Positions 1 through 64,000 of a stretch of 64,000 nt of DNA are shown piece after piece. The notes under the pieces were generated by a model. The model was not told where the DNA came from. It made no database searches and saw only the letters and a list, made by a program, of their open reading frames with translations. Within the stretch, counting starts at the first letter, position 1. Each line of letters begins with the position of its first letter. Made by a program: the position numbers and the translations under genes. The stretch comes from Candidatus Daviesbacteria bacterium. Its GTDB lineage: Bacteria > Patescibacteriota > Microgenomatia > Daviesbacterales > UBA10151. The stretch spans positions 6,920 to 70,919 of the forward strand of contig JACOXI010000003.1 in NCBI GenBank assembly GCA_016176335.1. Reading direction: 5' to 3'.

Positions 1-826
1 AGGACTGTTTTTGGCAAATTTCTTTGGTGTTTTGAAACTCTCTTCCTATATTCCGGCGCTTTCCTTTCTGCCCACACAGAAGGATTTCCAAACTGTCACA
101 AAGGTCGGAGATAAAAAGATTACGGGCCGGGATTTTGATCAACAATTCAAGGCAACGCTGGGTTTGTATGCTCAAAAAGAAGCAAGCAATGACAAGTTGA
201 AAGAAAAGATTTTTAACAGTTTAGTTGAGAAAGAAATCGTCAAACTGGAAGCGGCAAAACTTGGCATTAGCGTCTCGCCGGAGGAGATCGAGAAAATATA
301 TCAGGAACGAGTTAAACAGACAGGAGGACAGGAAAAATACAATGATATTCTTAAAACCAATGGTTGGACAATTGATGAGCAAAAGGAGAAAATTCAAGAC
401 GAGCTCCTGAAAGAAAAAGTTGAGGATCAGGTGGTTGCCTGGCGGCTGGTTGAAGGAGCAAGTTTGTTCAAAGACACATCATCTTCTGACTTTGCAGTTC
501 AAAAGAAAAAAGCCCAAGACAGCCTGGAAAAGGTGCGGGCAGGTATGCTGGCAGGTAAAACACCAAAGGATGCTATAGAGGAGGCAAAAAAGGGTGGTTC
601 TGATAAGCTGATTCGCTATAATGAGCCTGTAAGGGTTATCAAAAGCGATAATTGGGACCCTGAGTTTATCCAAGCCTTTTTTGGGCTGACCAAAGGATCA
701 ATAAGTACGGTTATTAGCTCTGCCGGTGGCTCGTTTATGGTTGTTAAGATTGTTGATGCAAATGATGCTCCATACGCTTCTTACCAAGATTGGCTTGACA
801 GCGTGAAAAAAGACTACTTAAAGTAA
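1..826 (+). CDS. SurA/PrsA-like peptidyl-prolyl isomerase chaperone, 5' partial (reading frame is open to the window edge)
   Basis: The frame is open from nt 2, and the track start at 11 is a TTG. The N-terminal part resembles a SurA_N-like chaperone domain. The C-terminal part is parvulin-like ('GGSFMVVKIVDA'). The assignment rests on motifs only. Confidence 0.4.
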   Translation, partial: GLFLANFFGVLKLSSYIPALSFLPTQKDFQTVTKVGDKKITGRDFDQQFKATLGLYAQKEASNDKLKEKIFNSLVEKEIVKLEAAKLGISVSPEEIEKIYQERVKQTGGQEKYNDILKTNGWTIDEQKEKIQDELLKEKVEDQVVAWRLVEGASLFKDTSSSDFAVQKKKAQDSLEKVRAGMLAGKTPKDAIEEAKKGGSDKLIRYNEPVRVIKSDNWDPEFIQAFFGLTKGSISTVISSAGGSFMVVKIVDANDAPYASYQDWLDSVKKDYLK

Positions 827-898
827 TAAATATCTTGTATCTTGCTTTTTAACCTAATATATGGTATGAATAACTTATAGTTATTTTAGGAAGTACTT

Positions 899-1774
899 AT
901 GTTAGAGCAAGAACCAGGATTACAGACCAGAAGAGATTTTCTCATCAGGCTAGGCAGACTAGGCCTGGCAGGTGCAGGAGCAGCTCTGGCTGCCTCCATT
1001 CCCGGAAACATAGCCAGAGGAGATGGTTCTCCCACTCCCCCAAGCCCAATTCAATCAGGTCTGCTGTGTGAGGATCCGCGTTTTAAAGACAATCCAGAAG
1101 TCAAAATTAGCCATACCCATCTTTTGGGAAAGATAGTGGTCTTCCCTGATGAGCCGGAAGGGATCTTAGCAGTGGAAAAGGATGATTTTTATCATGATGG
1201 ACTGAAAAGACAGCTGGCCACAGCCCAGGGATTTTTTGAAAGGTTCATGGATATTAAGATTACTTCTGAAGTCCAGACAGATCCCAGGTATCTGATGTCT
1301 AAAATCCCTTACAGAGAATACATTGAAAGACGGTTCCAGGGTATTTCGCTAATTGATGTAGATTTGCCTAGGATCTACTATGATGGAACAACATACCCCA
1401 TATTTATTTTGATGTATATGGCTACTCCTGATCCCGGTGATAACCTGGAGTATCCCGGAACAAGAGGTTCTTACATAAGTTTTAATAATTCCAGGCGGGA
1501 CAGAGCAGGCACAGTGAGTATCCCCTGGCTTTTAGCAGAGAGATATGGACAGGCAGAACTCTTGTGGCACGAAATAGGCCATGCTTTTGGCATGGATCAT
1601 AACCCACACAATCCCAAAAGTATTATGGCTGTAGGTACAAATGTATCGCGATTGATATATGGTGTTGAGGAACCGGTTCTTGATAGCTACGATCTTGGCG
1701 GTATGTGCCCTTCATACAGGCCTTATGGCTACAAAATCCTCATACCTGCAGCTGCCAAGAACTACCAGCCTTAA
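899..1774 (+). CDS. Tat-secreted zinc metalloprotease (metzincin/matrixin-like)
   Basis: It has a twin-arginine signal ('RRDFLIRLGRLGLAGAGAALAAS'). It carries the HExxHxxGxxH zinc-binding motif ('HEIGHAFGMDH'). Confidence 0.7.
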   Translation: MLEQEPGLQTRRDFLIRLGRLGLAGAGAALAASIPGNIARGDGSPTPPSPIQSGLLCEDPRFKDNPEVKISHTHLLGKIVVFPDEPEGILAVEKDDFYHDGLKRQLATAQGFFERFMDIKITSEVQTDPRYLMSKIPYREYIERRFQGISLIDVDLPRIYYDGTTYPIFILMYMATPDPGDNLEYPGTRGSYISFNNSRRDRAGTVSIPWLLAERYGQAELLWHEIGHAFGMDHNPHNPKSIMAVGTNVSRLIYGVEEPVLDSYDLGGMCPSYRPYGYKILIPAAAKNYQP

Positions 1775-1785
1775 CTAATTAGTAT

Positions 1786-1832
1786 TTCCCGGAGGTTCAC
1801 CTTCCAGGAGTCAAAGCCCACCTGGAAGGTGG
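1786..1832 (+). terminator. Hairpin downstream of the metalloprotease gene (11-bp stem, no clear T-run)
   Basis: 'caccttccagg' pairs with 'cctggaaggtg' across a 12-nt loop. It may be a terminator or a regulatory hairpin. A TTGACA-N17-CATACT promoter-like element follows at 1842-1870. Confidence 0.3.
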
Positions 1833-1877
1833 CAGAAGTTATTGACAGATTGCTAAAAAATCTCCATACTGAGGATA

Positions 1878-3896
1878 GTGAAAAATCTGCTGCTGTTGGT
1901 GGTGACTGTGCTTTTTTTGGGTGCTACTTGGCAGTTTTCTGCCAAAGAAGCTTGTGCTGCTCTGTGGGGAGGAGGATGTAGCCCGCCTGTTGCCTCTGAT
2001 CATCAAACCTGCCCTCTTTCAGGTGTCAGAGACGGAAGATGCGTCAGCTCAGTTGATTTGGTAGCCAACATTAACAGTAGAGGCAGTATGGCTCCCAATA
2101 CCACCATTAGTTTGAGTGTTTGGGATAATGACGGGTCCACTACTACTACTTCTGCCTGCTCTGATGTGTCCTGCCTGATGAGAGCGGACAATGAGTCAAC
2201 TGTTTGGGGAGGGGGAGAAGTAAGTACTTCAATCGCTTTGGATACCATAGGATGCAGTGCAGGAGATTGTGTGGATGCCAACGGCCAAGATTTATTTACG
2301 GTTTCCTTAACTTCCAATGACACAAATTGCACTAATCCCCCCATGCAGACAGTGGATCTATACAGTAGGAACGGACAAACAGTCACCAGAGACTTTACTT
2401 TCATATGTGCAAGGCCCCCGGCTCAAACCTGTACCATTCAAGGCTACAAAGTGATAATGCCGGGCAATCAACCAATTGAACCTGCTGCTTCGCAAACAGT
2501 GACTGTCAGCGGCAAAGGGTCGAGCACTGCTAACCCGTATTCTTTCTCAGACCTCGGTGCAGGAAATTATACTATTTCCACCACCACTCCCACAGGCTAT
2601 ATTCTAAACGGCTATACTCTTTGTACCAATGCCGCCAATTGCCACAACAACACCCCCACTGCCGGAAATTCTGTGACTGCCAACTGCCCTGCAGGCGGAT
2701 ATTTGGATCTCTGGTGGCACTACAGCCCCCAAAACCAGTTTGCAACTGTGGGCGGGCGGGCTACCAACAGCAATACCGGAGCAGGGATAGCGAGCGTGCA
2801 GTTGACTGTTTATAACTCTACTACCCAAACCTACAGATATCCTTTGACCAATTCTAACGGCTATTTCACAGTTACAGACCTTGTCAGGACAGGAGATTAC
2901 TATGCAGTGAGAGCACCCTTAACCACCGGCAGCGGAGGTTTTATTCTTAGTCCGGAGGTAAGTTATGAGAACCAGCGCCAGGGTACCGGGGATTGCGGGA
3001 CAAATTGTAACTTTACCTATAGGCCGGTCTCTGTAGGGGTGGACCTGAAGGCAAATGGATCAGATACTACAGTCAATATTGCCAGCGGAGAAACAGCCAC
3101 ACTGTCTTGGACTACCACCAATGCTTCCTCCTGCACAGCCTCAAGCTCGCCTTCAGACTCTACCTGGAGCGGTACCAAAACAACCGCAAACACCGCCGGA
3201 CAGAGAACCAGCGCTCTGACAGGTCCCAATACCTACACCTACACTCTGCGTTGCAGCAATGCCAGCGGCACTGTCTCCGCCCAAGACTCGGTATCGGTTA
3301 ACGTGGCCGCACCAGTTGCCTGTAACACTTTTTATGTCAGTCCCACTGCCGCAAGCTTAACCATCGGCGGCTCTTCCATGGGAGTTTTTGCCAATGGTCG
3401 TGACGGCACTGTCAGTTGGTCAACTGCCAACTCCTCAATTGCCCGAGTCAGCCCAACCAGCGGCAGCAGCACCCAAATCTCCCCCGGCACCACTTCTGGC
3501 ACCACCACCATCACTGCCACTGACGCAGGCACGGCCAGTTGCAGCGGAGAAACAGGCACTATCTCGGTAACGGTCTCCGCCCCTCTAAGCGGGGCACCTG
3601 TTAACCAACCCATACCGAGTGCTGCTCCAGGCGTAACCACCTATATAATAGAGGGTGTGGTTTTCCTTGACAGCAATAGAAATAGAATCAGAGATGCCAT
3701 AGAGGTCTGTTACCAGGGCCCTGTGCGTATTTCTTTGGGGACTACTTCTATCAATCACCTCCAGGATAGAGATTGCACCAATAAGTACAGGTTTTCCGGG
3801 ATACCTGTAGGGACTTACTCTCTTATTATGGATCCTGTAAATGATTGGGAGTCAACAATGTTGCCGCCGTGGACAGTAATATTTACAGTACCTTAA
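1878..3896 (+). CDS. Secreted Thr/Ser/Gly-rich cell-surface protein with a bacterial Ig-like (Big_2-like) segment
   Basis: The N-terminus is hydrophobic and signal-like. The composition is very Thr/Ser/Asn-rich. A Big_2-like stretch is present ('VSPTSGSSTQISPGTTSGTTTITATDAGTASCSGETGTISVTV'). The exact start is uncertain because the GTG at 1878 sits too close to the 'gaggat' SD-like motif. Confidence 0.5.
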   Translation: MKNLLLLVVTVLFLGATWQFSAKEACAALWGGGCSPPVASDHQTCPLSGVRDGRCVSSVDLVANINSRGSMAPNTTISLSVWDNDGSTTTTSACSDVSCLMRADNESTVWGGGEVSTSIALDTIGCSAGDCVDANGQDLFTVSLTSNDTNCTNPPMQTVDLYSRNGQTVTRDFTFICARPPAQTCTIQGYKVIMPGNQPIEPAASQTVTVSGKGSSTANPYSFSDLGAGNYTISTTTPTGYILNGYTLCTNAANCHNNTPTAGNSVTANCPAGGYLDLWWHYSPQNQFATVGGRATNSNTGAGIASVQLTVYNSTTQTYRYPLTNSNGYFTVTDLVRTGDYYAVRAPLTTGSGGFILSPEVSYENQRQGTGDCGTNCNFTYRPVSVGVDLKANGSDTTVNIASGETATLSWTTTNASSCTASSSPSDSTWSGTKTTANTAGQRTSALTGPNTYTYTLRCSNASGTVSAQDSVSVNVAAPVACNTFYVSPTAASLTIGGSSMGVFANGRDGTVSWSTANSSIARVSPTSGSSTQISPGTTSGTTTITATDAGTASCSGETGTISVTVSAPLSGAPVNQPIPSAAPGVTTYIIEGVVFLDSNRNRIRDAIEVCYQGPVRISLGTTSINHLQDRDCTNKYRFSGIPVGTYSLIMDPVNDWESTMLPPWTVIFTVP

Positions 3897-3899
3897 GAT

Positions 3900-4145
3900 A
3901 TGAAAAAGAAAAAAAGCCAACGCAGGCTACATCCTCTATTTTTGATATTATTTTTTTTGGTAATGGGTCTTTTGCTGCTAATCTTTTTACGAAGAAGTTT
4001 TGTAACAGAGAAGGAGCAGCAAAAGGTCATAGATATCTCTTTACCGATCATTCCCAAAACAGTTGAGTCTGCTCCAGCAAGCGCCAGTAGCGTCCAAGCC
4101 CCTAAGGCAGTGCCGGTTGAACAATCTTTCGGGAGGGAGTTTTAA
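3900..4145 (+). CDS. Small membrane-anchored protein (single N-terminal TM)
   Basis: The sequence is a 'KKKKSQRR' segment followed by a hydrophobic helix. It lies inside the secreted-protein cluster. Confidence 0.3.
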   Translation: MKKKKSQRRLHPLFLILFFLVMGLLLLIFLRRSFVTEKEQQKVIDISLPIIPKTVESAPASASSVQAPKAVPVEQSFGREF

Positions 4146-4148
4146 GAT

Positions 4149-4604
4149 ATGCGGAAAATAACACCATTTTTAAAGGAAAATCTGTTTCTTTTAGTGGTGA
4201 TTTCGGTACTGGTAGCTTTGAGTACAATTTTTATTATTTGGAACAAGACTGTCTTTTTCTCCACCAAAACCGTGACGCCACCTCAAATTCCTCTGGCAAA
4301 CCCACCAATCCAAACACAAAGCCAGCTGCCTTTGACACCTCTACCACCAGCAGCGGAGGCCAACAAGACAGAAGTTTTTTTGGAAAAAGTGCGTGAGGCT
4401 ATATCTGCAGTTGTATTTAGAGGATTGGGAAAGAGTGTTGAGCCAACCCCTACCCCAGGGGTAAGTTCGCAAGGCAGTCCTACGGCAAATGAAGCAGGAA
4501 GCGTTCCCCTGGGCACAAAACCCTCCCAAGACAGTGTAGATACAGCTTCTACAGCAACTGAACCTAAGAGTGCATTTTCACCAAAGCCTGTGAGAATACC
4601 ATGA
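4149..4604 (+). CDS. Membrane-anchored Pro-rich protein
   Basis: It has an N-terminal TM helix followed by a Pro/Thr/Gln-rich extended region. It is translationally coupled to the downstream gene by an ATGA overlap. Confidence 0.3.
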   Translation: MRKITPFLKENLFLLVVISVLVALSTIFIIWNKTVFFSTKTVTPPQIPLANPPIQTQSQLPLTPLPPAAEANKTEVFLEKVREAISAVVFRGLGKSVEPTPTPGVSSQGSPTANEAGSVPLGTKPSQDSVDTASTATEPKSAFSPKPVRIP

Positions 4605-5902
4605 TGATTTCCAAAAAGTTTCTTCCACTATCACTGGCAATTTTCTTTATTTTGTTCCTGTTTGCTTTATTCGCTTTTCCAAAAAGCAGTCCAGCTTATG
4701 CTGCTGCCCAGTGTGACCCATCTTTTGAGAAAAGCTGTGCCGGCGGTTGTATAGGAGCAAATGATATTTGCTGCGGCAGTGGTTATTGCACATTAGGGAA
4801 TCAGTGCGCCACTATTAACGGCAGGGCAGGTTGTATTCCTACCGGTTCGTCTGTCTGCGGCAACGGTTATTGTGAGCAGGGTTTAAACTGTGTCAGCACT
4901 ACCGCCGGATATCGCTGTGTGGAACCAGGCAGACAGCAATGCGGCAGCGGAAACTATTTTTGTTATGCAGGTAACACTTGTGTTAATGCCAGCATACCTC
5001 TTTGTTGTGGAAGTGGTCAGGTTCAATGCGGAACCGGTTGTGTACCGTCAGGGGTAAGCTGTTGTAATTTGCCTGGGACAAGTTACTATTGCCCTACCCC
5101 AGGTGATGTCTGCACAAATACCAATAATACTGTTGCCGGACTTTCTTGCATACCGCCAGGTTGGACTTCTTGCGGAGGAGGTTATGCTTGCCCGCTTAAC
5201 ACCTCTTGCAGTGGAAGTGGAAACACTGCTACTTGCTACGGATCTTTGGTTTTTCCTGTGCCCGGCAATGGTGAGATGCTTGACCAGCGGCAAGTTGTGT
5301 TTGATGCTGTGTTTGCGGAATCAGCGGACAGCCGTGCTACTGGCCAGACTTTTACACCCGCAGTTACCGGTTATCTAAAAAGAATAGTATTTGCTGTATG
5401 GGACATAAGCGGAAATCCTTCTGGTTTAGGGATACAAATAGTTAAAATCCAAGGTAGCTCATGGATAGGAACAGCAGAGGTGATTTCCAGGGAAATAGTA
5501 AAGAATGTAAGTCAATACAGCTTTGTTCAAGCAGAGTTTGCTGAAGGAGAGAGGCCGTTTTTACAGGCCGGAGGTTATTATGCAGTGGTAATCCGCAGTA
5601 CAGGAGGCAGTGGTTATTACAACTTAGCTATGTACGGCCCACATGCTTCTTCCCAGGGATATACCCGCGGAGACCTTTGTGGGTTTAATCTTAGTGGCAG
5701 CACTCCGACCCAAATTGCGCCTAGCTCTTGCTACGTTGGCGAGTATTTCCAGGTCCGTGATTTGGCCTTTTCAACTTATATGCTCCCTTCAAGAGAAACT
5801 GACTTAGGAGTCGCACCGCCTCCTGCTTTAGACCCCTGGATTCAGACCACCGGCGGGGATGTTCATTCCAATACCGGAATAAATACCCCGGGAGGACCAT
5901 GA
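4601..5902 (+). CDS. Secreted cysteine-rich repeat protein (novel CGxGxxC repeat modules plus a C-terminal globular domain)
   Basis: It has a signal peptide. About 170 aa then carry repeated 'CGSG..C..G..C(V/A)' modules with more than 40 Cys. I recognise no known family. Confidence 0.45.
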   Translation: MMISKKFLPLSLAIFFILFLFALFAFPKSSPAYAAAQCDPSFEKSCAGGCIGANDICCGSGYCTLGNQCATINGRAGCIPTGSSVCGNGYCEQGLNCVSTTAGYRCVEPGRQQCGSGNYFCYAGNTCVNASIPLCCGSGQVQCGTGCVPSGVSCCNLPGTSYYCPTPGDVCTNTNNTVAGLSCIPPGWTSCGGGYACPLNTSCSGSGNTATCYGSLVFPVPGNGEMLDQRQVVFDAVFAESADSRATGQTFTPAVTGYLKRIVFAVWDISGNPSGLGIQIVKIQGSSWIGTAEVISREIVKNVSQYSFVQAEFAEGERPFLQAGGYYAVVIRSTGGSGYYNLAMYGPHASSQGYTRGDLCGFNLSGSTPTQIAPSSCYVGEYFQVRDLAFSTYMLPSRETDLGVAPPPALDPWIQTTGGDVHSNTGINTPGGP

Positions 5903-6705
5903 GAGAATTTAGAATTAAGGTTTTTTTAAATTGCTTTTTATTAGCTTTATTCTTGATTCTTGTCGCTTTATTCTACCATCCTACTTTTGCCCAAACCTCA
6001 ACATGTGGTGGTGGAACCGGGGACCGGGCCACTGGGCTGGTCTCTACTCCCCAACTTATGTCTGGTTCTAAATTTGGTACCACAACAGGAGCTTGTATAA
6101 TTGACCCCAAAACAGCTTTTGTCCCCTTTAAAATCCCAAGCTATGAAGATTTAAAATCACTTTATTATACCCAATCCAAAGCTACTAAAATAGATGCTAC
6201 ACCTGCCTCTGGTACGGCTAATCAAGGTACCATCAGATCTGCTTTGAACAGTTCTGATATCATACTGATCAGAGGAGATCTGAACCTCAACGGTAACTTG
6301 GGAGGAAGCCCAAAAACCGCTGTCATTTTGGTTGAAGGTAACCTGAATTTTGGAGGTAGCAATTTTACATTCGGTGATAACAACACGGGTGTTGTCTTTG
6401 TAGTAAGCGGTAATGTTAATATTGACCCAACGGTTACTCAAATAGATGCAATTATTATTGCCGGCGGAATAATTTGTACAGCTTCTGGCGGTTCTGTTTG
6501 TCCAACTGCTAATGTCCCGAACTCACAACCACTTGTGATTAATGGCAGCTTAATATCTTTAAATGAGTTAGCCTCTATTAAATTCAGGCGTTCGCTCGCT
6601 GATAATAGACGGCCAGCTGAAAAAATCAATCATCAAATCAAATATCTGGTAATTTTAAGAGATCTTTTGTCCGATACTTATCAAAAATGGTCAGAAATAC
6701 CCTAA
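5899..6705 (+). CDS. Secreted hypothetical protein with beta-strand repeat (GNLN/GNVN) segment
   Basis: It has a signal peptide. It carries repeats 'GDLNLNGNLGG...VEGNLNFGGSNFTFGDNNTGVVFVVSGNVNIDP' suggestive of a beta-helix or solenoid. Confidence 0.35.
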   Translation: MREFRIKVFLNCFLLALFLILVALFYHPTFAQTSTCGGGTGDRATGLVSTPQLMSGSKFGTTTGACIIDPKTAFVPFKIPSYEDLKSLYYTQSKATKIDATPASGTANQGTIRSALNSSDIILIRGDLNLNGNLGGSPKTAVILVEGNLNFGGSNFTFGDNNTGVVFVVSGNVNIDPTVTQIDAIIIAGGIICTASGGSVCPTANVPNSQPLVINGSLISLNELASIKFRRSLADNRRPAEKINHQIKYLVILRDLLSDTYQKWSEIP

Positions 6706-6739
6706 AGAGTCATCAGCTATCAGACGTCAGTCGTCAGAC

Positions 6740-7129
6740 ATGAATACACATAAATTTAGAAAACTGAAAGTTTGGCAAAGATCAATTCAATTTGTAACTT
6801 TAATCTATAAAATTACTACTAAGTTTCCGAAAGAAGAAAAATATGGACTAGTAGATCAAATAAGAAGGGCTGCTGTGAGTATTTGTCTAAATATTGCCGA
6901 AGGCTCGGGATCAGGCTCTGATGCAGAATTTGTTAGGTTCTTAAGAATAGCACAGCGATCAGCTTATGAAGTAATTGCTGCATTAGAAATTACAATTAAT
7001 CTTAAAATGACGAACAAATCGGCATTAGATGGTGCTATAGTGGAGGTAGACCAGTTAAGCGCCATGCTTACTGGACTTATTAAAAGTCTGAAAGCTGACA
7101 GGTCCGATGTTAAATCGGACCGATACTGA
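6740..7129 (+). CDS. Four-helix-bundle protein (TIGR02436, '23S rRNA intervening sequence protein' family)
   Basis: 'KLKVWQRSIQFVTLIYKITTKFPKEEKYGLVDQIRRAAVSICLNIAEGSG...' is characteristic of this family. The ORF is flanked by inverted GTCAGTCGTCAG motifs. Confidence 0.75.
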   Translation: MNTHKFRKLKVWQRSIQFVTLIYKITTKFPKEEKYGLVDQIRRAAVSICLNIAEGSGSGSDAEFVRFLRIAQRSAYEVIAALEITINLKMTNKSALDGAIVEVDQLSAMLTGLIKSLKADRSDVKSDRY

Positions 7130-7145
7130 CGACTGAAGACTATTT

Positions 7146-8111
7146 ATGAAAAAAGGCTTCACCCTAATAGAGCTGCTTGTTGCTGTTTCGATTTTAGCAA
7201 TACTATCCACTATTGGTATTACTGCCTTCCAGGGAACTCAATCCAAGGCAAGAGATACTGTCAGAAAAAATGACCTGAATGTCCTGGCCACAGCTTTGGA
7301 GATATATCGTGAGCAAAATGGAAAATATATTGTTAACAGTGACGGAACAAATATTACCACCTGCCCTTCCTCATCTGACACCACTTCTCCATTTTATACA
7401 CAAATTGCAGCTAATTTATCCACCCCTGCCCCAAAAGACCCTAAAACAGGATCTTTCTACTGTTACATTTCAGTTAGCAATGGTCAATCCTTCAGGCTTT
7501 TTGCCGGGCTGGAAAATTGTAGTGGTTCAGGCGGTAATTTATGTGAATATACTAACTACAACTATACTGTTATTTCAGAAGATATAAGCTTAGCTTCTGC
7601 CCCGTCAGATTCGCTGATTGCAAGCGCACCAACTCCTACTCCTTCCCCTTCCCCAACTCCCACAGCCACAACTTCTCCCTCTCCTTCAGCCTCTCCCACA
7701 GCTTCCCCTTCCCCTTCCCCAACTCCTACTCCTACAGCTACCTATACCTATATTCAAACCAACGTGGGTTGTAGTACTCCTTTGGGTTTGACTCCTGACC
7801 AACTCTGCCAAAGAGAGGTTTCTTCTACCTCTCGCTCCCAAGCAGTGCCTGGCAGCAGTACCATAATGGCCAAGGGTTACTGGTGGCAAGAATGCGGCGG
7901 GGCTTCGGTAAGTGACTGTGTAGGGCTGGATTGCACAGTCAATCAGCTTGATTGTACCAATACTCCAGGGTTTTGGGGTACACAAATACCTTATCCCTCT
8001 CATTACCTAAAAACAGGTAATAACATCACAGTCTTTGATCCTGATTCTCTTGGTTGGAGTTGCGATGGTTTTAGTCCCGGTTGGACTATGAGGGTGTATT
8101 GCTCCCGTTAA
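7146..8111 (+). CDS. Type IV pilin-like protein (prepilin N-terminal methylation motif) with PT-rich linker and Cys-rich C-terminal domain
   Basis: 'MKKGFTLIELLVAVSILAILSTIGITAFQG' is a class III signal with a conserved Glu5. A long (P/T/S)n linker follows, then a C-terminal domain with about 9 Cys. Confidence 0.75.
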   Translation: MKKGFTLIELLVAVSILAILSTIGITAFQGTQSKARDTVRKNDLNVLATALEIYREQNGKYIVNSDGTNITTCPSSSDTTSPFYTQIAANLSTPAPKDPKTGSFYCYISVSNGQSFRLFAGLENCSGSGGNLCEYTNYNYTVISEDISLASAPSDSLIASAPTPTPSPSPTPTATTSPSPSASPTASPSPSPTPTPTATYTYIQTNVGCSTPLGLTPDQLCQREVSSTSRSQAVPGSSTIMAKGYWWQECGGASVSDCVGLDCTVNQLDCTNTPGFWGTQIPYPSHYLKTGNNITVFDPDSLGWSCDGFSPGWTMRVYCSR

Positions 8112-8136
8112 AGCTATTGATACTGAAGACTGACAA

Positions 8137-8847
8137 CTATTTCCCAAAATTGCGCTTTTGATTCTGATACCAAACAACGGCCTTTTTAAATTCATTCTCA
8201 TCAAAATCCGGCCATAGGGTTTTGGTAAAATAAAACTCGCTGTAGGCTGTTTGCCAAAGTAAAAAATTGGAAAGTCTACTTCTGCCTCCGGTTCTAATCA
8301 AAAGCTCCGGATCTCTCTGTCCATTGGTATATAAATGCCTTTCCACTATCTCCTCATTAATCTTTTTAACTTCAATCCCCTTTTTAACAATCTCTTTGAT
8401 AGCGGAAAGCAGTTCTTTTTTACCTCCATAATTTAAAGCTATATTTAATTTGATGGACTCATTTTTAAGATATGCCTTTCTAATTCTATCGATAATTTTT
8501 ATAATAGTTTGGGGCAAGCCTTGCACCTCACCTAAAATTGTCACCCTGACTCCTTTTTTTATCATCTTCTTTAATCTGCTGTGATAACCTTTTCGGAATA
8601 GATTGAACAATCCCAGTACCTCTCTTTTGGCCCTTTCCTTAATATTCTCTGTTGATAGCGCATAAACTGTAATGGTTTTAACTCCTAATTTTTCTGATTC
8701 ATCAACAATTTTTTCCAACACTTCTGCTCCTTTCTCATGACCTTTCATGTCAGACAGACCCTTGGATCTGGCCCACCGTCTGTTACCATCCATGATTATT
8801 GCTATGTGACTTGGTATGTTTTTAGTACTTAAGTTTTTTTTATCCAT
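8137..8847 (-). CDS. uppS: Undecaprenyl diphosphate synthase (isoprenyl transferase)
   Basis: 'IAIIMDGNRRWA' is the UPP synthase hallmark. The length fits. Confidence 0.9.
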   Translation of the reverse strand: MDKKNLSTKNIPSHIAIIMDGNRRWARSKGLSDMKGHEKGAEVLEKIVDESEKLGVKTITVYALSTENIKERAKREVLGLFNLFRKGYHSRLKKMIKKGVRVTILGEVQGLPQTIIKIIDRIRKAYLKNESIKLNIALNYGGKKELLSAIKEIVKKGIEVKKINEEIVERHLYTNGQRDPELLIRTGGRSRLSNFLLWQTAYSEFYFTKTLWPDFDENEFKKAVVWYQNQKRNFGK

Positions 8848-8921
8848 GTTTCAAATAGATTTATGATTTATGAGATATGAGTTATGATTAAATTCATAAA
8901 TCTTAAATCATTGTTCATAAA

Positions 8922-9830
8922 TCACTTTTCCCTTTCCACCATATATTGCACCATTTCCGAAAATAACTTTCTCATTTTGGCATCAGAAGTAATCTTTGGT
9001 ATTACTCTTTTTGCTCTAAAAGCATATTTTAACGCTTTGGCCTCTGCCTTGTCCACTGATTCTACTTCCCCATCCAAAATATCATCTCTAATCTGAAAAG
9101 CAATCCCTGCATTCTCCCCGAATTCTTTTATCCCGCGAAGCCTTGGCGAAGTGGGACCTGCTCCTGCCAGAATTGCTCCGAGTTTAAGAGGGCCTGAAAT
9201 AGTATATCTGGCTGTTTTAAGTTTAGCTGTAAGCTTCGGGTCAGCATGGGCAACATCAAGCATTTGTCCTATGGCAGTATCCAGCATTGTTTGGGAAAAA
9301 AATCTTAAGGCCTGGTTTTTTAATTTATCTTCAAAGTTGCTTTCAGTAATAATTTTTATTGCCAGAAAAAAGCCTGCATCTGCCAAAGTGATGGCCTGCT
9401 CCACTCCTACGCGCTTATACAAGGAGGGCTGACCACGTCTTTTGGGACTTTGATCAATTATGTCGTCATGGGCCAAAATGGCAGCATGAAATATCTCATA
9501 AGCTGCAGCAATTTTAATAATAGAGCTTTCAGCTGTCAGTATCGCTTCGCCCGCCTTTGGCGTGGCTTCGCTGTCAGCTTTCAGACTTTTTTTGTCTTTG
9601 TCTGATTGCTGATAGCTGATAGCTGATGACTCTTTTGCAATCTCATATCCCAACACCACCAAAGTTCCCCTGATTCTCTTGCCTCCCTTGCAGGCTTTGA
9701 TGAATTTGTCAACCAAAGGCAATAGACTTCCGGAAGTCTTGCCAACCCCATTCCTCCATTCTTTTAACAATCTCTTTAACTCTTTATCAATGTGTTCAAC
9801 TGTTTTTTGACTAAATATCTTAAAATCCAT
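8922..9830 (-). CDS. Polyprenyl (geranylgeranyl/farnesyl) diphosphate synthase; carries an in-frame repeat insertion
   Basis: The first Asp-rich motif is 'AHDDIIDQSPKRRG'. A ~95-bp repeat-derived insert encodes 'SYQQSDKDKKSLKADSEATPKAGEA'. Confidence 0.85.
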   Translation of the reverse strand: MDFKIFSQKTVEHIDKELKRLLKEWRNGVGKTSGSLLPLVDKFIKACKGGKRIRGTLVVLGYEIAKESSAISYQQSDKDKKSLKADSEATPKAGEAILTAESSIIKIAAAYEIFHAAILAHDDIIDQSPKRRGQPSLYKRVGVEQAITLADAGFFLAIKIITESNFEDKLKNQALRFFSQTMLDTAIGQMLDVAHADPKLTAKLKTARYTISGPLKLGAILAGAGPTSPRLRGIKEFGENAGIAFQIRDDILDGEVESVDKAEAKALKYAFRAKRVIPKITSDAKMRKLFSEMVQYMVEREK

Positions 9831-9856
9831 TGCCTAAATTTACCATATCCTTGGAT

Positions 9857-10788
9857 CTAGTGCACTTTTTTAGTAGAATTTCTTGACTCGATAACTCTTT
9901 TTGCCATAGGGATAATAATGCTTTTCCTCATCAAAACACCATCTCTACAAGAAATGTTATTTTCGAATTTAATACCCAGTGTTTGTGTAAGTAGTGTCTT
10001 AGAGGGTTCATCCACTACAACAAAAGTGTTTTTTATTTTTTCTGTATCAATAAGTGAGAGGAAAATCAAATCTAAGTTTTTTTCTTTTTTTATTTTAGTA
10101 AGTACTTTTTGTATTTCTTCTTTGTTTTTATTGACAAAATCATCAGTATTAACAATTTCTAATTGTGCAATTCCTAACTGTTTAGAACGAAATTCGAAAG
10201 TTGCAAAGTCATCACAGAATACTTCTTTTAAGGGTTTTTTAAATACTGACTTTGCCACAAACATTTTATGGACATAGTTTTCAGGTGAATCAAATTGTTT
10301 TACCAACCAATCATACATTTTCTTGTCCCTATCTGTAGTTACATTCGCTTGGAAATTAACGGTATTTGAGATGATCGCTGAGTAAAGCAGGGCTGCGGAG
10401 GAAGAAGTTATAATTATTTTTTCTTTAAAGAATTTTTCAGCAATTAAGGTTGCACAGGACCCAACCAATTCAATCTGTATTTTTGCATTAGGAAATTTAT
10501 CTGCTTGATTACTTGCTTTGGGTCAATTAAGTTTGAGATACCGCGTAAATCACTTGCATCCACAAGGATTAACCTGTCTTTCTGATTGAGAATGTTTTCT
10601 GCTTGAGCAGGTTTATCAATATCAAAGGTTTTAAAGACAAATTGTGCCTCACTGTGAGGTGTACCAAAAAGCGCAGCAATTGCATTCTTACCTTTTTTTT
10701 TAAGTAACTCTGCATATGCTATCGCAGAGGCAGTACCATCCAAGTCAGGATTGGAATAACCAGTAACAATAATACGTGATTGAGACAT
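9857..10788 (-). pseudogene. DHH-family phosphoesterase (family II inorganic pyrophosphatase-like), frameshifted and lacking the DHH motif
   Basis: Two overlapping ORFs (10444..10788 and 9857..10468, the second from a TTG) match the PpaC N- and C-parts ('YSNPDLDGTASAIAYAELL...ILVDASD', then 'GSCATLIAEKF'). The motifs are DHN->DAS and DHH->KQI. Confidence 0.45.
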
Positions 10789-10913
10789 AAGTTTTTAACA
10801 ACAATATGAGCATCTGGGAGAAGTTATTAATAACCTCGTTCCTGGAGACCTCCTTGCTTTTTCAAAAACAATTTCTTCTGAACCAACCCTCATTTGCCTA
10901 GTAACAATTTCAA

Positions 10914-11354
10914 TCATCCTTCCTCTGTAGGCAATAACTTCATCTCCAATTGGTACTGGAATAGTACTTCCCTGCATATGTTCTTCTGCTTCTTGCCTTG
11001 ACATGTGTCAAATATATAATAAGTATGTTGATAGAACCTTGGATCGAGAGATTCTGTGTAGTCTGTTCTTTGCGGTAACTCTTTTTGCCCAATCCAGAAG
11101 ATACCGCACAAGTTACCATTTTCATCTACCCTATCCGTAAGAGCATAAATAGTCCGACCTTTTTGTCTCCAGATCTCATACTTCTCCGGTGACATAAAAC
11201 GACCTTCATCACCATCCAGGTTAATAGGGTCTTTTTCAATTTGAGTGAATATGATAAGTTGGTTTACCTGATGTAGAGTTATACCGAAATGGATATAAAA
11301 AGATTCTTGCGTCTGCTCTGCAATAACTTCTTTAAGAACTTCATGCGTATTCAT
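10914..11354 (-). CDS. Hypothetical protein
   Basis: The ORF is 146 aa with no recognisable motifs. A 69-aa ORF (10795..11004) overlaps its 3' end in another frame, so it may be frameshifted. Confidence 0.3.
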   Translation of the reverse strand: MNTHEVLKEVIAEQTQESFYIHFGITLHQVNQLIIFTQIEKDPINLDGDEGRFMSPEKYEIWRQKGRTIYALTDRVDENGNLCGIFWIGQKELPQRTDYTESLDPRFYQHTYYIFDTCQGKKQKNICREVLFQYQLEMKLLPTEEG

Positions 11355-11401
11355 TATAGAGTATTATACTACTTGGTTTCTAGCCCTGTTATAATCACAG
11401 T

Positions 11402-12022
11402 ATGATAAAAGCTGTATTTTTCGATATCAATGACACTTTAACTAATCACTCTCGCGCACAAGAAGTCGCCATTAAGAAAATGGCCGTCTTTTTATCTAAA
11501 CATGATGAAACAGAATTTATCAAAGTTTGGAAAGAGACAGCCAAAAAATATTGGGAGCTTTTTGAGAAAAGGAAAATAACCTTTGAGGAGCAGCGCCTAC
11601 AGAGAGTAGAGTCCGTCTGGAATCATTTTAAAGCTAAATTGACACCTGAGCAGATTAACCAATATGCCAATTATTATGTTAGTTATTATGAGCAAGTATT
11701 AAGTATAAACCCCACTCTTAAAGTTTTTCTTGAATTATTACAAACAAACCACATTCCAGCGGGTATTATATCCAATGGACATGGACACATACAAAGGAGG
11801 AGATTAAAAGTTATCGGAATTGAGCCACACTTGACTAACAGGCTGGTCTTTATTTCTGAGGAGATTGGCATTGCTAAACCGGATGAAAAAATATTCATAC
11901 AAGCAGAAAAAGCTGTTGGTGTTTCCTCTTCAGATATCCTTTTCTTTGGAGATGACCTTAAAAACGATATTGAACCAGCTAAAAAAAGAGGTTGGAGAAC
12001 TGTACTGATAACACCTCCGTAG
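11402..12022 (+). CDS. HAD-superfamily hydrolase (subfamily IA)
   Basis: 'FFDINDTL' is the DxDxT motif I. The C-terminal 'FFGDDLKNDIEPAKKRG' is motif IV. Confidence 0.75.
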   Translation: MIKAVFFDINDTLTNHSRAQEVAIKKMAVFLSKHDETEFIKVWKETAKKYWELFEKRKITFEEQRLQRVESVWNHFKAKLTPEQINQYANYYVSYYEQVLSINPTLKVFLELLQTNHIPAGIISNGHGHIQRRRLKVIGIEPHLTNRLVFISEEIGIAKPDEKIFIQAEKAVGVSSSDILFFGDDLKNDIEPAKKRGWRTVLITPP

Positions 12023-12063
12023 TTTGCTTCTTGTGGATGCTTTTTGATGTGACGAGCCGATTA

Positions 12064-13233
12064 ATGGTAGAATTGCCTTTCATGAAAAGCAAACTTTCTC
12101 TTCGCGACTTTCCTTCCGCTCAAAAAAGACGCCAGTTTTTAGAAAAAGAGTTAAAACTAGACTTGGACAGTCTTGGTAGTTTCACTTTTTCAGAGGAAGA
12201 AGTCACCGGTAGAAATATAGAAAATCTAATTGGAGCAACACATATTCCTTTGGGTATCGCTGGTCCACTCAAAATCATAAATCATAAATCATCAATCATA
12301 AATCACTTTATACCATTGGCCACTACCGAAGGAGCATTGGTAGCTTCTTTATCCCGCGGCTGCAAGGCCATCACAGAAAGTGGCGGGACAGAAGTTTTGG
12401 TGGAAAATATCGGTATCACCCGCGGCCCGGTATTTAGGACTGAAAGCTTGCAGCATGGACAACAAATCAAAAAGTGGGTGGAGCAAAACTTCACCAAGTT
12501 GGCCAAGGTATCAAAAAGTACTTCTTCCCATCTGAAATTACTGAAAGTAGAACCAGCCATGGTGGGACGTAATTTGTGGCTTCGTTTCTATTTTGATACT
12601 GAAGATGCCATGGGCATGAATATGGCAACAATTGCCACAGATGAGGCAGTGAAACTAATTGAAAAGGAAACAAAAGCTAAGTGTATATCTTTGGCAGGAA
12701 ATTATGACATTGACAAAAAGCCCTCTTGGCTGAATTTCATTTCCGGGCGGGGTAAAAAGGTCTGGGCAGAAGCTGTCTTACCCAAAAAAGTGGTCAGGGA
12801 AGTGCTTAAAACTACGCCGGAAAAGATGGCCGAGGTAGTCTATAGAAAATGCTTGCTGGGTTCAGCAGTCAGCGGTTCATTGGGCTTTAATGCTCATTTT
12901 GCCAATATACTCTCCGCCATCTTTCTGGCCACCGGCCAAGATCCCGCTCATGTGGTGGAAGGCAGTTTGGGAGTGACCACTGCCGAGGTTATGCCCAATG
13001 GCAACTTATATTTCTCCGTCTATCTGCCATCTTTGGTGGTGGGAGTAGTTGGCGGAGGAACACATCTGCCTACCCAAAAAAAAGCCTTAGAAATTATGCA
13101 GGTGAACAATGTGCTAGAATATACTCGGGCTGTGGGAGCAGCTGTTATTTCTGGTGAAATTTCATTAATTGCCTCTCTTTCGGAAGGAAGTTTGGCAAAA
13201 GCACACCGGAAACTGGGTAGAAAAGGAAAATAG
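12064..13233 (+). CDS. hmgA: Hydroxymethylglutaryl-CoA reductase (class I, archaeal/eukaryotic type)
   Basis: 'ENLIGATHIPLGIAGPLKI...TTEGALVASLSRGCKAI' matches. The track ORF starts at 11992 inside the upstream gene, and an in-frame ATG at 12064 is the more likely start. It contains an in-frame 'atcataa' tandem repeat that encodes 'IINHKSSIINH'. Confidence 0.85.
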   Translation: MVELPFMKSKLSLRDFPSAQKRRQFLEKELKLDLDSLGSFTFSEEEVTGRNIENLIGATHIPLGIAGPLKIINHKSSIINHFIPLATTEGALVASLSRGCKAITESGGTEVLVENIGITRGPVFRTESLQHGQQIKKWVEQNFTKLAKVSKSTSSHLKLLKVEPAMVGRNLWLRFYFDTEDAMGMNMATIATDEAVKLIEKETKAKCISLAGNYDIDKKPSWLNFISGRGKKVWAEAVLPKKVVREVLKTTPEKMAEVVYRKCLLGSAVSGSLGFNAHFANILSAIFLATGQDPAHVVEGSLGVTTAEVMPNGNLYFSVYLPSLVVGVVGGGTHLPTQKKALEIMQVNNVLEYTRAVGAAVISGEISLIASLSEGSLAKAHRKLGRKGK

Positions 13234-13383
13234 GAGCGAAGTCACAAGTAATCAAAAAATGTAGTGCAGTTGAGCGCACCACTTATTCAATGTTTCGAAA
13301 CCAGAATCTGGCGCGAAACAAACACCAAGTGAGCGATCCGGTCGCGCGAACGGTTTTTTGTACTGTGACGAGCGACAAACATT
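13234..13383 (+). repeat. ~145-bp dispersed repeat element, copy 1 (fills the hmgA / HMG-CoA synthase intergenic region)
   Basis: It is near-identical to 26611..26759 and 57806..57960. It shares 'agcgaagtca...caaaaaatgt.gtgcagttgagc...ggcgcgaaac...gcgagcgacctggtcgcgcgagcggttttttg...tgacgagc'. Confidence 0.8.
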
Positions 13384-14427
13384 ATGATAGGCATTGTTTC
13401 TTACGGAGTTTATATACCAATATTTAGGATCAAACCATCGCAAATTGCTCAAGCTTGGGGTAAAGGGTTTGGGGAAATTGAAAAATCTTTGGGGGTATAT
13501 GAGAAGACAGTTGCCTCATATGATGAGGATGCTATAACTTTGGCAGTTGAAGCCTCATACCAAGCTTTAGTAAACGCCCAAATCAAACCACAACAAATAG
13601 ATGCCATCACAGTTGGTTCAGAGTCCCATCCGTACGCTGTAAAACCATCCTCAACTACAGTGGCAGGAATTTTGGGGTTACCAGAAGAATTGCTGGCAGT
13701 AGATTTGGAATTTGCCTGCAAAGCAGGAACAGCAGGGATTCAACTACTTGCCGACTTTTCCCAGGCAGGTCATGCCAAATACTGCTTGGCAGTGGGATCT
13801 GATGTTGCTCAATCGCGTCCATCCGATGTTTTGGAATACACCGCCTCATCCGCCGCCGCAGCCTTTATTTTGGGTAAAAGTAATATCATTGCCAATATAG
13901 TAGATTTCACGTCTTTCTCTTCTGATACTCCTGATTTTTGGAGAAGAGACAGCGAAAAATTTCCCTCTCATGCAGGCAGATTTACAGGCTCCCCTGCTTA
14001 CTTTGCCCACGTATTAGGTGCATCAGAAAGGATGTTTGAGAAAACTAAAATGAAGCCTCAAGATTTTGATTATGCTGTTTTCCATATGCCCAATGCCAAA
14101 TTTCCCAAAGAGGCCGCCAAAAAATTGGGATTTACTCCCAAACAACTTGAGGCAGGATTTATTGTTCCCCAAATAGGCAACCCCTATTCTGCCTCATCAA
14201 TGATCGGTTTGGCTGCCATCTTGGATGTGGCAAAGGCAGGAGATAAAATTTTTATGTGCTCATATGGATCGGGAGCCGGTTCAGATGCTTTCATGTTTGA
14301 GGTAACAAAAGAAATTACAGCTCATCAAAAAAGAAATCAGGAAACTGTAACAAAACAAATTAAAGATAAAGAGTATATAGATTACTCACTAATTGCTAAA
14401 AATATTTTGACAAAGTACAGGATCTAG
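13384..14427 (+). CDS. Hydroxymethylglutaryl-CoA synthase (archaeal type)
   Basis: 'MIGIVSYGVYIPIFRI' is the archaeal HMGCS N-terminus. It sits in the mevalonate operon with thiolase and DUF35. Confidence 0.85.
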   Translation: MIGIVSYGVYIPIFRIKPSQIAQAWGKGFGEIEKSLGVYEKTVASYDEDAITLAVEASYQALVNAQIKPQQIDAITVGSESHPYAVKPSSTTVAGILGLPEELLAVDLEFACKAGTAGIQLLADFSQAGHAKYCLAVGSDVAQSRPSDVLEYTASSAAAAFILGKSNIIANIVDFTSFSSDTPDFWRRDSEKFPSHAGRFTGSPAYFAHVLGASERMFEKTKMKPQDFDYAVFHMPNAKFPKEAAKKLGFTPKQLEAGFIVPQIGNPYSASSMIGLAAILDVAKAGDKIFMCSYGSGAGSDAFMFEVTKEITAHQKRNQETVTKQIKDKEYIDYSLIAKNILTKYRI

Positions 14428-14538
14428 AGGAATGTAGAATTCAGAGTTTAGAGTTCAGAATGGTGTAGAATTTAGAATTCTTAAATTGATTATAAATTCT
14501 AAATTTAATTCTGAATTATGAATTCTTAATTATAAATT

Positions 14539-15672
14539 ATGAAAGTAAAAGTATTAGGAACAGGTCTTACTAAGTTTGGAGAGCATTGGGACAAAAGTCT
14601 TAAAGATTTGGCTTTTGCTGCTGCTAAAGAAGCCATTGAGGACTCAGGACTTGACACTGACAAAATAGATGCTGTCTTTGTTGCTAACATGCTCCATGGA
14701 AAGCTCACGGGACAGGATCATCTGGGAGCTTTAGTTGCTTCAAATTTAGGAATTGTTGGCGGAGCTTTTAGGGTGGAAGCAGCTTGCGCTTCAGGGGGAA
14801 TCGCCATACATTTGGCCATCCAATCTCTCATGTCTGGAACCTATAAAAATGTACTGGTGGTGGGAGCTGAAAAAATGACCGATGCAGGAGCCTCCGAGAT
14901 TTCATCAGCTTTAATGGGTGCAGGTAGTGAGGATGAAAGAAAAGCTGGGCTGACCTTTCCTGCTTTATATGCCCTGATGGCCAAAGCCCACATGCAAAAA
15001 TATGGCACCACAAGATCGCATTTAGCCTCTGTTTCTGTTAAAAATCATTATCATGCTTCCTTAAATGAAAAAGCTCAATTCCCATATGAAGTAACTTTAG
15101 AAAAAGTCTTAGAAAGCCCAATCATCTCCTCTCCTTTTACTCTTTTTGATGTCTGTCCTGTTACTGATGGGGCAGGTGCTGTAGTCTTAAGTTCAGATTC
15201 CACCCAACCTGGAGTTTTTATTACTGGCTCTGCTGTGGCCACAGATACTGTAGATCTTTCCCAAAGAAGTAGCCTAATAGAAATTGCCGCCACCAGGCAG
15301 GCTGCAAAAGAAGCTCTAAAACAGGCTGGGGTCAAAATAAGTGACATCAAAGTGGCAGAAGTTCATGACTGTTTCACCATTGCAGAAATTTTGGCCATGG
15401 AAGATTTGGGCTTTTGCCAAAAAGGCGAAGGTGGAAAGTTCATCCAAAAAGGCTCAACTAAACTTGGAGGAAGCTGTCCTGTCAATACTTCTGGAGGACT
15501 TAAGGCTTGCGGTCATCCTGTGGCAGCAACAGGAGTAAAACAAATTATAGAAATTACCCGTCAGCTACAAGGAAGGGTGGGTAAAAGACAAGTTGCAAAT
15601 GCAGATGTTGGTTTAACACACAATGTAGGAGGAACTGGAGGAACAGTGGTGGTACATGTATTACAAACTTAA
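14539..15672 (+). CDS. Acetyl-CoA acetyltransferase (archaeal-type thiolase)
   Basis: 'MKVKVLGTGLTKFGEHWDKS' is the thiolase N-terminus. It has the C-terminal 'GHPVAATG' motif. Confidence 0.85.
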   Translation: MKVKVLGTGLTKFGEHWDKSLKDLAFAAAKEAIEDSGLDTDKIDAVFVANMLHGKLTGQDHLGALVASNLGIVGGAFRVEAACASGGIAIHLAIQSLMSGTYKNVLVVGAEKMTDAGASEISSALMGAGSEDERKAGLTFPALYALMAKAHMQKYGTTRSHLASVSVKNHYHASLNEKAQFPYEVTLEKVLESPIISSPFTLFDVCPVTDGAGAVVLSSDSTQPGVFITGSAVATDTVDLSQRSSLIEIAATRQAAKEALKQAGVKISDIKVAEVHDCFTIAEILAMEDLGFCQKGEGGKFIQKGSTKLGGSCPVNTSGGLKACGHPVAATGVKQIIEITRQLQGRVGKRQVANADVGLTHNVGGTGGTVVVHVLQT

Positions 15673-15773
15673 AACTCAAATGTCAAAACTCAAAACTACA
15701 ACTATAATCTCAAAAGTTTTAAGATTTAAGATGCAGATTTGCAATTTGAGATCTAAGATTTGAGATAAATATT

Positions 15774-16094
15774 ATGAATAGTAGTCCTGTACAAATTTGG
15801 AGAAAACATAAAAATTTACATAATTACCTGGGTAAAACAGGTAGGCTTTTGGTTTGGACTAAGATCTTTGTGGCCCCAACCGGTTTTGAGCACCAAACCC
15901 CCTATATTGTAGGCATTGTACAATTTGAAGACCCTTCGACAAGTTCAGGGCAAGTTAGATTGCCTGCGCAAGTTGTAGATTGTCCTGAAGAATCCCTAAA
16001 AGTAAACCAAAAGGTACAAGTAGTGATCCGAAAAATAGGTAAAGCAAAAGCTGAAGATGTTATTGAATATGGAATAAAGGTAAAACCTTTATGA
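15774..16094 (+). CDS. DUF35 OB-fold/Zn-ribbon protein (partner of archaeal thiolase/HMGCS complex)
   Basis: It is a small protein immediately downstream of the thiolase. That is the conserved archaeal arrangement. Confidence 0.65.
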   Translation: MNSSPVQIWRKHKNLHNYLGKTGRLLVWTKIFVAPTGFEHQTPYIVGIVQFEDPSTSSGQVRLPAQVVDCPEESLKVNQKVQVVIRKIGKAKAEDVIEYGIKVKPL

Positions 16095-16996
16095 TTTCGT
16101 TTTCGGCTCCAGGCAAAATTCATCTGCTTGGCGAGCATGCTGTAGTGTATGGTAAACCTGCTGTGCTTGCTGCCATAGACCTTAGAGTCCATGTCAAAAT
16201 TTCTCCCTCTCGTCATGCTGATCTCAACAAAGAATCTGATTCTCTAAAAAAAATCATTGAGCCTATTGTTAAAAAAGAGCTTAAGATTAAAAAAATTCCA
16301 CCTTATGATCTTAAGATTTTATCGGAAATACCCGTAGGCTCTGGTTTAGGCTCATCAGCTGCTGTATCATCTGCCTACATTGCCGCTATCCTCTCTTTTT
16401 TAAATGTTAAATGGAATTTGGAGCTTGTGAACAATCTGGCTTATGAAGCAGAAAAAGTCTTTCATGGCAATCCTTCAGGGGCAGACAACTTCGTGGTGGT
16501 ATATGGAGGGGTTGTTTGGTTCCACAAACAAACAGAGCCGGTTAAACTGTCCTCTCAAATTAAACAATTTATGCTGATTGATTCCGGCAAACCAGTGGAA
16601 TCAACCAAGGAAATGGTGGAGAAAGTCAGAATCAAGCTACAAGAATCAAGAATTGAGGTTCAAAAGATTTTTGATGATCAGGAAAGGTTGGTCAAAGAAC
16701 TGGTAGTAGCCTTAAAAGATGGGAACCAAAACCAATTAATCAGCATTATCAGGCAGGGAGAAAAGAATTTGGAAAGTTTAGGTGTGGTGGGTAGAAAGGC
16801 CCAAAATATCATCCGGCTGGTGGAAAAGACAGGCGGGGTAGCCAAAATCAGCGGAGCAGGCGGAGTAAAGAGCGGTTCCGGTATGCTGCTTTGCTATCAC
16901 CCACACCCCAAAACTTTGCTTAGCTTCACCAAGACCCATTATCTGCCGACCCTCTCCATTGCACTGGGAGAGAAGGGTTTACTTCTTTGTCGATAA
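16091..16996 (+). CDS. mvk: Mevalonate kinase (GHMP kinase)
   Basis: 'SAPGKIHLLGEHAVVYG' and 'PVGSGLGSSAA' are GHMP motifs. Confidence 0.8.
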   Translation: MISFSAPGKIHLLGEHAVVYGKPAVLAAIDLRVHVKISPSRHADLNKESDSLKKIIEPIVKKELKIKKIPPYDLKILSEIPVGSGLGSSAAVSSAYIAAILSFLNVKWNLELVNNLAYEAEKVFHGNPSGADNFVVVYGGVVWFHKQTEPVKLSSQIKQFMLIDSGKPVESTKEMVEKVRIKLQESRIEVQKIFDDQERLVKELVVALKDGNQNQLISIIRQGEKNLESLGVVGRKAQNIIRLVEKTGGVAKISGAGGVKSGSGMLLCYHPHPKTLLSFTKTHYLPTLSIALGEKGLLLCR

Positions 16997-17499
16997 AATA
17001 ACGAGTTTGGCTGGGTTAAGCATCTGTCCACTGCAAAACCAATCTGCTGCAATAATATCCTGGCTCCCTCCCCATTCGCCACAATTGCCTCTTGTCCAAA
17101 CTCCGCTCGAGCGGGCTGGGGATAAACAACAGAATAACCCCGGCTTTTACCCTGCTGCCCTCCCAAATAGTCCACATCCTTCCAGATTTTGAATCTCCTA
17201 CCTCCTAATATTTCTACTCTAGTGAGGTTAGCCTCAACCGAATTCCCTAACTCATCCCATTTGACCAACAGGCGGCTGATTAAAACAGTACCATGCTCAT
17301 CCTTACTATCTGTTCCCATCACAATCCCCAGATTAATTATTTCTGTTTCTGACTCGCTTGCTGTCTGCAGTCGCATCCCGAGTCTGGTAGCCGGCACCCC
17401 TTTGTCTTGATCTTCCTTACGAAGGTCCATAGCCTGAGCATCGTGTACGACTCTTTCAATGCGAGCGCGAATATTTTCTGCCTGCTCTCGTAGCGGCAC
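16939..17499 (-). CDS. Hypothetical protein encoded antisense within the mevalonate operon (GC-rich insert; possibly frameshifted with 17337..17579)
   Basis: The 186-aa ORF has no recognisable motifs. Its composition is distinct from the flanking sequence. An overlapping 80-aa ORF could be its displaced N-terminus. Confidence 0.3.
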   Translation of the reverse strand: MPLREQAENIRARIERVVHDAQAMDLRKEDQDKGVPATRLGMRLQTASESETEIINLGIVMGTDSKDEHGTVLISRLLVKWDELGNSVEANLTRVEILGGRRFKIWKDVDYLGGQQGKSRGYSVVYPQPARAEFGQEAIVANGEGARILLQQIGFAVDRCLTQPNSLFYRQRSKPFSPSAMERVGR

Positions 17500-17655
17500 C
17501 TCTGGAAATTCACTCCTTTGACCCCTTCTAACTTCTCCCCTAAGTTGTCTAATATTTCTCTTTCGGTAAATTTCGTCATATTGTAAGAATTCTAAACGTT
17601 AGTCATGCCAAAATCAAGCATAGCTTTCCTAATTTAGGTAATATATAATCCAGCC

Positions 17656-18639
17656 ATGATCAAACAAGTGCAGGTGTCTGCACCGGGAAAATTAATGTTA
17701 TTTGGGGAACATGCTGTTTTATATGGCAGGCCCTGCATTGTCACAGCTGTGGGACAAAGAATGAAAGCTACAGTTACACTCACTGATGAGCCTATTTTTG
17801 AGCTTAATGCTCCTGATGTAGCGGTTGTACACTACCAAAAACTCATGCACGAGCTTGGCCGGGGAGAAATCCCCAAGGGAGCAAAATTTGTAGAAATGGC
17901 TGTGTATAATTTTTATAATAATTATAAAAGCTATATTAAAGAGTCCGGAATTCAAGTTACCACTACTTCTGACTTTTCCTCCCAGTTTGGCTTTGGCTCC
18001 TCCTCTGCTGCTACTGTTTGCGTGATCAAAGCTTTATCCCAGTTAACCGGATCCAAACTTTCCAACAAAGCTATTTTTGATTTATCCTACCTGACAGTTT
18101 TGGATATTCAAGGCAAAGGTTCCGGCTTTGATGTGGCAGCAGCTGTATATGGTGGAACTTTGTACTTTGTGATTGGAGGCAAGGTGATTAAACCATTAAA
18201 CCTCCCTTATTTACCTCTCATAGTGGGTTATTCAGGGATTAAGGCTGATACAGTAGATCTTATAAATCAGGTTTCCCGGAAAGCTGCCAAATTTCCAAAA
18301 GTAATAGATGACATCTATACTTCCATCGGGGAATTAGTTCTTCAGGCTAAAAAAGCTATCCTAAAACAGGATTGGGAAACTTTAGGAGAACTGATGTATT
18401 TAAACCAGGGATATTTGTCTGCTTTAGGAGTAAGCAGTGGCAAATTGGAATCCATGATCCATGCTGCCAGAGAAGCTGGAGCATATGGAGCTAAATTATC
18501 CGGAGCAGGAGGCGGAGACTGTATGATAGCCTTGGCTCCTTCTAAATCCAAAAATGGTGTTGAGGAGGCCATAAACAAAGCTGGTGGACAAACAATAGAT
18601 GTCAAAACAAATGTTCCCGGTGTTAGAATAGAAAAATGA
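17656..18639 (+). CDS. GHMP kinase, mevalonate-kinase paralog (candidate phosphomevalonate kinase)
   Basis: 'SAPGKLMLFGEHAVLYG', 'FGFGSSSAA' and 'KLSGAGGGDCMIAL' are GHMP motifs. Confidence 0.7.
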   Translation: MIKQVQVSAPGKLMLFGEHAVLYGRPCIVTAVGQRMKATVTLTDEPIFELNAPDVAVVHYQKLMHELGRGEIPKGAKFVEMAVYNFYNNYKSYIKESGIQVTTTSDFSSQFGFGSSSAATVCVIKALSQLTGSKLSNKAIFDLSYLTVLDIQGKGSGFDVAAAVYGGTLYFVIGGKVIKPLNLPYLPLIVGYSGIKADTVDLINQVSRKAAKFPKVIDDIYTSIGELVLQAKKAILKQDWETLGELMYLNQGYLSALGVSSGKLESMIHAAREAGAYGAKLSGAGGGDCMIALAPSKSKNGVEEAINKAGGQTIDVKTNVPGVRIEK

Positions 18640-19625
18640 AAGCCACAGCCATAGCACCATCAAATATAGCCTTTACCAAGTACTGGGGCAGAAAAGATGA
18701 AGAATTAAGACTACCAGAAAATGGATCAGTGTCCATGAGCCTGTCTAATTTATTGACCACCACCACTGTAGAGTTTTCTGATAAATACAATAAAGATGAA
18801 ATCACAATCAATGGCGGTGGGGTGGAAGAAGGAGAAACTAACAGAGTCATTAAACACTTGGAAAGAGTCAGAAAAATGGCAGGTCCGGCAATAGCCGGAT
18901 TAAAAGCTAAGGTAGTTTCTAAAAATAACTTCCCTATTGGGACCGGACTTTCATCTTCTGCTTCAGGTTTTGCCGCACTAACTTTAGCTGCTTCCAAAGC
19001 AGCTGGGTTAGATTTATCGGAAAAAGAGCTGTCAATTTTAGCACGCCAAGGATCTGGCTCTGCCTGTCGTTCTGTCCCTTCCGGCTTTGTGGAATGGCTA
19101 GATGGAGATACATCTGATACATCTTATGCAGTTCAGATTTTTCCTCCTGACTTTTGGGATATAGCAGATGTGATAGCTATTGTTTCAGAGAGTAAAAAAG
19201 CAGTCTCAACTTCTCAAGGTCAACAATCAGCTCAATCTTCCCCTTTTATGGGGGTCCGGCTAAGCCGGATGAAAGAAAAAAATGAAAGGGTTAAAAAGTT
19301 AATTGAAGAAAGAAATTTTAAACAGTTTGGGGAGCTAATTGAGGCAGAAGCTTTGGAATTACATACTATCATGCTTACTCAAACCCCTCCCCTAATTTAC
19401 TGGACTCCAGGAACCTTACAGATTATGAAACTTACTTCCCGCTGGAGAGCGCAGGGTTTACCTGTTTATTTCACCATCAACACCGGCCAAGATATTCATT
19501 TAATTTGCGAACAAAAAAATGTTAAAAAAGTTGTGGCCAAATTAAAAGAGCTGTATTTTGTCAAAGATATTATTGTTAATACTCCAGGAGAAGGAACCAG
19601 GCTTTCAGAAAACCATTTATTTTAA
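18636..19625 (+). CDS. mvaD: Diphosphomevalonate decarboxylase
   Basis: 'APSNIAFTKYWGRKDEELRLPENGSVSMSL' is the MVD N-terminal signature. Confidence 0.85.
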   Translation: MKATAIAPSNIAFTKYWGRKDEELRLPENGSVSMSLSNLLTTTTVEFSDKYNKDEITINGGGVEEGETNRVIKHLERVRKMAGPAIAGLKAKVVSKNNFPIGTGLSSSASGFAALTLAASKAAGLDLSEKELSILARQGSGSACRSVPSGFVEWLDGDTSDTSYAVQIFPPDFWDIADVIAIVSESKKAVSTSQGQQSAQSSPFMGVRLSRMKEKNERVKKLIEERNFKQFGELIEAEALELHTIMLTQTPPLIYWTPGTLQIMKLTSRWRAQGLPVYFTINTGQDIHLICEQKNVKKVVAKLKELYFVKDIIVNTPGEGTRLSENHLF

Positions 19626-20155
19626 TTAAAAAATCCTGCTTCTTTTAACACCTTTACCCCCTCCACTGCCCAAGGGGCATATTTTTGAGGATTGGCTTCT
19701 ATGTCTTGTAAAAACTCTTTTTTGTTGACCCATTTATACTCATACCCAACATCAGGGTTCATCTTCACCTCTCCATTATATTCCCCCACCAATAGACAGC
19801 AATGCTCGTTCTCACAAAAATCTCCATCTTTGGCAAAATAATTAAATTCTCCCATTCTTTTTAGACTGATGTTTTCTATATCATACTCATTCTTAAGAGC
19901 TCTAAATGTAGCCTCTTCAAAGGTCTCATCTGTACTATCAGCCTGATGTAAAGGATGAGTTGAAGCTGTCAAATCCCATAAATTATCAAAAATTTGATGT
20001 TTTCTCCTTTGTAGTAGAAATTGCCCCGTGGAATTATACAAAAGGACTGTAATTGCCAAGTGTCTTTTACCCTCTCCAGTATGGCCTAATTCTTTTGGGA
20101 TATATTTTAAGAATTTTCCATTGTCATCTACTGCCAAAATTATTTGTTGATCCAT
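19622..20155 (-). CDS. idi: Isopentenyl-diphosphate delta-isomerase, type 1 (Nudix)
   Basis: It is a Nudix-like IDI-1 of 177 aa at the end of the MVA operon. Confidence 0.8.
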   Translation of the reverse strand: MDQQIILAVDDNGKFLKYIPKELGHTGEGKRHLAITVLLYNSTGQFLLQRRKHQIFDNLWDLTASTHPLHQADSTDETFEEATFRALKNEYDIENISLKRMGEFNYFAKDGDFCENEHCCLLVGEYNGEVKMNPDVGYEYKWVNKKEFLQDIEANPQKYAPWAVEGVKVLKEAGFFN

Positions 20156-20940
20156 TAAACTCCTTCAAGCAGAGTGATCGCCATCCAAATAGCTGCCACT
20201 CCCAAAAGAAGCATAATACTTTCCCAAAAAGCCACTTTTTTATTCTCTTGTGAGTGGATTTCTGGGATTAAATTGGCTGAGGCAATATAGATGAAAAACC
20301 CTGCAGTTAAGGCTAAAGCTACCGGCAGCAAAGCTTCAATGGAATCTTTGGCCAGATAAGTTAATATAGCACCAGCTAGGCTAGCTAAGGCAGACAAAAA
20401 ATTAATTTTTAACACTCTGCCCCTGGCCATACCTTTGTGAAGCATTAAGCCAAAATCTCCAATTTCTTGTGGTATTTCATGGGCGGCCACAGCCAAAGAG
20501 GTCACTATCCCTAAGGGAATACTGACCAAAAATGTGGCAGCTATGGCTACCCCATCAATGAAATTATGAACTGTATCCCCCACCACAATCAAAGGTACAA
20601 CAGATCTTTTTGCCTCCGGTTGATCGCCATGACCATGATGATGTATAAAGCGCTCCAAAAGGAAAAAGACCAAGATGCCTAAAATAGCCCAAAAAAAGAT
20701 GTTTACCTCCCCTGCACTCTCAGATGCCTCAGGCATTAGATCCAAAAAAGCTGTACCAAGCAAAGTCCCGGCAGCAAAAGCTGTTAGAAAATGAGAAATT
20801 TTCAGAGCAAATTTCTCTTTAATTAACAGTAATAATCCTCCAATTAAAGAGATGATACTACCGAGCAGTGTAAAAATTAGAATATATCCTAAAATATCCA
20901 TATTAATTCTTATTCTAACAAGAAAATTGCCCTTCCCCAC
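20155..20940 (-). CDS. ZIP-family metal (zinc) transporter
   Basis: 'HEIPQEIGDFGLML' is the ZIP signature. It has multiple TM helices and a His-rich loop ('HHHGHGD'). Confidence 0.8.
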   Translation of the reverse strand: MGKGNFLVRIRINMDILGYILIFTLLGSIISLIGGLLLLIKEKFALKISHFLTAFAAGTLLGTAFLDLMPEASESAGEVNIFFWAILGILVFFLLERFIHHHGHGDQPEAKRSVVPLIVVGDTVHNFIDGVAIAATFLVSIPLGIVTSLAVAAHEIPQEIGDFGLMLHKGMARGRVLKINFLSALASLAGAILTYLAKDSIEALLPVALALTAGFFIYIASANLIPEIHSQENKKVAFWESIMLLLGVAAIWMAITLLEGV

Positions 20941-21544
20941 AAGGTGATGGTAATTCTTTTGTCTTGGGGGTTCCGGGTTCTTTGCCTGGAAAAATATAAT
21001 CTTGGGGTTTTGTCAGATTCCACTCATGCTCATGATTCCAAAGAGTCCAAAAATACCTCCATTCGTTCCAACCAATCCCCAAATGTTTAACAAAAATACC
21101 ATTTTCCGCCAAAGCTAAGCCAATTTTTCTGCCTGTCATACAGGGCATGCTATAACAGTAAACAATTATCTCCCTATCTTTTGGTAACTGCCTAAACTGG
21201 TTTATTATCCTTTCTTTTTCTTCGTAAGCTGAAGTGTCCGGGTCTTTATAAGCAGGAATATTAACAGCCCCGATAATATGTTCTTTTTCATATTCCTGGG
21301 TACTTCTTAAATCAACCAGGGTATAACTATTATCTCCCTTATCCATCATTCTTCGCAAACTATGAGGGCTGACATAAACTGCATTTTCCGTTGCATAAAA
21401 ATCATAGATTAACTGGTCAGCAGTTTTTTTAACCTCTTTTTTGGAAAATAAAATAGTATAACTGACACTTCCTCCTATTATCGCCCCCACTATTGCTGAT
21501 AAAATTACTGTCTTTAAAAGATGCTTACTCATTACTTTTTTCAA
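20915..21544 (-). CDS. Membrane-anchored rhodanese-domain sulfurtransferase
   Basis: It has an N-terminal TM helix. The rhodanese fold shows the active-site loop 'VYCYSMPCMTGRK'. Confidence 0.6.
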   Translation of the reverse strand: MKKVMSKHLLKTVILSAIVGAIIGGSVSYTILFSKKEVKKTADQLIYDFYATENAVYVSPHSLRRMMDKGDNSYTLVDLRSTQEYEKEHIIGAVNIPAYKDPDTSAYEEKERIINQFRQLPKDREIIVYCYSMPCMTGRKIGLALAENGIFVKHLGIGWNEWRYFWTLWNHEHEWNLTKPQDYIFPGKEPGTPKTKELPSPCGEGQFSC

Positions 21545-22184
21545 TTCCTTTTTGTATTATACTCTTAAATTCCTCCAAATTCTTCGGGTTTTGTATTTTC
21601 TGGCCATTTATAAAAAATGTTGGTGTGGCATTTACTCCTGCTTTTACTGCGCTTTGGTAGTCTTTTTCCACTTCATCTCTTACCTGGTTAGACTCTAAAT
21701 CTTTCTTAAACTGTGCTAAATCCAATCCCAAATTTTGGGCATATTTTTCAAAAAGACTCCTAGGGTCTTGTACCTTTGCCCATTCTTCTTGTAAGTCAAA
21801 CAATAAATCATGCATCTGCCAAAACTTGCCTTGTTTGCCTGCAGCTTCTAATGCTTGGGAGGCAAGTTGAGAATTGAAATGAATTGATCTTAGAGGAAAA
21901 TGACGGTAGGCAAAAGTTATGGAGTCGTCAAATTCTTCAACTATTCTCTTTACCAGGGGATAATAAACTTTACAGGCAGGACATTGCAAATCAGAATACT
22001 CAATTAAGGATACCCTAGCCTCTCTTTTCCCTTTGATCCAGTCAGAATCTGAAACAAGATCAACTTGTGTAGTTACTAAGTTTTTATTTTCCTTTTCCTG
22101 TTCCACAGATTTAAGGAAAAGAACTGCCAGAGCTATCGTAGAAACAATAATAATACCCAGAATAATGGCTAATTTAGTTTTCAC
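21525..22184 (-). CDS. DsbA-like thioredoxin-fold thiol:disulfide oxidoreductase
   Basis: It has a signal/TM anchor. The CxxC motif is 'CPAC'. Confidence 0.7.
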   Translation of the reverse strand: MKTKLAIILGIIIVSTIALAVLFLKSVEQEKENKNLVTTQVDLVSDSDWIKGKREARVSLIEYSDLQCPACKVYYPLVKRIVEEFDDSITFAYRHFPLRSIHFNSQLASQALEAAGKQGKFWQMHDLLFDLQEEWAKVQDPRSLFEKYAQNLGLDLAQFKKDLESNQVRDEVEKDYQSAVKAGVNATPTFFINGQKIQNPKNLEEFKSIIQKGIEKSNE

Positions 22185-22807
22185 TATTGCTCCACGGTCT
22201 TTTCAGGACCCTGGTTTAGATGAGTATCTATAAACTTTTCTATCCTAGAAGCGTCAAACTGATCAAATTTATCAATATAAGTCCAGGCTGTTAAAGCAAT
22301 TCTTACATCCATATTTGGTCTGGGAATAACAATCAATTTCTTTTTGCCCTTTTTCTCATATACTGAAATTAACTGATCTACCAATTTATGGCAATCAGCG
22401 GATCTAAAAGCAGCAGATAAGGTGGCAGAAGGACTGGACTCTGAAGCTGATGACGTGGCTTCCTCCTCTATCCCATGAGCATAAACTGTTCCCTGTAACC
22501 TGTACCCTGTACCCTGTTTCTCGCAGTTATACGACATAATCACATATCCATGTTCCAAAGAGTGAATCAAATTTCCATCTTCTTTGGGGGCCTCATATAT
22601 CCCGCTTCTTACCCAATCTGCATAATGAGAACCTGATGTAGGTGGATTGGAATTATAATCTACTTTTTCTGAAGCTGGCACATGTTTTCTGCCTAAATCC
22701 GCTACTTTAATACCTGGTAAAGGTTTTGATGAAGCTATAAACAACCAAACCAAGAACCCTCCAAAAGCTAAAATTGCTACAGTGATTAAAATATATTTAT
22801 TATCCAT
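22184..22807 (-). CDS. DUF3105-domain protein, membrane-anchored
   Basis: 'HSLEHGYVIMSY' is the motif. It contains a coding 'gtaccctg' tandem repeat at about 22484-22512. Confidence 0.5.
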   Translation of the reverse strand: MDNKYILITVAILAFGGFLVWLFIASSKPLPGIKVADLGRKHVPASEKVDYNSNPPTSGSHYADWVRSGIYEAPKEDGNLIHSLEHGYVIMSYNCEKQGTGYRLQGTVYAHGIEEEATSSASESSPSATLSAAFRSADCHKLVDQLISVYEKKGKKKLIVIPRPNMDVRIALTAWTYIDKFDQFDASRIEKFIDTHLNQGPEKTVEQ

Positions 22808-22817
22808 GAAAACTTCC

Positions 22818-23564
22818 TTATCGAAATTCTAGCACAAAAGCGGAAGATCCCAAAATACCCAGAAAATACCTTGATAAAAAAGTATAATATCCTGTAATGA
22901 GTAAAACACCGATTAGTATTATCAGAACCCCGGTAATTTTTTGAATTTGTGGCAAGTATTTATTAAGCCTTGATAGCTGGGGGGTAAGTTTATCAAAAAG
23001 TAAGGCAATCAAAAGAAACGGCGTGGCCAGACCAATTCCAAAGACCGCCATCAAGATAACAGCCGACAGAATATTTTGACCTAAAGAGGAAAGCACCAGA
23101 ATTGTTGCCAGAACCGGGCCAATACAGGGAGTCCAGGCAAAGCCAAAAATAAGCCCCATTAAAAATCCGGATATTGGTTTTCCGCCTTTTACCCTACCTA
23201 AATGAAAACCTCTTTCTTTGGATAAAAAAGGCACTTTTAAAACATTTAAAAAGTATAGTCCCAAAATTATTACCATCACTCCCCCCACTTTATCTATATA
23301 ACTTCTATAAGGACCCAGCATCCTGGCCAAGCTGTTAACAGTTAATCCCAATAACATAAAAACACCGACAAATCCCGCCACAAAAAATAAACCATTAAAA
23401 AAGGCTTTAAATCTGGCAACTTCCAAACGGCGCAGACTATCAATACTCACTCCTGAAAGATATCCTAAATAAACAGGCACAATGGGAGCTACACAGCCGG
23501 CAAAAAAAGTTAAAACACCTGCCAGAAAGGCAATTAAAAGATTTAATAGATTTATCTCAACCAT
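22818..23564 (-). CDS. ccdA: Cytochrome c-type biogenesis / disulfide-reductant transfer protein CcdA (DsbD-like)
   Basis: It is a polytopic membrane protein. The conserved Cys are in TM1 ('FFAGCVAPIVP') and a later TM ('AWTPCIGP'). Confidence 0.75.
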   Translation of the reverse strand: MVEINLLNLLIAFLAGVLTFFAGCVAPIVPVYLGYLSGVSIDSLRRLEVARFKAFFNGLFFVAGFVGVFMLLGLTVNSLARMLGPYRSYIDKVGGVMVIILGLYFLNVLKVPFLSKERGFHLGRVKGGKPISGFLMGLIFGFAWTPCIGPVLATILVLSSLGQNILSAVILMAVFGIGLATPFLLIALLFDKLTPQLSRLNKYLPQIQKITGVLIILIGVLLITGYYTFLSRYFLGILGSSAFVLEFR

Positions 23565-23569
23565 GTAAA

Positions 23570-24301
23570 TTAAGACTGAAGAAGAGAATCTATGGCGGGC
23601 TTGAGTTGTTCAAATGGCACTGCCCCGGGAACAGCTATGGTTTTGCCGGACTTAGTATCCAGTAGAATATTACCAGGAGTACCGGTCACACCAGCTTTGA
23701 TACCTGATTGGTAATCTTCTTCAACATGAGCTGCGTATTTACCAGAATCCAAACAAGCCTTGAATTTATTTTGATCCAAACCTACTTGAGCAGCTAATTT
23801 TGGCAAATCATCCAAATTTAAACCATTATTAGAGGGAGTCACTTCAAAAATTTTATCTGTCATCTTCCAAAAACCATCATTACCCGAAAGTTCTGCTGCA
23901 CATTCTGTGGCCTCCGCTTCTTTGTCAGCTTTGGAATGAATTTGATCCAGAGGGAAATGTCTGTAGACCCAAGCCACCTGGCCTTTGTATTCCGAAACTG
24001 CTTGTTGAGCTGTTGGGTGAAATCTTTTGCAAAATGGACATTCCAGATCTGAATATTCAATCAGAAGTATGCGGGCATTTTTATTGCCGCGAATATGATC
24101 ATCGGCTCTTAATTTTTCCACCTCTACCTTGGTAGGCTCTGCTGGTTGAGCTACTTGAGGGGGTTGGGCAGGAGCAGCAGTTCCTGTTGTGACCTTCCCC
24201 ACTTTAATTATTCCCCCATGCAAAAGGATAGCAACTGCTATTACCAAACAGCCCAGAAGGATTGCTAAAGGGGTGGTTAAGAAGGAATTTTTATCTGTCA
24301 T
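23570..24301 (-). CDS. DsbA-like thioredoxin-fold thiol:disulfide oxidoreductase (second copy)
   Basis: It has a TM anchor. The CxxC motif is 'CPFC'. Confidence 0.7.
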   Translation of the reverse strand: MTDKNSFLTTPLAILLGCLVIAVAILLHGGIIKVGKVTTGTAAPAQPPQVAQPAEPTKVEVEKLRADDHIRGNKNARILLIEYSDLECPFCKRFHPTAQQAVSEYKGQVAWVYRHFPLDQIHSKADKEAEATECAAELSGNDGFWKMTDKIFEVTPSNNGLNLDDLPKLAAQVGLDQNKFKACLDSGKYAAHVEEDYQSGIKAGVTGTPGNILLDTKSGKTIAVPGAVPFEQLKPAIDSLLQS

Positions 24302-24351
24302 GGTTAACTCAGTCTAAAGGGAAAAATTAACTATGTCAATACTCGAAAATT

Positions 24352-24963
24352 TCAATTAAACTGATTTTGGGCTTTTTCCAAGCCCTGTTCCAAAAGAATA
24401 TCTAAAGCTTTAACAGCCTGTTTTATCATATGTTTTACTTTTGATTTTTCAGAATGCCTGAATGGTTCCAATACAAACTTATTTGTATCAACATGAGCGT
24501 GTTTATGTTCTGAACTTTGAGTTCGTAAATTGCCGATACCTAATCTTACTCTGATAAATTTATCTGTACCTAAAGAATTAATTATGGATTCCACTCCATG
24601 ATGTCCTGCTGCTGCTCCTCCCAATCTGACTTTAATTTTTCCCAAAGGTAAATCCAAATCATCATGAATCACAATTAGATCGGTAGTCGACTCGCCTCGC
24701 GAAGCGGGTAGTTTGTAGTATGTAGTAAGGAGTTTTACAGCTATCCCAGAGTTATTCATATAGGTTTGAGGTTTTACAAGGGTTAAGCGGGAAGCGTTAA
24801 GGGTGAAGTCTAAAATTTCAGACTTAAATTTTTCTTCATATTTCCAACTTTCCCCTTGCCCCTTTACCCTTTTCCCTAACTCCTCCACCACCATAAACCC
24901 CAAATTGTGCCTGACTTTGGTATATTTTTCCCCTGGATTTCCCAAACCAACTATTAATTTCAC
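24352..24963 (-). CDS. pth: Peptidyl-tRNA hydrolase; carries an in-frame GC-rich insert
   Basis: 'MKLIVGLGNPGEKYTKVRHNLGF' matches. An insert 'LPASRGESTTDLIV' comes from the 'tcgcctcgcgaagcggg' motif. Confidence 0.9.
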   Translation of the reverse strand: MKLIVGLGNPGEKYTKVRHNLGFMVVEELGKRVKGQGESWKYEEKFKSEILDFTLNASRLTLVKPQTYMNNSGIAVKLLTTYYKLPASRGESTTDLIVIHDDLDLPLGKIKVRLGGAAAGHHGVESIINSLGTDKFIRVRLGIGNLRTQSSEHKHAHVDTNKFVLEPFRHSEKSKVKHMIKQAVKALDILLEQGLEKAQNQFN

Positions 24964-25787
24964 CCTCTTAATGCCTCCAAGATTTGCTCATGGATTAACC
25001 CATTAGAAGCTACTATATTTACTCTTTCCTTAGTCCAATCAGGCTCCTTACCTTCAAAATCTGTCACCATCCCACCTGCTTCCCTAACAATCACTGTCCC
25101 AGCCACAAAATCCCAAGGATATGCATAATTTACATGTAGATCTAAGATACCTTCTGCCACCATACTCAATGAAGCTACAGCTGATCCAAAAGAATAAATA
25201 TAACCTATTTTTGTAATTAACTTGTTCACATATAGATTCAGTTTATGCTGCCTTTTTAGGTTGTGGCCAAAATCTAATACCCCAACTGATGCAGTCAAAC
25301 CTTTTTTCTTGCTAACTTGAATGGCTTTCCCATTCAAATAAGCAGAGCTTGCCTTTCCTTCTGACAGGAAAGACCCCTGTCCTTTTTGTGCCCAATATAA
25401 ATTGTTAAAACTGACGTTATATATTACGCCTAAAATTGGTTTTCCCTCCCCTAAAAGACCAATGGATACAGAAAAATATGGGATACCTGAACCGAATGAG
25501 ATGCTACCATCTAAAGGATCTACAACCCAAGTAAATTTAGATTTTTTATCTATTTTTGCTTCCTCTTCAGATATTAAGTTATGGTCGGGAAAACTAGAAG
25601 TTAATATCTTTACTATGATTTTTTCAGCTTCAAGGTCTGCCTCAGTTGCATAATCTGTGGGATCTTCATGCTTAACATTTTTATGTTGATCCTTACCAGA
25701 ATATTTTTTTATTATCTTCCCAGCCTCCAAAGCAGCTTGTTTGGCAACTTTTAAAAATTGATTATCCATGTTTTTAAATCTTTTCAA
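24960..25787 (-). CDS. Inositol monophosphatase family protein
   Basis: 'WVVDPLDGSISF' is the IMPase motif. It is a paralog of the next gene. Confidence 0.8.
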   Translation of the reverse strand: MKRFKNMDNQFLKVAKQAALEAGKIIKKYSGKDQHKNVKHEDPTDYATEADLEAEKIIVKILTSSFPDHNLISEEEAKIDKKSKFTWVVDPLDGSISFGSGIPYFSVSIGLLGEGKPILGVIYNVSFNNLYWAQKGQGSFLSEGKASSAYLNGKAIQVSKKKGLTASVGVLDFGHNLKRQHKLNLYVNKLITKIGYIYSFGSAVASLSMVAEGILDLHVNYAYPWDFVAGTVIVREAGGMVTDFEGKEPDWTKERVNIVASNGLIHEQILEALRG

Positions 25788-25800
25788 AAAGACAAAGTCC

Positions 25801-26607
25801 TTATGTTTTTAAAACATCTAAGATTTGGTTGTGCAAGACACCATTTGATGCCACAATTTCTAATCTTTTTTTTGACCAGTTAATTTTTGCTCCTTTGCTA
25901 TCTGTTACTTTACCACCTGCCTCAGTCACAATAATTGCCCCTGCGATACAATTCCAAATATTAGCTTCATTTGCAAACCCGTCAAAAGAACCTCTGCCTA
26001 TTAATGCCATCATTAATACATCCCCTCCCAAAGCAAATGGGTAACGGATTTTATCAATCAAAGGCAAAATATACTTTTGAGTTTTACTCATCCTTTTTTC
26101 ACGGTGGGCAAAATCTATTCCCAAAATTGCCCCATCCAATTTTTTTGTTTGAGAGACCTTTATCTTCTTACCATTTAGATATGCACCTTTACCTATAGCA
26201 GCATGGTAAAGATCTTTCGGTACAACATGATAAATAACACCCAAGATAGGATTATTTTTGTGTAATAAACCAATGGAAACTGTATATGTTGGTAAACCCA
26301 CTGAAAAGGCAATTGTCCCGTCCAAAGGATCAATAACCCATGTGTAGTCTGATCCTAAATCTGAGATACCTTTTTCTTCGGCAATATAGTTAAATTTGGG
26401 ATAGTTTTTGTGCAGAATCTTTAAAATTGCCTTCTCTGATTCTAAATCTGCTGCTGTTACAAAATTACTGTGATCACCATTTTTATTTTTTTTATCTAAG
26501 TCTTCACCAAGATATTTAGAAATTATTTTCCCTGCCTCAAGTGCAGCCTGTTTTGCTACTTTCAAAAATTTTAGATCGTTAGATCGCAAGCTTTGCTTAT
26601 CATTCAT
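25801..26607 (-). CDS. Inositol monophosphatase family protein (tandem paralog)
   Basis: 'WVIDPLDGTIAF' is the IMPase motif. The track start (GTG at 26631) lies inside the repeat element. The internal ATG ('MNDKQSL...FLKVAKQAALEAGKII') aligns with the paralog N-terminus. Confidence 0.75.
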   Translation of the reverse strand: MNDKQSLRSNDLKFLKVAKQAALEAGKIISKYLGEDLDKKNKNGDHSNFVTAADLESEKAILKILHKNYPKFNYIAEEKGISDLGSDYTWVIDPLDGTIAFSVGLPTYTVSIGLLHKNNPILGVIYHVVPKDLYHAAIGKGAYLNGKKIKVSQTKKLDGAILGIDFAHREKRMSKTQKYILPLIDKIRYPFALGGDVLMMALIGRGSFDGFANEANIWNCIAGAIIVTEAGGKVTDSKGAKINWSKKRLEIVASNGVLHNQILDVLKT

Positions 26608-26610
26608 ATT

Positions 26611-26759
26611 AAGTAAAGATAGCGAAGTCACAAGCAGTCAAAAAATGTTGTGCAGTTGAGCATACCACTTTATTCATGACCGATTCCATTCCATGGCGCG
26701 AAACGAACACAAGCGAGCGACCTGGTCGCGCGAGCGCTTTTTTGCGCTGTGACGAGCTA
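26611..26759 (+). repeat. ~145-bp dispersed repeat element, copy 2 (fills the PRTase/IMPase intergenic region)
   Basis: It aligns end-to-end with copies at 13234..13383 and 57806..57960. Its 'tgacgagctag' end supplies the PRTase stop codon. Confidence 0.8.
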
Positions 26760-27398
26760 GCTTGTCAATAATTGTACCACCTCTTCATCTGATACAGGCT
26801 CAAATTTGTGATAAAACTGGCCAACTGCCTGGAAATACTCAGGTGTTTCCAAAACCACTACCTCCCCGAACTCTCCTAACTCCCTGATGATTTTCTCTAC
26901 TGGTTCTTTACTTGCCACAGGTATGGCCAAGATTATTTTTTTAGCTTCATGCCTTTTTAAATACCTGACAGCAGAAAGTGTTGTTGCACCTGTGGCAATC
27001 CCATCATCAACAAGGATTACAGTTTTACCTCCGACATTAAGAGGTTTTTTTTCTCGCCTATATAAATCCTCTCTCCTTGTTATCTCTTCTACCTCATTTT
27101 TCACTGTTTCCTTCAAATCATAAATCGTTGATCCTAAATCATCAATCAAATTCTGATCCCACACCACCTCACCATCCGGATCTACTGCTCCCAAAGCCAA
27201 TTCAGGCTGGGTCAGGGCACCTATTTTTCTGGTCACAATAATATCCAAGGGTAAGTTTAATGATTCTGCTACTGCGGATGCCACCACCACTCCTCCTCTG
27301 GGAATACCAAGTACCAGGACATTATCTTTACCTTTGTAGTGTTTAAGATGTTTTGCGAGCAATTTCCCGGCTGATTGTCTATCTTTAAAAATCTTCAT
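26757..27398 (-). CDS. Phosphoribosyltransferase (type I PRTase fold)
   Basis: 'VILVDDGIATGATTLSAV' is the PRPP-binding motif. Confidence 0.7.
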   Translation of the reverse strand: MKIFKDRQSAGKLLAKHLKHYKGKDNVLVLGIPRGGVVVASAVAESLNLPLDIIVTRKIGALTQPELALGAVDPDGEVVWDQNLIDDLGSTIYDLKETVKNEVEEITRREDLYRREKKPLNVGGKTVILVDDGIATGATTLSAVRYLKRHEAKKIILAIPVASKEPVEKIIRELGEFGEVVVLETPEYFQAVGQFYHKFEPVSDEEVVQLLTS

Positions 27399-27474
27399 TA
27401 AAATTTAAAGTGTTTTGGGAATTTTTACATTTTAATATGTCATTTTTATTTTTGATATTTACATTCTACATTTA

Positions 27475-28845
27475 CTAATCGAACAACCCCAATTGTGGGG
27501 CTTGATCTTCCTTCTTTTCTTCGGCTCCGTCCTCTCTCTCGTTCCATATCTTCACCACCCCATATACTCCATCATAGCCCGGATCAATCACCAAATCTGC
27601 CTGTCGCACTTTTCCCACTCCTTCTGCAATCTTGGGGCCTGATATTTTGGCTATTTCATCTAAAGATGTTTTGGTCAAAACCTTTATCTCTCCTCCCAGA
27701 TTAGTCACTAACTTTTTATACTCTAAAATCACCTTTTGGGTTGTTGGAGCAGTATGAAAACTTTCAGCAATAATTTGTATTAAAGGCACCAGCATTCTAT
27801 ATCCCGGCCTAGTTGGAAAAGTTTTGCTTTTTATTACTCCTCCTTCATTGTCCATTGTCAATTGTCCATTGTTTCGCGAAGCGAGAACTTCCACCCTCTC
27901 CATTACCCCCACAGTCAAACCTCTACCGCATTTAGGGCAGATCGTACCTTTGGTCTTGGTCTCTTCCGGAGTATACTTTATATTACAATTTCTATGCCCT
28001 GTGTAATGATACTTTCCTTCTTCAGGATAAAATTCTATAGTTCCTGCAATTTTTTGCTCTTTTATTGTCATAAATAACCCTGAATAACCCTCACTTATCT
28101 CCCCATCAAATACTGTTGCTTCTCTGCCTAAATTTGGTAAGGAGTGGGCATCTGAAAAAGAGATAATTGATCTGTTGTCAAGCTCTTTTATCCTCCAGTT
28201 CATGGCCGGGTCAGAACTTAATCCTGTTTCTATTCCATAAATATACTGTGTTAGATCCTCAAAACATTCTTTCAGAGAATCATAGCCTGACTCGGAACCA
28301 AAAATTCCAAACCAAGGAGTCCAAGCATGAGCCGGAATAAAAAGAGCTTTTTCCGATGCCTGCAAGGCCAAAGACAGTAAGTCTTTTGAAGGTATTCCCA
28401 CAATAGGCCTGCCATCAGAACCTAAAGTTGCTCTTCTTGATAAAAGCTCCTTTTGAAATCTCTCCGCGGAAACAAAATCAGGCATAAAAACCAGATTATG
28501 TACTCTTCTTCCCCTACCTTTCTGGGAATACATTGAAGCAATTTCCACAGTTAAAACAAATCTTACCCCCCGCCTTTGGCGAGGCTCGCTCGCCTCGTGG
28601 CGAAGCAACGGGCCTTCGGCAGCTTCACCTTTTCCGCTTTCCCCTTTCATACTTAAAAATCCAGACCCATCCTCTGTCAAATCTTTTTTAAGCTCCGCAA
28701 ACCAAAGTGGGTGCAAAAAATCCCCTGTACCCAAAACATCAATGCCTTTATACTTTGCCCATTCAACCAAATTTGGAACATTTAATTGGGGGGAGCAGGC
28801 CCGGGAGTATTTGGAGTGAATATGCAAATCAGCCACATATGCCAT
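27475..28845 (-). CDS. PHP-domain nuclease, endonuclease Q (EndoQ)-like; carries two in-frame repeat inserts
   Basis: The N-terminus has the PHP motif 'VADLHIHSKYSRA'. A Zn-finger 'CPKCGRG' follows. This architecture matches archaeal EndoQ. The inserts are 'KGESGKGEAAEGPLLRHEASEPRQRRG' and 'ASRNNGQLTMDNEGG'. Confidence 0.55.
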   Translation of the reverse strand: MAYVADLHIHSKYSRACSPQLNVPNLVEWAKYKGIDVLGTGDFLHPLWFAELKKDLTEDGSGFLSMKGESGKGEAAEGPLLRHEASEPRQRRGVRFVLTVEIASMYSQKGRGRRVHNLVFMPDFVSAERFQKELLSRRATLGSDGRPIVGIPSKDLLSLALQASEKALFIPAHAWTPWFGIFGSESGYDSLKECFEDLTQYIYGIETGLSSDPAMNWRIKELDNRSIISFSDAHSLPNLGREATVFDGEISEGYSGLFMTIKEQKIAGTIEFYPEEGKYHYTGHRNCNIKYTPEETKTKGTICPKCGRGLTVGVMERVEVLASRNNGQLTMDNEGGVIKSKTFPTRPGYRMLVPLIQIIAESFHTAPTTQKVILEYKKLVTNLGGEIKVLTKTSLDEIAKISGPKIAEGVGKVRQADLVIDPGYDGVYGVVKIWNEREDGAEEKKEDQAPQLGLFD

Positions 28846-28849
28846 GAGG

Positions 28850-29383
28850 CTATTTTAGCATACCTTGTCTTTTGGCTAATCTTTTCTTGAATAGATTTTC
28901 TCTAAAACCACCTTCCCTCACAAATTTTTCTTCTAACCACCTCAGTTTTTGGTCAAGCAAACGGTTGGTTTGGTTAATGAGGCAGATAATGGCATTAGCT
29001 GCTTGTTCTGGGTTTTCAATATAATTTTTATAATCGTTATAACTATTATAATTGTTATAAACTAAGCTTCTTACTTTTTTAGCCTCTGGGGAATCCTTTT
29101 CCCAAAGTTTTAACCCCCTCTGCCTTAAAAAATCCAAATAATCATTTAAAAGTTCTTCTAAACTTCCCCTTGCTACTCCTAAAAGTTTAATTCTTCCTTC
29201 CAGGCTTTTTTGCAGATAACCTTCAGGAATATTTTGTTTTCCGGATCTGGCAGCCTGTTCCATCTGATCTTTAGTCCTGGATTTATAATCAATGTATCTT
29301 TTAACAAACTCAACAGTGAAGTCATAAATAATCTCAGCTTGTTTGAAGAAAGGAAGAGATTTGTAACCACCGGTTTGATTCAT
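28850..29383 (-). CDS. Four-helix-bundle protein (TIGR02436 family, long form)
   Basis: 'LPFFKQAEIIYDFTVEFVKRY' opens the protein. It has the C-terminal four-helix-bundle suffix region. An N/Y-rich segment comes from a 'ttataa' repeat duplicated upstream. Confidence 0.7.
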   Translation of the reverse strand: MNQTGGYKSLPFFKQAEIIYDFTVEFVKRYIDYKSRTKDQMEQAARSGKQNIPEGYLQKSLEGRIKLLGVARGSLEELLNDYLDFLRQRGLKLWEKDSPEAKKVRSLVYNNYNSYNDYKNYIENPEQAANAIICLINQTNRLLDQKLRWLEEKFVREGGFRENLFKKRLAKRQGMLK

Positions 29384-29424
29384 ATAACCGTTATAATTTT
29401 TATAATTATTATAACTTTTATATT

Positions 29425-31158
29425 CTACTTTCTAAACTGCAGTTTGTACATTTCCATCAGCTCTTTCAGGGTGGTGGCATCTTCGGCCTTCTTGTCTGCT
29501 TCCCTAAATTTGACCAATCTGGGAAAACGCAGGGCCAGACCGGCCGTATGAAGCGGGCTTTTAGTGATCTCATCTGCCAGAACCTCAATCACAATCTTTG
29601 GTTCCACCCACACACTGGGAGTAATCAATGACCTTACTCTGGCTGGTTTACTTTTAACCTTCAACTTCTCACCTTTAACTTTTATCTCTCTCCACTCTTC
29701 ATCTGTCAACCCTGTCCCAATTTTGGAAACTGTTACAAACTCATCTTTGTCCTGATCATAAACTCCCACGAGGAGCGCTCCTGCTCCAAAAGCAGATCTT
29801 TTACCTTTACCAAAAATATATCCTAAAATCACACAATCTATGGTATCTTTTAACTCTCCGTCAGAGTGTCTTTTTAACTTGACCCAGTTAAAATTCCTGG
29901 CCCCTGCCTCATACTTGGAAGTAGGCCTTTTGACAATTAACCCTTCCAAACCCTTAGTCAGTGCGTCATCAAAAAGCTCCTGTATCCTTTCCACTGAATC
30001 TGTGATCTCTCCTGGCTGCGGAATTAAAACTTCGTGTCCCTTAATTCTTGATTCTAACTGCTTGATTCTTACTTTAAGAGGCAAATCCATTAAAGATTGG
30101 TCATCCAAATACATCACATCAAATACAAATGCCTTAAGCGGTAATTTTACAGCCATCTCCTCTATTCCGTACTTACGACGCCTTTTGGTGGTTTCCTGAA
30201 AAGGTAAAAACTCTTCAGACTGCGGATTAAAAGCCAAAGCTTCTGAATCTAAAATTGCAGTTTTTGCCGATACCTGAGATAAAACTCCTTTAATAATATC
30301 CGGAAACATAGGAGTTGTTTCTTCTAAATTTCTGGAAAAAAGTCTGACCTTGCTACCGTCTTTATGAATTTGTACCCTGAACCCATCGAATTTTTGTTGG
30401 ACATGGGCTTTCCCTCCATATTTTTCCAAAATGGTTTTGGCATCAGGTAATCTTTCTGCAAGTTGTGATCTAATTGGCCTTCCCACAGTTACATCCAAAC
30501 CTTGAACTCCCCGAAGTCCCTGACTCCACAAAACCTCCCCAATCAAACCTAAATCAGACACTTTATTATATGCACCTTCCAAAAGCTTTCTTTTACTTTT
30601 ATCACCCAATTTAGACTTGGCAAAAGCATCCATAATAGTGGGATCACCAATTCCTAACCTTGAGGTTCCCAAAGGGATTCGTACCAGGTGTTTGGCAGAA
30701 ACTCCATCCACTTTATTCAAAAGACTAGAAAGAGCTGTAACCTTCTTTTCAACAGCCCCTTCCCCTGTGGTTTTGGCAATTTCTGTTAAAGTTTTAAAGA
30801 CTTCTGCAACTGACAGAGATCCTTCGACTCTCCCTCGACTAGCTCGGGATCGCTCAGGATGGCTCGCAAATTTGCTCGCCACTATCCCCAAATCCCCTAA
30901 CCTCCCATACTCTTTCAGTACTTGCTCACGTTCTACCCCATAAGCCCGGGCCATTGCTTGAGCAACTAATTTTTCGCTCATCCCAATCTCAATTGGTTCA
31001 TAAAAAGGGGCCACCCGTCCTTGCAGTAAATAAACAACCTCCGCTATTTCACGAGACTTTACTTCATCAAAAAGCTTGGACATGATATCAATAAGCGTAA
31101 GGCGGGAAGAGGTTGATTCTAAATTTTCAAAATACTGCGCCAGTTTACCAAATGTCAT
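29425..31158 (-). CDS. lig: ATP-dependent DNA ligase (archaeal/eukaryotic LigI-like)
   Basis: 'KFDGFRVQIH' is the KxDG adenylation motif I. The length and OB/ligase domains fit. It carries an in-frame insert 'ASHPERSRASRGRVEGS'. Confidence 0.9.
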   Translation of the reverse strand: MTFGKLAQYFENLESTSSRLTLIDIMSKLFDEVKSREIAEVVYLLQGRVAPFYEPIEIGMSEKLVAQAMARAYGVEREQVLKEYGRLGDLGIVASKFASHPERSRASRGRVEGSLSVAEVFKTLTEIAKTTGEGAVEKKVTALSSLLNKVDGVSAKHLVRIPLGTSRLGIGDPTIMDAFAKSKLGDKSKRKLLEGAYNKVSDLGLIGEVLWSQGLRGVQGLDVTVGRPIRSQLAERLPDAKTILEKYGGKAHVQQKFDGFRVQIHKDGSKVRLFSRNLEETTPMFPDIIKGVLSQVSAKTAILDSEALAFNPQSEEFLPFQETTKRRRKYGIEEMAVKLPLKAFVFDVMYLDDQSLMDLPLKVRIKQLESRIKGHEVLIPQPGEITDSVERIQELFDDALTKGLEGLIVKRPTSKYEAGARNFNWVKLKRHSDGELKDTIDCVILGYIFGKGKRSAFGAGALLVGVYDQDKDEFVTVSKIGTGLTDEEWREIKVKGEKLKVKSKPARVRSLITPSVWVEPKIVIEVLADEITKSPLHTAGLALRFPRLVKFREADKKAEDATTLKELMEMYKLQFRK

Positions 31159-31180
31159 ATTTGGATTGTAGTAGATTCAG

Positions 31181-31708
31181 ATGATCTTGACAAGCAGAAT
31201 TGCTCTTGTAAAATTACCCTCTATGCTTTATCCTGAGGGAGAGATGGAACAGACACCAAAACAACCTCCCACAGCTGAGGGGCCTAAACTTCCTCAAACT
31301 GAAGAAGAGCTGAATCAAATACTTAATACTGCCCGTAGAGCAGGTGCCATAGCGGCTATTAACTCCATACACGAGGAGATAGCACAAACACTTAGCACTA
31401 ATACAGGATATATGGAACTAATTCAATTGGGGTTAGCTAGGGCTGCTGCAACTGGAGGTTTTACTCGGCAAAACTTTAGACCGATACTTCAGTATCTTGA
31501 GGAAATCTTGAATGCTGGAAAAAAAGAAGTAACAATCCTCTTAAAATATAAACAAGCGGCAGTAGAGGGGAGAATCAATTTTGCTGAAATTGGTAGTGAT
31601 CCACAAAGTAGATTACAGGTTTTGGATATTCATCCCCAGGTTCAACCATCGTCAACAACTCAAGATGTTTCACCAGCGAATCCTAGCTCTCCTTTAACAC
31701 ATAAATAG
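31181..31708 (+). CDS. Hypothetical protein
   Basis: No motifs are recognised. Its 3' end overlaps the first 46-bp direct repeat. Confidence 0.3.
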   Translation: MILTSRIALVKLPSMLYPEGEMEQTPKQPPTAEGPKLPQTEEELNQILNTARRAGAIAAINSIHEEIAQTLSTNTGYMELIQLGLARAAATGGFTRQNFRPILQYLEEILNAGKKEVTILLKYKQAAVEGRINFAEIGSDPQSRLQVLDIHPQVQPSSTTQDVSPANPSSPLTHK

Positions 31709-31738
31709 CTTTTTTGGTGCCGCCGGACTTTTTAACCA
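31693..31738 (+). repeat. 46-bp direct repeat, left copy, flanking the BrnTA cassette
   Basis: It is 45/46 identical to 32331..32376, which encodes the Fic C-terminus. Confidence 0.8.
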
Positions 31739-31739
31739 T

Positions 31740-32063
31740 TTATTTAGGCTTTTGATTTTTTAAATTCTCCTGCAGTTTTTCCATTAACCACATACGGGCT
31801 AAAGTGGAGAGGTTTAAACCCATGCTTCTGGCAAATTTATCCAAACTCTCTTTAACTTGTTTTTGTACTCTTAAAACAATAGCTTCGTCCCTAGGTTTAT
31901 TGAGTTCAAAAATAATGTCTACATCTTTAAACTCATCCCAGTAATCTCCCAAATCATGCGTATCCCACCAGTTTGCTTCTTCTTTGTAAGTCATTTTATT
32001 GAAATCAGGCAATCTGCTTTTTTTCTTTTTCATAAATTTTTCTCCTTTCTTTTTTAGCTGCAT
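31740..32063 (-). CDS. brnA: BrnA-like antitoxin (RHH/CopG-type)
   Basis: It is a small protein downstream of and overlapping a BrnT-like gene. Its C-terminus is RHH-like ('NLSTLARMWLMEKL'). Confidence 0.6.
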   Translation of the reverse strand: MQLKKKGEKFMKKKKSRLPDFNKMTYKEEANWWDTHDLGDYWDEFKDVDIIFELNKPRDEAIVLRVQKQVKESLDKFARSMGLNLSTLARMWLMEKLQENLKNQKPK

Positions 32064-32292
32064 CTCTCGCAGTTACCGGATAATAAATTCCAGTTTCTTT
32101 TCTATTTATAATTACAGTTAAAATTCTTGATCCAACCCTACCAATTATTAAATATCTCCCCTGTTTAGTACCCTCATGAGCTATTACATTTTTAGATACA
32201 TCTTCAATCTCTTGTTGAGAAACATTATGTTTTTTAATATGCTCTCTATTCCACTCATCCCAAATCAGTTTCCTAACAATGATTCTAGTCAT
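32005..32292 (-). CDS. brnT: BrnT-like toxin (DUF497 ribonuclease toxin family)
   Basis: 'KLIWDEWNREHIKKHNVSQQEIEDV...LIIGRVGSRILTVII' matches the BrnT fold signature. Confidence 0.65.
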   Translation of the reverse strand: MTRIIVRKLIWDEWNREHIKKHNVSQQEIEDVSKNVIAHEGTKQGRYLIIGRVGSRILTVIINRKETGIYYPVTARDAAKKERRKIYEKEKKQIA

Positions 32293-32326
32293 TATTGTAT
32301 TACACTATTATACATTTGTCAACTGC

Positions 32327-33403
32327 TTACTTTAACACATAAATCGCTTTTTTGGTGCCGCCGGACTTTTTAACCAAACCCTTTTGACGCAAAAATTTAA
32401 GTTCCCGCAGCACTGTATCATCAGAATGATCCGGGAAAATTTTCCTAAAATCCTTATTGGACATTCCCTTGTGCCTGTGGATATATTCCATAATCATCAT
32501 CTGCCTCTCATTTAAGGCCACCTGCTCCCCCAGCTTATCTTTAATCCTGGCATCAGTGGAAATTCTTTGAACCTTTTCCTTAACTCTGTTTAACTCTATT
32601 GCCACACCCTGGGTAAAATACTCCAGCCAGGGAGTTAAATCCCTCTCATGTGTATCTAGTACAAGCTGGTTTGATACAGCTTGTAATGTTAAGTAATAGT
32701 CCATAGGGTTTTCATCAAAATACTCTTCAAATGAGAAAAATTTTCTAATGTCGTAATTATCCAAAAACATCACCAGTGTGGCAACTGCTCTTGCCACTCT
32801 GCCGTTTCCATCAACAAAAGGGTGAATCCTGGCAATTTCATAATGAATAATTCCTGCTTTAATGACCGGGTGGGTACTTTTTCCCTCATCAGAGTTGATC
32901 CAATTAACCACATCCTCAATTTGATATGGCACCTCAACTGCCGGAGGAGGCGTGTAAGATACTTGTCCGGTTTTGGTATTGCGGATTACTACCTGACGCA
33001 GCCTAAACTTACCGCATGACTCCGGAGGCAAGATTTTGTCTGTTGTCAGCTTGTGAATTTCCAAAATTGTTTCAAGTGTAAAATTATATGCACCGGAAGT
33101 GCCGATTTGGGCTTGCACCGCATCAATAAATTTTAAGACATTTCTGTAATTTATTATCTCCCAAACATCTCTATCCCGGGCAATTACTTCTTGTCCGTCT
33201 AAAACATCCCTAACTTCTTCCTCTGACAGCGGATTTCCTTCAAGATGAGTTCCGTGGTGAACTGTCCGCTCTATGGCCTCTTTTCTAAATTTTGCCTCCC
33301 AGGCAGGTATCAGCGGAGCATTCATAATAACTTCTCTCGCAGCCTCAACAATACCTATGTCTTTGAGGATTTTATTGGTAATTGTATACTTGGGAATAAA
33401 CAT
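32327..33403 (-). CDS. fic: Fic/DOC family protein with C-terminal wHTH
   Basis: 'HPFVDGNGRVARAVATL' is the Fic motif HPFx[DE]GNGR. Confidence 0.85.
   Translation of the reverse strand: MFIPKYTITNKILKDIGIVEAAREVIMNAPLIPAWEAKFRKEAIERTVHHGTHLEGNPLSEEEVRDVLDGQEVIARDRDVWEIINYRNVLKFIDAVQAQIGTSGAYNFTLETILEIHKLTTDKILPPESCGKFRLRQVVIRNTKTGQVSYTPPPAVEVPYQIEDVVNWINSDEGKSTHPVIKAGIIHYEIARIHPFVDGNGRVARAVATLVMFLDNYDIRKFFSFEEYFDENPMDYYLTLQAVSNQLVLDTHERDLTPWLEYFTQGVAIELNRVKEKVQRISTDARIKDKLGEQVALNERQMMIMEYIHRHKGMSNKDFRKIFPDHSDDTVLRELKFLRQKGLVKKSGGTKKAIYVLK
32331..32376 (+). repeat. 46-bp direct repeat, right copy (= 3' end of fic coding sequence)
   Basis: It encodes '...VKKSGGTKKAIYVLK*' of Fic on the minus strand. 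Confidence 0.8.
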
Positions 33404-33485
33404 GATTATAGCTATCAGTCTTCAGCTATCAGCTTTCAGACTGTACCTAAAAATGTCTGACGACTGACGACTGAAAGCCGACGAC
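33404..33485 (+). repeat. Palindromic 'CAGCTATCAG...GTCTGACGACTGACGACTGA' element (copy A)
   Basis: It matches copies at 42343..42422 and 56706..56785. Confidence 0.7.
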
Positions 33486-33521
33486 TACTTCAATTTTCGC
33501 ATATTTCCCGCAAAATTCCAA

Positions 33522-36500
33522 CTAAGGAATGACATATTCATCCCAACTTTTGATCTGTAAATCTGCTATTTTTTTGGAAGACAAACTTGATACTAATAAT
33601 TCTGCAGCTTGAAGATTGGTGATAAGCGGAATTCCCAAATCAATACAATGCCTTCTTATCACAAATCCATCCGTTTCTCCTTTGGAAGATCCTCCCACGG
33701 AGATATTGATGGCAAGATCAATATGACCTGCTTTCAGTAAGTCCAAAACCGACGGATGTTTTTTCTCTGAAATTTTGTAAACTCTTATACTACTTATTCT
33801 ATGCTGTTTTAAAAACTGATGTGTGTGTTCTGTGGCATAAATTTTAAATCCTAAACCGAAGAGCAGTTTGGCAGATTCCAGAAAATCCAGCTTATTTTTC
33901 TCTCCCCCAAGTCCCAAAAATACACTTTTCTTTGGCATTTTAAAGCCGGTTGCCAGCAGTGCTTTAAGATAGCCTTCCTCTAAGTCATCACCAAAACAGG
34001 CCACCTCACCGGTTGAGGACATCTCTACTCTTAACCTGGGATCTGCTCCTTTTATTCTGTTAAAAGAAAATTGAGGAGCCTTAACTGCTACATAATCCAA
34101 ATCTATAGTTTTAAAATCTCCCTGAATGTCCTCTCCAAGCATGACTTTTGTTGCCATCTCCACCAAGTTGTAACCGGTAACTTTGGAGACAAACGGGAAG
34201 GACCTCGAGGCTCTTAAATTAAGCTCGATCACTTTAATCTCATTATCTTTGGCTATAAATTGAATGTTGAACGGACCACAAATCTTAAGTTCTCTTAGAA
34301 TCTTTTTTGTAGCCTCTTTGATCTGTCTGACAGTTTCAAGGTAGAGTTTTTGCGGAGGCAAAACCAGCGTTGCATCACCGGAGTGAACCCCGGCATTTTC
34401 AACATGCTCTGATATGGCATAAATTAAAAGATTCCCGTTTACTCCTACTCCGTCAATTTCAATCTCTTTGGCGCCCTCCACAAATTTGGAGATAACAACA
34501 GGATGCTCACTTAAAATATCCGCTGCCTGTTTTAGATATTTTTTAAGCTCAGAAGAAGAGTAAGCAACATTCATGGCAGAGCCTGACAAAACATATGAGG
34601 GTCTGATCAAAACAGGGTAGCCAATTTTTCTTGCAAACTCTAGAGCATCACCCAAACTTTTAAGACTCATCCAGGCAGGTTGTTCAATGTTTAACTTATC
34701 CAAAATTTTGGAGAATTTATGCCTATCTTCTGCTCTGTCTATAGAAATAGGTGAGGTGCCGATAATTTTGTAGCCTGCTTTGTAACATTTTAAAGCTAGG
34801 TTGTTTGGAACTTGTCCACCAAAGCCCAAAACTAAACTGCCTTTTTCAATATCATAAATATCGGACACTCTCTCGAAAGTTAATTCTTCAAAGTATAATT
34901 TATCGGCCAAATCATAATCTGTGGAAACAGTTTCCGGGTTACAATTTATGATGATTGTTTCCAAACCTCTCTGCCTTAAGGTTTGTGCAGCGGTAACGCA
35001 GCACCAATCAAACTCCACTGACGAACCAATACTGTATGGTCCGGAACCTAAAACAATCGCTTGGTCCTTGAGTAGCTTAGGTGACTTAAGTGACTTAATA
35101 TTTGCCTCTGACTCTTCACCATGATAGGTCAAATATAAATAATTGGTCTTTGCCGGAAATTCTGCTGCCAAAGTATCTATGTGCTTGACCTTTGGGATAA
35201 TGCCATGTTTTTTTCTAAATTTCCTGACCTGTTCTTCTGTTGTGTTAAAAGCTTTTGCAATCACTCTATCTGAAAAACCCAGCTTCTTTGCTTTTGCAAT
35301 CGTCTGATTGCTCGCCTCGCTGAAGCTCTGGCGAAGCGGGCTGAAAGCTGAAGGCTGAAGGCTATCTTCAAACTCCGCCATCTCTTTAATTTGATGCAAA
35401 AACCAGGGATCAATGCCTGTTTCCTGATAAATTTTCTCGACACCCTCTCCTTTTGAAAACTCTTTGGCAATTGAGAAAAGTCTTTGTGATGTGGGAAGGA
35501 GTGTGCTACTATCAACTCCGTTTGATAAGCCGTCTTGCCCTATCTCCAGCATTCTAATAGCTTTTTGCAAGGCCTCCGGAAAAGACCTGCCTATTGCCAT
35601 GACCTCCCCCACACTTTTCATCTCCGATCCGATAGCCTCATACGCCCCCACAAATTTTTGTAAATCCCATCTGGGAATTTTAACCACAATATAATCCAAA
35701 GCAGGCTCAAAAAAAGCAGAAGTTGATAGGGTGATCCTGTTTTTTAAGTTGGGTAAGTTGTAACCCAAAGCTATTTTGGCAGCGATATATGCTAAAGGGT
35801 AACCAGTTGCTTTTGAGGCTAAAGCCGATGAGCGGGATAGCCTGGCATTAACTTCAATTACCCGGTAATCATTATTTCGGGGATTTAGGGCAAATTGAAT
35901 ATTACACTCCCCCAAGATCCCCAAATGCTCAATAACCTGCAAAGACAGTCTTCTTAAGAAGTGGTACTGATAATTGTTTAAGGTTTGTGATGGTGCAACA
36001 ACTATACTTTCACCGGTGTGAACCCCCATTGGATCCAAGTTCTCCATATTACAAACAGTAATCTTGTTTCCATTGTTATCTCGGACAACCTCATATTCAA
36101 TCTCTTTCCAGTGTTTTAAATACTCTTCAACAGTAATTTGGGGGACATGTTTTAAGGTGATTGACACCATTTTTACTAAATCTTCCTTATTACTCACCAC
36201 CCCTGATCCCAAACCTCCCAAGGAAAAACCTGATCTGACAAGAAGGGGGAACCCCAAATTTTCAGCAATTTCTTCTGCTTCTTTGACGGTTTTTGCAAAT
36301 CCACCTTTTGGAACTTTAACAGCAATTTTTGAAAGTGCTTTTGCAAACAATTCCCTATCTTCGGTTACTTCAATACTTCTAATCGGTGTTCCTAAAACTT
36401 TTACACCGTATTTTTTAAATATATCTTTTTTATCTAAAGCAAGGCCGCAATTTAAAGCAGTCTGTCCCCCGAATGAAAGGAAAATTCCATCAGGTTTTTC

Positions 36501-36722
36501 TTTTTCAATGACCTTTGTCACAAAATATGGAGTAACAGGCAGAAAGTAGATTTTATTGGCTAGACTTTTAGAAGTTTGGATGGTGGCAATATTAGGGTTG
36601 ATTAGTACAGCCTCCACACTCTCTTCTTTTAAAGCTTTTAAAGCTTGTGAACCGGAGTAATCAAATTCTCCGGCCTCACCGATTTTTAATGCCCCAGAGC
36701 CCAAAATAAGAATCTTTTTCAT
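33522..36722 (-). CDS. carB: Carbamoyl-phosphate synthase large subunit; carries an in-frame repeat insert
   Basis: It is 1066 aa with duplicated ATP-grasp halves and an MGS-like C-terminus. The insert 'SLQPSAFSPLRQSFSEASNQ' lies at 35308-35370. Confidence 0.95.
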   Translation of the reverse strand: MKKILILGSGALKIGEAGEFDYSGSQALKALKEESVEAVLINPNIATIQTSKSLANKIYFLPVTPYFVTKVIEKEKPDGIFLSFGGQTALNCGLALDKKDIFKKYGVKVLGTPIRSIEVTEDRELFAKALSKIAVKVPKGGFAKTVKEAEEIAENLGFPLLVRSGFSLGGLGSGVVSNKEDLVKMVSITLKHVPQITVEEYLKHWKEIEYEVVRDNNGNKITVCNMENLDPMGVHTGESIVVAPSQTLNNYQYHFLRRLSLQVIEHLGILGECNIQFALNPRNNDYRVIEVNARLSRSSALASKATGYPLAYIAAKIALGYNLPNLKNRITLSTSAFFEPALDYIVVKIPRWDLQKFVGAYEAIGSEMKSVGEVMAIGRSFPEALQKAIRMLEIGQDGLSNGVDSSTLLPTSQRLFSIAKEFSKGEGVEKIYQETGIDPWFLHQIKEMAEFEDSLQPSAFSPLRQSFSEASNQTIAKAKKLGFSDRVIAKAFNTTEEQVRKFRKKHGIIPKVKHIDTLAAEFPAKTNYLYLTYHGEESEANIKSLKSPKLLKDQAIVLGSGPYSIGSSVEFDWCCVTAAQTLRQRGLETIIINCNPETVSTDYDLADKLYFEELTFERVSDIYDIEKGSLVLGFGGQVPNNLALKCYKAGYKIIGTSPISIDRAEDRHKFSKILDKLNIEQPAWMSLKSLGDALEFARKIGYPVLIRPSYVLSGSAMNVAYSSSELKKYLKQAADILSEHPVVISKFVEGAKEIEIDGVGVNGNLLIYAISEHVENAGVHSGDATLVLPPQKLYLETVRQIKEATKKILRELKICGPFNIQFIAKDNEIKVIELNLRASRSFPFVSKVTGYNLVEMATKVMLGEDIQGDFKTIDLDYVAVKAPQFSFNRIKGADPRLRVEMSSTGEVACFGDDLEEGYLKALLATGFKMPKKSVFLGLGGEKNKLDFLESAKLLFGLGFKIYATEHTHQFLKQHRISSIRVYKISEKKHPSVLDLLKAGHIDLAINISVGGSSKGETDGFVIRRHCIDLGIPLITNLQAAELLVSSLSSKKIADLQIKSWDEYVIP

Positions 36723-36725
36723 AAG

Positions 36726-37781
36726 TTACTTAAGACACTTAATAAATTCATCAAATAAATAACCACCGTCAAATGGACCCGGGTTTGCCTCCGGGTGAAA
36801 TTGAACGGCCATAAATGGCTTTGTTTGATGTTTAATTCCCTCATTTGTCCCATCATTGAGATTGATAAACCATTCACTCCAATCCCGACCTAAACTTTTC
36901 ATATCCACTGCAAAACCATGATTTTGAGCGGTTTGTATAGCAATTTTCCTAGTTTGATCTAGTACAGGCTGATTTTGACCCCTGTGACCATATTTTAACT
37001 TATAGGTGTTTCCGCCGGCTGCCAAAGATAAGATCTGGCTACCCAAACAGATACCAAAGATGGGAATGTTCTTTTTGAGGATTTTTCTGACATTTCCAAC
37101 AGTTTCTTTTGCCTGTTTTGGATCCCCGGGCCCATTTGAAATAAAAACTCCATCGAATTCTATTCCGGAGGTGATTGGATTAAAATCCCAGGGAACTTTT
37201 GTCACCTTAACTCCCCTTTTAACCAAGCTTCTGACAATATTTTCCTTAACCCCGCAATCAATCAGCACAATATTCTTTCTGCCGTCTCCATAAACTTCCA
37301 CTTTATCGCAACTGACGTATGGAAGCATGTTCTCTGAATTCGGATCATAGATGCTTAATTCTTTATTCTTGCTGCTTGATTCTAATTCTATTCTCCCCAA
37401 CATCACCCCGTGCTCTCTTAATTTTGCAGTTAAAGCTCTGGTATCAATCCCCTGCAAGGCCGGAATTTTCTCCTGCTTGAGCCACTCCCCCAAAGTTTTT
37501 TTCGACTCAAAATGAGAAGGATTTTCTATATAATTTTGCACAATCAATCCTTTAACCTGAATTTTTTTTGATTCCCAAAATTGCCTTTTTGGTACTCCGT
37601 AATTACCCTGCAGCGGATAAGTTAAACTTAAAATCTGTCCAAAATATGAAGGATCTGTCAAAGATTCCGGGTATCCTACCATACCGGTATTAAAAACCAC
37701 CTCTCCTGAGGTGGTAACCTCTGATCCAAAACTTTGCCCTAAAAAAACTGTCCCATCGGACAGAGCCAGTCTTCCCTGCAT
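36726..37781 (-). CDS. carA: Carbamoyl-phosphate synthase small subunit (glutamine amidotransferase)
   Basis: It has a CPSase small N-domain and a GATase with a Cys-His ('GICLGSQIL', 'HPE'). Confidence 0.9.
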   Translation of the reverse strand: MQGRLALSDGTVFLGQSFGSEVTTSGEVVFNTGMVGYPESLTDPSYFGQILSLTYPLQGNYGVPKRQFWESKKIQVKGLIVQNYIENPSHFESKKTLGEWLKQEKIPALQGIDTRALTAKLREHGVMLGRIELESSSKNKELSIYDPNSENMLPYVSCDKVEVYGDGRKNIVLIDCGVKENIVRSLVKRGVKVTKVPWDFNPITSGIEFDGVFISNGPGDPKQAKETVGNVRKILKKNIPIFGICLGSQILSLAAGGNTYKLKYGHRGQNQPVLDQTRKIAIQTAQNHGFAVDMKSLGRDWSEWFINLNDGTNEGIKHQTKPFMAVQFHPEANPGPFDGGYLFDEFIKCLK

Positions 37782-37800
37782 TGTTGCTCCTTTCTAATTT

Positions 37801-38730
37801 TTAAATCCTGCCAAGTATTAATGTCAACAGTGCCTCCCTAATATAAAGCCCATTTCTGGCTTGTTCAAAATAAATTGCGTTGGGGTGAGCGTCCAAAACA
37901 GAATCAATCTCGTTGACTCTAGGAAGCGGATGCATTAATTTCACTCCTCTATCCAGATATTTTTTAAAAGATGCATCCAAAATAAACTTATCTTTGATTT
38001 TTTTATACTCATTTAAATCCTTGAACCGTTCTTTTTGAATCCTGGTTTGATAAACAAAATCAGCTTTCAAATCTTCAGGAAGAACATCAAACTCTTCATA
38101 TTCAACTCCTCTCTTGTCCAAGACTTGCAAAAATTCATCCGGCATTCGAAGTGTAGGGTGCGAAATAAAAATTTGCTTAACTTTAAAATGAGACAGGGCC
38201 AAGGAAAGGGCATGAACAGTCCTGCCGTATTTTAAATCCCCCATCAGAGCAACGATGATTCCATCAAGTTTTCCTGCCTCTTTCATCATGGTGTAAAGGT
38301 CTAATATGGTTTGAGTGGGATGTTGGTTAGGACCATCCCCAGCATTAATAACTGGAATTTGCGCCAGATCTGCTGCCTCTTTAGCGGAACCTACTTTTGG
38401 GTGTCTTATGATTAGTACATCAGCATATGCATCCATAATTCTGATGGTGTCTGAAAAACTTTCTCCCTTGTGAATTGAAGTTGAATGCGGATCATTAAAG
38501 CCGATTATGCCCATGCCAATTTTTTGGGCTGCGGATTTAAAGGATTGCTCGGTGCGAGTGGACTGTTCAAAAAACAAAGTAGCGGCAATTTTCCCTTGTG
38601 CTATAGTGTAGTTAGATCTGTCTTTTTTGGCAAAAGCAGGGTCAAATTTTTTGGCAGATTTTAGAATATATAACAATTCCTCTTTGGAGAAATCATTTAT
38701 ATCTATTATGTCCCTTCCCTTAAAGTCCAT
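37801..38730 (-). CDS. pyrB: Aspartate carbamoyltransferase catalytic subunit
   Basis: 'STRTEQSF', 'HPTQ' and 'HPLPRVNEI' are ATCase motifs. Confidence 0.8.
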   Translation of the reverse strand: MDFKGRDIIDINDFSKEELLYILKSAKKFDPAFAKKDRSNYTIAQGKIAATLFFEQSTRTEQSFKSAAQKIGMGIIGFNDPHSTSIHKGESFSDTIRIMDAYADVLIIRHPKVGSAKEAADLAQIPVINAGDGPNQHPTQTILDLYTMMKEAGKLDGIIVALMGDLKYGRTVHALSLALSHFKVKQIFISHPTLRMPDEFLQVLDKRGVEYEEFDVLPEDLKADFVYQTRIQKERFKDLNEYKKIKDKFILDASFKKYLDRGVKLMHPLPRVNEIDSVLDAHPNAIYFEQARNGLYIREALLTLILGRI

Positions 38731-38755
38731 ATTGTTCCTCCGATTTAATCGGAGT

Positions 38756-38784
38756 TCAAAAAAAATCCGCCCCCTGGCGGATAA
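38756..38784 (-). terminator. Rho-independent terminator after argF (minus strand)
   Basis: On the minus strand the hairpin 'uccgcc agggg ggcgga' is followed by a U8 run. Confidence 0.55.
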
Positions 38785-38811
38785 ACTAATACTTCAGATT
38801 TAATTCAAAAA

Positions 38812-39804
38812 TCATTCTTTTTTGCATATACTTATCGAATCTCCGCCTAGTTTAACGTTAGAAATCCTTTCTGTCAATCCCTCAAATATCCATATTAAAA
38901 GAGCTTTTTGAACATGAAGTCTGTTTTCTGCTTGTCTAAATACTACTGATTGAGGTCCATCAATCACCTCAGCTGATACTTCATTTCCCCTGTATGCTGG
39001 CAAATCATGCATAAAAATAGCATCCTTTTTAGCTAAAATCATTAAACTTTGATTAACCTGGAAGGGTTGAAAGATTTTTAGCCGTTTGTTTCTATCGGTA
39101 TCCCCCATGCTAAGCCAGGTATCTGTATAAACTACATCAGTACCCTTAACTGCTTCTTTAGGATTATCAGTTTCAAGAATTTGTGCTCCTGAATTTAGGG
39201 CAAGTTGCCTGGCTTTGTTAACAATATCTTTATTCATCCAAAAGCCATCGGGCGCAGCACACTTAAAATTGATGCCTAAAAGTGCACAACCTAAACTCAA
39301 TGAGTGAGAAACATTGTTCTCCCCATCTCCAATATAAGTTAAGGTTAGACTTTTAAGCTTTCTTTTGATTTCCCATATTGTCATAAGATCGGCTAATACC
39401 TGACAAGGATGCTCTATATCGGATAAAGCATTAATTACCGGTACTCTTGAATTTTGGGACAAGCTTTCTAAATCTTGGTGACTAAAAACCCTGGCAACAA
39501 TTAAATCAGCCATGCTTGAGATGACTTTGGAAACGTCTGCAATAGATTCTCTTTTACCTAAACCTACTTCCTTTGGACCAAAGTACACCGCATGTCCGCC
39601 CAACTGACTGATGGCGATATCAAAACTTAATTTAGTCCTCAAACTCGGCTTTTCAAAAAGCATGACCATTTGTTTGTCAATTAATTGAGGTTTATTCTTC
39701 CCCTTAGTTTTTAGCTCAATTTTGAGCTTTTTTGCCCATATTAAAACCTGCCAAATTTCTTTGGCCGAAAGATCGGTTATTGATAAAAAGTCTCTTTTGA
39801 TCAT
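38812..39804 (-). CDS. argF: Ornithine carbamoyltransferase
   Basis: 'SLRTKLSF', 'HPCQ' and 'DTWLSMG' are OTCase motifs. Confidence 0.85.
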   Translation of the reverse strand: MIKRDFLSITDLSAKEIWQVLIWAKKLKIELKTKGKNKPQLIDKQMVMLFEKPSLRTKLSFDIAISQLGGHAVYFGPKEVGLGKRESIADVSKVISSMADLIVARVFSHQDLESLSQNSRVPVINALSDIEHPCQVLADLMTIWEIKRKLKSLTLTYIGDGENNVSHSLSLGCALLGINFKCAAPDGFWMNKDIVNKARQLALNSGAQILETDNPKEAVKGTDVVYTDTWLSMGDTDRNKRLKIFQPFQVNQSLMILAKKDAIFMHDLPAYRGNEVSAEVIDGPQSVVFRQAENRLHVQKALLIWIFEGLTERISNVKLGGDSISICKKE

Positions 39805-41072
39805 ACTTTCTCTGTCTTCTTCCCTACCTGACTTGCCAGCTTCATTTGTAAGGAATAGATTTCAATAAACCCGGCACTTGTATTAGTGTTAAAGTCGTAT
39901 CCTTCCGCGTTGTTAAACGAAGCAAAAGCTAGCGCATACGGTGATTCAATAGCCACCACAGTTGCTTGACCCTTAAATAGTTTTACTGTTACCTCTCCTG
40001 TAACTTTCTCATTAACCTGATCGTTAAAAGCATTTATAGCCTCCATGCTTGGATCAAACCATAAAGCTCCATAACACAAGTAACCCCACTTAATATCCAT
40101 TTGCTCTTTTAACTCATTAAGCTGTCTTGTTGACACATACTTTTCCAAATTTTTATGAGCCTCCACAATCACATGGGCTGCCGGATGTTCATAAACACCC
40201 CTGTTTTTAAGTCCAACTAACCTGTCTTCCAAAATATGGAAAGTACCTACTCCATGTTTGCCAACAATTTGATTTAGCTTCTTAATTAGCTTGGCTAAAC
40301 TTAACTTTTCCCCATTAATGGAAATTGGTAAGCCTTCCTTAAATCCCAATTTAAGCAGTTCAGCCTTATCAGGAGCGTTTTCTGGTAATGTATAGGTAGT
40401 TAAGAACTTCTCCACAGGAACAATTAATGAGGGGTCGGTAATCTCTCCACCTTCCCAGGTAATTCCCCACATATTGTCATCATCAGAATAGGGCACATCT
40501 ACTGAAGCAGGAATTGGTATCCCGTGCATCTCCGCATATTTAATCTCTTCATTTCTATCCATGGCCCATTCCCGAACTGGAGCCAAAATTTTCATTTTTG
40601 GATCATGAGTTAAGATATACCCATCCAACCTGACCTGATCGTTTCCTTTACCTGTACACCCATGAGCTATGGCATCACAACCATACTTTTTAGCTAATTT
40701 CACAGCATTCTTACCCAAAACTGCCCTTCCCATTGGAGTTGAGAGATGATAATCACCTTGATATGAAGCATTAGCTTTAATACCTTTAGCAATATACTCC
40801 TTTGCAAATTCCTCCTCAAGATCTAAAACAATTGCCTCTTTTGCACCAAATTTCAGGGCTTTTTGTTTTATAACTCTCAAATCATCATGTTGTTGACCCA
40901 AATCTGCAGTTAAAGTGACCACCTGACATTTGTACTGATCTTGAATCCACTTCAGCATCACCGATGTATCAAGCCCTCCGGAATAAAGGAGCAATACCTT
41001 TTTAATTTCTCCTATCTTCCCTTCGTAAGATGCTACTTTTATATAATCAGTCGTCTTTTTCATTAGTATCAC
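39801..41072 (-). CDS. argG: Argininosuccinate synthase
   Basis: 'LLYSGGLDTSV' is the PP-loop. The length fits. Confidence 0.9.
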   Translation of the reverse strand: MILMKKTTDYIKVASYEGKIGEIKKVLLLYSGGLDTSVMLKWIQDQYKCQVVTLTADLGQQHDDLRVIKQKALKFGAKEAIVLDLEEEFAKEYIAKGIKANASYQGDYHLSTPMGRAVLGKNAVKLAKKYGCDAIAHGCTGKGNDQVRLDGYILTHDPKMKILAPVREWAMDRNEEIKYAEMHGIPIPASVDVPYSDDDNMWGITWEGGEITDPSLIVPVEKFLTTYTLPENAPDKAELLKLGFKEGLPISINGEKLSLAKLIKKLNQIVGKHGVGTFHILEDRLVGLKNRGVYEHPAAHVIVEAHKNLEKYVSTRQLNELKEQMDIKWGYLCYGALWFDPSMEAINAFNDQVNEKVTGEVTVKLFKGQATVVAIESPYALAFASFNNAEGYDFNTNTSAGFIEIYSLQMKLASQVGKKTEKV

Positions 41073-42288
41073 CTCCTTTCAAATATTTTTTACCCACCTG
41101 TTTGTATGCATCTCTAAAAGTTTCCCCTTTTAGAACCTGTTTCAAAACTTCCTCTGTGGCAAAAAGATCTTCTGTCATAGCAGCTTCTAACTTCTCTTTA
41201 TTAGGAGTTAAATTTTCTAGCAAAATCTTGGTTACCATAAGAGTTTCTAGGGTAATTTCTAAACTTTCTATCAAAGGTTTTTTGCTATCTTGCAAATCCC
41301 TGTTATAACCGGAGATTAAATTGCTCGAAAGGCTAACCATCTGAATATAATTTCCTAAAACAAGATGTACCTTTGATCTTAAAAGTTCTGCTAGATCAAC
41401 GTTTTTCTTTTGCGGCATGATGCTGCTGCCTGTAGTAATTTTACCTGTGGCTTTAAAAAAGCTAAATTCCGAAGTAGTAAAAAGCAGCACATCTGAGGCG
41501 AATTTATTGATTGTTTGCAAAACAGAAATCAAAGCGGCTATTATACTAGCCTCAATTTTTCCTCTGGAGTTTTGGCAATACAACGGGTTTTGTTGGACCC
41601 TGGTAAATCCTAAGAGCTTAGCTGAATACTCCCTATCTAATTTAATTGGCACACCATACCCTGCTCCTGAACCTAAAGGAGATTGGTTATTTAATTTATA
41701 AACGATTTTCAAAAGTGTCAGGTCGTTCTCTAAAGAATCAATAAAACTCCCTGCCCATAATCCAATCGATGAAGGCATGGCTTTTTGCATATGGGTATAA
41801 CCGGCCATTTGTATATAGCCATATTCTTTAGAAAAGCCTTTGAAACTTTTTGTTAAATTGGTAAGCTCGAGTTCAATACTTTCTAGTGCGTTCTTGCTAT
41901 ACAGCCGGATAGCAGTTAATACTTGATCGTTTCTTGACCTACCGGTGTGGATTTTTTTACCTATGTCACCATATTTTTCCGTTATATAGTTTTCAATTTT
42001 GGTATGCATATCTTCGTCTCCTATTTTCAGATCAAACTCACCCTTTTTATAAAGGTTTAATATTTCCTCAAAACCCTTCAGCAACTTCTTTAGTTCCGGC
42101 TCAGATATGATACCAATCAAAAATAATTTATTAAGCGTCTTCACATGAGCTATAGAAGCTAAGATATCATACTCAATTAGTTTTTGATCCATTAAAAGAT
42201 CCCCCTTTGTTTCAAAGGCTTCCACCACTGGGTCTAATTTTTTATTATTTTTCTGCCAAAGTTTTTTCATATTTCCTTTCCGGGCCAT
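41047..42288 (-). CDS. argH: Argininosuccinate lyase
   Basis: It belongs to the fumarate-lyase family. The 'GSSIMPQKKN' signature is present. Confidence 0.9.
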   Translation of the reverse strand: MARKGNMKKLWQKNNKKLDPVVEAFETKGDLLMDQKLIEYDILASIAHVKTLNKLFLIGIISEPELKKLLKGFEEILNLYKKGEFDLKIGDEDMHTKIENYITEKYGDIGKKIHTGRSRNDQVLTAIRLYSKNALESIELELTNLTKSFKGFSKEYGYIQMAGYTHMQKAMPSSIGLWAGSFIDSLENDLTLLKIVYKLNNQSPLGSGAGYGVPIKLDREYSAKLLGFTRVQQNPLYCQNSRGKIEASIIAALISVLQTINKFASDVLLFTTSEFSFFKATGKITTGSSIMPQKKNVDLAELLRSKVHLVLGNYIQMVSLSSNLISGYNRDLQDSKKPLIESLEITLETLMVTKILLENLTPNKEKLEAAMTEDLFATEEVLKQVLKGETFRDAYKQVGKKYLKGGDTNEKDD

Positions 42289-42346
42289 TAAAAAAGCCCT
42301 TGCAAGTTCCCAAAGATTAACTTTAGAAACTTACAAGGGCCTTATT
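42289..42346 (-). terminator. Terminator/attenuator-like hairpin immediately upstream of argH RBS (minus strand)
   Basis: On the minus strand 'aaggcccuuguaaguu' pairs with 'aacuugcaagggcuu' and is followed by 'uuuuuuaa'. It lies between the leader region and the argH SD. Confidence 0.45.
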
Positions 42347-42422
42347 TCAGCTTTCAGACTTCAGCTATCAGCTTTCAGACTTTTGTAATTGTCTGATGAC
42401 TGACGCCTGACGACTGATGACT
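42343..42422 (+). repeat. Palindromic CAGCTATCAG/GACTGA element (copy B) in the argH leader
   Basis: The sequence is 'cagctttcagacttcagctatcagctttcagactt...gtctgatgactgacgcctgacgactgatgact'. Confidence 0.7.
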
Positions 42423-42457
42423 AATCAAGACGGTGCCACCTTGCTTAAATTTTGCTA

Positions 42458-42643
42458 CAAAAAATCCTCCATTTCGGAGGATCACTGTAGAAAATTTATC
42501 TCTTACAGCGCTCCGTTGCCGACACGCTTGTTGAATTTTACAGTTCAACTTCTGTCATACTCTATCCTAAGACTTTGCTTGGGACTGACGTATGCTGCTT
42601 GCCCGCTGCGGCGGACTCAAACGCATTTAAAATATTAAATTGT
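42458..42643 (-). ncRNA. Candidate small RNA / argH leader RNA with consensus sigma70 promoter and intrinsic terminator
   Basis: On the minus strand the promoter is TTGACA(42678-42673)-N17-TATAAT(42655-42650). A GC-rich, structured ~190 nt follows. It ends in the hairpin 'uccuccgaaauggagga' plus U6 (42481-42458). The 73-aa + strand ORF here has no coding support. Confidence 0.4.
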
Positions 42644-42649
42644 AGATAC

Positions 42650-42678
42650 ATTATATCTAAAGAAAACTTATTTGTCAA
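42650..42678 (-). promoter_or_regulatory. Consensus sigma70-type promoter (TTGACA-17-TATAAT) driving the candidate sRNA/arg leader
   Basis: Both hexamers match exactly with 17-bp spacing. I read this directly from the minus strand. Confidence 0.5.
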
Positions 42679-42706
42679 ATCAATTAATGTTTGTTAAAGT
42701 GTAATT

Positions 42707-42967
42707 ATGGCGAAACAAAATCAGACCTCTTTCCGAAAAGAGCTAATCCAGCAACTTATCACCCTCTCCACCTCTGCCTTTGGTTTGGCAGCTGCTTTGG
42801 CCTGGAATGATACTATCCAGCAAACAGTCAAGGAATTTATCGAGCCAAGAATTCCAGGCTCAGGGATTTTCTCCAGATTTATATATGCCGGTATAGTCAC
42901 AATTTTAGGTGTAATTATCACTATCCAGCTGTCCCGTCTGGCCTCCCGTTGGGGACTAAAGAGGTAA
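42707..42967 (+). CDS. Small membrane protein (two predicted TM helices)
   Basis: It is 86 aa with hydrophobic segments 'LITLSTSAFGLAAALAW' and 'FIYAGIVTILGVIITI'. Confidence 0.35.
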   Translation: MAKQNQTSFRKELIQQLITLSTSAFGLAAALAWNDTIQQTVKEFIEPRIPGSGIFSRFIYAGIVTILGVIITIQLSRLASRWGLKR

Positions 42968-44054
42968 TCTTTCCATTCTCTACCCTCAAAATCCTGGAAG
43001 AATCCAAAAAGGTCTTGGGGATGTTTTCCAGCTCCACCGTGGCAATGATGGTCTGTTGTTTTCCCACCACTTCCACTACATGAGCTCTGTGCATAGCATC
43101 CAGTTCGGAAAAAACATCATCCAGCAAAAGTATTGGTCTTTTGCCTAAAATTTTGGCCATGTATTCAAGTTGAGCTAATTTAAACGCTAAAGTGGCTGTT
43201 CTTTGTTCACCACGGGAGCCAAAACGAGCCAAATTCCGATCTTCCAGTAAGATTTCAAAATCATCCCGATGAGGCCCAATCAAAGTGGCAGCTGCAGCCA
43301 CTTCCCGACCATTTGTTTCCATCAACCGCTCAACTGTCACTGCGCTTTGTTTATACTCAAACCTAAACTCACCTAAAGGTTTTTCCAAACCATTAATAAA
43401 ATTAAAAAAAACTTTTCTTTTTTCACTGATCACTGATCCCTTTTTTACCAACTCATCTGTCCAATAACTTAACTCGTCTGCTTTTCCATAGCCTTCTCTA
43501 ATTCTTTTTAGGATCCTGTTTCTGGAAGTTAAAAACTGCTCATATGAAGTCAGTGTCTTTTTATATTCAGGATCAATTTGTGCCAACCCCAAGTCCAAAT
43601 GCCAGCGGCGAAGACTTGGTGCACCTGCTACCATATTTATATCCTGGGGATAAAAAATTACGGCAGGCAAATTGCCGATAAAATCCAAAACTCTTCTTGG
43701 AACCCCGTTTACCAAAGCCTTTTTTCTAAAACTCACTTCATCGGATACCTTGTTGATAATCACTAAAAGCTCTGTTTCTATTTCCCCTTCTTTTAGAAAA
43801 CCCTCTACTCTGGTAAAACTTTCATTATCGTAAATCAGCTCGTCTTCAGTCCCAACCCTTAAAGACTTGGTGGTGGAAAGAAGATAGATTGACTCCAGCA
43901 AGTTTGACTTGCCCGCAGCATTATTCCCCACTAGGATGGTTGGCCGGGCATCGAATCGTAATTCGAGTTGTGCATAATTTCTGAAGTTAGTCAAATTAAT
44001 TTGCTTAAGAAACACGATGATGCCTAGAATAAAGAATAAAGAATCAAGAATCAA
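42921..44054 (-). CDS. recF: DNA replication and repair protein RecF
   Basis: 'LTNFRNYAQLELRFDARPTILVGNNAAGKSNLLESIYLLS' contains the Walker A motif. The SMC-like signature is present. Confidence 0.85.
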   Translation of the reverse strand: MILDSLFFILGIIVFLKQINLTNFRNYAQLELRFDARPTILVGNNAAGKSNLLESIYLLSTTKSLRVGTEDELIYDNESFTRVEGFLKEGEIETELLVIINKVSDEVSFRKKALVNGVPRRVLDFIGNLPAVIFYPQDINMVAGAPSLRRWHLDLGLAQIDPEYKKTLTSYEQFLTSRNRILKRIREGYGKADELSYWTDELVKKGSVISEKRKVFFNFINGLEKPLGEFRFEYKQSAVTVERLMETNGREVAAAATLIGPHRDDFEILLEDRNLARFGSRGEQRTATLAFKLAQLEYMAKILGKRPILLLDDVFSELDAMHRAHVVEVVGKQQTIIATVELENIPKTFLDSSRILRVENGKITSLVPNGRPDGTAG

Positions 44055-44098
44055 GCATGAGTTACTGTCTATTAAGCTTCATTCATAATTCTTACAGC

Positions 44099-45475
44099 TT
44101 AATTCTTGCCCTCCCAGTGTCCCAGTCCCAAAAACTCCCTGACATGTAACGGCAAGGATTTTTTGGAAAAAAACAGGCTGGGCTTCAGACCAAATAACCC
44201 AATCAATAAAATTGCCCCACCCAGTCCGATAAAGATTGGTGTTGTTCCAAAGATATCTGCCAAAACCCCTGAAATAAGTACAGGTATTAAAGATAATCCA
44301 GACATAACCGCCCCTAATACAGAAAAGACCTTACCTCTATCTGTTTCAGAGGTATTTTCCTGTAAGACTGTTTGAGATGGAACTAATATAGAGACCATGG
44401 CCATACCCATCAAAAATGATCCAACCACCAGTATTTTAGATAAAGGCGGCTGATAGAAAAAGGGCAGGGGTCTAGGATGCGGTAGATAGGCAATAGCAGG
44501 TGAAATAATTGGGGCAATTCCCACCAGGAAAAATAATAATCCGGCAAAAATAATTGCTCGGGAAACCAATTTCCTTTTGATCAATTTATTACCAAATCTG
44601 CCTAACATGATTCCCCCTGCAATAATTCCTAATCCCAGCGGAATGATTAAAACATAAGATGCGTCTGTGGCTTTAATTTGTAGAGATTTTTCCAAAAAAG
44701 AGGGCACCAGCACAGCCAAAGTTCCAATTACCATCTGCACTCCTGCCAAAATCATAATTGATGTAAGAACCGACAACTTCCCTCTAATCAACTTGATAGT
44801 CTCAAAAATCTCAAACAGACCAATTTCTTTGATATCAGCATATTTCCTCTTTCTTAATGCCACAATCAATCTCTCTCCCTGCTCATCAGCTTTTGTCACA
44901 ATAGATGGAAAAGCAAGAGCTAATAAAAAGGCGCCAAAAAGTAGCACCCCACCAAGTCCAAAAACAAAGTTTATTCCCAAATGATTAATTAAGGGACCTG
45001 CCAAACCAAAGCCTAAAAGAAAGCAGGAATAAAGGGTGGCAGAAAAAAGAGAGTTGGCAGTGATTAATTGATTTCTTCTGACAACCAAAGGAATTGCTGA
45101 AGCCTCGGCTGGGCCATAAAATTGGCCTAAGGCATTAACAAAAAAGGCAACCATAAGGATTGCCGGAAAACTGCCTTTGAAAAATATTAAGCTGAAAAAA
45201 GACAAACTCAAGAAAAGATCTATCATCATAATGATCTTTTTTCTGTCAATTAAATCTACCAATACTCCTGAAAAAAGTCCTAAGATTACTGCCGGCAGAT
45301 ATATGGCAAAAAGAAGAGCTGAAACTGCTAAGGACGAGTCAGTTAACTTAAAAACCCAAATAATTAAAGCAAAATTGAGGGCGTTATAGGAAAGCTGAAC
45401 TAAAATTTGATTTATCCAAAGGTTTAAAAATCCCCTGTTTTGTAAAACATGGGTGATAGATGTCTTCTCAACCAT
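44099..45475 (-). CDS. MFS transporter
   Basis: It has 12-14 predicted TM helices and an MFS-like loop 'GRFGNKL'. Confidence 0.8.
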   Translation of the reverse strand: MVEKTSITHVLQNRGFLNLWINQILVQLSYNALNFALIIWVFKLTDSSLAVSALLFAIYLPAVILGLFSGVLVDLIDRKKIIMMIDLFLSLSFFSLIFFKGSFPAILMVAFFVNALGQFYGPAEASAIPLVVRRNQLITANSLFSATLYSCFLLGFGLAGPLINHLGINFVFGLGGVLLFGAFLLALAFPSIVTKADEQGERLIVALRKRKYADIKEIGLFEIFETIKLIRGKLSVLTSIMILAGVQMVIGTLAVLVPSFLEKSLQIKATDASYVLIIPLGLGIIAGGIMLGRFGNKLIKRKLVSRAIIFAGLLFFLVGIAPIISPAIAYLPHPRPLPFFYQPPLSKILVVGSFLMGMAMVSILVPSQTVLQENTSETDRGKVFSVLGAVMSGLSLIPVLISGVLADIFGTTPIFIGLGGAILLIGLFGLKPSLFFSKKSLPLHVREFLGLGHWEGKN

Positions 45476-45488
45476 AATATTTCCTGAA

Positions 45489-46385
45489 TTATTCTACACT
45501 CTTTTGACACTTTGGGCAAAAGTATGTGCCGCGGTTTCCAAGTTGTATCTTTCTGATATTTGTTTTGCATACCTTACATTTGTGTCTGTCTCTGCCATAA
45601 ACGTATGCATAGTCTAAAAAATAGCCTTTATGGCCTTCTGCATCCACAAAATGAGCCTTGGTTGATCCACCGTGCTTTATCCCATCATTTAATGACTGCA
45701 CGATACCATGGTGTAGTTTTTTAATTTGCTCATCAGACAGTTGGGAAACTTTAGTTCTCGGGTCAATTCCAGCATCAAAACAGCCCTCATTAGCATAGAT
45801 ATTGCCTACTCCGGAAACTACACTCTGATCCATAATTGCCACCTTAACAGGCATGCTTTGGTGTTTTAGAAGATTATTTTTTAAAACTGCCCAGGTAAAA
45901 TCCTTTGCCAACGGCTCTGGCCCCAAACTATTTAAGGATTTGTCAATTGTCAATTGTCCATTGTCAATTACTCTTACCCACCCAAACCTCCTTTGGTCAT
46001 TAAAATATAAATGTGAACCATCAGAAAAGCTAAAGATAACTCTAGTATGGTTATTCGGTAATGGTCCAACCATATCTTCAGTGGGATGACCACCAATAAA
46101 TCTTCCCCCTTTACCCTTTCCGCTTTCCCCTTTCCATACCAATTGACCAGTCATCTTCAGGTGAAAAAGTAATGATATCCGATAATCGATATCCGATATA
46201 CCTCCTAAATCTATCCCTAGATATTTAGCTTTTCTCCAAACATTGAACACTTTTTTACCCTGAACTAAATTTGGATTTCCAATGAAAGATTTAGAAGAAA
46301 GTATTTGGATTTTGATAATTTTTAATCCAATTATCCTTTTTTGTAATCCATTTTTAATGGTTTCTACTTCTGGCAACTCCGGCAT
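45489..46385 (-). CDS. fpg: Formamidopyrimidine-DNA glycosylase; carries two or three in-frame repeat inserts
   Basis: 'MPELPEVETI' is the N-terminal catalytic Pro2/Glu3. The C-terminus has a CxxC...CxxC zinc finger. The inserts are 'VIDNGQLTIDKSLN', 'WKGESGKGKGGRFIGG' and the tandem 'GISDIDYRIS'. Confidence 0.85.
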   Translation of the reverse strand: MPELPEVETIKNGLQKRIIGLKIIKIQILSSKSFIGNPNLVQGKKVFNVWRKAKYLGIDLGGISDIDYRISLLFHLKMTGQLVWKGESGKGKGGRFIGGHPTEDMVGPLPNNHTRVIFSFSDGSHLYFNDQRRFGWVRVIDNGQLTIDKSLNSLGPEPLAKDFTWAVLKNNLLKHQSMPVKVAIMDQSVVSGVGNIYANEGCFDAGIDPRTKVSQLSDEQIKKLHHGIVQSLNDGIKHGGSTKAHFVDAEGHKGYFLDYAYVYGRDRHKCKVCKTNIRKIQLGNRGTYFCPKCQKSVE

Positions 46386-46397
46386 GCGATTATTTTA

Positions 46398-47261
46398 CTA
46401 CACACTAAATATAGACAGCAGCACAATACCAATTAAGGTAGTAACAATTCCTGCAATTTGTTGTCTGGTAATAGGGTCTTTAAAGATTAAAAAGGCTAAA
46501 ATAACAAATAAGGTGGGATTTGCTCCTGCAATAGGGGCAACTACTGTAACCAGTCCCTTGCTGATCCCAAGATTGTAACTTAACTCTGCCATACGAACTA
46601 AAACTGTAGCAACAATAAGAAAAATTAAAGCATTATTTTTAGTTGGTGCCTCAAGTTTTATTTTTCTAAACCTCATATAAAGGTAAAATACGGGAAAGAT
46701 CAAAAAAGTAATATAATTTGGCCAAAACCAGCCAATTTCTTTGACTGGAATCTTAATAAACGCAAAATATAATCCCCAAGTAAACATAGTGAGGGTTGCA
46801 AACAGTATTCCTTTGTTCATTAAAGACTTATTTTTGATCTTTGTCAGATTAAATACAGATAAAAATAAACCTAAAAAAATAATTGCTATTGCCGCTCCTT
46901 GCTGAGCGGATATTTTTTCATTCAGGAAAAGCACTGACAAAATAACTGTCACTGCCGGAAATGATGAGGCTATAGCTCCTACAAGAGCACGATTTGATAT
47001 TTTTAAGGCCTCATAATAAAACACAGTTCCAAAGGAAATACCAACAAATGATATGAAAAGTATGAGAATTAAAAGTTCCCAAGTCAGGTTTTTAAGGTCT
47101 CCTATTGAAAAAGGAGTGTAAAAGCTAAGAATAAGTGTGGTTATTATGTATCCCCAAATTACCAGTGAGAATGAATTTAGTTTTCTGGCAACAATTGCCT
47201 CAAAAAATACTCCTGTCCCCCAAGAAAAATATGAAATTAAGGCAAAAATGATGGCTTCCAT
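46398..47261 (-). CDS. EamA/DMT-family transporter
   Basis: It has 10 TM helices in two EamA-like halves. Confidence 0.75.
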   Translation of the reverse strand: MEAIIFALISYFSWGTGVFFEAIVARKLNSFSLVIWGYIITTLILSFYTPFSIGDLKNLTWELLILILFISFVGISFGTVFYYEALKISNRALVGAIASSFPAVTVILSVLFLNEKISAQQGAAIAIIFLGLFLSVFNLTKIKNKSLMNKGILFATLTMFTWGLYFAFIKIPVKEIGWFWPNYITFLIFPVFYLYMRFRKIKLEAPTKNNALIFLIVATVLVRMAELSYNLGISKGLVTVVAPIAGANPTLFVILAFLIFKDPITRQQIAGIVTTLIGIVLLSIFSV

Positions 47262-47349
47262 TAAATAACCTTAACAAGCTTTCCGCTTTTTAAAACATGC
47301 CTTAATGTAAAGCCAAACAGGGCAACTGAGAGGGCAAGATAGACCAAAT

Positions 47350-48042
47350 TCAAGAGTAAAGCTGCCAAAATTGTTCTTGCATAAATTGTCCTGTTTGCAA
47401 AACGCCTCTCATGCCCTCAAATACATAAGAGATGGGAATCAAGTAAGCAATTTTTTGAAAAATAGGCGGTAAAATACTAACAGGATAAAATACAGCAGCA
47501 AAAGGTTGGACCAAAAATGGTAAAATCCAAGTTAATGGTCCAATTGAATGACCGAATCTTAAAACTAAAGAAACATTAAAAATGCCAAAAGCAGTGGCAA
47601 AAATAAAAAGATTGAGGGCAAATAGGGCAAGGGCTAGTCCTAAAGAAGTAATTTGGAAATTGTAAAAAATTGAAGCAATAACCCACATAGAAAGGAAAGT
47701 CACCATAATTTTTACTAAACTAACAACAATTAACCCTGTGATATACTCCAAAAAAGTAATTGGGGTGGATAAAACATTAATCAAATTCCTATCCCAAATT
47801 TCAAACATAAAGTCTACTCCAATATTGGTGGAGACTTTTTCAAAAATCACCCACAAAATTACTCCTCCCAAAAGAAAAGCTGCCAATAGAGAAATTTGTA
47901 CAGAAGCCACATACCTACTTAAAAAACCAATTAACAACACCATCAGAACTGGAGAAATCAACATATCAAAAAATCTCTCCAGTTGATGGATTGATAAAAA
48001 GTAATGTCTTAAAATAATTGCCAAAACTCTATTTAAATTCAT
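47350..48042 (-). CDS. ABC-2 type transporter permease
   Basis: It is a 6-TM permease translationally coupled to the ATPase. Confidence 0.7.
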   Translation of the reverse strand: MNLNRVLAIILRHYFLSIHQLERFFDMLISPVLMVLLIGFLSRYVASVQISLLAAFLLGGVILWVIFEKVSTNIGVDFMFEIWDRNLINVLSTPITFLEYITGLIVVSLVKIMVTFLSMWVIASIFYNFQITSLGLALALFALNLFIFATAFGIFNVSLVLRFGHSIGPLTWILPFLVQPFAAVFYPVSILPPIFQKIAYLIPISYVFEGMRGVLQTGQFMQEQFWQLYS

Positions 48043-48790
48043 CTCTTTTGACCCTTGATAATTGTATAAATACCTCTCTTAAATTTGGTTCATCTGATTC
48101 TAACTGCAAAACTTGTTTGGTTAATTCAAGTGGTGACCCTTGAGCAATAATTTTCCCATGTTTAATAAATACTACATGATTTGCTACCTGCTCTATCTCC
48201 CACATGTTGTGTGAGGTGTAAAGGATACTGATCTTTTCCTCTTTTTGAATTTGCTTGATTAAATTAATCCCCTTATCTACAACATCAGGATCCATAGAAG
48301 CCATTGGCTCATCAAGAAGAAGAATCTTTGGTTTATTTAACAATGCTTTCACTAAATTTCCCCTGGCCCTTTGTCCGAAAGATAACTCTCTGATGTGTTT
48401 ATTTTTTAGGTGACTAATTTCAAAAATTTCCAAAAGCTCATCTATTCTTTTGTTAATATTTTTAACCTCATACAATTTTCCAAACACAAATAAACATTCC
48501 CAAAGTTTTAAATTCCAGGGCAGATGAAATTCGGCTGAAGCATAATTTACTTGTTTTAAAATTTCTGATCTTGCTTTTTTAATATCTTTGCCAAAGATAC
48601 TAATTTGCCCAAAATCAGGATCGATTAAGCCTAAAAGACAATAGATAGTGGTGGATTTGCCTGCACCATTTGGACCTAAAAAGCCCAAGATCTTGCCTTC
48701 TCCCAAAGAAAAAGAGATATCATCAATGGCTAAAAAGTCACCAAAACTCTTCCTTAAATTTTTCACCTCTAAAATAATGTTTTGACTCAT
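48029..48790 (-). CDS. ABC transporter ATP-binding protein
   Basis: 'GPNGAGKSTT' is Walker A. 'LSFGQRARGNL' is the signature. 'LLLDEP' is Walker B. Confidence 0.85.
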   Translation of the reverse strand: MSQNIILEVKNLRKSFGDFLAIDDISFSLGEGKILGFLGPNGAGKSTTIYCLLGLIDPDFGQISIFGKDIKKARSEILKQVNYASAEFHLPWNLKLWECLFVFGKLYEVKNINKRIDELLEIFEISHLKNKHIRELSFGQRARGNLVKALLNKPKILLLDEPMASMDPDVVDKGINLIKQIQKEEKISILYTSHNMWEIEQVANHVVFIKHGKIIAQGSPLELTKQVLQLESDEPNLREVFIQLSRVKRDEFK

Positions 48791-48827
48791 AGAAGATTAT
48801 TGTAGTCCAACCGAGGCTGAATTCCAA

Positions 48828-49847
48828 TCAGGAGAGTTTGCCTTGGCGGGCAAGAGAGACTTTTTTTGTAACTTCCAGGAAAGCTTTTTGGGCAGCAGGA
48901 ACATTTTTCTCTTTCCCAGCTCGCCTCGCTCCGCGGGCGGAGCGGGCCCAAATTTCCAAAGCCTCGCCTTGTAAGGCTCTGGCAAAAGAGAAAGATAATT
49001 GCCATGGCCCGCCTATGTTATTTATTGCCTGCAGATTATCTGTTGCCATATCAGCAGACTGACCTCCGGATAAAAATACCACTCCCGGAAGCTCTTTTGG
49101 CACTGATTCCAAAAGCGCATCAACTGTTGCCTTTGCCACCTCATCTGCTGTTGCCTGTTTGGGGTTGTCCTCACCGGCTGTGGCCATATTGGTTTTCAAC
49201 AGCAATCCTTCCAAGGCTACTTTATGAACATTAATCCTTTCAAAAACAGCCTTCAGAGTTTGAGCTGTAACTTGTGCGCACTTTTCCAAAGTGTGAGAAC
49301 CGCCTCTTATTACTTCCGGCTCAATAATTGGTACCAGTCCTGCATTTTGAGTGATGGCTGCATAACGGGCTAAAACCTCTGCATTTGCCTCCAAACAAGT
49401 CTGTGTTGGGATTTCCTCCCCTATGGTTATCACGGCTCTCCATTTGGCAAACTTGGCACCCATTTGGGCATATTCTTCCAACCTTCCTCGCAATCCATCC
49501 AATCCCTCGGTAATTTTTTCTGCCGGAAAATTAGCAAAATCTACCACTCCTTTATCCACTTTTATTCCAGGGATAATTCCTTTATTTTCCAGATATTTTG
49601 GCACAGATACTCCCTCAATCTCCTGTCTGATTGTTTCATCATAGAGGATTACTCCTGATAGAAATTGTTCCACCCCGGGAGTAGTAAAAAGCATGCTTCT
49701 GTAAGCTAAATTGGTTTGGGGGGTTGAGGTTAAGCCAATCTTATCAAACCTTTTTTGGATGGTTTTGGATGACTCATCAGCTGCCAGAATACCTTTGGTT
49801 GGATTAAGTAAAGCAGAAACTGTTTGTTTTAATTGGTTAATATCCAT
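48828..49847 (-). CDS. fba: Fructose-bisphosphate aldolase, class I; C-terminal in-frame GC-rich insert
   Basis: 'GILAADESSKTIQKRFDKIGL' is the class I FBA N-terminus. The insert is 'ARSARGARRAGKEKN'. Confidence 0.8.
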   Translation of the reverse strand: MDINQLKQTVSALLNPTKGILAADESSKTIQKRFDKIGLTSTPQTNLAYRSMLFTTPGVEQFLSGVILYDETIRQEIEGVSVPKYLENKGIIPGIKVDKGVVDFANFPAEKITEGLDGLRGRLEEYAQMGAKFAKWRAVITIGEEIPTQTCLEANAEVLARYAAITQNAGLVPIIEPEVIRGGSHTLEKCAQVTAQTLKAVFERINVHKVALEGLLLKTNMATAGEDNPKQATADEVAKATVDALLESVPKELPGVVFLSGGQSADMATDNLQAINNIGGPWQLSFSFARALQGEALEIWARSARGARRAGKEKNVPAAQKAFLEVTKKVSLARQGKLS

Positions 49848-50935
49848 TAATGATGTAATCGCTTTTCTATCTTTACACCACTCTGATCTACAGTCAAGGT
49901 AGTAACTTCATGCCCCCCTATAGTCCTGAGCGAAGTCGTACTTCGATTCCACTCAGTACGACCTCTTCGAGCCTGAGCGGCCTCAGAGCCGAAGGCCTGA
50001 GTATTAATCGAATGGGTCGAAGGATTTACCCTTACCCCTTTTAAATCAAACCATTTATCGTGAGTTATGGCAGAAATTGACACCAAACAATCTTCTACTT
50101 TTCCGGAAACCACATCACAAACATCCCAAATTTTTGTATATCTTTTGGCAATCCGGCTATCGCCGGACCAACCTCTTGTTTCACAAGCAGCTCCCAGTGC
50201 TTTTGCGGCAACAACTGCCATCACTCCTTCCTCAAATCCTCCAATACCCATGAGAATATGGATGCCTTTTTGATGGTTTTTGGGGGCCATGCACGATAAA
50301 ATTGAGGGCATAAAATCTCCGGCCTTAATTAAAATCAAATTCACTCCAAACTTTTGGCAACCATTTATATAGTGAGCATTTCTGTCCCTATCCATCGCCA
50401 CCACATTAATCTGGTGAGGCTCCACCTTAAATGTGTCCGCCACCTTTGCCAGATTTTCTTCCACGCTTTTGTTAAGAGAAATTTTCCCTTTGAGTTGAGG
50501 CGGGCCAAAAAGTTTGTCCATATAATCAATATCTGAAGGTGTTCCCATCAGGCCATTTTCTGACCCAACTGCAATCACAGAAACAGCTCCCGCAGAATTA
50601 AGTTTGGCAGCTTTTGAACCCTCAACAACATCATTTACGCAGTCTAGTTTTAAATCCCCCTTACCAAACACCCCTTCCAAAGTAGGCAATTTTTCTCCGT
50701 ATTGGTGGATATGTTTCCTTCCCTCACTGCCTACCACCCTTAAAACAAATTGTACATCCACCAAAGCTGTATACATGGCATCTGCACCTGCTTGATCAAT
50801 TAACCTTTCTCTTTTGATAGATTCCTCTTCAGTTAAAAGATCATCTTTGGAAAATCCTTGTTCATAAATAAGTTTGGAAACTGAAATTGCAGTTAATTCT
50901 GTGGCACGGGTGATGTATTTTTTAACCTGATCCAT
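49847..50935 (-). CDS. glpX: Fructose-1,6-bisphosphatase class II (GlpX-type); carries a ~120-bp in-frame insert
   Basis: It is GlpX-like ('GIGGFEEGVMAVVAAKALG'). The insert 'STHSINTQAFGSEAAQARRGRTEWNRSTTSLRTIGG' lies at 49915-50035. Confidence 0.7.
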   Translation of the reverse strand: MDQVKKYITRATELTAISVSKLIYEQGFSKDDLLTEEESIKRERLIDQAGADAMYTALVDVQFVLRVVGSEGRKHIHQYGEKLPTLEGVFGKGDLKLDCVNDVVEGSKAAKLNSAGAVSVIAVGSENGLMGTPSDIDYMDKLFGPPQLKGKISLNKSVEENLAKVADTFKVEPHQINVVAMDRDRNAHYINGCQKFGVNLILIKAGDFMPSILSCMAPKNHQKGIHILMGIGGFEEGVMAVVAAKALGAACETRGWSGDSRIAKRYTKIWDVCDVVSGKVEDCLVSISAITHDKWFDLKGVRVNPSTHSINTQAFGSEAAQARRGRTEWNRSTTSLRTIGGHEVTTLTVDQSGVKIEKRLHH

Positions 50936-51068
50936 GAGGTGAGACTACACTATCTTAACTCTTATTTTTTGTCAAACACAAATTCTTCGTGTATGGTGTC
51001 CAGGACGCTGTCTTAGAGTATAGTTTCAATGGAAAAGTTTTGACAACAGGTTAAAAGAATTTGTCAAT

Positions 51069-51809
51069 TTACATAGTTTTTGGAGAAGAGGAAGGTGGTT
51101 CAGTTTTTCGGCTGGCTCTTTCCATAATTTGGTTAGCAAATGCCTCTGAATCCCCTAATGGTTGTTCAAAACCCGTTATTCCAGCTTGAAAGTGGAACCA
51201 ACCTACTAATGTTTGTCTGGTTATTCTTTGTAGCTCTTTCTCTGGCACTACTCTTGGTTTTTTCAAAACCTCATACATTACCTGACCTTGGGCATTTTCT
51301 TCCCGCGCACCATGAAAATCTCTACGGTTTAAAACTGGAGTCATTTTAGCTAAAAATAAAAGCGGTATTAAATCGTTCCCAGCCCAGCCTGCTGCTGGTT
51401 GTTCACCAGAAGACGGGGCCAACCCACTGAGTGCTAATAATTTCATTATTACTCCTTCTCTAACTCTACCCCTAACACCTTCGAATTCTTCCCAAGCTCT
51501 TTTGATGTCTTCAGGAGGGTTTTCTGTTACCTGTAATAAAGCTACATCTAATCTTTTCTCAGCTTCTTGTAATGGTTGTGAATACTCTCTAGTTAATCTG
51601 TCCGATTCATTATCATTCCTCTCTTCTACAAGTTTACTGTATTTCGCTACTCCCCTGCCCAAATCTTCCATTATATGAGGTAGCTCTGCCATATCAGCAA
51701 TTTTTTCAGCTTGCGCTTGAGCCACAGATTTACCTTCAGCAATTCTTCTTGCTTCTTCAATTATATTTAGTCCACTGTCACCTTGAGGTTGATCTTCTTC
51801 TCCAGCCAT
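51069..51809 (-). CDS. Hypothetical protein (acidic, Glu/Arg-rich)
   Basis: It is 246 aa with no motifs. It is paired with an upstream XRE HTH gene. Confidence 0.3.
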   Translation of the reverse strand: MAGEEDQPQGDSGLNIIEEARRIAEGKSVAQAQAEKIADMAELPHIMEDLGRGVAKYSKLVEERNDNESDRLTREYSQPLQEAEKRLDVALLQVTENPPEDIKRAWEEFEGVRGRVREGVIMKLLALSGLAPSSGEQPAAGWAGNDLIPLLFLAKMTPVLNRRDFHGAREENAQGQVMYEVLKKPRVVPEKELQRITRQTLVGWFHFQAGITGFEQPLGDSEAFANQIMERASRKTEPPSSSPKTM

Positions 51810-51855
51810 AATTATGTACTAATCCATTATGGGATACTAGAACAGGGATGTCAAA

Positions 51856-52224
51856 TTATATGTGGGCTGGTTTTGATGAATCTAGGGGTACAATCCTTAT
51901 TTCCAGCCTGGCTTTTAAGGCTTTGGTAATTTTTTCCAGAGTCTTCCAGGTATAACTTGTATAATCTGCAGACTCAATCCTGGCGATATTGGATTGCTTG
52001 GTGTGGATCAGTTTTGCCAGCTGAGTCTGGGTTAATCCAGCTTTTTTTCTAAGATCATAGACCTGAAAAGCAATATCCCAAGCTTGATCTGCCTTTTCAA
52101 ACTCCTCCTTTAAGGAAGGATTTTTTTTAAGTAGTTTCTCTGTCAGTCTATCTAAATCATCTTTTTTTCTTCTCATATTAACTCTCCCCTCTTTCCAACT
52201 CTTCCAAATAAAAAATAATCTCAA
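51856..52224 (-). CDS. XRE-family helix-turn-helix transcriptional regulator
   Basis: 'LRKKAGLTQTQLAKLIHTKQSNIARIES' is an HTH_XRE motif. Confidence 0.6.
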   Translation of the reverse strand: MRLFFIWKSWKEGRVNMRRKKDDLDRLTEKLLKKNPSLKEEFEKADQAWDIAFQVYDLRKKAGLTQTQLAKLIHTKQSNIARIESADYTSYTWKTLEKITKALKARLEIRIVPLDSSKPAHI

Positions 52225-52236
52225 AATCCATTTTAA

Positions 52237-53466
52237 TTATATCAAATTTGATATATTAGTCAAGTGGAGGATTTTCTTTTTAAATCTCTCTTTAGAAAAA
52301 TTTTGGGCATTTTTTCGCAAAGTTTCTGGATCAAACTGGCTTGGATCAAATTTTTGTAGAGCATCTACTAAAGCATCCACAGTTACCATCCCTGGCCCAC
52401 CATATAAAATACCAGTTGCCACTCGTCCTGAGCTCTTCGAGTCTGAGCCTGAGGGTTCATCCCTCAGAGTCGAATGACCTGTCGAAGGATCAATAACTGT
52501 TTCCAAAAAACCACCCGAAGCAGGAGCAATCACCGGAGTACCGGCAGCTTGAGCCTCAATTGAGGTGATGCCAAAATCCTCATCCTCTGCTGCCACAATT
52601 AGAGCCTTGGCATTTTGCAACAGCTTAACTCTTTCTTCATCACTCACCCATCCTAAGAAGGTGGTAGTTGGTAGGCCTTCAGCTCTGAGGCTCAGGCTCG
52701 AAGAGTTGTAGGTTGTAGCAAGCTTTTTAAGATTTTCCATCTCCGGGCCACTGCCTGCCACTTTTAATGGTAATCGCAATCTTCCACATGCTTCCACTAC
52801 CACATCTACTCCTTTCCCTCTTACTAATCTGCTTAATACTAAAAAGTAATCTTTTTCCCCTTTATACTTTATACTTGATACTTGATACTCTTTCAGATTC
52901 ACTGGCGGATAAATCACCACTGAGTCTCTTCTGTAGAACTTCTTGATCCTTGCCTGGACATTTTTGGAATTGGCCACCAAAATATCAGGGCGTTGCGAAA
53001 CTTCATAATCATAAATCCTCATAAAATGGTTAATTATCTCTCCTCCGATCCTAGTCCACCAATGCTTTTTATAGTTAAAAGAAGTCACATAGCCATATAA
53101 AAATCTGGGTGGGGTATGGATATAGCTGATATGTAAAGTTTCAGGTTTGGTAATGACCGCTTTGGCAAGATGGGTGGCTGATGAGGAAGAGATAACCACC
53201 TCATACTGTGATAAATCAAAGCTTTCAAACATCAACGGCCCAAAAATTCTAAAAGGAGAAAGAAGCTGATCAGCAAACGGGAATTTTTGAAACCAAGAAG
53301 GTCTAATATCCCAATCTTTGAATCTTTTCCCATTCTCCCCCATGGCAGAAAGATTCACATAAGCAGTATAGACAGGAGCATTGGGAAAAATTTCATGCAA
53401 GGCTTCCAGTACTCTCTCAGCACCCCCATATTCCTTCAAATAATCATGAGCTAAAGCAACTTTCAC
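52237..53466 (-). CDS. Glycosyltransferase family 4; carries two inverted copies of a GC-rich in-frame insert
   Basis: It has a GT4 fold ('EDFGITSIEAQAAGTPVIA'). The inserts 'DEPSGSDSKSSGRVATG' and 'SSSLSLRAEGLP' come from 'ctcttcgag.ctgagcctgag' motifs at 52425-52495 and 52672-52722. Confidence 0.8.
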   Translation of the reverse strand: MKVALAHDYLKEYGGAERVLEALHEIFPNAPVYTAYVNLSAMGENGKRFKDWDIRPSWFQKFPFADQLLSPFRIFGPLMFESFDLSQYEVVISSSSATHLAKAVITKPETLHISYIHTPPRFLYGYVTSFNYKKHWWTRIGGEIINHFMRIYDYEVSQRPDILVANSKNVQARIKKFYRRDSVVIYPPVNLKEYQVSSIKYKGEKDYFLVLSRLVRGKGVDVVVEACGRLRLPLKVAGSGPEMENLKKLATTYNSSSLSLRAEGLPTTTFLGWVSDEERVKLLQNAKALIVAAEDEDFGITSIEAQAAGTPVIAPASGGFLETVIDPSTGHSTLRDEPSGSDSKSSGRVATGILYGGPGMVTVDALVDALQKFDPSQFDPETLRKNAQNFSKERFKKKILHLTNISNLI

Positions 53467-53487
53467 CCTTAAATTGTAGCAGATTGG

Positions 53488-53655
53488 CTATTTGTTTTGC
53501 CCAACTTGTTTTTTAAGTAGCTCTAGAGTATTTTTTTTAGCTTCTTCAATGCTTTGGCCAGAGGCTTTGGAAGCTTCATCAAAAGTTTTATTGGTGATAT
53601 TTTTGGGATTTCCCATATCATCATCAGGCATTCCACAACCGCAGTTGTAACACAT
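53488..53655 (-). CDS. Small Cys-rich protein (CxxCxC N-terminus), 55 aa, not in the ORF track
   Basis: The ATG sits 8 nt after a strong SD 'aaaggaggtg'. The protein is 'MCYNCGCGMPDDDMGNPKNITNKTFDEASKASGQSIEEAKKNTLELLKKQVGQNK'. Confidence 0.4.
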   Translation of the reverse strand: MCYNCGCGMPDDDMGNPKNITNKTFDEASKASGQSIEEAKKNTLELLKKQVGQNK

Positions 53656-53678
53656 AAATTAACACCTCCTTTCAAATA

Positions 53679-54488
53679 TCAGACTGCTTTGGCTACCTTT
53701 ATCAATTGCCCAAAGCTTAATTTTGTTTGTCTTGCGTCAGGAGCTGCGGATGAGCCACAAAGTACCATATGATGGGATTGGTGTAAATACCAGGAAGCAG
53801 CAGGATCAATCTCTTTGGCCTTTTCATAGATTGGAGTTAAATCCAAAGTTTGGGATGGAGTGAAATATTGAACTGATTTGTATTTGGGATGGTAGATTAA
53901 AAACAAATCTCCACCCATCCTTTTGCAAAAAGGTCTGTCTATTGTTTCTGAATTTAGCGCGTAAGATTTGCCGAATTTGGATTCAAACTCAATCCTTCCT
54001 TCCCAATCCTTAATAGACTGTTGTTTCTTTTGCAATCCCTTCAAAATCCTATCTAAAATATCAGTACCCAAAATAACATCTTTTAAAGAACCCCTTTCTG
54101 TTGTATCTTTGCTTCTTATGAATGCCGGAACAGAAAATTCATCATATGCTTCAATTGGAATTGTTCCCGTATCAATTTTTTTATTCCAGTCCACCATTTC
54201 TGCCAAAGCCGGAGCAGTGATCTCATCCTTGGGCAGTAAATTTTCTTTTTTAAGATAGTCAAAAACCAGGCTGCCTGCGCAAGTGTTTAAACCTTCTTTG
54301 TGCTCATCAAACTTTCCCCCGCCTGTTCCCACAAAAACCCGGTCCTCTGTCTCCTGATCCGCCAGATTATGGGTAGCGGAAATAAATTCAATTTTTGCGC
54401 CAGCATATTTGGGATCATATTTTTTCAAAAGCCAAATGGCAAAAATATCATCCAAATGCGGGTTGATGTGTGTGACTAAGTTTTTCAT
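53679..54488 (-). CDS. MYG1/UPF0160-like metal-dependent hydrolase
   Basis: 'THINPHLDDIFAIW' resembles the MYG1 'THNGTFHCDEALA'. 'GGGKFDEHKEG' resembles 'YDHHQ'. Confidence 0.5.
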   Translation of the reverse strand: MKNLVTHINPHLDDIFAIWLLKKYDPKYAGAKIEFISATHNLADQETEDRVFVGTGGGKFDEHKEGLNTCAGSLVFDYLKKENLLPKDEITAPALAEMVDWNKKIDTGTIPIEAYDEFSVPAFIRSKDTTERGSLKDVILGTDILDRILKGLQKKQQSIKDWEGRIEFESKFGKSYALNSETIDRPFCKRMGGDLFLIYHPKYKSVQYFTPSQTLDLTPIYEKAKEIDPAASWYLHQSHHMVLCGSSAAPDARQTKLSFGQLIKVAKAV

Positions 54489-54579
54489 AACAAGTGATTT
54501 ATGAACAATGATTTAAGATTATGAATTTTATCATAAATACAATCTTCTAAATCATAGATCAATTCTGTACTATGATAGT

Positions 54580-55464
54580 ATGGTTTATATTAAAAAGCTA
54601 GTCTTTGCCCCGCTTTTTCTTATTGTTTTTGCTTTTTTGATTTACCAGTCTGCACCTATTTTAAAATCTTATGAGGCCATATTTGCCCTTTCAACAACCG
54701 TCTTAATCAATTTAATCCTCATTTCAAGCTTAATTTGCCTTTCCAGCCTATCTTTTGTCATTTTCGCAACATTTGCCAATAACTGGAAATTTTCTTTGCC
54801 TATTGCCATATCAGCCTCATTCATGCCTATAATTTTGATAAATCAGCTTGCGGGGTTAATACTTTCTGTGGGATTTTTAGTAAGCTTTCTTATTACTCTT
54901 GTGATCCTGGACTCTTCTTTAAAAAAATATCTTGACTTTCAACCTGCATCTATTTTGGGGCCCCCCATAAAACAGTTGGCTGGACTCTTAATCATCTCCA
55001 TATCTTTGACCTATTTTGTCTCTGTCAACACCATCATCCAGCAACAAGGCTTTCAAATTCCTGATTCTCTGATTGATACTGCCTTAAAGTTTTCTGCTCC
55101 AACTACCCCTAATTCCCCCGACCTCCCACAGCTGTCCATCCCACCTGATCAATTAGAACTTTTAAAACAATCCGGATTGGATCCCAGTATTTTGGATAAT
55201 TTGAACTCCCCAAAAACCCAAAATACCCCAAACGACCTACTTAAACAAACAGTAAAAGACCAATTGCAAGGCTTGATAAAACCATATCAAGCTTTTGTAC
55301 CGGCAATTTTGGCAGTACTACTTTTCCTGACTCTCCAATCTCTAACCTCAATTCTCAATCTTCTCACTTATCCTCTGCTATGGCTCACTTTTTTTATTTT
55401 AGAAAAAAGTGGGTTTGTTAAATTTGTAACCGAACAAAGACCAGTTAAAAAACTGATGGTTTAA
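54580..55464 (+). CDS. Integral membrane protein, hypothetical
   Basis: It has multiple TM helices and a Pro/Gln-rich extracellular segment. Confidence 0.35.
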   Translation: MVYIKKLVFAPLFLIVFAFLIYQSAPILKSYEAIFALSTTVLINLILISSLICLSSLSFVIFATFANNWKFSLPIAISASFMPIILINQLAGLILSVGFLVSFLITLVILDSSLKKYLDFQPASILGPPIKQLAGLLIISISLTYFVSVNTIIQQQGFQIPDSLIDTALKFSAPTTPNSPDLPQLSIPPDQLELLKQSGLDPSILDNLNSPKTQNTPNDLLKQTVKDQLQGLIKPYQAFVPAILAVLLFLTLQSLTSILNLLTYPLLWLTFFILEKSGFVKFVTEQRPVKKLMV

Positions 55465-55469
55465 AGCTA

Positions 55470-56525
55470 CTAGTTACCTGTTAAGGTAAAATCACTTCTT
55501 GCAAACTGTGGTATTTTTGGTTGAATTCTCATTAGGTAATTTAATCTCCATCTATTACATAAAGTGTCAGCAAAATAATTTGTATGGCCTGGGTTAGGCT
55601 GTAAAACAGCTAGATTCTGAAAGGCTGAAAATATTTGACCCATATCTGGGACAAATGGATAATCCGTAGGAGCATCTTTCTTATACTGAAAATAATATTT
55701 AACTCGTTCCTCCCACATACTCCACCCAATAGGACGCCAGAGCCAGTCAGCTATATTTGATAGATAAATAACATTATTAGAATCTTTTAGTCCAGGCAGT
55801 CTACTAATGATTTCTAACAATGCAGGATCGAGAAAATCCTGTTGGACTACTGCAATATTGCCTTCTTGAGCCAACTTAACTAGCATATCGTGATATTTAT
55901 CCATAACTAATTCTGTGTCTACTTGTCTTTCTCCATTTCCATAAGCGCATTCGTAGTATTTACTAATTTTTTCACCTGAATACAACCTAGCTATCATCCC
56001 AACAGATCTACCGTATGAATCGAACGTTACTGATGAACCGCTCTTAACTACCTCTACAAAGTTTCTGGCATTTTTAACAGCTTCGGGGTCTGTATTTACC
56101 AATACAATCCCTTTCGGAGGAGAATCTTTTGGGAAAGTATCTAGAAGGGAGAAGATGTTTGACACCCCAACTCCTATTAAATAACCATTGGGAGGTAAAT
56201 CTGAAAGCATAACTGTTTCTAGTGTTCTGGGATCAATTCGTTCATTAGTGCTTGTAAACCCACTTGCTCCTTGTGACTCAAATTCCGGAGGCTTTAACCC
56301 CTTTCTGGCAATCTCTTCATCTATAAACTCTGCTATTCCAGACTGCTTAGGATATTCTTGCTCAGCAGATTGATCAGCAAGTGTTATTTTCTCTTCAGAG
56401 TGAGCTACTGTAGCCCTTTTTCTAAATTTATCTCTTATTCCTTCTAGAAAGTTCCTAAATCTTTGAGGTCTGTAGTTTGGTATTTGAGAAGCAGAACTAA
56501 TACCTTTACCAGCGGATGACTCCAT
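55470..56525 (-). CDS. Hypothetical protein
   Basis: It is 351 aa with no motifs recognised. Confidence 0.3.
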   Translation of the reverse strand: MESSAGKGISSASQIPNYRPQRFRNFLEGIRDKFRKRATVAHSEEKITLADQSAEQEYPKQSGIAEFIDEEIARKGLKPPEFESQGASGFTSTNERIDPRTLETVMLSDLPPNGYLIGVGVSNIFSLLDTFPKDSPPKGIVLVNTDPEAVKNARNFVEVVKSGSSVTFDSYGRSVGMIARLYSGEKISKYYECAYGNGERQVDTELVMDKYHDMLVKLAQEGNIAVVQQDFLDPALLEIISRLPGLKDSNNVIYLSNIADWLWRPIGWSMWEERVKYYFQYKKDAPTDYPFVPDMGQIFSAFQNLAVLQPNPGHTNYFADTLCNRWRLNYLMRIQPKIPQFARSDFTLTGN

Positions 56526-56532
56526 AACTAAA

Positions 56533-58830
56533 TCATAACACTAATAACTTCATCTCTCCCCAATTGGGGCCTACTTTTAGATCCACCACTACTGGTACAG
56601 ATAATTTTAGGGCATTTTCCATTTTATCTTTGACCATTTGGGCAATTTCTTTAACGCTCTTGGGGTCACACTCAAACAACAATTCATCATGAACCTGGAG
56701 GATGAGTCGGCAGCTATCAGATCGTTCGCTGCGCTCACTGTCAGCTTTCAGACTGTCTGACGACTGATGACTGATGACTGATAACTCCTTATCAATTTCC
56801 ACCATGGCCTTTTTGATCATATCTGCTGCTGTTCCTTGAACCGGATGATTGATGGCTGCTCTCTCACCAGCTGCTTTGATGGCGTGATTTGAGGCTGTAA
56901 GTTCAGGGATATATCTTTTCCTGCCCCAAAGAGTTTCAACATACCCCCTTTCATATCCAAAGGCTAAAGTCTTTTGCATCCACTGGGAAACTTTGGGGAA
57001 TTGTGCAAAATATTCCGCAATATATGTTCGCGCCACCTCATATTCCACCCCTAACTGACGGGACAAGGCATGGGGGCCCTGACCATATAACGTTGCAAAG
57101 TTCATGGTTTTACCTACATTTCTTTGCTGTTTTGTAATTTTATCAATTGGCATTTTGAAAATTTTACTGGCAGTTGCTACATGAATGTCTAATCCTTCTC
57201 TGAAGGACTTTCTTAATCCCGGATCATCTGCCAAATGAGCCATAATCCTAAGCTCGATTTGTGAATAATCAGCTGCCAAAAGTACCTTGCCTTTGGGAGC
57301 AATGAAGGCGCGTCTTATTTCTCCACCCTCCTCACCTTTAATTGGGATATTTTGCATGTTTGGGTTTTGAGAAGACAGCCTGCCTGTGGCAGCTCCTTCC
57401 ACATTAAAAGTGGAGTGAATCCTGCCATCTAATCCTACAGATTTAGGCAAGGCATCTATGTAGGTTGATACCAGTTTGAAAAGCTGGCGATACTCTAAAA
57501 GTAATGGCACTACAGGATGAGCTGCTACCAACTCATGAAGGGTGGCCTCATCTGTTGATCTACCAGTTTTGGTCTTTCTCACCACTGGTAATTTAAGTTC
57601 GTCAAACAGAATCTGCGACAGTTGCTTTGGGCTGTTCGGATTAAACTCATGTCCTATTTTTGAGTAAATTTCTTTTTCTAATTTAATTAATCTACCTTTT
57701 AAGGCTTTCCCAAGTCTCTCTAAAAACCTTAAATCTATTAGTACACCAGTTTTGGACATCCTTTCTAAAACTGGCTGTACAGCTAAATCCAAATCCGTGG
57801 TATTTATGGAGTTAGCGAAGTCAGAGGTAGCCAAAAAATGTGGCGCAGTTGAGCGCACATCCTTATCCATGCTTGAATTACCTACTTGGCGCGAAACAAG
57901 TCCCAAGCGAGCGACCTGGTCGCGCGAGCGGTTTTTTGCATCCTGACGAGCTACTCCCACACCTGGAATCCTACCAATCAAACTTTTAAACTCCAATTCT
58001 TCAAACAATTTAACTACTTTTTCTTTATCAAAATCATGAACCTCACACTTCTTCAAATCTAACTTAATTGGGGCTTTGCCATCTAAGGTGGCTAGTTTTT
58101 TACTCATTACAGCATCTTCTGCACCTTCTGCCAACAGCTTTTGCATTCTTTGCGGTAAAGTTTTTAAATTCTTGGGACGGTAAATTTCTTCAATCGTGCC
58201 AAACTGGTGTATTAATTTTGTCGCAGATACATCCCCTATTCCAGAAACTCCCGGGATATTATCCGATGCATCTCCTGCCAGCGCCTTATAATCAACCAAA
58301 AGTTTGGGTGCAAATCCATATCTTGCCACAAACTCTTCCTCCCCATACAGCCCCACATCCGCAAGGGTTTTTTTAGGCATAAAAACTTTCACTTTTCCAT
58401 TAATCAGCTGCATGATATCCCGATCACCTGTCACAATAATAATTTCTAATTTCAAATTTTTAATTTTTAATGCTTGGCTTGCCAGTGTGGCAATCAGATC
58501 ATCTGCCTCATAACCTGATAAGCTAAATTGCGGCATGTTAAATGCCCTGATGACCTCATGCACTCTGTGATATTGATTACCCAATGCCTGATCCAGCTCA
58601 CGTCTTGTGGCTTTATATTGAGTATAAGCTTGATGTCTAAATGTCGGCCCCCTTTCATCCCAGGCAACGGCCAGAAATGTAGGTTTAAGCTCATTTAAAA
58701 CCTTCAGCATCATTGAGGAAAATCCATATACAGCATTGACCAGTTCTCCTTGGGAAGTAGTAAAAGGAGGAGTAGCATGATAAGCCCGATGCAGCAAAGC
58801 ATTACCATCAACTAAAACCAGTCGTTTCAT
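56533..58830 (-). CDS. polA: DNA polymerase I (5'-3' exonuclease + polymerase domains; no evident 3'-5' exonuclease domain); carries two in-frame repeat inserts
   Basis: The N-terminal 5' nuclease is 'MKRLVLVDGNALLHRAYHA'. The Pol A motifs 'DYSQIELRI' and 'QVHDELLFE' are present. Inserts lie at 57806-57960 (the 145-bp element) and 56706-56785. Confidence 0.9.
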   Translation of the reverse strand: MKRLVLVDGNALLHRAYHATPPFTTSQGELVNAVYGFSSMMLKVLNELKPTFLAVAWDERGPTFRHQAYTQYKATRRELDQALGNQYHRVHEVIRAFNMPQFSLSGYEADDLIATLASQALKIKNLKLEIIIVTGDRDIMQLINGKVKVFMPKKTLADVGLYGEEEFVARYGFAPKLLVDYKALAGDASDNIPGVSGIGDVSATKLIHQFGTIEEIYRPKNLKTLPQRMQKLLAEGAEDAVMSKKLATLDGKAPIKLDLKKCEVHDFDKEKVVKLFEELEFKSLIGRIPGVGVARQDAKNRSRDQVARLGLVSRQVGNSSMDKDVRSTAPHFLATSDFANSINTTDLDLAVQPVLERMSKTGVLIDLRFLERLGKALKGRLIKLEKEIYSKIGHEFNPNSPKQLSQILFDELKLPVVRKTKTGRSTDEATLHELVAAHPVVPLLLEYRQLFKLVSTYIDALPKSVGLDGRIHSTFNVEGAATGRLSSQNPNMQNIPIKGEEGGEIRRAFIAPKGKVLLAADYSQIELRIMAHLADDPGLRKSFREGLDIHVATASKIFKMPIDKITKQQRNVGKTMNFATLYGQGPHALSRQLGVEYEVARTYIAEYFAQFPKVSQWMQKTLAFGYERGYVETLWGRKRYIPELTASNHAIKAAGERAAINHPVQGTAADMIKKAMVEIDKELSVISHQSSDSLKADSERSERSDSCRLILQVHDELLFECDPKSVKEIAQMVKDKMENALKLSVPVVVDLKVGPNWGEMKLLVL
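56706..56785 (+). repeat. Palindromic CAGCTATCAG/GACTGA element (copy C) in-frame inside polA
   Basis: The sequence is 'cagctatcag...ctgtcagctttcagactgtctgacgactgatgactgatgactga'. It encodes 'SVISHQSSDSLKADSERSERSDS'. Confidence 0.7.
57806..57960 (+). repeat. ~145-bp dispersed repeat element, copy 3, in-frame inside polA (antisense to the gene)
   Basis: It aligns over its full length with the 13234..13383 and 26611..26759 copies. It is translated as 'ARQDAKNRSRDQVARLGLVSRQVGNSSMDKDVRSTAPHFLATSDFANSINT'. Confidence 0.8.
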
Positions 58831-58899
58831 ACCCGCATTTTAGCAGAAATTAAACAAAATATTTTACAGCCGGGGAATATGCTAAACTAACTTCATCGG

Positions 58900-59733
58900 A
58901 TGAACGGCAAATATTTCACCAGTTTTGACGGGACTAAAATTTATTATCATAAAAAGGAGAAAGATGAAGGTAAATGGTTAATATTTTTGCATGGGTTTGG
59001 CGGTGACCTGACAGCCTGGCAGAAAGAAAGAGATTATTTTGCCAAACTGGGCATATCCACCATTGCTATGGATTTAAGAGGCCATGGTTTGTCTGAGCGA
59101 AGTGACAGAAAACAGTTCTATAATTTGGAAAATTTTGCCAAAGATTTAGAGATGCTTTTGCAGCAGGAAGAAATCAAAAATTATGTAACTGTCGGCCACT
59201 GTTTTGGCGGCATGGTGGCTATTTTTTTCCAGGCTAAGTTACCTAATCAATCAAAGGGGTTGATTTTAATTGATACCAGTTATAAACCCCCCTTTATCGG
59301 TAACAGTCCCGTTTCGAAAATCTTACTCAGGTATATTTTTGATCTGTTTTCCCGCCTGCCTAATTTGCAGACCAAAGGACATGCTGATTTTAATCAATTT
59401 GTCGGTACCTCTGATTTGGATATCACAAGAATTTTGTCTGATATGCTGCATACTTCTTTAAAAAGCTACCTGACAATTTGTCAAACCCTGGCAGGACTGG
59501 ATGCTGAAAAACTGCTTGATCAAATTTCCGTGCCTACTTTGGTTGTGCAGGGCACAAAAGATACTATTTTCCCACCTGATGTTGCAAAGTATCTTCACAA
59601 AAGGATTAAAAAATCCGAACTTGATTTAATAGAAGGAGCAAATCATATTATTGTGATCAATAACCCAAAAGAGCTTGAAGCAAGCCTAGAAAAATTCCTC
59701 AAAAAGATCAATTTCCTCGGCAAAAATTTTTGA
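58900..59733 (+). CDS. Alpha/beta-fold hydrolase
   Basis: 'FLHGFGGDLTAWQ' and the nucleophile elbow 'VGHCFGGMVA' match. Confidence 0.75.
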   Translation: MNGKYFTSFDGTKIYYHKKEKDEGKWLIFLHGFGGDLTAWQKERDYFAKLGISTIAMDLRGHGLSERSDRKQFYNLENFAKDLEMLLQQEEIKNYVTVGHCFGGMVAIFFQAKLPNQSKGLILIDTSYKPPFIGNSPVSKILLRYIFDLFSRLPNLQTKGHADFNQFVGTSDLDITRILSDMLHTSLKSYLTICQTLAGLDAEKLLDQISVPTLVVQGTKDTIFPPDVAKYLHKRIKKSELDLIEGANHIIVINNPKELEASLEKFLKKINFLGKNF

Positions 59734-60894
59734 TTAAGCAGCTTGTTTTTGGAAAACCTGGCTAATAACTTTTTGAGGTTCAATTAAAACAGTTGAATGA
59801 AATCCATTTGGATCATCAATAACTTCCATTTGGGGGTTTACCTGTCTCAATCTTGCTTCTAATTCTTTATCACCTCTAAAAAGCTCGTAACTTCTGGTCA
59901 GGTTATCCTTCTGTCCTGAGTAAACAATGATACGCCCGCCTTCTCTCACTCTGACATTCTGCCATACTTGATACAAAGTACAAACTTTTTCCAGCATAAT
60001 TCTTGTTAAATTAGCCTTTAGATCGTTTTGCTCCATTTGACCTCTATTACTAAGCGTATATTTAGGCAGATTACGCGACAGTAAATTTCTAAGCTCATTA
60101 AGGATACCCAGATTTAAAGAATGTTCTGAAATATTTGCACTGGAAGCAGGATTTAAAAGTACAGCCCTCTCTACCCTTGCTCGATTCTTTGGATCGTTTA
60201 GAAATTCTGCAATAATTACAGCTCCTATTGAATGCCCCCATAACTCTACTTGATTATTTTCTCCTACTAAGGCATTAATCGCACCTTTAAAAAACTTCGT
60301 ATGAGGCCCAAATCCGGGAGTCTGGGAAACTGCTTCAGCAAATTCAGGCGTAATCCTGCCCATAATTGATTCAGGCATACCTACCACAATTACTTTTCTT
60401 CCCATATAGGCAATCTCCTGAGCTAAGGCGCCTACACAATCAATATCATTAGATAGACCAGGGATTAAAAAAATGGGAGGATTACTATACAGTACAGTAT
60501 TGGGAGTTTTTCTGGATTCAGGAGAAATCATTATTGTATATCTGGCAGACTGTTCTCCTAAGCCCGGAATATTTACTTTAACTTCTCCTTGAGTAAGATA
60601 CTGTTCGGCTATTTCATCCCGTGCATGAGCTTCCAATAAAATACTTATCCTAGCTTCCTTATCAGCTTTTGAAGTTGATTTAAACTCTTTCAACAGTTGT
60701 GCTCTGGTTGTCCTTATTGATAAAAATCGTTCTGATTGTACTTCTGACCTGTTAACTCCTTTAACGGTGGATCGATGAGTGACAAGCCTAAGCGCATACA
60801 GTAGTTTTTCCAAATTTGCAACTAGATTTTTTTCCGGTACAACCTTTTCTTGAATTGGAGGTGTTCTAATCACACCTGATTCAGCATTCCCCAT
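59734..60894 (-). CDS. Alpha/beta-hydrolase-like protein (lipase/esterase GHSxG motif)
   Basis: 'LWGHSIGAVIIAEF' is the motif. The rest is uncharacterised. Confidence 0.45.
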   Translation of the reverse strand: MGNAESGVIRTPPIQEKVVPEKNLVANLEKLLYALRLVTHRSTVKGVNRSEVQSERFLSIRTTRAQLLKEFKSTSKADKEARISILLEAHARDEIAEQYLTQGEVKVNIPGLGEQSARYTIMISPESRKTPNTVLYSNPPIFLIPGLSNDIDCVGALAQEIAYMGRKVIVVGMPESIMGRITPEFAEAVSQTPGFGPHTKFFKGAINALVGENNQVELWGHSIGAVIIAEFLNDPKNRARVERAVLLNPASSANISEHSLNLGILNELRNLLSRNLPKYTLSNRGQMEQNDLKANLTRIMLEKVCTLYQVWQNVRVREGGRIIVYSGQKDNLTRSYELFRGDKELEARLRQVNPQMEVIDDPNGFHSTVLIEPQKVISQVFQKQAA

Positions 60895-60918
60895 ACCCTA
60901 TCATGATATCATACTGAT

Positions 60919-61983
60919 TTACTTAAATACTTTTTTGGCATAATCTAGATACTGGGGATGACCCATTTTTTCCATAAAGTACCACCACTCAACTCCCCAA
61001 ATATAGGCTGTATCAAAGCCTGTTTTTTGGGCATAGGTGATATTTTTCCTAAATTCATCTACAGAGAAAAGTGAAAGTTGTTGAGCAATAGGCATATTTT
61101 TGAAATCATTGTTGGGGGACCAAGGCTCGGCTTGAAGTTCTGTAATGATGGTTTTTTGATTATTTTTGGCAAATATGGCCCGCACAATGGTTGATTTTAG
61201 ACTGTAGAAATATGGCGGGAGTGGATAGGTCACATATCCAAATGTTTTATCATAGACTTTACGATAAAGAGTGGTTCCGAAAATATCTGAAAGCTCCATA
61301 GGGGTAATCCAAAATCCCAATTCCCCTGAATCAGTCACAATAATTGATTTGCTATTTAGTTTACGGACCAGTTCCACCTCGGCTCTCAAGAAATCTTTAT
61401 CCGGAGGATCACAACCCTCACCAAAGGAAGCAAGCAGAGGCTCATTCTCCACCTGCCAGGCCCAAACAGCAGGATTATTTTGATACCTTTCAACAACTTT
61501 GGTGATAAATTGTAAAGTTTTTTCTTGTCTGTCTTTGACGCTCAACTTTTTGACCCAATCAGGTATGTGACACTCTGGCCAGCGTGGCTGGCGAGCCCCT
61601 AAAACCAAAATAACCTTAGCTTGTCTTCTGCCTGCTTCCGCAAGCATAAAATCAACCCCAGAATAGTCATCATTGCTCTCGTCTGCTTGTAAAACATCCC
61701 AGTAAGCAGGCAGCCTTAAATTTTTAACTTTGAGGTCATCTAAGATCTTAGGATAAATCTCCTGCCAATCCAGCTTTAAATCATTGGCAGACTTTGGGGA
61801 AAAAGTCACACCGTATTTTATCTTTGAAGGATATGGATATGCAACTTTAAAGATGGAATCTGCCAGAAAAATTAATGCCAGAAAGGCTACTAAAATTATT
61901 AAAATAACCTTCATACAACCATGATACCTTAAATTATCTTGGATTACCCATAAAAACAGGTTCTCTTTTGAGTTTATAGCCAT
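60919..61983 (-). CDS. Membrane-anchored TIM-barrel glycoside hydrolase-like protein
   Basis: It has an N-terminal TM helix. 'WQVENEP' is a catalytic-acid motif typical of GH5-like clan A hydrolases. Confidence 0.4.
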   Translation of the reverse strand: MAINSKENLFLWVIQDNLRYHGCMKVILIILVAFLALIFLADSIFKVAYPYPSKIKYGVTFSPKSANDLKLDWQEIYPKILDDLKVKNLRLPAYWDVLQADESNDDYSGVDFMLAEAGRRQAKVILVLGARQPRWPECHIPDWVKKLSVKDRQEKTLQFITKVVERYQNNPAVWAWQVENEPLLASFGEGCDPPDKDFLRAEVELVRKLNSKSIIVTDSGELGFWITPMELSDIFGTTLYRKVYDKTFGYVTYPLPPYFYSLKSTIVRAIFAKNNQKTIITELQAEPWSPNNDFKNMPIAQQLSLFSVDEFRKNITYAQKTGFDTAYIWGVEWWYFMEKMGHPQYLDYAKKVFK

Positions 61984-62653
61984 AAATAAATGTTTTTATA
62001 TAGGCAAGTATGCCGCTTAAGAGTCCTTGTTTAAATCTTCTGCCGGAAAAAATAACCGGTTTGTTGATGAATTTAATTCTGCCAAATTTTTTAACTCTTT
62101 GGGCTAAATCTGTATCCTCAAGTGCTTGAAGGTTTGGACTAAAACCACCAGATTTAATATAGACATCCTTTTTAATGGCAAAACTAAATCCGGCCAGCCA
62201 GTAATGGCCGAAGAATACTTTGTAAAGATAGGTTGCTGTGGGCTGTACAGAGTTAAATATGGCATCATTTATTGCACCCAAATCCAAAGTCTTACATGAA
62301 GTGGTGGTGGCAATTATCTCTCCATTAGCCAGTCCGCCTACCAAAGTATCTATCCATTCTGGATAAACTATGGCATCAGCATCAGTTGATAAAATTATTT
62401 CTCCTTTTGCTTCTTTAAATCCCCTGTACCTAGCTGCTCCCCTGCTCTGTTTTTTTTCATTTACCACCTTCAGATTAAATTTGTCTTTAAACTTTTCTGC
62501 TATTTGAACTGTAGTATCAGTTGAGTTGTTATCCACCACAATCACCTCATAATTTAGACTGGTCCTCTGTTCTACCAAAGACTTGAGACAATTCTCAATA
62601 TATTTCTCTTCATTGTAAGCAGGAATTACAATTGAAACATCTACTTTGCTCAT
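61934..62653 (-). CDS. Glycosyltransferase family 2
   Basis: 'VSIVIPAYNEEKYIENCLKSL' opens the protein. The 'DADAIV' DxD motif is present. Confidence 0.8.
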   Translation of the reverse strand: MSKVDVSIVIPAYNEEKYIENCLKSLVEQRTSLNYEVIVVDNNSTDTTVQIAEKFKDKFNLKVVNEKKQSRGAARYRGFKEAKGEIILSTDADAIVYPEWIDTLVGGLANGEIIATTTSCKTLDLGAINDAIFNSVQPTATYLYKVFFGHYWLAGFSFAIKKDVYIKSGGFSPNLQALEDTDLAQRVKKFGRIKFINKPVIFSGRRFKQGLLSGILAYIKTFIYGYKLKREPVFMGNPR

Positions 62654-62734
62654 ACTTATGAGTATTCTAACAGGATTTTGACAAAAACATAAATTTTGAC
62701 AATTCTTTTGTGCTTCTATATTATTTAATTTAAG

Positions 62735-63460
62735 ATGAATTTACCTATAAGCATCATCGTCCCTACTTTTAATGAGGGACTCTACCTTCCTAAACTACTG
62801 CAATCTTTACAAAATCAGACCAAAAAACCGACCCAAACTATAGTGGCCGATGCCTTCTCGCTTGATAATACCAGGCAAATTGCTAAATCTTTCGGTTGTA
62901 TGGTGGTAGATGGCGGATTACCCTCTGTTGCCAGAAACCGCGGAGTAAAATTTGCCACACAGCCAATCCTGCTTTTTTTGGATGCGGATGTAGACTTACC
63001 GCCCTATTTTTTAGAGCGGACTTTTACTGAAATGGTGACCAGAAACTTGGATATTGCCTCATGCTTCATCATTCCCAAATCTTCGCTGCGTGTTGATCAC
63101 CTTCTGCACTTGTTCGCCAACCATTACATGAAACTGACGCAAAGGTTCCACCCTCACGTCCCCGGATGTTGCATATTCGTTAAAAAAGATGTCCATCAAG
63201 CCATCGGAGGCTTTGATGAATCACTAATTCTTTCTGAAGATCATGACTACGTCAGACGCGCCAAAAAAGTGGGCAGGTTTGATTACCTAAAATCATACAA
63301 GATACCAGTTTCCGTCAGAAGATTATCAGCAGAAGGTCGGATCAAAATTGCACTCAAATATATTGCAATTGAGCTGCATCTAATTTTTATCGGTAACATC
63401 AGAAGAAATATTTTCAAATACCGTTTTGGGCACTACTACAAACTTTTCAAAGACGCATAG
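62735..63460 (+). CDS. Glycosyltransferase family 2
   Basis: 'ISIIVPTFNEGLYLPKLLQSL' opens the protein. The 'LDADVDL' DxD motif is present. Confidence 0.8.
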   Translation: MNLPISIIVPTFNEGLYLPKLLQSLQNQTKKPTQTIVADAFSLDNTRQIAKSFGCMVVDGGLPSVARNRGVKFATQPILLFLDADVDLPPYFLERTFTEMVTRNLDIASCFIIPKSSLRVDHLLHLFANHYMKLTQRFHPHVPGCCIFVKKDVHQAIGGFDESLILSEDHDYVRRAKKVGRFDYLKSYKIPVSVRRLSAEGRIKIALKYIAIELHLIFIGNIRRNIFKYRFGHYYKLFKDA

Positions 63461-63996
63461 CATTTTTGGGCGCGGCTAGTTAAAACTAGTTTCTCTACGT
63501 CATTTAAGGCAGAAGAGGTTGCTTCTTTGGCAAAAAAATCACAAACCGGCGCTCTTGCATCGCTTGGGATATCTTGCCTATCCGTCAGTCTGTTGAGGAC
63601 GTTTCTTACGGCCATTTTAGCTCTGGGGTTGGAAATTTGAGGGTAAACTTTTTCCAGAGTTTGAATATGAATCACCAAATTATTACTGATTTCTTTGGCA
63701 AAAAAACTCGCAGTTTTCAAATCTTTGGGAACCGGCAATGATGCTACAAGCACCCAATACCGATCCAGTGTTGGTTCTATCAAATCTTGTCTGTTTCCCG
63801 GGATAAGGCTTTTTACCTCCCGCAGCCTTCTTGTGGCAAATTCCAAGCTTCTGATGAGTTTAATGTTTGTGGTTTGGGCAAAGTGCATCTCCAAAGATTC
63901 CCTAACAGCTTTCAGAAAGTATAACGGCGAAGCAGGGTTAATTTGTGACTGACCAATATCATTCTCATAAGCTAAAGCGCTGTTACAACTTGCCAA
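63436..63996 (-). CDS. Hypothetical protein (start close to window end)
   Basis: It is 186 aa with no motifs. Confidence 0.25.
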   Translation of the reverse strand: MASCNSALAYENDIGQSQINPASPLYFLKAVRESLEMHFAQTTNIKLIRSLEFATRRLREVKSLIPGNRQDLIEPTLDRYWVLVASLPVPKDLKTASFFAKEISNNLVIHIQTLEKVYPQISNPRAKMAVRNVLNRLTDRQDIPSDARAPVCDFFAKEATSSALNDVEKLVLTSRAQKCYASLKSL

Positions 63997-64000
63997 AAAA

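What the first reader, a model, noticed from the sequence alone, without database searches (positions are those of the whole stretch)
13234..13383. Copy 1 of the 145-bp element exactly fills the hmgA / HMG-CoA synthase intergenic spacer
The element begins 1 nt after the hmgA stop and ends at the HMG-CoA synthase ATG. Its internal hairpin plus T-run looks like an intrinsic terminator in the + orientation, yet it sits between two co-oriented genes of one operon. The element may bring its own regulatory signals (terminator, attenuator or promoter, e.g. 'aaaaaatgtagtgcagttgagcgcac').
Basis: seen in the sequence. Interest (0 to 1): 0.6.

Follow-up and report, generated by a model that had tools for sequence, protein, structure and literature searches.

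The report
Structured palindromic repeat at gene junction
The 142-base sequence between the two mevalonate-pathway genes is one copy of a previously undescribed, tightly folded, selfish-looking repeat that litters gene junctions (and even sits inside the DNA polymerase I gene) of Candidatus Daviesbacteria; its T-run is one strand of a conserved helix and is not evidence of a terminator.

Summary
hmgA stops at 13233, HMG-CoA synthase starts at 13384, and a repeat unit (13234-13375, 142 nt) fills all but 8 nt of the spacer. Two more copies lie in the window: 26620-26762, and 57813-57956 in frame inside polA. I found 21 distinct copies in Ca. Daviesbacteria/Microgenomates genomes and metagenomes.

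The copies share a three-way-junction fold. Of 34 pairs, 21 show compensatory double changes and 95.8% of cells are paired (0/500 shuffles). The A6 run pairs with the T6 run and the two covary, so the "hairpin + T-run terminator" reading is not supported. No promoter-like site was found.

Sixteen of 21 copies are antisense to their neighbouring genes, with one end within about 6 nt of the upstream stop codon. Copy 1 is one of three copies sense to their neighbours.

Relatives have other contents at the same junction: a 4-nt ATGA overlap, unrelated palindromes, or a 30-nt mini hairpin with the same terminal stem.

Best reading: a new REP/RPE-like non-autonomous repeat family. It is not a dedicated MVA regulator, although an effect on read-through or translational coupling cannot be excluded. 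Rfam and the literature search found no match.

The parts
13234..13375 (+). Copy 1 of the repeat (142 nt), sense to the MVA operon, between the hmgA stop (13231-13233) and the HMGCS ATG (13384)
   Evidence: (R1 155.6 bits)
13234..13249 (+). 5' strand of terminal stem P1: GAGC, internal-loop GAA (13238-13240), GTCACAAGT. Pairs with 13362-13375.
   Evidence: Covariation
13253..13260 (+). P2 5' strand, CAAAAAAT (the A-run)
   Evidence: Pairs with 13353-13360; double changes in L013a, L029a and the second L007 copy
13264..13323 (+). Arm P3: GT/AC, GTT/AAC, tandem GA/GA and GCGC/GCGC, capped by a variable loop (13278-13310) holding a near-invariant ATG triplet
   Evidence: Fully different Watson-Crick versions occur in L007, L013b and L044.
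13329..13351 (+). Arm P4: GT-GA-GCG ... CGC-GA-AC, with a conserved tandem G.A
13353..13360 (+).
13362..13375 (+). 3' strand of P1: ACTGTGAC, loop GA, GCGA
13376..13383 (+). 8 nt (CAAACATT) between the element and the HMGCS start codon; not part of the repeat; no Shine-Dalgarno-like sequence
26620..26762 (+). Copy 2, antisense between a phosphoribosyltransferase gene and an inositol monophosphatase gene (both on the - strand). Its terminal CTA supplies the TAG stop of the PRTase gene.
57813..57956 (+). Copy 3, antisense and in frame inside polA (56533-58830, - strand). It encodes about aa 291-340 in the linker between the 5'-nuclease and polymerase domains.

Best explanation
Copy 1 is one member of a dispersed, roughly 142-nt, non-autonomous repeat family of Candidatus Daviesbacteria/Microgenomates. 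The family behaves like REP/RPE-type palindromic elements.

Shown: the two ends pair into a long terminal stem (P1, with a conserved GAA/GA internal loop). An A6:U6 helix (P2) closes a three-way junction bearing two arms (P3, P4) with tandem G.A pairs. Helices covary while junction and loop nucleotides stay constant, so a folded single strand has been under selection during the family's spread. G.U versus A.C counts and the G.A motifs point to the strand that is + in this window.

Shown: copies lie within a few nucleotides of the stop codon of the upstream gene and sometimes supply it. They are mostly antisense to neighbouring genes, share one absolute orientation within every multi-copy locus, and show no target-site duplication. 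They occasionally survive in frame in a permissive protein linker (polA).

Shown: at the hmgA/HMGCS junction, relatives have a 4-nt ATGA overlap, unrelated palindromes, or a 30-nt mini version with the same P1 base. The T-run is a helix strand, not a terminator tail.

Inferred: the element spreads as a strand-specific folded single strand, through an unidentified enzyme. It is tolerated inside operons because P1 places the upstream stop codon and the downstream start codon side by side. A ribosome terminating at the hmgA UAG would melt P1 and expose the HMGCS start 8 nt beyond the stem, so translational coupling could persist.
For: Repeat family: 3 copies in the window; 21 distinct copies in Daviesbacteria MAGs and metagenomes.

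Structure: RNAalifold gives 34 pairs, 21 with double changes. 95.8% of cells are paired; 0/500 shuffles reach the observed values for four of the five measures (17/500 for further pair types); slid controls reach at most 6 pairs. The L044 copy folds to the consensus on its own, z = -4.4.

Strand: G.U 22 versus A.C 5.

Context: 16/21 copies antisense; stop-codon gap within about +/-6 nt in 14 of 15 scorable copies; same orientation in all 5 multi-copy loci. Neighbours are housekeeping genes (rpsB/tsf, dcd, thyA, efp, S1).

polA: in-frame copies in two genomes.

Orthologous junctions.

No terminator or promoter call on the + strand. No Rfam family.

REPs show the same behaviour: under 20 bp from the upstream ORF end, TAG stops supplied, copies inside polA and uvr genes (PMC3733652).
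Against: No transposase or other mobilising gene was found, and no autonomous element with the same ends in about 435 kb examined.

No filled/empty pair between near-identical genomes, so exact insertion boundaries and mobility itself are inferred.

Copies within one genome are only about 70-80% identical, so none looks recently inserted.

L049 carries mini hairpins with the same site-specific outer bases at both orthologous junctions. This suggests long residence and interior exchange rather than simple insertion.

Single-sequence folding z-scores for copies 2 and 3 are unremarkable.

The G.U/A.C asymmetry rests on related sequences and falls to 15 versus 5 without one terminal pair.

The coupling idea is untested.
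Confidence: 0.7

Rival explanations
1. Copy 1 acts as a cis-regulatory signal of the MVA operon: an intrinsic terminator or attenuator between hmgA and HMGCS (P4 hairpin + U6), possibly with its own promoter.
For: In the sense orientation a GC-rich hairpin (13329-13351) ends 1-2 nt before U6. Copy 1 is one of only 3 sense-oriented copies. If sense copies are normally selected against because they terminate, this copy could be polar.
Against: The U-run covaries with the A-run as helix P2. The scan calls no + strand terminator or promoter. The pre-U hairpin is weak or variable across copies, about -3.5 to -23 kcal/mol. The downstream genes (HMGCS, thiolase, DUF35 protein, mevalonate kinase) are needed together with hmgA. 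In relatives the junction is a 4-nt overlap or holds unrelated sequences.
Confidence: 0.12
2. The elements are domesticated. Each copy works for the host at its junction as an RNA structure, for example an mRNA processing or stability site, an insulator between cistrons, or a device that preserves translational coupling.
For: There is tight apposition to stop codons and short distances to the next start. The P1 base persists at two orthologous junctions in a genome with only 76% HMGCS identity. Conserved unpaired nucleotides and G.A motifs are typical of protein- or tertiary-contact sites.
Against: Most copies place the less well-pairing strand in the mRNA. One orthologous copy (L044 771-915) has decayed in P1/P2 while its sister (L045 1995-2141) is intact. 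Closer relatives have replaced the element with unrelated palindromes or have none. A solo-P1 scar exists at L029 4775-4794.
Confidence: 0.2
3. It is a multi-copy small non-coding RNA gene, transcribed on its own from the + strand of the element.
For: Covariation, the G.U bias and the G.A motifs favour folding of the + strand, which is antisense to most host genes.
Against: In many copies there is no room for a promoter between the element and the next gene: gaps of 1-13 nt. No promoter-like site lies upstream of copy 1. Two copies sit inside polA. There is no Rfam match. The ends abut stop codons regardless of orientation.
Confidence: 0.07
4. It is an attC-like single-strand recombination site of an integron-like system.
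For: It is an imperfect palindrome with paired ends, a bulged base and a variable apical part. It lies just after stop codons, and its folding strand is antisense to the ORFs. One gene (L029 8211-8780) is flanked by two copies.
Against: There is no RYYYAAC/GTTRRRY R box at the ends. The flanking genes are core housekeeping genes, not cassettes. No integrase was seen in the called genes of the loci that had gene calls. Two copies lie inside polA.
Confidence: 0.03

Closest known systems
Rickettsia palindromic elements (RPE-1 and relatives; Ogata et al. 2000, from my own knowledge; RPE-4/-6 as discussed in PMC3733652)
   Same: Both are 100-150-nt palindromic repeats without a transposase, in a small reduced genome. 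Both are dispersed in intergenic regions and can sit in frame inside essential genes, including DNA replication and repair genes.
   Different: This family has no generally open reading frame: only 2 of 16 anchorable copies are stop-free in the polA frame. In-ORF copies are rare. The fold is a three-way junction supported by covariation. The host is a CPR bacterium, and there is no sequence similarity to RPEs.
REP / BIME / REPIN elements and their RAYT (Y1) transposases; GTAG- and CGTC-tagged REPs (PMC3733652)
   Same: Both lie within a few bases of the upstream ORF's stop codon at variable distance from the next ORF. Both have termini that supply TAG stops, occur inside polA-type genes, lack a target duplication and are strand-specific.
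   Different: REPs are 20-40 nt with an unpaired GTAG/CGTC tag, an 8-9-bp stem and a CCA tail. This element is 142 nt with three helices, and the CGTC on its minus strand lies mostly inside a covarying helix. No RAYT was found next to any copy. The one Y1 pseudogene seen (L047) is flanked by a different hairpin.
Bacterial MITEs that fold in mRNA (Correia/CREE of Neisseria, ERIC, bcr1 of Bacillus cereus; from my own knowledge; reviews PMC3184786 and PMC10969869 seen by title and abstract only)
   Same: They share the size class, inverted termini and co-transcription with flanking genes. For bcr1, compensatory changes also support a conserved RNA fold.
   Different: MITEs have sequence-conserved terminal inverted repeats and a target-site duplication (for example TA). 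Here the outermost bases covary as pairs (CA..TG, TG..CA, TA..TA, GA..TC) and no duplication is visible.
Rho-independent (intrinsic) terminator
   Same: A GC-rich hairpin is followed within 1-2 nt by U6 in the sense orientation. A hairpin plus U6 is also present on the opposite strand.
   Different: The U-run is base-paired to a distant A-run with covariation. The hairpin is interrupted by G.A pairs and is weak in many copies. Most copies lie inside operons or ORFs, where termination would be harmful.

Membership tests
Intrinsic terminator | Stable GC-rich hairpin immediately followed by a U-tract that is otherwise unpaired | tested here: not met
   No + strand call inside the element. The U-run pairs and covaries with the A-run. 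Hairpin energy is variable.
Intrinsic terminator | Transcripts end at the U-tract | not testable with these tools
   No transcript data are available.
MITE (transposase-derived, TIR + TSD) | Target-site duplication flanking each copy | tested here: not met
   Flanks of 17 copies show no direct repeat; the outermost bases are complementary instead.
MITE (transposase-derived, TIR + TSD) | A cognate autonomous IS with the same termini | tested here: inconclusive
   None in about 435 kb of held sequence. Whole genomes could not be searched.
REP (GTAG/CGTC-tagged; PMC3733652) | 20-40 nt; unpaired terminal GTAG or CGTC tag; single 8-9-bp stem; short tail | tested here: not met
   The element is 142 nt with a three-way junction. 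The CGTC on the minus strand overlaps helix P1b. GTAG occurs in only a few copies.
REP (GTAG/CGTC-tagged; PMC3733652) | Location next to the 3' end of the upstream ORF, sometimes supplying TAG; occasional intragenic copies in repair or replication genes | tested here: met
   compared.
REP/REPIN | Association with a RAYT (Y1 transposase) gene flanked by the same repeat | tested here: inconclusive
   No Y1 gene was seen near the copies checked. The only Y1 pseudogene (L047 3233-3634) is flanked by a different hairpin.
RPE-like in-frame palindromic element | Copies inserted in frame in protein-coding genes without disrupting them | tested here: met
   polA of the window and of L044. This applies to only 2 of 21 copies.
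RPE-like in-frame palindromic element | Family-wide open reading frame or coding compatibility | tested here: not met
   Anchor distance varies mod 3, and stops occur in 14 of 16 anchorable copies.
Integron attC | R''/R' boxes (RYYYAAC ... GTTRRRY) at the ends and association with IntI or cassette arrays | tested here: not met
   The ends are NAGCGAAGUC...GACGAGCUN. The neighbours are housekeeping genes.
Any Rfam RNA family (including hammerhead, riboswitches) | Covariance-model score at or above the gathering threshold | tested here: not met
   0 gathering hits in the window. Best sub-threshold hits: wcaG 12.4 bits versus 42; Hammerhead_II 13.5 bits versus 37.
Structured single-strand element (RNA or ssDNA) | Base pairs maintained by compensatory changes across copies | tested here: met
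   21 of 34 pairs have double changes; 0/500 shuffles; slid controls reach at most 6. New compensations appear in later copies.

The most novel reading that the evidence does not exclude
The conserved P1 module (NAGC-GAA-GUC ... GAC-GA-GCUN) defines a new, strand-specific system in CPR bacteria. It would be recognised as a folded single strand by an unknown enzyme or RNA-binding protein and targeted to the first bases after stop codons. Its interior would be modular and exchangeable at a fixed site (11-nt cap in L049, 115-nt three-way junction in the window, GC-rich interior in L045 polA). Its geometry would keep neighbouring cistrons translationally coupled. That would make it a resident, semi-domesticated junction element rather than a simple selfish insertion.
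Probability: 0.2. Interest if true: 0.7.

Novelty: new member of a known kind. Interest (0 to 1): 0.45.

Why it matters
CPR/Patescibacteria genomes are about 1 Mb and are regarded as streamlined. Here several families of palindromic repeats fill gene junctions that are 4-nt overlaps in relatives, and they decorate two loops of DNA polymerase I.

This family is backed by unusually clean covariation, so a specific folded single strand is being selected. It gives a concrete model (R1) for a census across CPR genomes. It also offers a route to the enzyme that moves it, by phylogenetic profiling. And it provides a testable case of how structured insertions are tolerated in tightly coupled operons.

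For annotation, it warns against calling such T-runs terminators, and against trusting start and stop calls that fall inside the repeats.

Tried and rejected
Rfam found nothing at gathering thresholds on the whole window and only noise at E<=10 on copy 1 and the L007 copy.

Hammerhead ribozyme: I considered it because L007 has CUGAUGAG and CGAAA. It is rejected because CUGA lies in covarying helix P1b, most copies have GUGAC, only one hairpin separates the motifs, and the score is 13.5 bits against a threshold of 37.

Riboswitch or attenuator specific for HMGCS: rejected because the other copies flank unrelated genes, mostly antisense.

Coding mini-ORF: the near-invariant ATG in the P3 cap opens different frames in copies 1-3 (read). 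The minus-strand frame is not conserved either.

DGR template/variable repeat: rejected because differences are not restricted to adenines and are compensatory.

tRNA or tmRNA: none found.

Peptide-based census of in-ORF copies: the word-index search found nothing and the exhaustive search gave one weak hit.

Autonomous partner with the same ends: not found.

Target-site duplication: not found.

Replication-strand versus transcription-strand explanation of the orientation bias: undecided, because GC skew in the window simply follows gene strand.

My own terminator-energy script did not enforce its pairing constraint, and its antisense half failed to locate the U-run in all but two copies. I use it only qualitatively (one search had an indexing error).

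Full report
**Observation.** The window comes from a Candidatus Daviesbacteria bacterium (CPR, Microgenomates). Its polA and HMGCS products are identical to NCBI proteins from a 456,706-bp contig. The ORF at 11992-13233 is a class I HMG-CoA reductase. The ORF at 13384-14427 is an archaeal-type HMG-CoA synthase, followed by a thiolase, a DUF35/OB-fold protein and mevalonate kinase. The 150-nt spacer holds a 142-nt unit (13234-13375) that recurs at 26620-26762 and 57813-57956, all three on the + strand, at about 80% identity. Diagnostic sub-patterns occur 3 times against 0.00 expected. The last 8 nt before the ATG are not part of the repeat.

**Family.** One genome scan and one metagenome scan with two independent sub-patterns were followed by nhmmer and a covariance model (R1). 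Together they gave 21 distinct copies. They occur in Daviesbacteria MAGs (L004, L007, L044, L045), in an unclassified MAG (L001) and in groundwater-type metagenome contigs. L029 has three copies within 9.2 kb. Rfam has no matching family. Full-text searches found no description of such repeats in CPR bacteria.

**Structure.** A structure-blind MAFFT alignment of 17 copies gives an RNAalifold consensus of 34 pairs.
- P1 is a terminal stem formed by the two ends (NAGC/GCUN, an internal loop GAA/GA, then GUCAC.AGY/RCU.GUGAC).
- P2 is the A-run paired with the U-run.
- P2 closes a three-way junction with arm P3 (GUU-GA-GCGC/GCGC-GA-AAC plus a variable cap) and arm P4 (GC-GA-GCG/CGC-GA-GC).

Twenty-one pairs show changes on both sides, and 95.8% of cells are standard pairs. 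No shuffle of 500 reaches the observed values for four of the five measures (17 of 500 for further pair types), and sliding the partners by 1-3 columns drops the count to at most 6 pairs. Striking cases include:
- P2: AAAAAA/UUUUUU becomes AAAGCA/UGCUUU and AAGGUA/UACUUU.
- P3: GUUGAGCGC/GCGCGAAAC becomes GCUUUGUGC/GCACAAAGC, GCUAAUCG/CGAUUAGC and GUCGAUCG/CGAUUGAC.
- P1b: GUCAC/GUGAC becomes AUCAG/CUGAU, GUCGC/GCGAC and GUCUG/CAGAC.

Unpaired junction nucleotides and the tandem G.A pairs stay constant. G.U pairs outnumber A.C mismatches 22 to 5, or 15 to 5 without one terminal pair. The G.A motifs would be pyrimidine mismatches on the other strand. So the strand that is + in the window is the better folder, although related sequences inflate these counts. 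Single-sequence folding is unremarkable for copies 2 and 3. The case for structure is therefore comparative.

The T-run (13354-13359) is one strand of P2, not a free terminator tail. The consensus scan finds no terminator and no sigma-70-like promoter on the + strand of the element. It does find a hairpin plus T6 on the minus strand. The hairpin ahead of the T-run is short, interrupted by G.A pairs and very variable in stability (used qualitatively). I cannot exclude that P4 + U6 causes some termination in copy 1. That needs transcript data.

**Genomic behaviour.** Sixteen of 21 copies are antisense to both neighbours or to the host ORF. Only copy 1, L012 and L025 are sense. All copies within each of the five multi-copy loci share one absolute orientation. 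In 14 of 15 scorable cases one end of the element lies within about 6 nt of the upstream gene's stop codon. The distance to the next start is 1-67 nt. In copy 2 the terminal CTA is the TAG stop of the phosphoribosyltransferase gene. In L012 the initial TAG is the stop. Neighbours are housekeeping genes such as rpsB-tsf, dcd, thyA, efp, an S1 protein, trpS/tyrS-ftsH, and here the MVA operon. No target-site duplication is visible, because the outermost bases are complementary rather than repeated. These are the properties reported for REP-type repeats: under 20 bp from the upstream ORF end, TAG stops supplied, and intragenic copies in DNA polymerase I and uvr genes (PMC3733652). The element does not meet the structural definition of GTAG/CGTC REPs.

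**polA.** Copy 3 lies in frame in the linker between the 5'-nuclease and polymerase domains (aa about 291-340). Its peptide termini, ARQ... and ...SDFA, are the reverse-complement translations of GACGAGC and AGCGAAGTCA. L044 (P0025) has an R1 hit of 83.8 bits at the same place and orientation, and it folds to the consensus with z = -4.4. Across 120 homologues the linker ranges from about 3 to more than 60 residues. In some it carries translations of at least two other repeat families. The family is not generally coding-competent. Peptide searches found essentially no other in-ORF copies. The polA copies are therefore rare survivors in a permissive loop.

**The hmgA/HMGCS junction in relatives.**
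- L041 (81% HMGCS identity): a 4-nt ATGA overlap.
- L038 (91%) and L048 (78%): a heptamer-type palindrome.
- L039 (89%) and L042 (80%): other palindromes.
- None of these loci matches R1.
- L049 (76%): a 30-nt mini hairpin, GAGCGAAGTC-CGCCTAAGGCG-GACGAGCGA. It has the P1 base of copy 1, including its unusual GAGC...GCGA outer variant.

At the IMPase/PRTase junction L049 has TAGCGAAGTC-CGCCTGAGGCG-GACGAGCTA exactly where the window has copy 2 (TAGC...GCTA), with alignable flanks. So occupancy of both junctions by a P1-type element appears older than the split of these genomes. The interior is either an expansion of, or an insertion into, the mini hairpin, or the mini is a templated reduction. 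I cannot tell which. A solo-P1 remnant (L029 4775-4794, TAGCGAAGTCAC-GAGCTA) lies between tsf and frr. One orthologous pair shows decay of P1/P2 in one genome (L044 771-915 versus L045 1995-2141).

**Mechanism.**
- Shown: a dispersed, structurally constrained repeat; the T-run as a helix strand; proximity to stop codons; orientation bias; turnover at the junction.
- Inferred: propagation through a folded single strand by an unidentified, strand-specific activity. No transposase was found. A Y1 pseudogene in L047 is flanked by a different hairpin.
- Inferred: tolerance in operons because P1 juxtaposes stop and start. In copy 1 the hmgA UAG abuts the 5' strand of P1, and the HMGCS AUG lies 8 nt beyond its 3' strand, with no Shine-Dalgarno sequence between them. 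A terminating ribosome would melt P1 and free the start region. This would replace the ATGA-overlap coupling seen in L041 and is testable with reporters.

**Novelty and score.** This is a new family of a known kind of element (REP/RPE/MITE-like palindromic repeats). It stands out for its clean three-way-junction covariation, its modular interior and its CPR host. It is not evidence for a new regulatory mechanism of the MVA operon. Interest is 0.45. The most novel reading not excluded is a resident, semi-domesticated junction element with an unknown dedicated enzyme, at probability about 0.2.

Noticed in passing
window 14428-14538 and 15673-15773: The next two junctions of the same MVA operon (HMGCS/thiolase, thiolase/DUF35) are each filled by a roughly 100-nt AT-rich imperfect palindrome. 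In L038, L039 and L041 these genes overlap or abut. L042 has a similar AT-rich palindrome at hmgA/HMGCS.
   Followed up: partly
window 56683-56778 (polA aa ~684-716) and polA homologues P0001-P0120: There is a second hypervariable loop in polA. In the window it encodes SHQSSDSLKADSERSERSDS from a heptamer-type palindrome (GTCATCAGTCATCAGTCGTCAGAC...). Homologues carry VIPAKAGI.../VIASEAKQS-type repeat translations at the same place and in the first linker.
   Followed up: partly
window 9500-9640 and 33414-33468; L038 168-241; L048 7483-7553: A heptamer-based palindromic repeat family (GCTGATA/GTCAGCT units) recurs in the window. It fills the hmgA/HMGCS junction in two relatives.
   Followed up: partly
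window 49920-50030: Another GC-rich palindromic element (CCTGAGCGAAGTCGTACTTCGATTCC...GTACGACCTCTTCGAGCCTGAGCGGCCTCAGAGCCGAAGGCCTGAG) shares the GAGCGAAGTC motif but not the rest of the family.
   Followed up: no
L049 9965-9994 and 20523-20552: 30-nt mini hairpins with the P1 base of the family sit at the two junctions orthologous to window copies 1 and 2, with the same site-specific outer bases.
   Followed up: partly
L029 4775-4794: A solo terminal-stem remnant, TAGCGAAGTCAC-GAGCTA, lies between tsf and frr. It looks like a deletion or excision scar of the element.
   Followed up: no
L029 8068-8936: A dCTP deaminase gene (8211-8780, - strand) is flanked on both sides by copies of the element, next to a second dcd-like ORF fragment (8935-9198).
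   Followed up: partly
L047 3185-3743: A Y1 (IS200/RAYT-like) transposase pseudogene split into two ORFs is flanked by inverted CCTCGCAGC..GCTGCGAGG hairpins with a GTAG-like tag. This is a different repeat family in a related genome.
   Followed up: partly
L042 6435-6794; L045 12324-12686: Small 23S_rRNA_IVP/bAvd-family genes are inserted inside the MVA operon (L042) and just downstream of polA (L045) in relatives.
   Followed up: no
P0104 (polA homologue, 1164 aa): One polA homologue carries precomputed Pfam hits PF05204, PF14528 and PF14890. From memory I take these to be homing-endonuclease/intein families, which would mean an intein in polA.
   Followed up: no
window 31692-31738 and 32330-32376: A 47-nt direct repeat at 98% identity lies 638 nt apart (CTTTAACACATAAATAGCTTTTTTGGTGCCGCCGGACTTTTTAACCA).
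   Followed up: no
window 7629-7739: A Pro/Thr/Ser-rich low-complexity coding stretch (PTPTPSPSPTPT...) lies in a + strand ORF.
   Followed up: no
window 13384-16094: The MVA operon uses the archaeal-type HMGCS / thiolase / DUF35 (OB-fold) trio in a bacterium.
   Followed up: no

Follow-up and report, generated by a model that had tools for sequence, protein, structure and literature searches.

A dispersed family of 18-30 nt GC-rich mini-palindromes, probably selfish, lying in frame within genes of Candidatus Daviesbacteria

The window, by which we mean the whole 64-kb stretch of Candidatus Daviesbacteria DNA that was analysed, has a GC content of ~39%, carries most of its genes on the minus strand and shows a GC skew that is monotonic over most of its length. 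Three of its genes, pth, carB and fba, contain a short GC-rich stretch that reads CTCGCCTCGC...GCG[A/G]AGCGGG on the plus strand, at 24691-24708, 35311-35340 and 48920-48946, respectively. The nearest homologues of the window Pth are from Daviesbacteria, and the fba product is a class I aldolase according to both Pfam and PDB matches. On the coding (minus) strand the stretch takes the form CCGCTTCGC-[0-12 nt]-GAGGCGAGC, a GC-rich, hairpin-forming sequence of 18-30 nt that is referred to here as element B. The bounds of the three inserts were refined by means of empty orthologous sites and are collected, with those of related features, in Table 1. The first-pass annotation had proposed a single family of GC-rich inserts in frame in several unrelated genes, namely pth, carB, fba and ispA. 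The family is upheld, and the inserts in the first three genes are in frame as described, but ispA has to be removed from the list: its insert (9540-9634) is real but lacks the GAGGCGAG arm, and a scan for B finds no copy there.

Table 1. Element B copies and associated GC-rich features in the window, with sequences given on the coding strand unless marked otherwise
Feature	Coordinates	Strand	Gene (ORF)	Sequence
GC-rich module within the composite ispA insert; not B	9550..9572	-	ispA	CCCGCCTTTGGCGTGGCTTCGCT (plus strand)
B, 18-nt form, in frame	24690..24707	-	pth (24352-24963)	CCGCTTCGC GAGGCGAGT
Composite 69-nt insert, in frame	28567..28635	-	PHP/MJ0043_C-type gene (27475-28845)	GKGEAAEGPLLRHEASEPRQRRG
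Second copy of the GC-rich module, directly adjoining the 28.6-kb B copy	28569..28590	-		CCCGCCTTTGGCGAGGCTCGCT (plus strand)
B, 21-nt form with degenerate left arm, from the mismatch scan	28588..28608	-	PHP/MJ0043_C-type gene (27475-28845)	TTGCTTCGC CAC GAGGCGAGC
B, full 30-nt form, in frame	35310..35339	-	carB (33522-36722)	CCGCTTCGC CAGAGCTTCAGC GAGGCGAGC
B, 27-nt form, in frame	48919..48945	-	class I aldolase fba (48828-49847)	CCGCTCCGC CCGCGGAGC GAGGCGAGC

A scan of the window that allowed no more than three mismatches in total found exactly four copies of B, against a single match summed over 20 Markov shuffles, or ~0.05 expected per window. Each 10-mer arm by itself has six matches at no more than one mismatch, where ~1 is expected, and none of the shuffles reaches six. 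As a repeat family B is real and rests on solid statistics, and the similarity among the pth, carB and fba inserts clearly goes beyond a shared richness in GC. The four copies, about one per 16 kb, are singletons spaced 3.9-13.6 kb apart; all are intragenic and all share one orientation. The copy at 28.6 kb, in a PHP/MJ0043_C-type gene, is absent from the list in the first-pass annotation. A near-match at 27876-27885 was rejected as a B insert because it encodes a conserved LASR, which has the same length in 12 orthologues.

The insert in pth adds six residues, giving a product that reads ...YYKLPASRGESTTD.... Exactly six residues are missing at this point (...YYKLP^TTD...) from 24 of 26 aligned close Pth homologues; the short form is found in 98 of ~107 homologues, with B at the site in only three of the ~107 close ones, and the Pth P0002, which is 88% identical to that of the window, is without the insert. 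The empty site reads CTA CCA ACT ACC in locus L003 and the filled site of the window CTA C[CC GCT TCG CGA GGC GAG T]CG ACT ACC, while in L082 (GCA_964360965.1) the 18-mer recurs, identical in sequence and at the same position in pth. Alignment of the window Pth to PDB entry 2lgj leaves a 6-residue gap at the insert, and an AlphaFold model of low confidence (pLDDT 58, from a shallow alignment) places the insert between helix 72-82 and strand 96-102. The insertion site is flanked by a helix and by the strand that bears the catalytic HDD motif.

This loop of Pth has received inserts of at least four different hairpin families, differing by lineage and all within 9 nt of the site. The window and L082 have B at this position, and L206 has a perfect palindrome, CTCGCTTCGCGAAGCGAG, that differs from B by two changes, exactly those that make the palindrome perfect. 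A CCTGCC...GGCAGG hairpin is found in L207, a CCAGCCAAAGGCTGG hairpin in L208 and another hairpin in L209. The gene itself is a mosaic: the window and L085 are 92-98% identical, but only 46-65% identical around the insert, where the window resembles L082, L003 and L010 (84-88% identity). Judging from these sequences, the presence of B in the window and L082, and of the palindromic variant in L206, could reflect either the spread, by recombination, of one old insertion or a strong preference for this target; the identities of the pth segment (0.87 for window-L082 and 0.84 for window-L003) do not separate one origin from several.

The carB insert adds the residues PLRQSFSEAS within a variable linker, one that is hypervariable across 22 Daviesbacteria carB genes. 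The empty site, ...GCT TTC AGC / TAT CAG ACT, is seen in L009 and others, together making up most of the 22 Daviesbacteria loci, and the window has 30 bases more; tandem heptamers adjoin the carB copy. In fba, RSARGARRA is added after ...ALEIWA, and the empty site TGG GCA / GGA AAA is found in L013, L016 and L008, the window having 27 bases more. When the aldolase is aligned with its best PDB chain, 3kx6, there is no gap at the insert and 'NGSMSNAAA' lies opposite the inserted residues, in an alignment that ends at residue 310. The 28.6-kb copy is part of a composite that consists, in order, of a GCCGAAGGC mini-hairpin, B and a CGCCAAAGGCG module, and the 23 residues that it encodes are missing from 12 orthologues.

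The first base of B falls at codon position 2 in pth, at position 1 in carB and in the PHP/MJ0043_C-type gene, and at position 3 in fba. The peptides encoded by B copies also differ, among them PASRGE, PLRQSFSEAS, RSARGARRA and LASRRSG, with LLRHEAS from the copy in the PHP/MJ0043_C-type gene. Because the element is read in three frames and yields unrelated peptides, it is the DNA, and not the protein, that is the conserved object.

The core of B can be written (G)C-CCGCTTCGC-loop-GAGGCGAGC, an imperfect palindrome. For the 30-nt forms an 8-bp stem, CGCTTCGC/GCGAGGCG, with one G-T pair is predicted on the coding strand, and the 18-, 24- and 27-nt forms are predicted to fold in different registers. 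The predicted energies of the DNA hairpins, -3.4 to -9.1 kcal/mol, are not beyond those of composition-matched shuffles (z = -0.6 to -1.5). No T-run follows the B hairpin. Rfam gave nothing at gathering threshold on the window, and searches by E-value of the window and six B-bearing loci gave nothing at B. The 30-mer contains one stop codon, a TGA, in one of its six frames, and the shorter forms contain none. Hirao and colleagues are reported to have found d(GCGAAGC) to be an unusually stable DNA mini-hairpin, and the B strand ...GCGAAGCGG contains this sequence. At the junctions, the element end (AGC) overlaps the target by 1 nt in pth, 2 nt in fba and 3 nt in carB; since the overlap varies in this way, there is no target-site duplication of fixed length.

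The ispA insert has only the 8-mer CGCTTCGC in common with B. It does contain a separate 23-nt module, CCCGCCTTTGGCG[A/T]GGC(T)TCGCT, that recurs in the composite insert of the PHP/MJ0043_C-type gene, the two copies aligning with a score of 18 against a shuffle maximum of 16. The CGCCAAAGGCG hairpin is also found next to B in two metagenome loci, L146 and L200.

Beyond the window, B was sought in related loci, in other phyla and in metagenomes. The window and related loci, 481 kb of Daviesbacteria DNA in all, contain six copies, compared with one weak match, in a high-GC contig, in 988 kb from other phyla. The carB loci of 22 sister Daviesbacteria (~395 kb), one for each GTDB species, yielded one further copy and most of these loci are without B. 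This further copy, in L007, is a 21-nt form that occupies another carB linker and runs in the opposite orientation. L082 has a second copy as well, a 27-nt form in the opposite orientation within a DUF3105 gene. Exact 10-mer arm counts in the sister loci are almost all zero, which indicates that the family is lineage-patchy and not universal in Daviesbacteria. B is present in the PGK gene of L108 and missing from its relative L250, which is 85% identical; homologues of the L108 PGK are named Pacebacteria, Minisyncoccia or Paceibacterota, so that the family covers two CPR classes or more, with presence and absence among close relatives.

A pattern scan of JGI metagenomes returned at least 120 stretches matching B. 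Among the matches listed, 55 copies are in contigs of no more than 53% GC, and their lengths are 30 nt (27 copies), 21 nt (12), 24 nt (6), 18 nt (2) and 27 nt (2), so that 89% are multiples of three. The loops of these listed low-GC copies are conserved, giving a consensus 30-mer CCGCTTCGC CGAAGCTTCAGC GAGGCGAGC; the preceding base is C in 53 of the 55, and the flank consensus at -3 to -1 is G G C. The 59 listed matches in contigs of at least 60% GC have random loops and lengths, as would arise by chance. Approximately 24 of 57 listed low-GC copies lie inside stop-free stretches of at least 150 aa and ~19 of the 57, about a third, are probably non-coding. Host genes among the listed metagenome matches include those for LeuRS (three contigs), PGK, DnaG, LigA and HtrA. 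In the long ORFs ~15 of the listed copies have the same orientation as the gene and nine the opposite. Forty matches in viral contigs were considered as B and are read as chance, since, apart from three loci, they come from phage contigs of at least 56% GC and nearly all have unrelated loops. The one exception is L226, in which the loop CGACTCAGC is identical to that of the L082 copy.

Inverted repeats of at least 6-7 nt flank 27-31% of the listed low-GC copies, compared with 4-8% in a control with randomly re-paired flanks, and B is therefore often located in the loop of another hairpin repeat. Examples of such nesting are CCTGCCTGCCGGC[B]AGGCAGG and GTCATTCCCGC[B]GAAAGCGGGAATC. The larger hairpins that contain B (CCTGCC...GGCAGG and GTCATTCC...GGAATC) are absent from the window or unrelated to what is found there.

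Taken together, identical copies of B are found at loci unrelated to each other, are read in different frames and occur in either orientation; the orthologous sites are cleanly empty, the distribution is patchy in close relatives, two CPR classes are represented, and copies are nested in the loops of hairpin repeats. In our judgement B is probably a very small dispersed mini-palindrome, a selfish element of the REP/RPE/SDR-like kind that has been copied into many sites of CPR genomes. Copies would be made at new sites and then filtered by selection, so that only in-frame, stop-free copies in tolerant loops remain in a genome with scarcely any room between genes. Survival within genes would be permitted by a length that is a multiple of three, by at least five of six frames being without a stop, and by location in a linker or loop, where 6-10 extra residues rich in Arg, Ser, Ala, Gly and Glu may be tolerated. 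The inserts are presumably translated (an example of an expected peptide is LPASRGESTTDLIVIHDDLDLPLGK), and they would be close to neutral and most likely without a function of their own.

Copying of B may be mediated by an enzyme, for which the leading candidate would be a hairpin-recognising single-strand transposase of the HUH/Y1 type acting in trans; microhomology-guided template switching or recombination would offer an alternative route. No transposase domain or other candidate mobilising gene was found in window ORFs of at least 100 aa, the window making up roughly a tenth of the genome. A lead for microhomology copy-choice is that several of the target sites are partly B-like: in carB the flank GCTTTCAGC adjoins a loop ending in GCTTCAGC, the L007 site has a 15-nt direct repeat, GAAGCGGGCGAAAAG, and in L108 the 24-nt unit in which B lies is B-like and has been duplicated in tandem as well. 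The L206 variant, made perfectly palindromic by its two changes, is a second lead. The exact conservation of the arms over distant hosts might, for its part, reflect a selected function rather than recent copying.

Several known classes of small repeat bear comparison with B. REPs are likewise 20-40 nt GC-rich imperfect palindromes with a tail of a few nucleotides, and, like B, they occur as many dispersed copies, with a family-specific sequence and a patchy distribution among relatives. A conserved GTAG or CGTC tetranucleotide marks one end of the REP (Di Nocera et al. 2013, PMC3733652), and some GTAG/CGTC-tagged REPs do lie within genes, Opitutus terrae and Rickettsia conorii being two of the hosts in which this is known. 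B has no such tag, its ends being (G)C-CCGCTTCGC and GAGGCGAGC. The window copies are intragenic singletons, whereas REPs are mostly extragenic and REPINs are inverted doublets, and B further differs in extending down to 18 nt, in its discrete lengths in multiples of three and in its CPR hosts. With regard to REPIN/RAYT systems (Bertels and Rainey 2011, PMC3116915), no RAYT gene was found among ORFs of at least 100 aa within the 64-kb window.

The Rickettsia palindromic elements (RPE; Ogata et al. 2000) are described as lying in frame in conserved protein genes and as missing from orthologues (PMC3184786). B is alike in being palindromic, in frame in conserved genes and absent from orthologues, as found for pth, carB, fba and the PHP/MJ0043_C-type gene, and RPEs, like B, are read as selfish coding-sequence DNA. 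RPEs are regarded as tolerated at protein surfaces, and B may be so too. Classic RPEs are, however, ~100-150 bp long and specific to Rickettsia, while B measures 18-30 nt and is common in non-coding hairpin repeats as well. B is not known to be related in sequence to the RPEs. In behaviour, the classic RPEs and the cyanobacterial small dispersed repeats (SDRs) come closest to B. The SDRs that Elhai et al. described from Nostoc and its relatives in 2008 are reportedly ~21-27 nt long, hairpin-forming and mobile-like; they are said to be mostly intergenic, to be nested in other repeats and to be associated with tandem heptamers. B resembles them, so described, in being nested in larger hairpins and in that its carB copy abuts tandem heptamers, and it differs from them in phylum, the hosts being cyanobacterial for SDRs and CPR for B, and probably also in sequence. 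The Daviesbacteria genome is full of heptamer repeats. The closest documented cases to B are the Rickettsia RPE-4/6 elements and the intragenic REPs (PMC3733652).

GC-rich palindromic mini-elements have also spread in AT-rich compact organelle genomes, for example in Volvox (PMC2670323). The yeast mitochondrial GC clusters and algal organelle repeats resemble B in occurring occasionally in coding sequence but are organellar and of other sequences and sizes, and the likeness implies no common mechanism. MITEs, too, are short non-autonomous repeats with an inverted-repeat character that can occur in genes. They are usually longer than 50 bp, however, with terminal inverted repeats and a fixed target-site duplication that comes from the parent IS, and B has neither. 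DNA uptake sequences (DUS/USS) occur about once per kb throughout related genomes, whereas B is sparse and patchy. Since B has neither the tag, the extragenic position and the doublet arrangement of REPs nor the size of RPEs, we have not filed it with them; it works like REP, RPE and SDR elements without belonging to the REP or RPE families. In the literature that was searched we came across no account of CPR bacteria with hairpins inserted in frame.

The short inserts had previously been interpreted as possible decay products or solo arms of larger elements, either a 145-bp element or heptamer-based palindromes, and B had been seen as kin to the GGCGCGAAAC and AGCGAAGTCA cores of the former. 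B and the 5' end of the 145-bp element do have GCGAAG in common, in other genomes the apex of larger hairpins is often formed by B, and the ispA insert joins a GC-rich module to a heptamer palindrome. Against this, when the inserts of pth, carB and fba, together with the 30-nt consensus, were locally aligned to three copies of the 145-bp element, the outcome was p = 0.2-0.8 against shuffles, which puts the supposed kinship to its cores within chance, and alignment of the same inserts to five palindromic elements gave p = 0.03-1.0, none of which survives multiple testing; shuffled inserts align just as well. The ends of B are, moreover, fixed and the same across many genomes that are without the 145-bp or heptamer palindromic elements, and the larger hairpins that contain B elsewhere are elements other than those of the window. 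Since B is not significantly similar to either the 145-bp element or the heptamer palindromes, the idea of decay or solo arms fails, and we regard it as very unlikely. Protein-level selection for a low-complexity linker peptide would suit inserts that are all in loops or linkers and all rich in Arg, Ser, Ala, Gly and Glu, but it is already refuted by the frame analysis, in which the same DNA, read in three frames and from both strands, gives unrelated peptides. With about a third of the listed metagenome copies also outside long ORFs, we give this explanation virtually no credence.

Two further explanations touch on how B came to be where it is. B could be a selected cis-element, such as a signal for DNA uptake or recombination, a site for a nucleoid or topology protein of the sort proposed for REPs, or an mRNA hairpin, with its tolerance in genes a side effect. 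The identity of the arms over distant CPR hosts is in its favour, as are the co-orientation of the four window copies on a replichore with monotonic GC skew and the dependence on DNA uptake that is generally attributed to CPR bacteria. We nonetheless rate such a role unlikely because the density is low, most sister genomes and orthologous sites are without B, copies occur in both orientations relative to the gene (in L082, L007 and the metagenome set), and the hairpin has neither a following T-run nor a match in Rfam. Alternatively, hairpins might arise on the spot by mutation, through quasi-palindrome template switching, slippage of GC-rich triplets or microhomology template switching in which short stretches are taken from other copies. 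The target flanks at carB, L007 and L108 are B-like, the two changes in the L206 palindrome restore pairing as quasi-palindrome correction would, and the size classes of B are multiples of three apart and lie between GC/AGC direct repeats. Different bacterial classes, however, share the asymmetric 9+9-nt arms and the loop consensus, at loci unrelated to one another, and a purely de novo origin could not bring this about. Since a template copy is needed, a process of this kind would be a spreading mechanism for B and not an alternative to it, and as an explanation in its own right we consider it unlikely.

If B is a selfish repeat, as we think probable, its setting may be of wider interest. Small intragenic palindromes are known mainly from Rickettsia and from a few REP-rich bacteria, and much smaller ones are now seen in CPR bacteria. 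CPR genomes are tiny and densely coding, so that a spreading element has almost nowhere to land but in genes. Some of the odd Arg/Ser/Ala-rich insertions with which alignments and annotations of CPR proteins are cluttered are explained by B; it also provides a marker of recent genome dynamics and recombination in unculturable organisms, and its sites point out permissive loops of essential enzymes. More tentatively, B and the other mini-hairpins found in the same protein loops may together represent an undescribed class of coding-compatible mobile elements, 12-30 nt in length, that pervades the CPR/Patescibacteria. The preferred targets of such elements would be single-stranded hairpin loops and permissive loops of proteins, reached for instance by way of a trans-acting ssDNA transposase or microhomology-guided copy-choice, and much of the lineage-specific insertion in CPR housekeeping proteins might stem from them. 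The size classes of B, in multiples of three even among non-coding copies, fit and suggest a family that was shaped by a coding-sequence filter, and they also fit deletions between GC/AGC triplets within the element.

In-frame mini-hairpin inserts are a general phenomenon in the clade formed by the window genome and its sister genomes. At linkers where the window carries element B, the GC-rich imperfect palindrome of 18-30 nt, sister genomes have further in-frame mini-hairpin families: in carB (loci L009, L012 and L015), in orthologues of the PHP/MJ0043_C-type ORF 27475-28845 (L082, L008 and L021) and in pth (L207-L209). These families comprise CCTGCC..GGCAGG, giving the peptides DLPVGRQ and LPAGRQG, CCGCCAAAGGCGG, giving SAKGGQ, and three others known by their peptides CHAELVSAS..KRVRDD, VIPANAGIQ..LDPRLRGDD and SPSAPRNDG.

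The pth gene of P0015 (L206, 78-710) has the perfect 18-nt palindrome CTCGCTTCGCGAAGCGAG at the site where the window has B. The two differ by exactly two transitions, both of which restore pairing, and the P0015 palindrome may be the product of quasi-palindrome correction or else represent a distinct subfamily. The window pth is itself a mosaic gene. Its identity to its closest relative (L085) is 92-98% outside the approximately 120 nt flanking the insert and drops to 46-65% within them. Because this segment resembles a different allele class in comparisons with L085 and L082, the alignment suggests recombination within the gene.

Tandem heptamers also code for protein in the window. The carB linker SLQ(P/S)SAFS, which adjoins B, is encoded by three to four tandem copies of AG[TC]C[TAG]TC; it is an older in-frame heptamer-repeat insert, present in most Daviesbacteria carB genes (loci L002-L021) and missing from L006 and L008. 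The heptamer-like repeat TTGTCCA/TTGTCAA in ORF 27475-28845 encodes NNGQLTMDN, a stretch of the same length as in its orthologues.

Features of the window (nucleotide positions)
Feature	Positions
pth	24352-24963
Heptamer-coded carB linker	35340-35364
Heptamer-like repeat, ORF 27475-28845	27839-27872
47-nt direct repeat (98% identical)	31692-31738, 32330-32376
PF05635 genes (23S rRNA intervening-sequence protein family)	6740-7129, 28850-29383
~145-bp repeat, three copies	13231-13376, 26617-26760, 57810-57954
polA ORF	56533-58830
Tandem-heptamer palindromic elements	6703-6741, 9573-9635, 33405-33490, 42344-42426, 56735-56790

The five tandem-heptamer palindromes of the window, built from heptamers of the CTGATAG, CTGACGA and AGCTTTC types, showed no significant similarity to B. 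They are mostly intergenic, but the ispA insert includes one of them, and another has coordinates inside the polA ORF. Two of the three ~145-bp copies are likewise intergenic. The third separates the 5'-3' exonuclease from the polymerase domain of polA, and by this position it is apparently an in-frame insert of RPE size.

Outside the window, a metagenome contig of 35% GC (L139, 1045-1941) contains tandem units of ~250-305 nt each, three of which carry a 21-nt B copy with the loop ATC. A Pacebacteria-like PGK gene (L108, 1019-2299) has a B-like 24-nt unit, AGGCCCGCCTTGACTCGNCGAGGC, that encloses B; in comparison with L250 (1501-2730), tandem duplication of this unit is confined to the genome that carries B. 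Among the viral-contig matches, only that in an IMG/VR contig of 61% GC (L226, 11529-11555) has a loop, CGACTCAGC, identical to that of a genuine copy of B, namely the copy in the DUF3105 gene of L082 (GCA_964360965.1), and it may be a real B copy in a phage-like contig.

An ORF of unknown type and a Fic-domain gene, neighbours that flank a CopG antitoxin gene, both carry the 47-nt direct repeat at their ends. One of the PF05635 genes matches its family strongly (1e-36); the other, which has a low-complexity tail, does so weakly.

Follow-up and report, generated by a model that had tools for sequence, protein, structure and literature searches.

Previous studies have reported that QMITE1/2 of Coxiella extend 1-50 bp into functional genes at their 3' ends (PMC5896051), and gene-end overlap of structured small repeats has also been documented for the enterobacterial RU/ERIC (PMC2759123). 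The RPEs of Rickettsia insert in frame, and Correia elements are known to be processed by RNase III (PMC10969869). At operon gene junctions, -4 overlaps link MIRU ORFs to the genes on either side (PMC12548453). In the present study, we analysed a 64-kb window (the whole stretch of DNA under study, 64,000 nt) and found a ~145-nt palindromic repeat, three copies of which lie on its + strand. The family is new and its kind is already known: its behaviour is common to known small repeats, and its sequence is not. Full-text searches of a paper collection, directed in part at Candidate Phyla Radiation (CPR) bacteria or Patescibacteria, found no account of such repeats in CPR bacteria. The undescribed family probably represents a MITE/RPE/QMITE-like mobile element that is palindromic, old and non-autonomous and whose presence is tolerated in one orientation.

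The Daviesbacteria element resembles a bacterial MITE in its length, its dispersed copies, its terminal inverted repeats and its lack of a conserved ORF; unlike a MITE, it has no consistent target-site duplication. It is also similar to the RPEs, which are palindromic, ~100-150 bp long and dispersed as old, decaying copies with no known associated transposase. As with the RPEs, stop-free frames permit residence in housekeeping proteins, here the linker of polA and the C-terminal tails of the phosphoribosyltransferase (PRTase). It differs from them in that it comes from a different phylum (CPR / Patescibacteria), has a branched fold shown by covariation and shares no sequence or peptide similarity with RPEs, the NCBIfam and Pfam RPE models giving no match. 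Furthermore, RPEs lie inside ORFs, whereas the Daviesbacteria copies lie mostly at gene junctions. QMITE1/QMITE2 and ERIC (RU-1/2/3) are likewise highly structured and overlap gene 3' ends, giving them C-terminal residues and stops (PMC5896051; PMC2759123), and they likewise exist as full-size and small internally deleted versions. Compared with QMITE and ERIC, the Daviesbacteria element has a lower copy number and far more diverged copies (55-84% identity); QMITEs also have recognisable terminal inverted repeats with 2-4 bp direct repeats and some IHF sites, whereas the Daviesbacteria element has no consistent direct repeat. Insertion at operon junctions and an ORF with -4 overlaps recall MIRU, the same arrangement being found at one locus (L003b) and partly at two others (L001 and L002). 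However, MIRU units measure 46-101 bp, can occur in tandem and lack a long hairpin, whereas the Daviesbacteria element is a single 145-nt folded unit, and only a minority of its copies have a coupled ORF. Likeness to Correia elements and REPIN/BIME doublets consists in end-to-end hairpins co-transcribed with neighbouring genes. Correia elements differ in duplicating TA and in carrying promoter and IHF elements, and REPINs in their 20-40-nt REP units with a GTAG-type motif and in their accompanying RAYT gene; no such feature was seen in the Daviesbacteria element. As long-lived folded doublets, REPINs are believed to move in single-stranded form.

The three window copies (Table 1) were 75-77% identical to one another in pairwise comparison. 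With an nhmmer model built with all three, they gave E-values of 1e-46 to 1e-48; the covariance model gave copy 2 a score of 142 bits, and the 52-nt core had one match in the window versus 0 in 100 shuffles. No fourth copy was found in the window by nhmmer or the covariance model. The core of copy 2 begins with TAGCGAAGTC and ends with GACGAGCTA, and its closing stem can be extended outwards (AAGATAGC / GCTAGCTT). The preliminary description of this DNA had placed a repeat copy at 26611-26759, between the PRTase and inositol monophosphatase (IMPase) genes. Our results agreed with both statements: each end was correct to ~5 nt, and the flanking ORFs were placed on either side of the element. 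The PRTase, IMPase and polA proteins of the window were 100% identical to their counterparts in the public record of the Daviesbacteria MAG from which it comes. At copy 1, the left-end TAG (13231-13233) is the stop codon of HMG-CoA reductase, a mirror image of copy 2 at the PRTase.

Table 1. Repeat copies, flanking genes and parts of the fold of copy 2 (window positions), with the copies found at the PRTase/IMPase junction of other loci
Feature	Position	Strand	Remarks
Copy 1	13231-13376	+	Between HMG-CoA reductase (11992-13233, +) and HMG-CoA synthase (13384-14427, +)
Copy 2, ~145-nt palindromic element	26618-26761; core 26620-26759; extended stem 26616-26763	+	The family's '+' representation, antisense to flanking genes
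Copy 3	57812-57956	+	Inside polA (56533-58830, -), in frame, stop-free
IMPase paralogue 1	24960-25769	-	MDNQFLKVAK...
IMPase paralogue 2, real CDS	25801-26607	-	ATG 26607; mechanical ORF listing 25801-26631
Spurious GTG-initiated extension 'MTSLSLLN'	26608-26631	-	Open frame leaving the element's left stem
PRTase gene	26757-27398	-	Pfam Pribosyltran on homologues
Closing stem, 5' half	26620-26646	+	P1 TAGC 26620-26623; invariant GAA loop; P2 GTCACAAGC 26627-26635; P3 CAAAAAAT 26639-26646
Closing stem, 3' half	26737-26759	+	P3 CTTTTTTG; P2 GCTGTGAC; invariant GA loop; P1 GCTA; includes complement of PRTase stop
Arm P4	26649-26709	+	P4a 26649-26651 with 26707-26709; P4b GTTGAGCAT 26655-26663 with GCGCGAAAC 26696-26704; variable loop enclosed
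Arm P5	26713-26735	+	GCGAGCG with CGCGAGC, tandem G.A
L012 junction			Full copy, different subfamily
L011 junction			Copy truncated at IMPase ATG
L015 junction			Mini-copy, 51-nt core, both termini kept
L017 junction			45-nt remnant
L021 junction			Third subfamily

Exact-pattern scans found the family only in Candidatus Daviesbacteria-like contigs, namely 3 genome contigs and 7 metagenome stretches (several of them redundant), and the other Daviesbacteria contigs carried 2-3 copies each. No member was found in the viral contigs scanned, and a phage or plasmid origin was rejected, since blastn against phages and plasmids gave no element match. Copies from the same genome were no more alike than copies across genomes. 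Subfamilies were spread over unrelated loci and genomes, and truncated and internally deleted copies were present. No near-identical copies were seen, the maximum identity being 84%; thus recent movement is undocumented. The flanking genes differed from copy to copy (PRTase/IMPase, EF-P/galU, gatA, thyA/dcd, rpsB/tsf and HMGR/HMGS). The genome is very compact, with most spacers shorter than 50 nt, and the copies occupy whole spacers: junction copies begin 0-8 nt past the upstream stop and end 7-25 nt ahead of the downstream start. Of 13 independent loci, 12 carried the element antisense to the genes around it. Copy 1 was the sole exception; its flanking genes lie on the + strand, yet the element strand is the same as in the other two window copies, and all copies on one contig share one strand. 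Sequences in the common orientation had one or two stop-free frames, whereas the opposite orientation had stops in all three. As to target-site duplication, no consistent direct repeat was found, and the outermost dinucleotides covaried as inverted repeats; L003b alone had a 7-nt direct repeat (ATGAGTG), which was not flush with the termini. Among 20 window ORFs, neither a transposase nor any candidate mobilising enzyme was found.

We compared the PRTase/IMPase junction with element-free orthologous loci (L024, L025/L026 and L027), of which L027 is the closest relative (81% aa identity). There, the PRTase TGA and the IMPase ATG overlap as ATGA, and the PRTases end QLLS* or QLLK*; the L027 junction reads ..CAATTGCTAAA-ATGA-ACGAGGATTTTTTAAAA. 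The window has ~156 nt between ..TTATTGAC and ATGAATGAT.., which consist of the element and a short A/T-rich tail. Since the element-free relatives, the closest included, have the ATGA overlap, the window junction carries an insertion. These results indicated that the two genes, as read from the compared loci, ancestrally overlapped as ATGA. Arrival of copy 2 would have split a translationally coupled PRTase-IMPase pair and donated a stop codon. The syntenic order in other Daviesbacteria loci is PHP-like gene, PRTase, IMPase and Pth. Downstream of the PRTase in another element-free genome (L016) lies a short, different G+C hairpin (1212-1251; ATCCCGACGAATGTCGGGAT).

The stop codon of the window PRTase (TAG, 26757-26759) corresponds, on the opposite strand, to the terminal CTA of the element. 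Together with the last Ser codon (26760-26762), it lies within the terminal stem of the insert (..AGCTAGCT..), which provides both. The gene ends QLL-T-S-TAG (ACA AGC TAG), and the native end is QLL-x-TGA; most of the PRTase homologues (n = 120) finish ..DEEV[VI]QLL followed by 1-4 residues. AGC, TAG and the last A of ACA match the terminal stem sequence A(A/G)GCTAGCTCGTCAC, which is common to copies at unrelated loci. The element therefore donates one codon, one base and the stop to the PRTase, replacing the native last codon and TGA. It had been proposed that the string 'tgacgagctag' gives the PRTase its last codons and stop. The stop and the Ser were indeed element-derived, but inside that string only the stop is coding, and the Ser codon is formed by the next 3 nt. 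The overlap was to be regarded as coincidental if PRTases of repeat-free genomes ended with the same residues. The repeat-free orthologues end QLLS* or QLLK* with TGA; the window end differs from these, which argues against a coincidental overlap.

At the other side of the element, the GTG at 26631, from which the mechanical ORF listing starts the IMPase, falls in the GTGAC stem of the repeat. Orthologous IMPases begin MNDDFLK, MNEDFLK or MEDKFLK directly at the junction, and the public annotation MBI2018123.1 (268 aa) begins at ATG 26607 (MNDK...). Neither a GTG-started nor a TTG-started form of the IMPase was present in the protein collection searched. The preliminary description was therefore right that the GTG-started 'MTSLSLLN' is spurious, an artefact of the ORF listing, and that ATG 26607 is the true start. 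Because ATG 26607 is both the orthologous and the annotated start, the IMPase protein is unaffected by the element. The end of the PRTase was changed by the element, and at the IMPase the ATGA overlap was lost; all three specific claims of the preliminary description on these gene ends withstood its own proposed comparison with orthologues. The tandem IMPase duplicate (24960-26607) was found only in this genome among the fetched loci, and the syntenic loci of other Daviesbacteria have one IMPase. The IMPase beside copy 2 also carries a 9-codon insertion, QSLRSNDLK, after codon 4 (26569-26595) compared with all orthologues seen, and this insertion partly repeats the start region (NDK / NDLK).

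The same junction was also occupied in other lineages (Table 1). In these, the PRTase continues 6-12 codons into the junction copy and stops at ..ERASSSQ*, ..EASSSRQ* or ..TEAGSSQYKKALER*; the element-translated tails read ..TLLERASSSQ, ..EASSSRQ, ..QLLTEAGSSQYKKALER and ..QLLKQASSSGQKAPLD. The L021 copy most resembled the one within polA of a different genome (L022; 81% across 73 nt) and was less like the window junction copy. The PRTase tree was star-like and does not separate repeated insertion from ancient insertion followed by loss. A single old insertion that later underwent conversion and precise loss, instead of repeated insertion, may account for the recurrent occupancy of one junction.

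Copy 3 is translated within polA (765 aa), where it forms part of the linker joining the 5'-nuclease domain to the polymerase domain and adds ~47 residues. This linker is hypervariable across Daviesbacteria, ranging from ~10 to 80 residues. The polA frame reads the first half of the copy in a different frame and the second half in the gene-sense element frame. At the same polA site, P0145/L022 has a copy with conserved termini and an interior of subfamily C, and other polA orthologues carry remnants, e.g., ..ATSDFA.. in P0128.

The fold was analysed in an alignment of 13 full-length copies. It consists of a ~20-bp interrupted closing stem and two internal arms, and the base of the closing stem is invariant (GC-GAA-GUC / GAC-GA-GC). 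The 5' strands of P1-P3 pair with 26737-26759, and these pairs covary across copies; as terminal inverted repeats, AGCGAAGTCACAAGTAATCAAAAAAT pairs with ..TTTTTTGTACTGTGACGAGCT over ~20 interrupted pairs. P1 has the form NNGC/GCNN, with the outer dinucleotides TA/TA, CA/TG, CG/CG or TG/CA. P2 is GUCAC.AGUA/UACU.GUGAC, and P3 is A6/U6, with AAGGUA/UACUUU or AAAGCA/UGCUUU in two copies. The long-range arm P4 is GUUGAGCGC/GCGCGAAAC in copy 2, and fully compensatory versions occur elsewhere (GCUAAUCG/CGAUUAGC, GUUUUGUG/CACAAAAC and AUUUUGUA/UACAAAAU); within P5, 7 copies have C-G and 5 have U-A at pair 108/130. Across the alignment, 92.5% of cells were paired, and double-sided changes were found in 22 of 35 pairs, with compensatory changes in 6 of 6 helices. 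None of 500 shuffles reached the observed level, slid controls gave at most 9 such pairs, and RNAalifold gave the same helices. Wobble pairs had initially suggested the + strand as the folding strand (G-U versus A-C cells, 11 to 4); this was rejected when the count became 12 to 8 (p = 0.5) with 13 copies, and 88% of cells were Watson-Crick. Owing to this near balance, the folding strand is not assignable from wobble pairs. The near-symmetry is what a DNA-level or two-strand constraint would be expected to give.

We also considered known structured elements. Rfam searches gave nothing at the gathering score for the window, at E <= 10 around copy 2, or at E <= 0.5 for five loci with other subfamilies. 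No terminator-like site was found in 26300-27000, and no promoter-like sites were found within or next to the element. An intrinsic terminator, GCGAGCGG-U6, was rejected, since the U6 pairs with A6 and covaries and the scan was negative. For a hammerhead ribozyme, the CUGAnGA and CGAAAC-like strings are in the wrong order, 'CUGAC' is a covarying stem strand, and Rfam was negative. The GAA/GA loop is not a classical k-turn, its register misfitting a 3-nt bulge followed by tandem G.A. Retrons, integron attC sites and CRISPR were also rejected: the neighbours are syntenic housekeeping genes, and there is neither a reverse transcriptase or integrase gene nor a GTTRRRY core. No tRNA or tmRNA was found.

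The interpretation as a mobile element is favoured because subfamilies are dispersed, empty sites exist, the copies form a decay series and one copy lies in frame. Such an element would have spread in trans by an enzyme acting on a folded single strand. A folded single-stranded intermediate would be the most likely route, since the internal arms covary and not the termini alone. In gene-dense operons, it would survive only when oriented so as to leave one or two frames free of stops and to introduce no terminator; once resident, it would be co-transcribed as a structured spacer and would break PRTase-IMPase translational coupling. The covariation of the internal arms, which exceeds the need of a transposase binding terminal inverted repeats, could instead reflect a host-level RNA function. 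The main rival is a host-selected, cis-acting structured RNA in operon transcripts (a processing site, stability element or insulator, e.g., an RNase III substrate) that uncouples or tunes the downstream cistron. We consider this rather unlikely. It would account for the strongly conserved fold with compensatory changes in all six helices, for the constant location within co-directional, tightly packed gene strings and for the orientation bias relative to transcription (12 of 13 loci); moreover, the lack of a terminator means that read-through is expected, and Correia and ERIC elements work in this way via RNase III and RNase E (PMC10969869). However, the genes flanking one copy are unrelated to those flanking another, and the closest relatives lack the element and have kept the ATGA overlap. 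Copies also decay via internal deletion and truncation, one is translated within polA, and the ratio of G-U to A-C cells together with the predominance of Watson-Crick pairs gives no sign that the mRNA strand specifically folds.

Two further explanations assign the element a gene of its own. That the copies are genes for small non-coding RNAs, read from the '+' strand and so antisense to the operons around them, seems very unlikely. The + strand folds somewhat better (alifold energy, -30.9 vs -21.1 kcal/mol), and one strand is common to all copies on a contig, but neither promoter-like nor terminator-like sites occur within the element or beside it, the flanks are unconserved, and the U-run is a covarying stem strand instead of a terminator tail. 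One copy in polA, the truncation of others, the absence of a significant G-U excess on the + strand and the negative Rfam result speak against it as well. It is just as improbable that the element is a small, translationally coupled gene of ~50 aa, like a MIRU ORF, whose start overlaps the upstream stop and whose stop overlaps the downstream start. At L001, L002 and L003b, an ATG of the element frame does overlap the upstream TGA as ATGA; the L003b frame also ends ATGA on the downstream start, and the window frame ends with TAA one base ahead of ATG 26607. Nevertheless, the MIRU-like arrangement is complete in 1 of 12 copies (L003b), partial in three and missing at the upstream end of copy 2, which has no start codon near the PRTase stop. 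Only 4 of 12 copies keep the gene-sense frame (SSQYKKPLARPGRSLEVCFAPS...VVRSTALHFLxTCDFA) intact; the remaining ones have stops or 1-nt shifts with equal nucleotide conservation, and polA uses a different frame for the first half of its copy. Protein homologues were also lacking: a phmmer search of the window peptide against 1.84 billion representatives gave no real homologue, the sole match being a tandem-repeat artefact; four element peptides had no match at E <= 10 in Pfam/NCBIfam, RPE models included; and a hybrid consensus query gave no match. A bolder version of the mobile-element interpretation, which we hold to be unlikely, is a site- and orientation-specific mobile unit. Its three-way fold (invariant base, tandem G.A per arm) would be active as a single-stranded DNA or RNA intermediate and would home to ATGA junctions of coupled genes. 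This would explain why, in separate lineages, three subfamilies occupy the PRTase/IMPase junction while the ATGA is intact in the closest relatives, and why ATGA flanks three other copies on both sides. If true, ATGA homing would constitute a new mechanism of targeting in a group, the CPR bacteria, that to our knowledge otherwise has few known mobile elements.

For annotation, these results mean that the PRTase TAG stop and the false long IMPase start stem from the repeat and not from the genes, and that orthologous PRTases gain 6-12 residues from the same family. They also show that palindromic repeats of the RPE-like, 'protein-sculpting' sort occur in Candidate Phyla Radiation genomes, which are ultra-small and gene-dense and in which such repeats would survive only at exact gene junctions or in disordered linkers. 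A covarying branched fold combined with recurrence at one junction offers a tractable case for how repeats move and whether hosts adopt them.

Other repeats and a long gene-free stretch were observed in the window. The largest gene-free stretch at an ORF cutoff of >= 90 aa is 42289-42920; it spans 632 nt and lies upstream of a RecF/SMC-like gene. A CopG-antitoxin-like ORF, next to a Fic/DOC gene (32327-33403), is flanked by a 47-nt direct repeat (31692-31738 and 32330-32376; 98% identity). A second, unrelated palindromic repeat family, of the CAGCTATCAGC / CTGAAAGCTGA type, was found at 56689-56787 (polA), 9573-9627 (polyprenyl synthetase ORF 8922-9830) and 33414-33485 (intergenic), as well as at L017 520-660. 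It reads '..ISxQxSD..SLKADSE..' in polA, just ahead of the QVHDE motif, and also in the polyprenyl synthetase. At the same loop, many Daviesbacteria polA orthologues carry either this second-family peptide or one of the 'VIPAKAGI..GMT' type.

Follow-up and report, generated by a model that had tools for sequence, protein, structure and literature searches.

An endonuclease Q gene of Candidatus Daviesbacteria bears nested short dispersed repeats in loops of variable length

The window, the whole stretch of DNA that was analysed, comprises 64,000 nucleotides of a Candidatus Daviesbacteria genome (contig JACOXI010000003.1 of assembly GCA_016176335.1). Its minus strand carries an open reading frame that matches the endonuclease Q (EndoQ) family TIGR00375 and the structure of the Pfu enzyme (PDB 5zb8, E 6e-43). 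The gene and the repeat pieces within it were delimited as follows.

27475..28845 (−): intact EndoQ gene, 456 aa, carrier of all the EndoQ repeat pieces; assigned from PDB, TIGR00375, AF2 and dN/dS
28624..28647 (−): 5′ part of the site-1 heptamer array, AAAGGGG AAAGCGG AAAAGGT GAA, read as KGESGKGE; repeat family D8, uninterrupted in P0015/L001
28570..28623 (−): 54-nt GC-rich composite insertion AAEGPLLRHEASEPRQRR, residues A75 to R92; missing at the same codon in the ortholog P0015/L001
28615..28623 (−): 5′ arm of the outer element of the composite, GCTGCCGAA, read as AAE; fits the canonical form GCCGCCGAA/AGCGAGCCTCGCCAAAGGCGGG of 18 metagenome copies
28591..28614 (−): nested 24-nt module GGCCCGTTGCTTCGCCACGAGGCG (GPLLRHEA) in the loop of the hairpin of the outer element; absent from canonical copies
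28570..28590 (−): 3′ part of the outer element, AGCGAGCCTCGCCAAAGGCGG, read as SEPRQRR; includes the CCGCCTTTGGCG core
27846..27876 (−): site-3 heptamer array AAC AATGGAC AATTGAC AATGGAC AATGA, read as NNGQLTMDNE, within a linker of the Zn-binding domain; TRF period 7

An AF2 model of the protein was obtained from an alignment of 147 sequences (pLDDT 88.3, pTM 0.87); an earlier model from 28 close homologs was discarded (pLDDT 56.8). Foldseek aligned the retained model to Pfu EndoQ (PDB 5zb8, 7k30; PMC5961232) with TM(target) values of 0.85–0.87 and, for 5zb8, an E value of 7e-36. The two proteins have in common the metal ligands and the same three-domain fold, modelled here as a PHP barrel, a domain that binds Zn and, at the C terminus, a helical domain. 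The Pfu metal ligands H8, H10, E76, H84, H139 and D193 have as their aligned counterparts H8, H10, E101, H116, H173 and D232, PHP positions that are invariant or nearly so among the 147 homologs; the adjacent sDaHs motif, itself conserved, contains H234, which is likewise invariant. The C4 zinc site of the Pfu enzyme (C249, C252, C268, C271) aligns with H284, C287, C303 and C306, a predicted site at which all four residues are invariant in the alignment, and at which His replaces the first Cys in the Daviesbacteria clade. The dN/dS ratio of 0.07–0.15 shows purifying selection, in line with the strong selection on the reading frame that the initial annotation had proposed. None of the 147 aligned homologs was a frameshifted ortholog, and a reading as a pseudogene was rejected on the dN/dS ratio and the conserved catalytic residues. 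Judged by its sequence and its model, the ORF is predicted to encode a functional endonuclease Q. The protein is identical to an NCBI Candidatus Daviesbacteria protein; it is encoded in this exact form by one contig only, its protein cluster has one member, and the 54-nt insertion was seen in one assembly. A promoter and terminator scan around the gene gave nothing above shuffle expectation. No known RNA family was found in the whole window at the gathering threshold, nor at E≤1 for the element at 26600–26780.

The length of EndoQ varies at three sites only among the 147 homologs, and four control segments never vary. All the repeat pieces fall in two of these three family-wide indel hot-spot loops. 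Site 1 lies between the helix 46–55 and the strand bearing the catalytic E101, and counts 34 residues in the window EndoQ versus 9 in the Pfu enzyme; at site 3 the Pfu enzyme is about 12 residues shorter. In other orthologs the site-1 loop is filled with unrelated sequences. Residues 73–88, which overlap the 54-nt piece, are the only internal segment of the model with a pLDDT below 50 and are predicted to be disordered. Of the readings offered in the initial annotation, that of tolerated loop expansions is supported. Another was that of an intein-like element. Inteins are self-splicing domains of at least about 130 aa with an N-terminal Cys or Ser and a C-terminal His-Asn followed by Cys, Ser or Thr. 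The 54-nt piece encodes 18 aa, starts with Ala-Ala and ends with Arg-Arg before Gly, lacks splicing residues and gives no Pfam intein match, so that an intein or intron was rejected; a true intein does exist in the homolog P0086, a protein of 797 aa with about 360 aa extra. A −1 frameshift site, made of a slippery heptamer and a downstream hairpin, was rejected, since on inspection the codon register is at odds with X_XXY_YYZ.

The heptamer array of site 1 consists of four units (KGESGKGEG), of which KGESGKG corresponds to window positions 28627–28647. The fourth unit is completed by GGGG at 28566–28569, past the 54-nt insertion. The uninterrupted array AAAGGGGAAAGCGGAAAGGGTGAAGGGG is present in the ortholog P0015/L001, which reads SMKGESGKGEG-VRF; the window EndoQ has exactly 54 nt more, at 28570–28623, and the closest orthologs (P0002, P0003) are without the piece. 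The window, at 39.7% GC overall, has just four islands that reach 70% GC or more, and the composite, with a GC content of about 70%, is the strongest of them. It is built of a 30-nt GC-rich double-hairpin element and a 24-nt module lodged in one of the hairpin loops. The same 54-nt composite was also found in L137 and L140. Because it exists in other genes, the outer element and the module probably arrived jointly, and the insertion into EndoQ was probably a single event. At EndoQ site 1, the one site with an empty allele, a target-site duplication of the kind that marks MITEs, together with terminal inverted repeats, was not found beyond an ambiguous 1–4 nt. Since the EndoQ hairpin copy folds no better than shuffled sequences (z −0.4 and −0.9), we make no claim that a stable hairpin is under selection here.

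The site-3 array gave a TRF period of 7 at 27846–27872 (3.9 copies, 90% matches) and has a 20-mer twin in MutM at 45946–45965. Nearly all Daviesbacteria orthologs carry at this site four units of a common skeleton, AATKNNN, of equal overall length. In the model the array forms a predicted β-hairpin (E331–334/E337–340, pLDDT 84–90). From the comparison of the orthologs, the array is old, clade-wide, constant in length and evolving in concert, and not a recent insertion; local slippage and concerted evolution can account for it without any insertion.

The three stretches for which the initial annotation had claimed three insertions all lie where it had placed them, to within a few bases. The count of insertions does not hold, as the composite was probably one event and the NGQLTMDN array is old. 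The GC-rich stretch, described as one unit, is present but consists of two nested elements, and it is not separate from the KGESGKG stretch, being set within the fourth heptamer of that array. The description of the gene as a mosaic of dispersed repeat families stands, and four families were counted: two heptamer-array types, the 30/31-nt double-hairpin element, and a 24–31-nt module of the form GCCCG..CTYCGC..GAGGCGAG. Relatives of these pieces occur elsewhere in the window.

9520..9635 (−): composite in-frame insert in a polyprenyl synthase (ispA-like) gene; GC hairpin with heptamer arrays on both sides
24848..24877 (−): peptidyl-tRNA hydrolase gene, heptamer array of the CTTTCCC type, related to the KGESGKG array; TRF
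35311..35341 (−): paralog of the nested module in carB; adjoins a heptamer array at 35339–35363
45940..45969 (−): MutM/Fpg gene, heptamer array read as IDNGQLTID, paralogous to that of EndoQ site 3; 20-mer twin
46102..46135 (−): MutM/Fpg gene, heptamer array read as KGESGKGKGG, paralogous to that of EndoQ site 1; 21-mer match
48920..48947 (−): paralog of the nested module in a class-I aldolase gene; module family match

The 12-mer CCGCCTTTGGCG occurs twice in the window (9551 and 28570) versus 0.15 expected, a pair that is weak evidence when taken alone as 2 of 100 shuffles also reached two. The link to ispA noticed in the initial annotation is nevertheless real: the shared core extends to CCCGCCTTTGGCG-N-GGCT-(T)-CGCT, and this 21-base pattern matched 61 metagenome contigs, giving 54 non-redundant contexts for a canonical 31-nt element (contig GC 0.30–0.71). 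Its ends are inverted (CCGCC...GGCGG), and its loop varies through the addition of small palindromes, among them CACTTTGTG and CACAGAGTG. Twenty-two of the 54 copies lie deep within ORFs of at least 120 aa, and others near ORF ends; the hosts of the intragenic copies include LeuRS, Fpg, Mur ligase and glycosyltransferases. These 22 copies are read in all six frames (5, 4, 3, 4, 4 and 2 copies). At one orthologous site in Fpg, the element is absent from the window, present once in L120 and present twice in L141. The GC hairpin core of the ispA-like insert (9550–9571) is read, as ATPKAGEA, in a different frame from the EndoQ copy, and the Pfam polyprenyl_synt match runs across the insert with about 29 extra residues; this hairpin copy folds better than shuffled sequences (z −2.9/−3.5). 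A DNA-uptake sequence was rejected because of the mere two copies in 64 kb. Ten small ORFs of the window, screened for a mobilising enzyme, yielded none: no Y1/HUH transposase, RAYT or reverse transcriptase was among them.

The nested module has three copies in the window versus 0.0 expected, and more copies in L002, L062, L137 and L140. In the EndoQ gene of L002, a 24-nt relative is again nested in a hairpin loop, and the same loop is empty in L008.

Arrays of period 7 are about 20-fold enriched: 27 were found in the window, where 30 second-order Markov simulations put the expectation at 1.3 and never exceeded 3. They are short (3–5 units) and imperfect, and are common in many Microgenomates loci. 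About half of those in the window are intragenic, and most of the intergenic ones lie upstream of a start codon, a few nucleotides away from it. The 21-mer AAAGGGGAAAGCGGAAAGGGT is identical in MutM (46113–46133) and in the EndoQ of L001, and the copy in the window EndoQ has one mismatch; this 21-mer with the odd unit AAAGCGG is thus common to EndoQ, MutM and the P0015 EndoQ, with a dS of 1.48 between the window and L001. At the site occupied in peptidyl-tRNA hydrolase (Pth), the sister genome L002 has a GACAATG-type array instead, and a GACAATK array occurs in three genes of this sister contig. The arrays are patchy on the EndoQ ortholog tree, a neighbour-joining tree without support values. 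GC mini-hairpins and heptamer arrays were not associated within 10 nt (2.5% versus 2.5%; 199 perfect mini-hairpins and 338 arrays in 843 kb) by a crude measure, the adjacent cases listed missing both 31-nt copies of the window (EndoQ and ispA).

We consider it likely that the gene encodes a functional EndoQ and that short dispersed repeats, as neutral or selfish passengers, have settled in two of its three permissive surface loops; that such repeats pervade this Daviesbacteria genome and other Microgenomates is part of what we hold to be the best explanation. The heptamer arrays, and perhaps the small palindromes, might instead have arisen by mutation in place, through slippage, template switching or hairpin-primed synthesis, and resemble each other from one locus to the next through a shared mutational bias. 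The site-3 arrays, which are orthologous, do not vary in length and are homogenised in each ortholog, would fit such an origin, as would the small palindromic additions in the loop of the 31-nt element; heptameric simple sequence repeats are moreover over-represented in many bacteria and ascribed to polymerase slippage (PMC4692102). However, 54 unrelated contexts, drawn from many samples, share an identical 22-nt core, the 21-mer with AAAGCGG is found in two genes and in an ortholog as distant as a dS of 1.48, and sister genomes carry different array types at the same site in both PRTase and Pth. Local mutation alone is on these grounds unlikely. That the inserted peptides were selected because they improve or regulate EndoQ, as might be imagined for the basic SEPRQRRG next to the catalytic strand, is a still less probable reading. 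In its favour, a DNA enzyme gains three Arg residues from the insert, and the site-3 length is conserved with a well-modelled β-hairpin. Against it, unrelated proteins contain the same DNA element in all six frames, the closest orthologs do without the insert, residues 73–88 are predicted to be disordered, and unrelated sequences occupy this loop in other orthologs.

Several DNA-repair genes of the window (EndoQ, MutM, PolA) contain arrays, and heptanucleotide repeats mediate phase variation in other bacteria, so that the intragenic arrays might be seen as slippage-prone on/off switches of repair genes that give rise to mutator subpopulations. Contingency loci are long perfect arrays with frame-shifting copy-number polymorphism. 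Here, the arrays comprise three to five imperfect units, the site-3 length is constant in the Daviesbacteria orthologs and the 147 homologs include no frameshifted one, which makes such a role very improbable. It is scarcely credible that the inserts are misassembled or the ORF decaying, the outcome against which the initial annotation had set its own proposal. The exact protein does come from a single contig; against this, the ORF is intact and under purifying selection, the catalytic and Zn residues do not vary, the protein is modelled with confidence, and members of the same element families stand in frame in further genes of the window as well as in independent assemblies.

If the loops of EndoQ have been colonised by dispersed repeats, site 1 would have been built in layers, from a four-unit heptanucleotide array, through a 30-nt double hairpin set into its fourth unit, to a 24-nt module in the loop of that hairpin. 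The pieces would have spread by a copy mechanism, either transposition-like with a preference for hairpin loops, or gene conversion between arrays, or both. They may be neutral or selfish passengers, with selection removing the copies whose length is not a multiple of three, those that contain a stop and those that hit structured protein; the surviving copies would be in frame and in loops. To our knowledge, every element whose transposition mechanism is known is far larger than these.

Several known systems resemble these repeats in part. Rickettsia palindromic elements (RPEs) are about 100–150 bp long, carry the RPE consensus and belong to Rickettsiales. They reportedly lie in frame in housekeeping genes, as Ogata et al. 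are said to have described in Science in 2000. Cyanobacteria reportedly possess small dispersed repeats (SDRs) and tandem heptameric repeats (STRRs), a description attributed to Elhai et al. (2008, Genome Res 18:1484). PMC5861425 and PMC3116915 refer to that work. For Coxiella, PMC5896051 describes MITEs inserted in frame in genes. Like RPEs and Coxiella MITEs, the Daviesbacteria repeats are dispersed palindromic sequences of non-coding type that lie in frame in host genes which remain functional, and all would be tolerated because they land in surface regions. RPEs and MITEs are, however, about 100–150 bp or longer and reside in intracellular proteobacteria, whereas the present units measure 24–31 nt (54 nt for the composite), are GC-rich in a genome of 40% GC, are nested in each other, are read in six frames, and occur in CPR/Microgenomates and many metagenome contigs. 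Identity with RPEs was rejected on size and host lineage.

The cyanobacterial SDRs are closer: they are about 21–27 nt long, form hairpins, have no known transposase, and coexist with abundant heptanucleotide arrays and nest in repeats, as do the Daviesbacteria repeats. The likeness is one of description, in size (24–31 nt), nesting and heptamer enrichment, and the SDRs belong to a different phylum and presumably differ in sequence. REP/REPIN elements, mobilised by RAYT transposases (PMC3116915, PMC3733652), share with the 31-nt element the form of short, dispersed, GC-rich imperfect palindromes, sometimes in doublets. They are extragenic by definition and have GTAG or CGTC heads, whereas the 31-nt element starts with CCCGCC or GCCGCC, has the ends CCCGCC/GCGGC without GTAG or CGTC, and is about 40% intragenic; with 22 of 54 copies deep in long ORFs, it does not fit the extragenic location of REP/REPIN elements. 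In Beggiatoaceae, Cyanobacteria and Bacteroidetes, direct repeats of the heptamer TAACTGA form short arrays, most of them upstream of start codons at a distance of a few nucleotides (PMC4679880), a position that they share with the intergenic Daviesbacteria arrays. The TAACTGA system has one dominant heptamer and few intragenic copies, while the Daviesbacteria arrays have many unit types and are intragenic in about half of the cases. A search of one literature library found no description of such repeats in CPR, which does not prove their novelty.

We propose tentatively, and with more doubt than conviction, a wider view. CPR/Microgenomates and other uncultivated lineages of groundwater and sediment may carry undescribed ultra-small mobile DNA, made of GC-rich hairpin units of 24–31 nt that enter hairpin loops or heptamer arrays, spread between lineages and settle in coding sequences whatever the frame, together with genome-specific heptamer cassettes that overwrite permissive loops by copying or gene conversion. 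The three loops of EndoQ are rewritten time and again by a limited set of repeat alleles discordant with the gene tree. For annotators and structure predictors, repeat-derived low-complexity loops are to be expected in Patescibacteria proteins and should be taken neither for errors nor for lineage-specific domains. In the thousands of available CPR genomes there are many orthologous sites with and without an element, among them EndoQ site 1 and the H2TH domain of Fpg, at which the movement of tiny repeats can be studied. If the wider view is true, part of the diversity of protein loops in reduced genomes would be written by repeat dynamics and not by point mutation.

A 456-aa protein is encoded by the minus-strand ORF 27475-28845; it matches TIGR00375 and, in the PDB, the Pyrococcus furiosus (Pfu) endonuclease Q (EndoQ; 5zb8, E 6e-43), and an entry with the same sequence exists from a Candidatus Daviesbacteria MAG (456,706-bp contig). 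Pairwise dN/dS against six orthologs was 0.07-0.15, and the residues aligned to the Pfu metal ligands H8, H10, E76, H84, H139 and D193 (PMC5961232) were invariant or nearly so among 147 homologs. At the C4 zinc site of Pfu, the Daviesbacteria clade has histidine in place of the first cysteine; all four counterparts (H284, C287, C303, C306) are invariant in the 147 homologs. An AlphaFold model with the inserts, built on the 147-sequence alignment (pLDDT 88.3, pTM 0.87) instead of the 28 close homologs that had given a poor one (pLDDT 56.8), superposed on 5zb8/7k30 with a TM of 0.85-0.87. The intact ORF, the low dN/dS, the conserved ligands and the confident model thus indicate that the gene is not a pseudogene and not obviously an artefact, two possibilities raised by the initial annotation.

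Length variation among the 147 homologs was restricted to three sites.

Length-variable sites of EndoQ (residues numbered in the window protein)
Site 1, L64-F96: 6-52 residues, median 10; 31 in the window
Site 2, Y254-T269: 14-51 residues, median 14; 14 in the window
Site 3, A322-R346: 8-37 residues, median 10; 23 in the window
Four control segments: no length variation

This confinement bears out the view that the inserts are tolerated loop expansions. Residues 73-88, within site 1, are the sole internal stretch with a pLDDT below 50 and are modelled between strand 64-66 and strand 95-108, the latter bearing E101, a catalytic residue; for site 3 the model gives a small β-hairpin (pLDDT 84-90). 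In other Microgenomates orthologs the three sites hold unrelated peptides, heptamer-derived or GC-rich. Homolog P0052 has a palindromic site-2 insert of the VIPANAGIQ...LDPRLRGDD type and P0078 another (SVIASGAKQS…), while the EndoQ loci L009 and L078 have inserts of ATLRQAQGKLPRNDG and VIASDPPAGGERGNP type. Homolog P0086 (797 aa) contains a full intein.

Compared by DNA alignment with its ortholog at locus L001 (P0015), which reads SMKGESGKGEG-VRF at this position, the gene is longer by exactly 54 nt, and no GC island in the window (GC 39.7% overall) is stronger than this piece.

28570-28623, minus strand: insert 1, 54 nt, residues A75-R92, absent from L001
28591-28614: 24-nt module, EndoQ copy
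35311-35341: module copy in carB
48920-48947: module copy in a class-I aldolase gene

Insert 1, read as AAE-GPLLRHEA-SEPRQRRG, is a canonical unit of a GC-rich double-hairpin repeat (31-nt element) with the 24-nt module placed between GAA and AGCGAG, and thereby in one of the unit's two mini-hairpin loops. Because the composite recurs in other genes at loci L137/L138 and L140, the 54 nt probably entered EndoQ as a single unit. The module forms a family of its own (GCCCG..CTYCGC..GAGGCGAG), with three copies in the window against 0.0 expected and further ones at L002, L062, L137 and L140. In the sister ortholog of L002, a member lies inside the loop of the hairpin CCAGCC-TCT-GGCTGG, which is unoccupied in L008. 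The EndoQ copy of the GC element folded no better than shuffles. The 12-mer previously noticed in both EndoQ and ispA is real and its common core is longer; the 12-mer by itself is weak evidence (2 matches against 0.15 expected, equalled in 2 of 100 shuffles).

A single scan of metagenome contigs with the pattern CCCGCCTTTGGCGNGGCTN{0,1}CGCT yielded 61 contigs (GC 0.30-0.71), or 54 non-redundant contexts. The canonical form is CCCGCCTTTGGCGAGGCTCGCT-NNN-RGCGGC (n=18 copies), and its reverse complement, GCCGCCGAAAGCGAGCCTCGCCAAAGGCGGG, translates as AAESEPRQRRG. At least 25 codons deep in ORFs of at least 120 aa lay 22 of the 54 copies, in hosts including leucyl-tRNA synthetase, Fpg/MutM, Mur ligase and glycosyltransferases. 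These 22 used all six reading frames (5, 4, 3, 4, 4 and 2 copies), and the ispA copy, read as ATPKAGEA, differs in frame from that of EndoQ. The orthologous Fpg site is empty in the window, holds a single copy in L120 and carries a tandem pair in L141. Frame usage and site occupancy argue that copies insert first and are then filtered by selection, and against selection for a function of the peptide.

Insert 2, KGESGKG, is the heptamer array AAAGGGG AAAGCGG AAAAGGT GAA|GGGG. Inserts 1 and 2 had been taken as separate; both are present, the 54-nt composite sitting within the fourth heptamer of insert 2. The 21-mer AAAGGGGAAAGCGGAAAGGGT, odd second unit included, has the same sequence in MutM (46113-46133) as in L001 EndoQ, despite a window-L001 synonymous divergence of 1.48. 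On a neighbour-joining tree of orthologs (variable sites excluded, no support values), the window EndoQ clusters with P0002 and P0003, both devoid of the array, and the array-bearing P0015 and P0051 are placed elsewhere. The sharing and the patchy distribution on the tree are a better fit to a dispersed repeat copied from locus to locus than to plain vertical descent.

27846-27872, minus strand: insert 3, NGQLTMDN, a period-7 array

Insert 3 has a 20-mer twin in MutM (45946-45965) and represents an expansion of about 13 aa over minimal EndoQs. It is no recent insertion: nearly all Daviesbacteria orthologs are equal in length there. Their DNA has a common skeleton, AATKNNN x4, whose variable triplet is uniform inside each ortholog, which marks insert 3 as an old array evolving in concert. 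The same unit, GACAATK, is present in three genes of the sister contig L002, and array types differ at two orthologous sites.

PRTase: window 26757-27398, L002 2778-3428
Peptidyl-tRNA hydrolase (Pth): window 24352-24963, L002 4219-4806

The window arrays are of GATTTAT or GGGAAAG type and those of L002 of GACAATG type, which indicates rapid replacement on short time scales.

Period-7 arrays detected by TRF number 27 in the window, where Markov simulations predict 1.3; about half lie within Pfam-confirmed genes (e.g. polyprenyl synthase, Pth, carB, polA, MutM), and many, not all, of 80 Microgenomates loci had comparable densities. Heptameric repeats are known to be over-represented in bacteria, an excess attributed to slippage of the polymerase (PMC4692102). 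The arrays between genes are found immediately upstream of start codons, often as pairs that differ in unit type.

Intergenic heptamer arrays
6720-6739
8858-8889
14430-14540
15665-15766
33410-33474
42345-42422

In placement these arrays are reminiscent of the TAACTGA repeats in Beggiatoaceae (PMC4679880), and the stretch from the window arrays to the ATG shows no obvious Shine-Dalgarno sequence. A test for an overall tendency of GC hairpins to nest in heptamer arrays gave no support. A further element of ~145 nt, without Rfam match, occurs at 13231-13376, 26617-26760 and 57810-57954; its long terminal stem shows 4-6 compensatory base-pair changes, and a T-run follows its internal GC hairpin. 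Two of the copies lie between genes; the third is within the polA ORF, where it separates the 5'-3' exonuclease domain from the polymerase domain.

Between EndoQ and the ATP-dependent DNA ligase gene (29425-31158), within 28846-29424, lies a four-helix-bundle gene (28850-29383, minus strand) of the 23S rRNA intervening-sequence protein family (TIGR02436 + TIGR04258). It looks like an inserted cassette because the ligase directly adjoins EndoQ in L001 and L002. Period-9 tandem repeats, TATAATTGT and TTATAATTT, lie in and just upstream of it (29020-29060 and 29383-29422), with a related copy at 17905-17937. A second family member (6740-7129; weak bAvd-like match) comes immediately after a heptamer array. 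A 7-aa segment found in both L001 and L002 (HTAG-KMGSEAG-YALRF) is missing from the ligase, and a GC-rich stretch encoding SHPERSRASRGRVEGS near its residue 100 may be another repeat-derived insert.

Among known systems, identity with Rickettsia palindromic elements (RPEs) failed on size and with REPs on extragenic location. Contingency loci failed on their defining features, as did inteins, so that the intein-like reading of the EndoQ inserts was dropped. Nearest in size, nesting and heptamer context, compared by description only, are the cyanobacterial SDR/STRR repeats. The literature searched contained no account of elements of this kind in CPR. Best supported is a reading in which at least four families of short dispersed repeats have built up in the permissive loops of a working EndoQ gene. 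As with RPEs and in-frame MITEs, the Daviesbacteria repeats would enter genes, and only in-frame, stop-free copies would persist.
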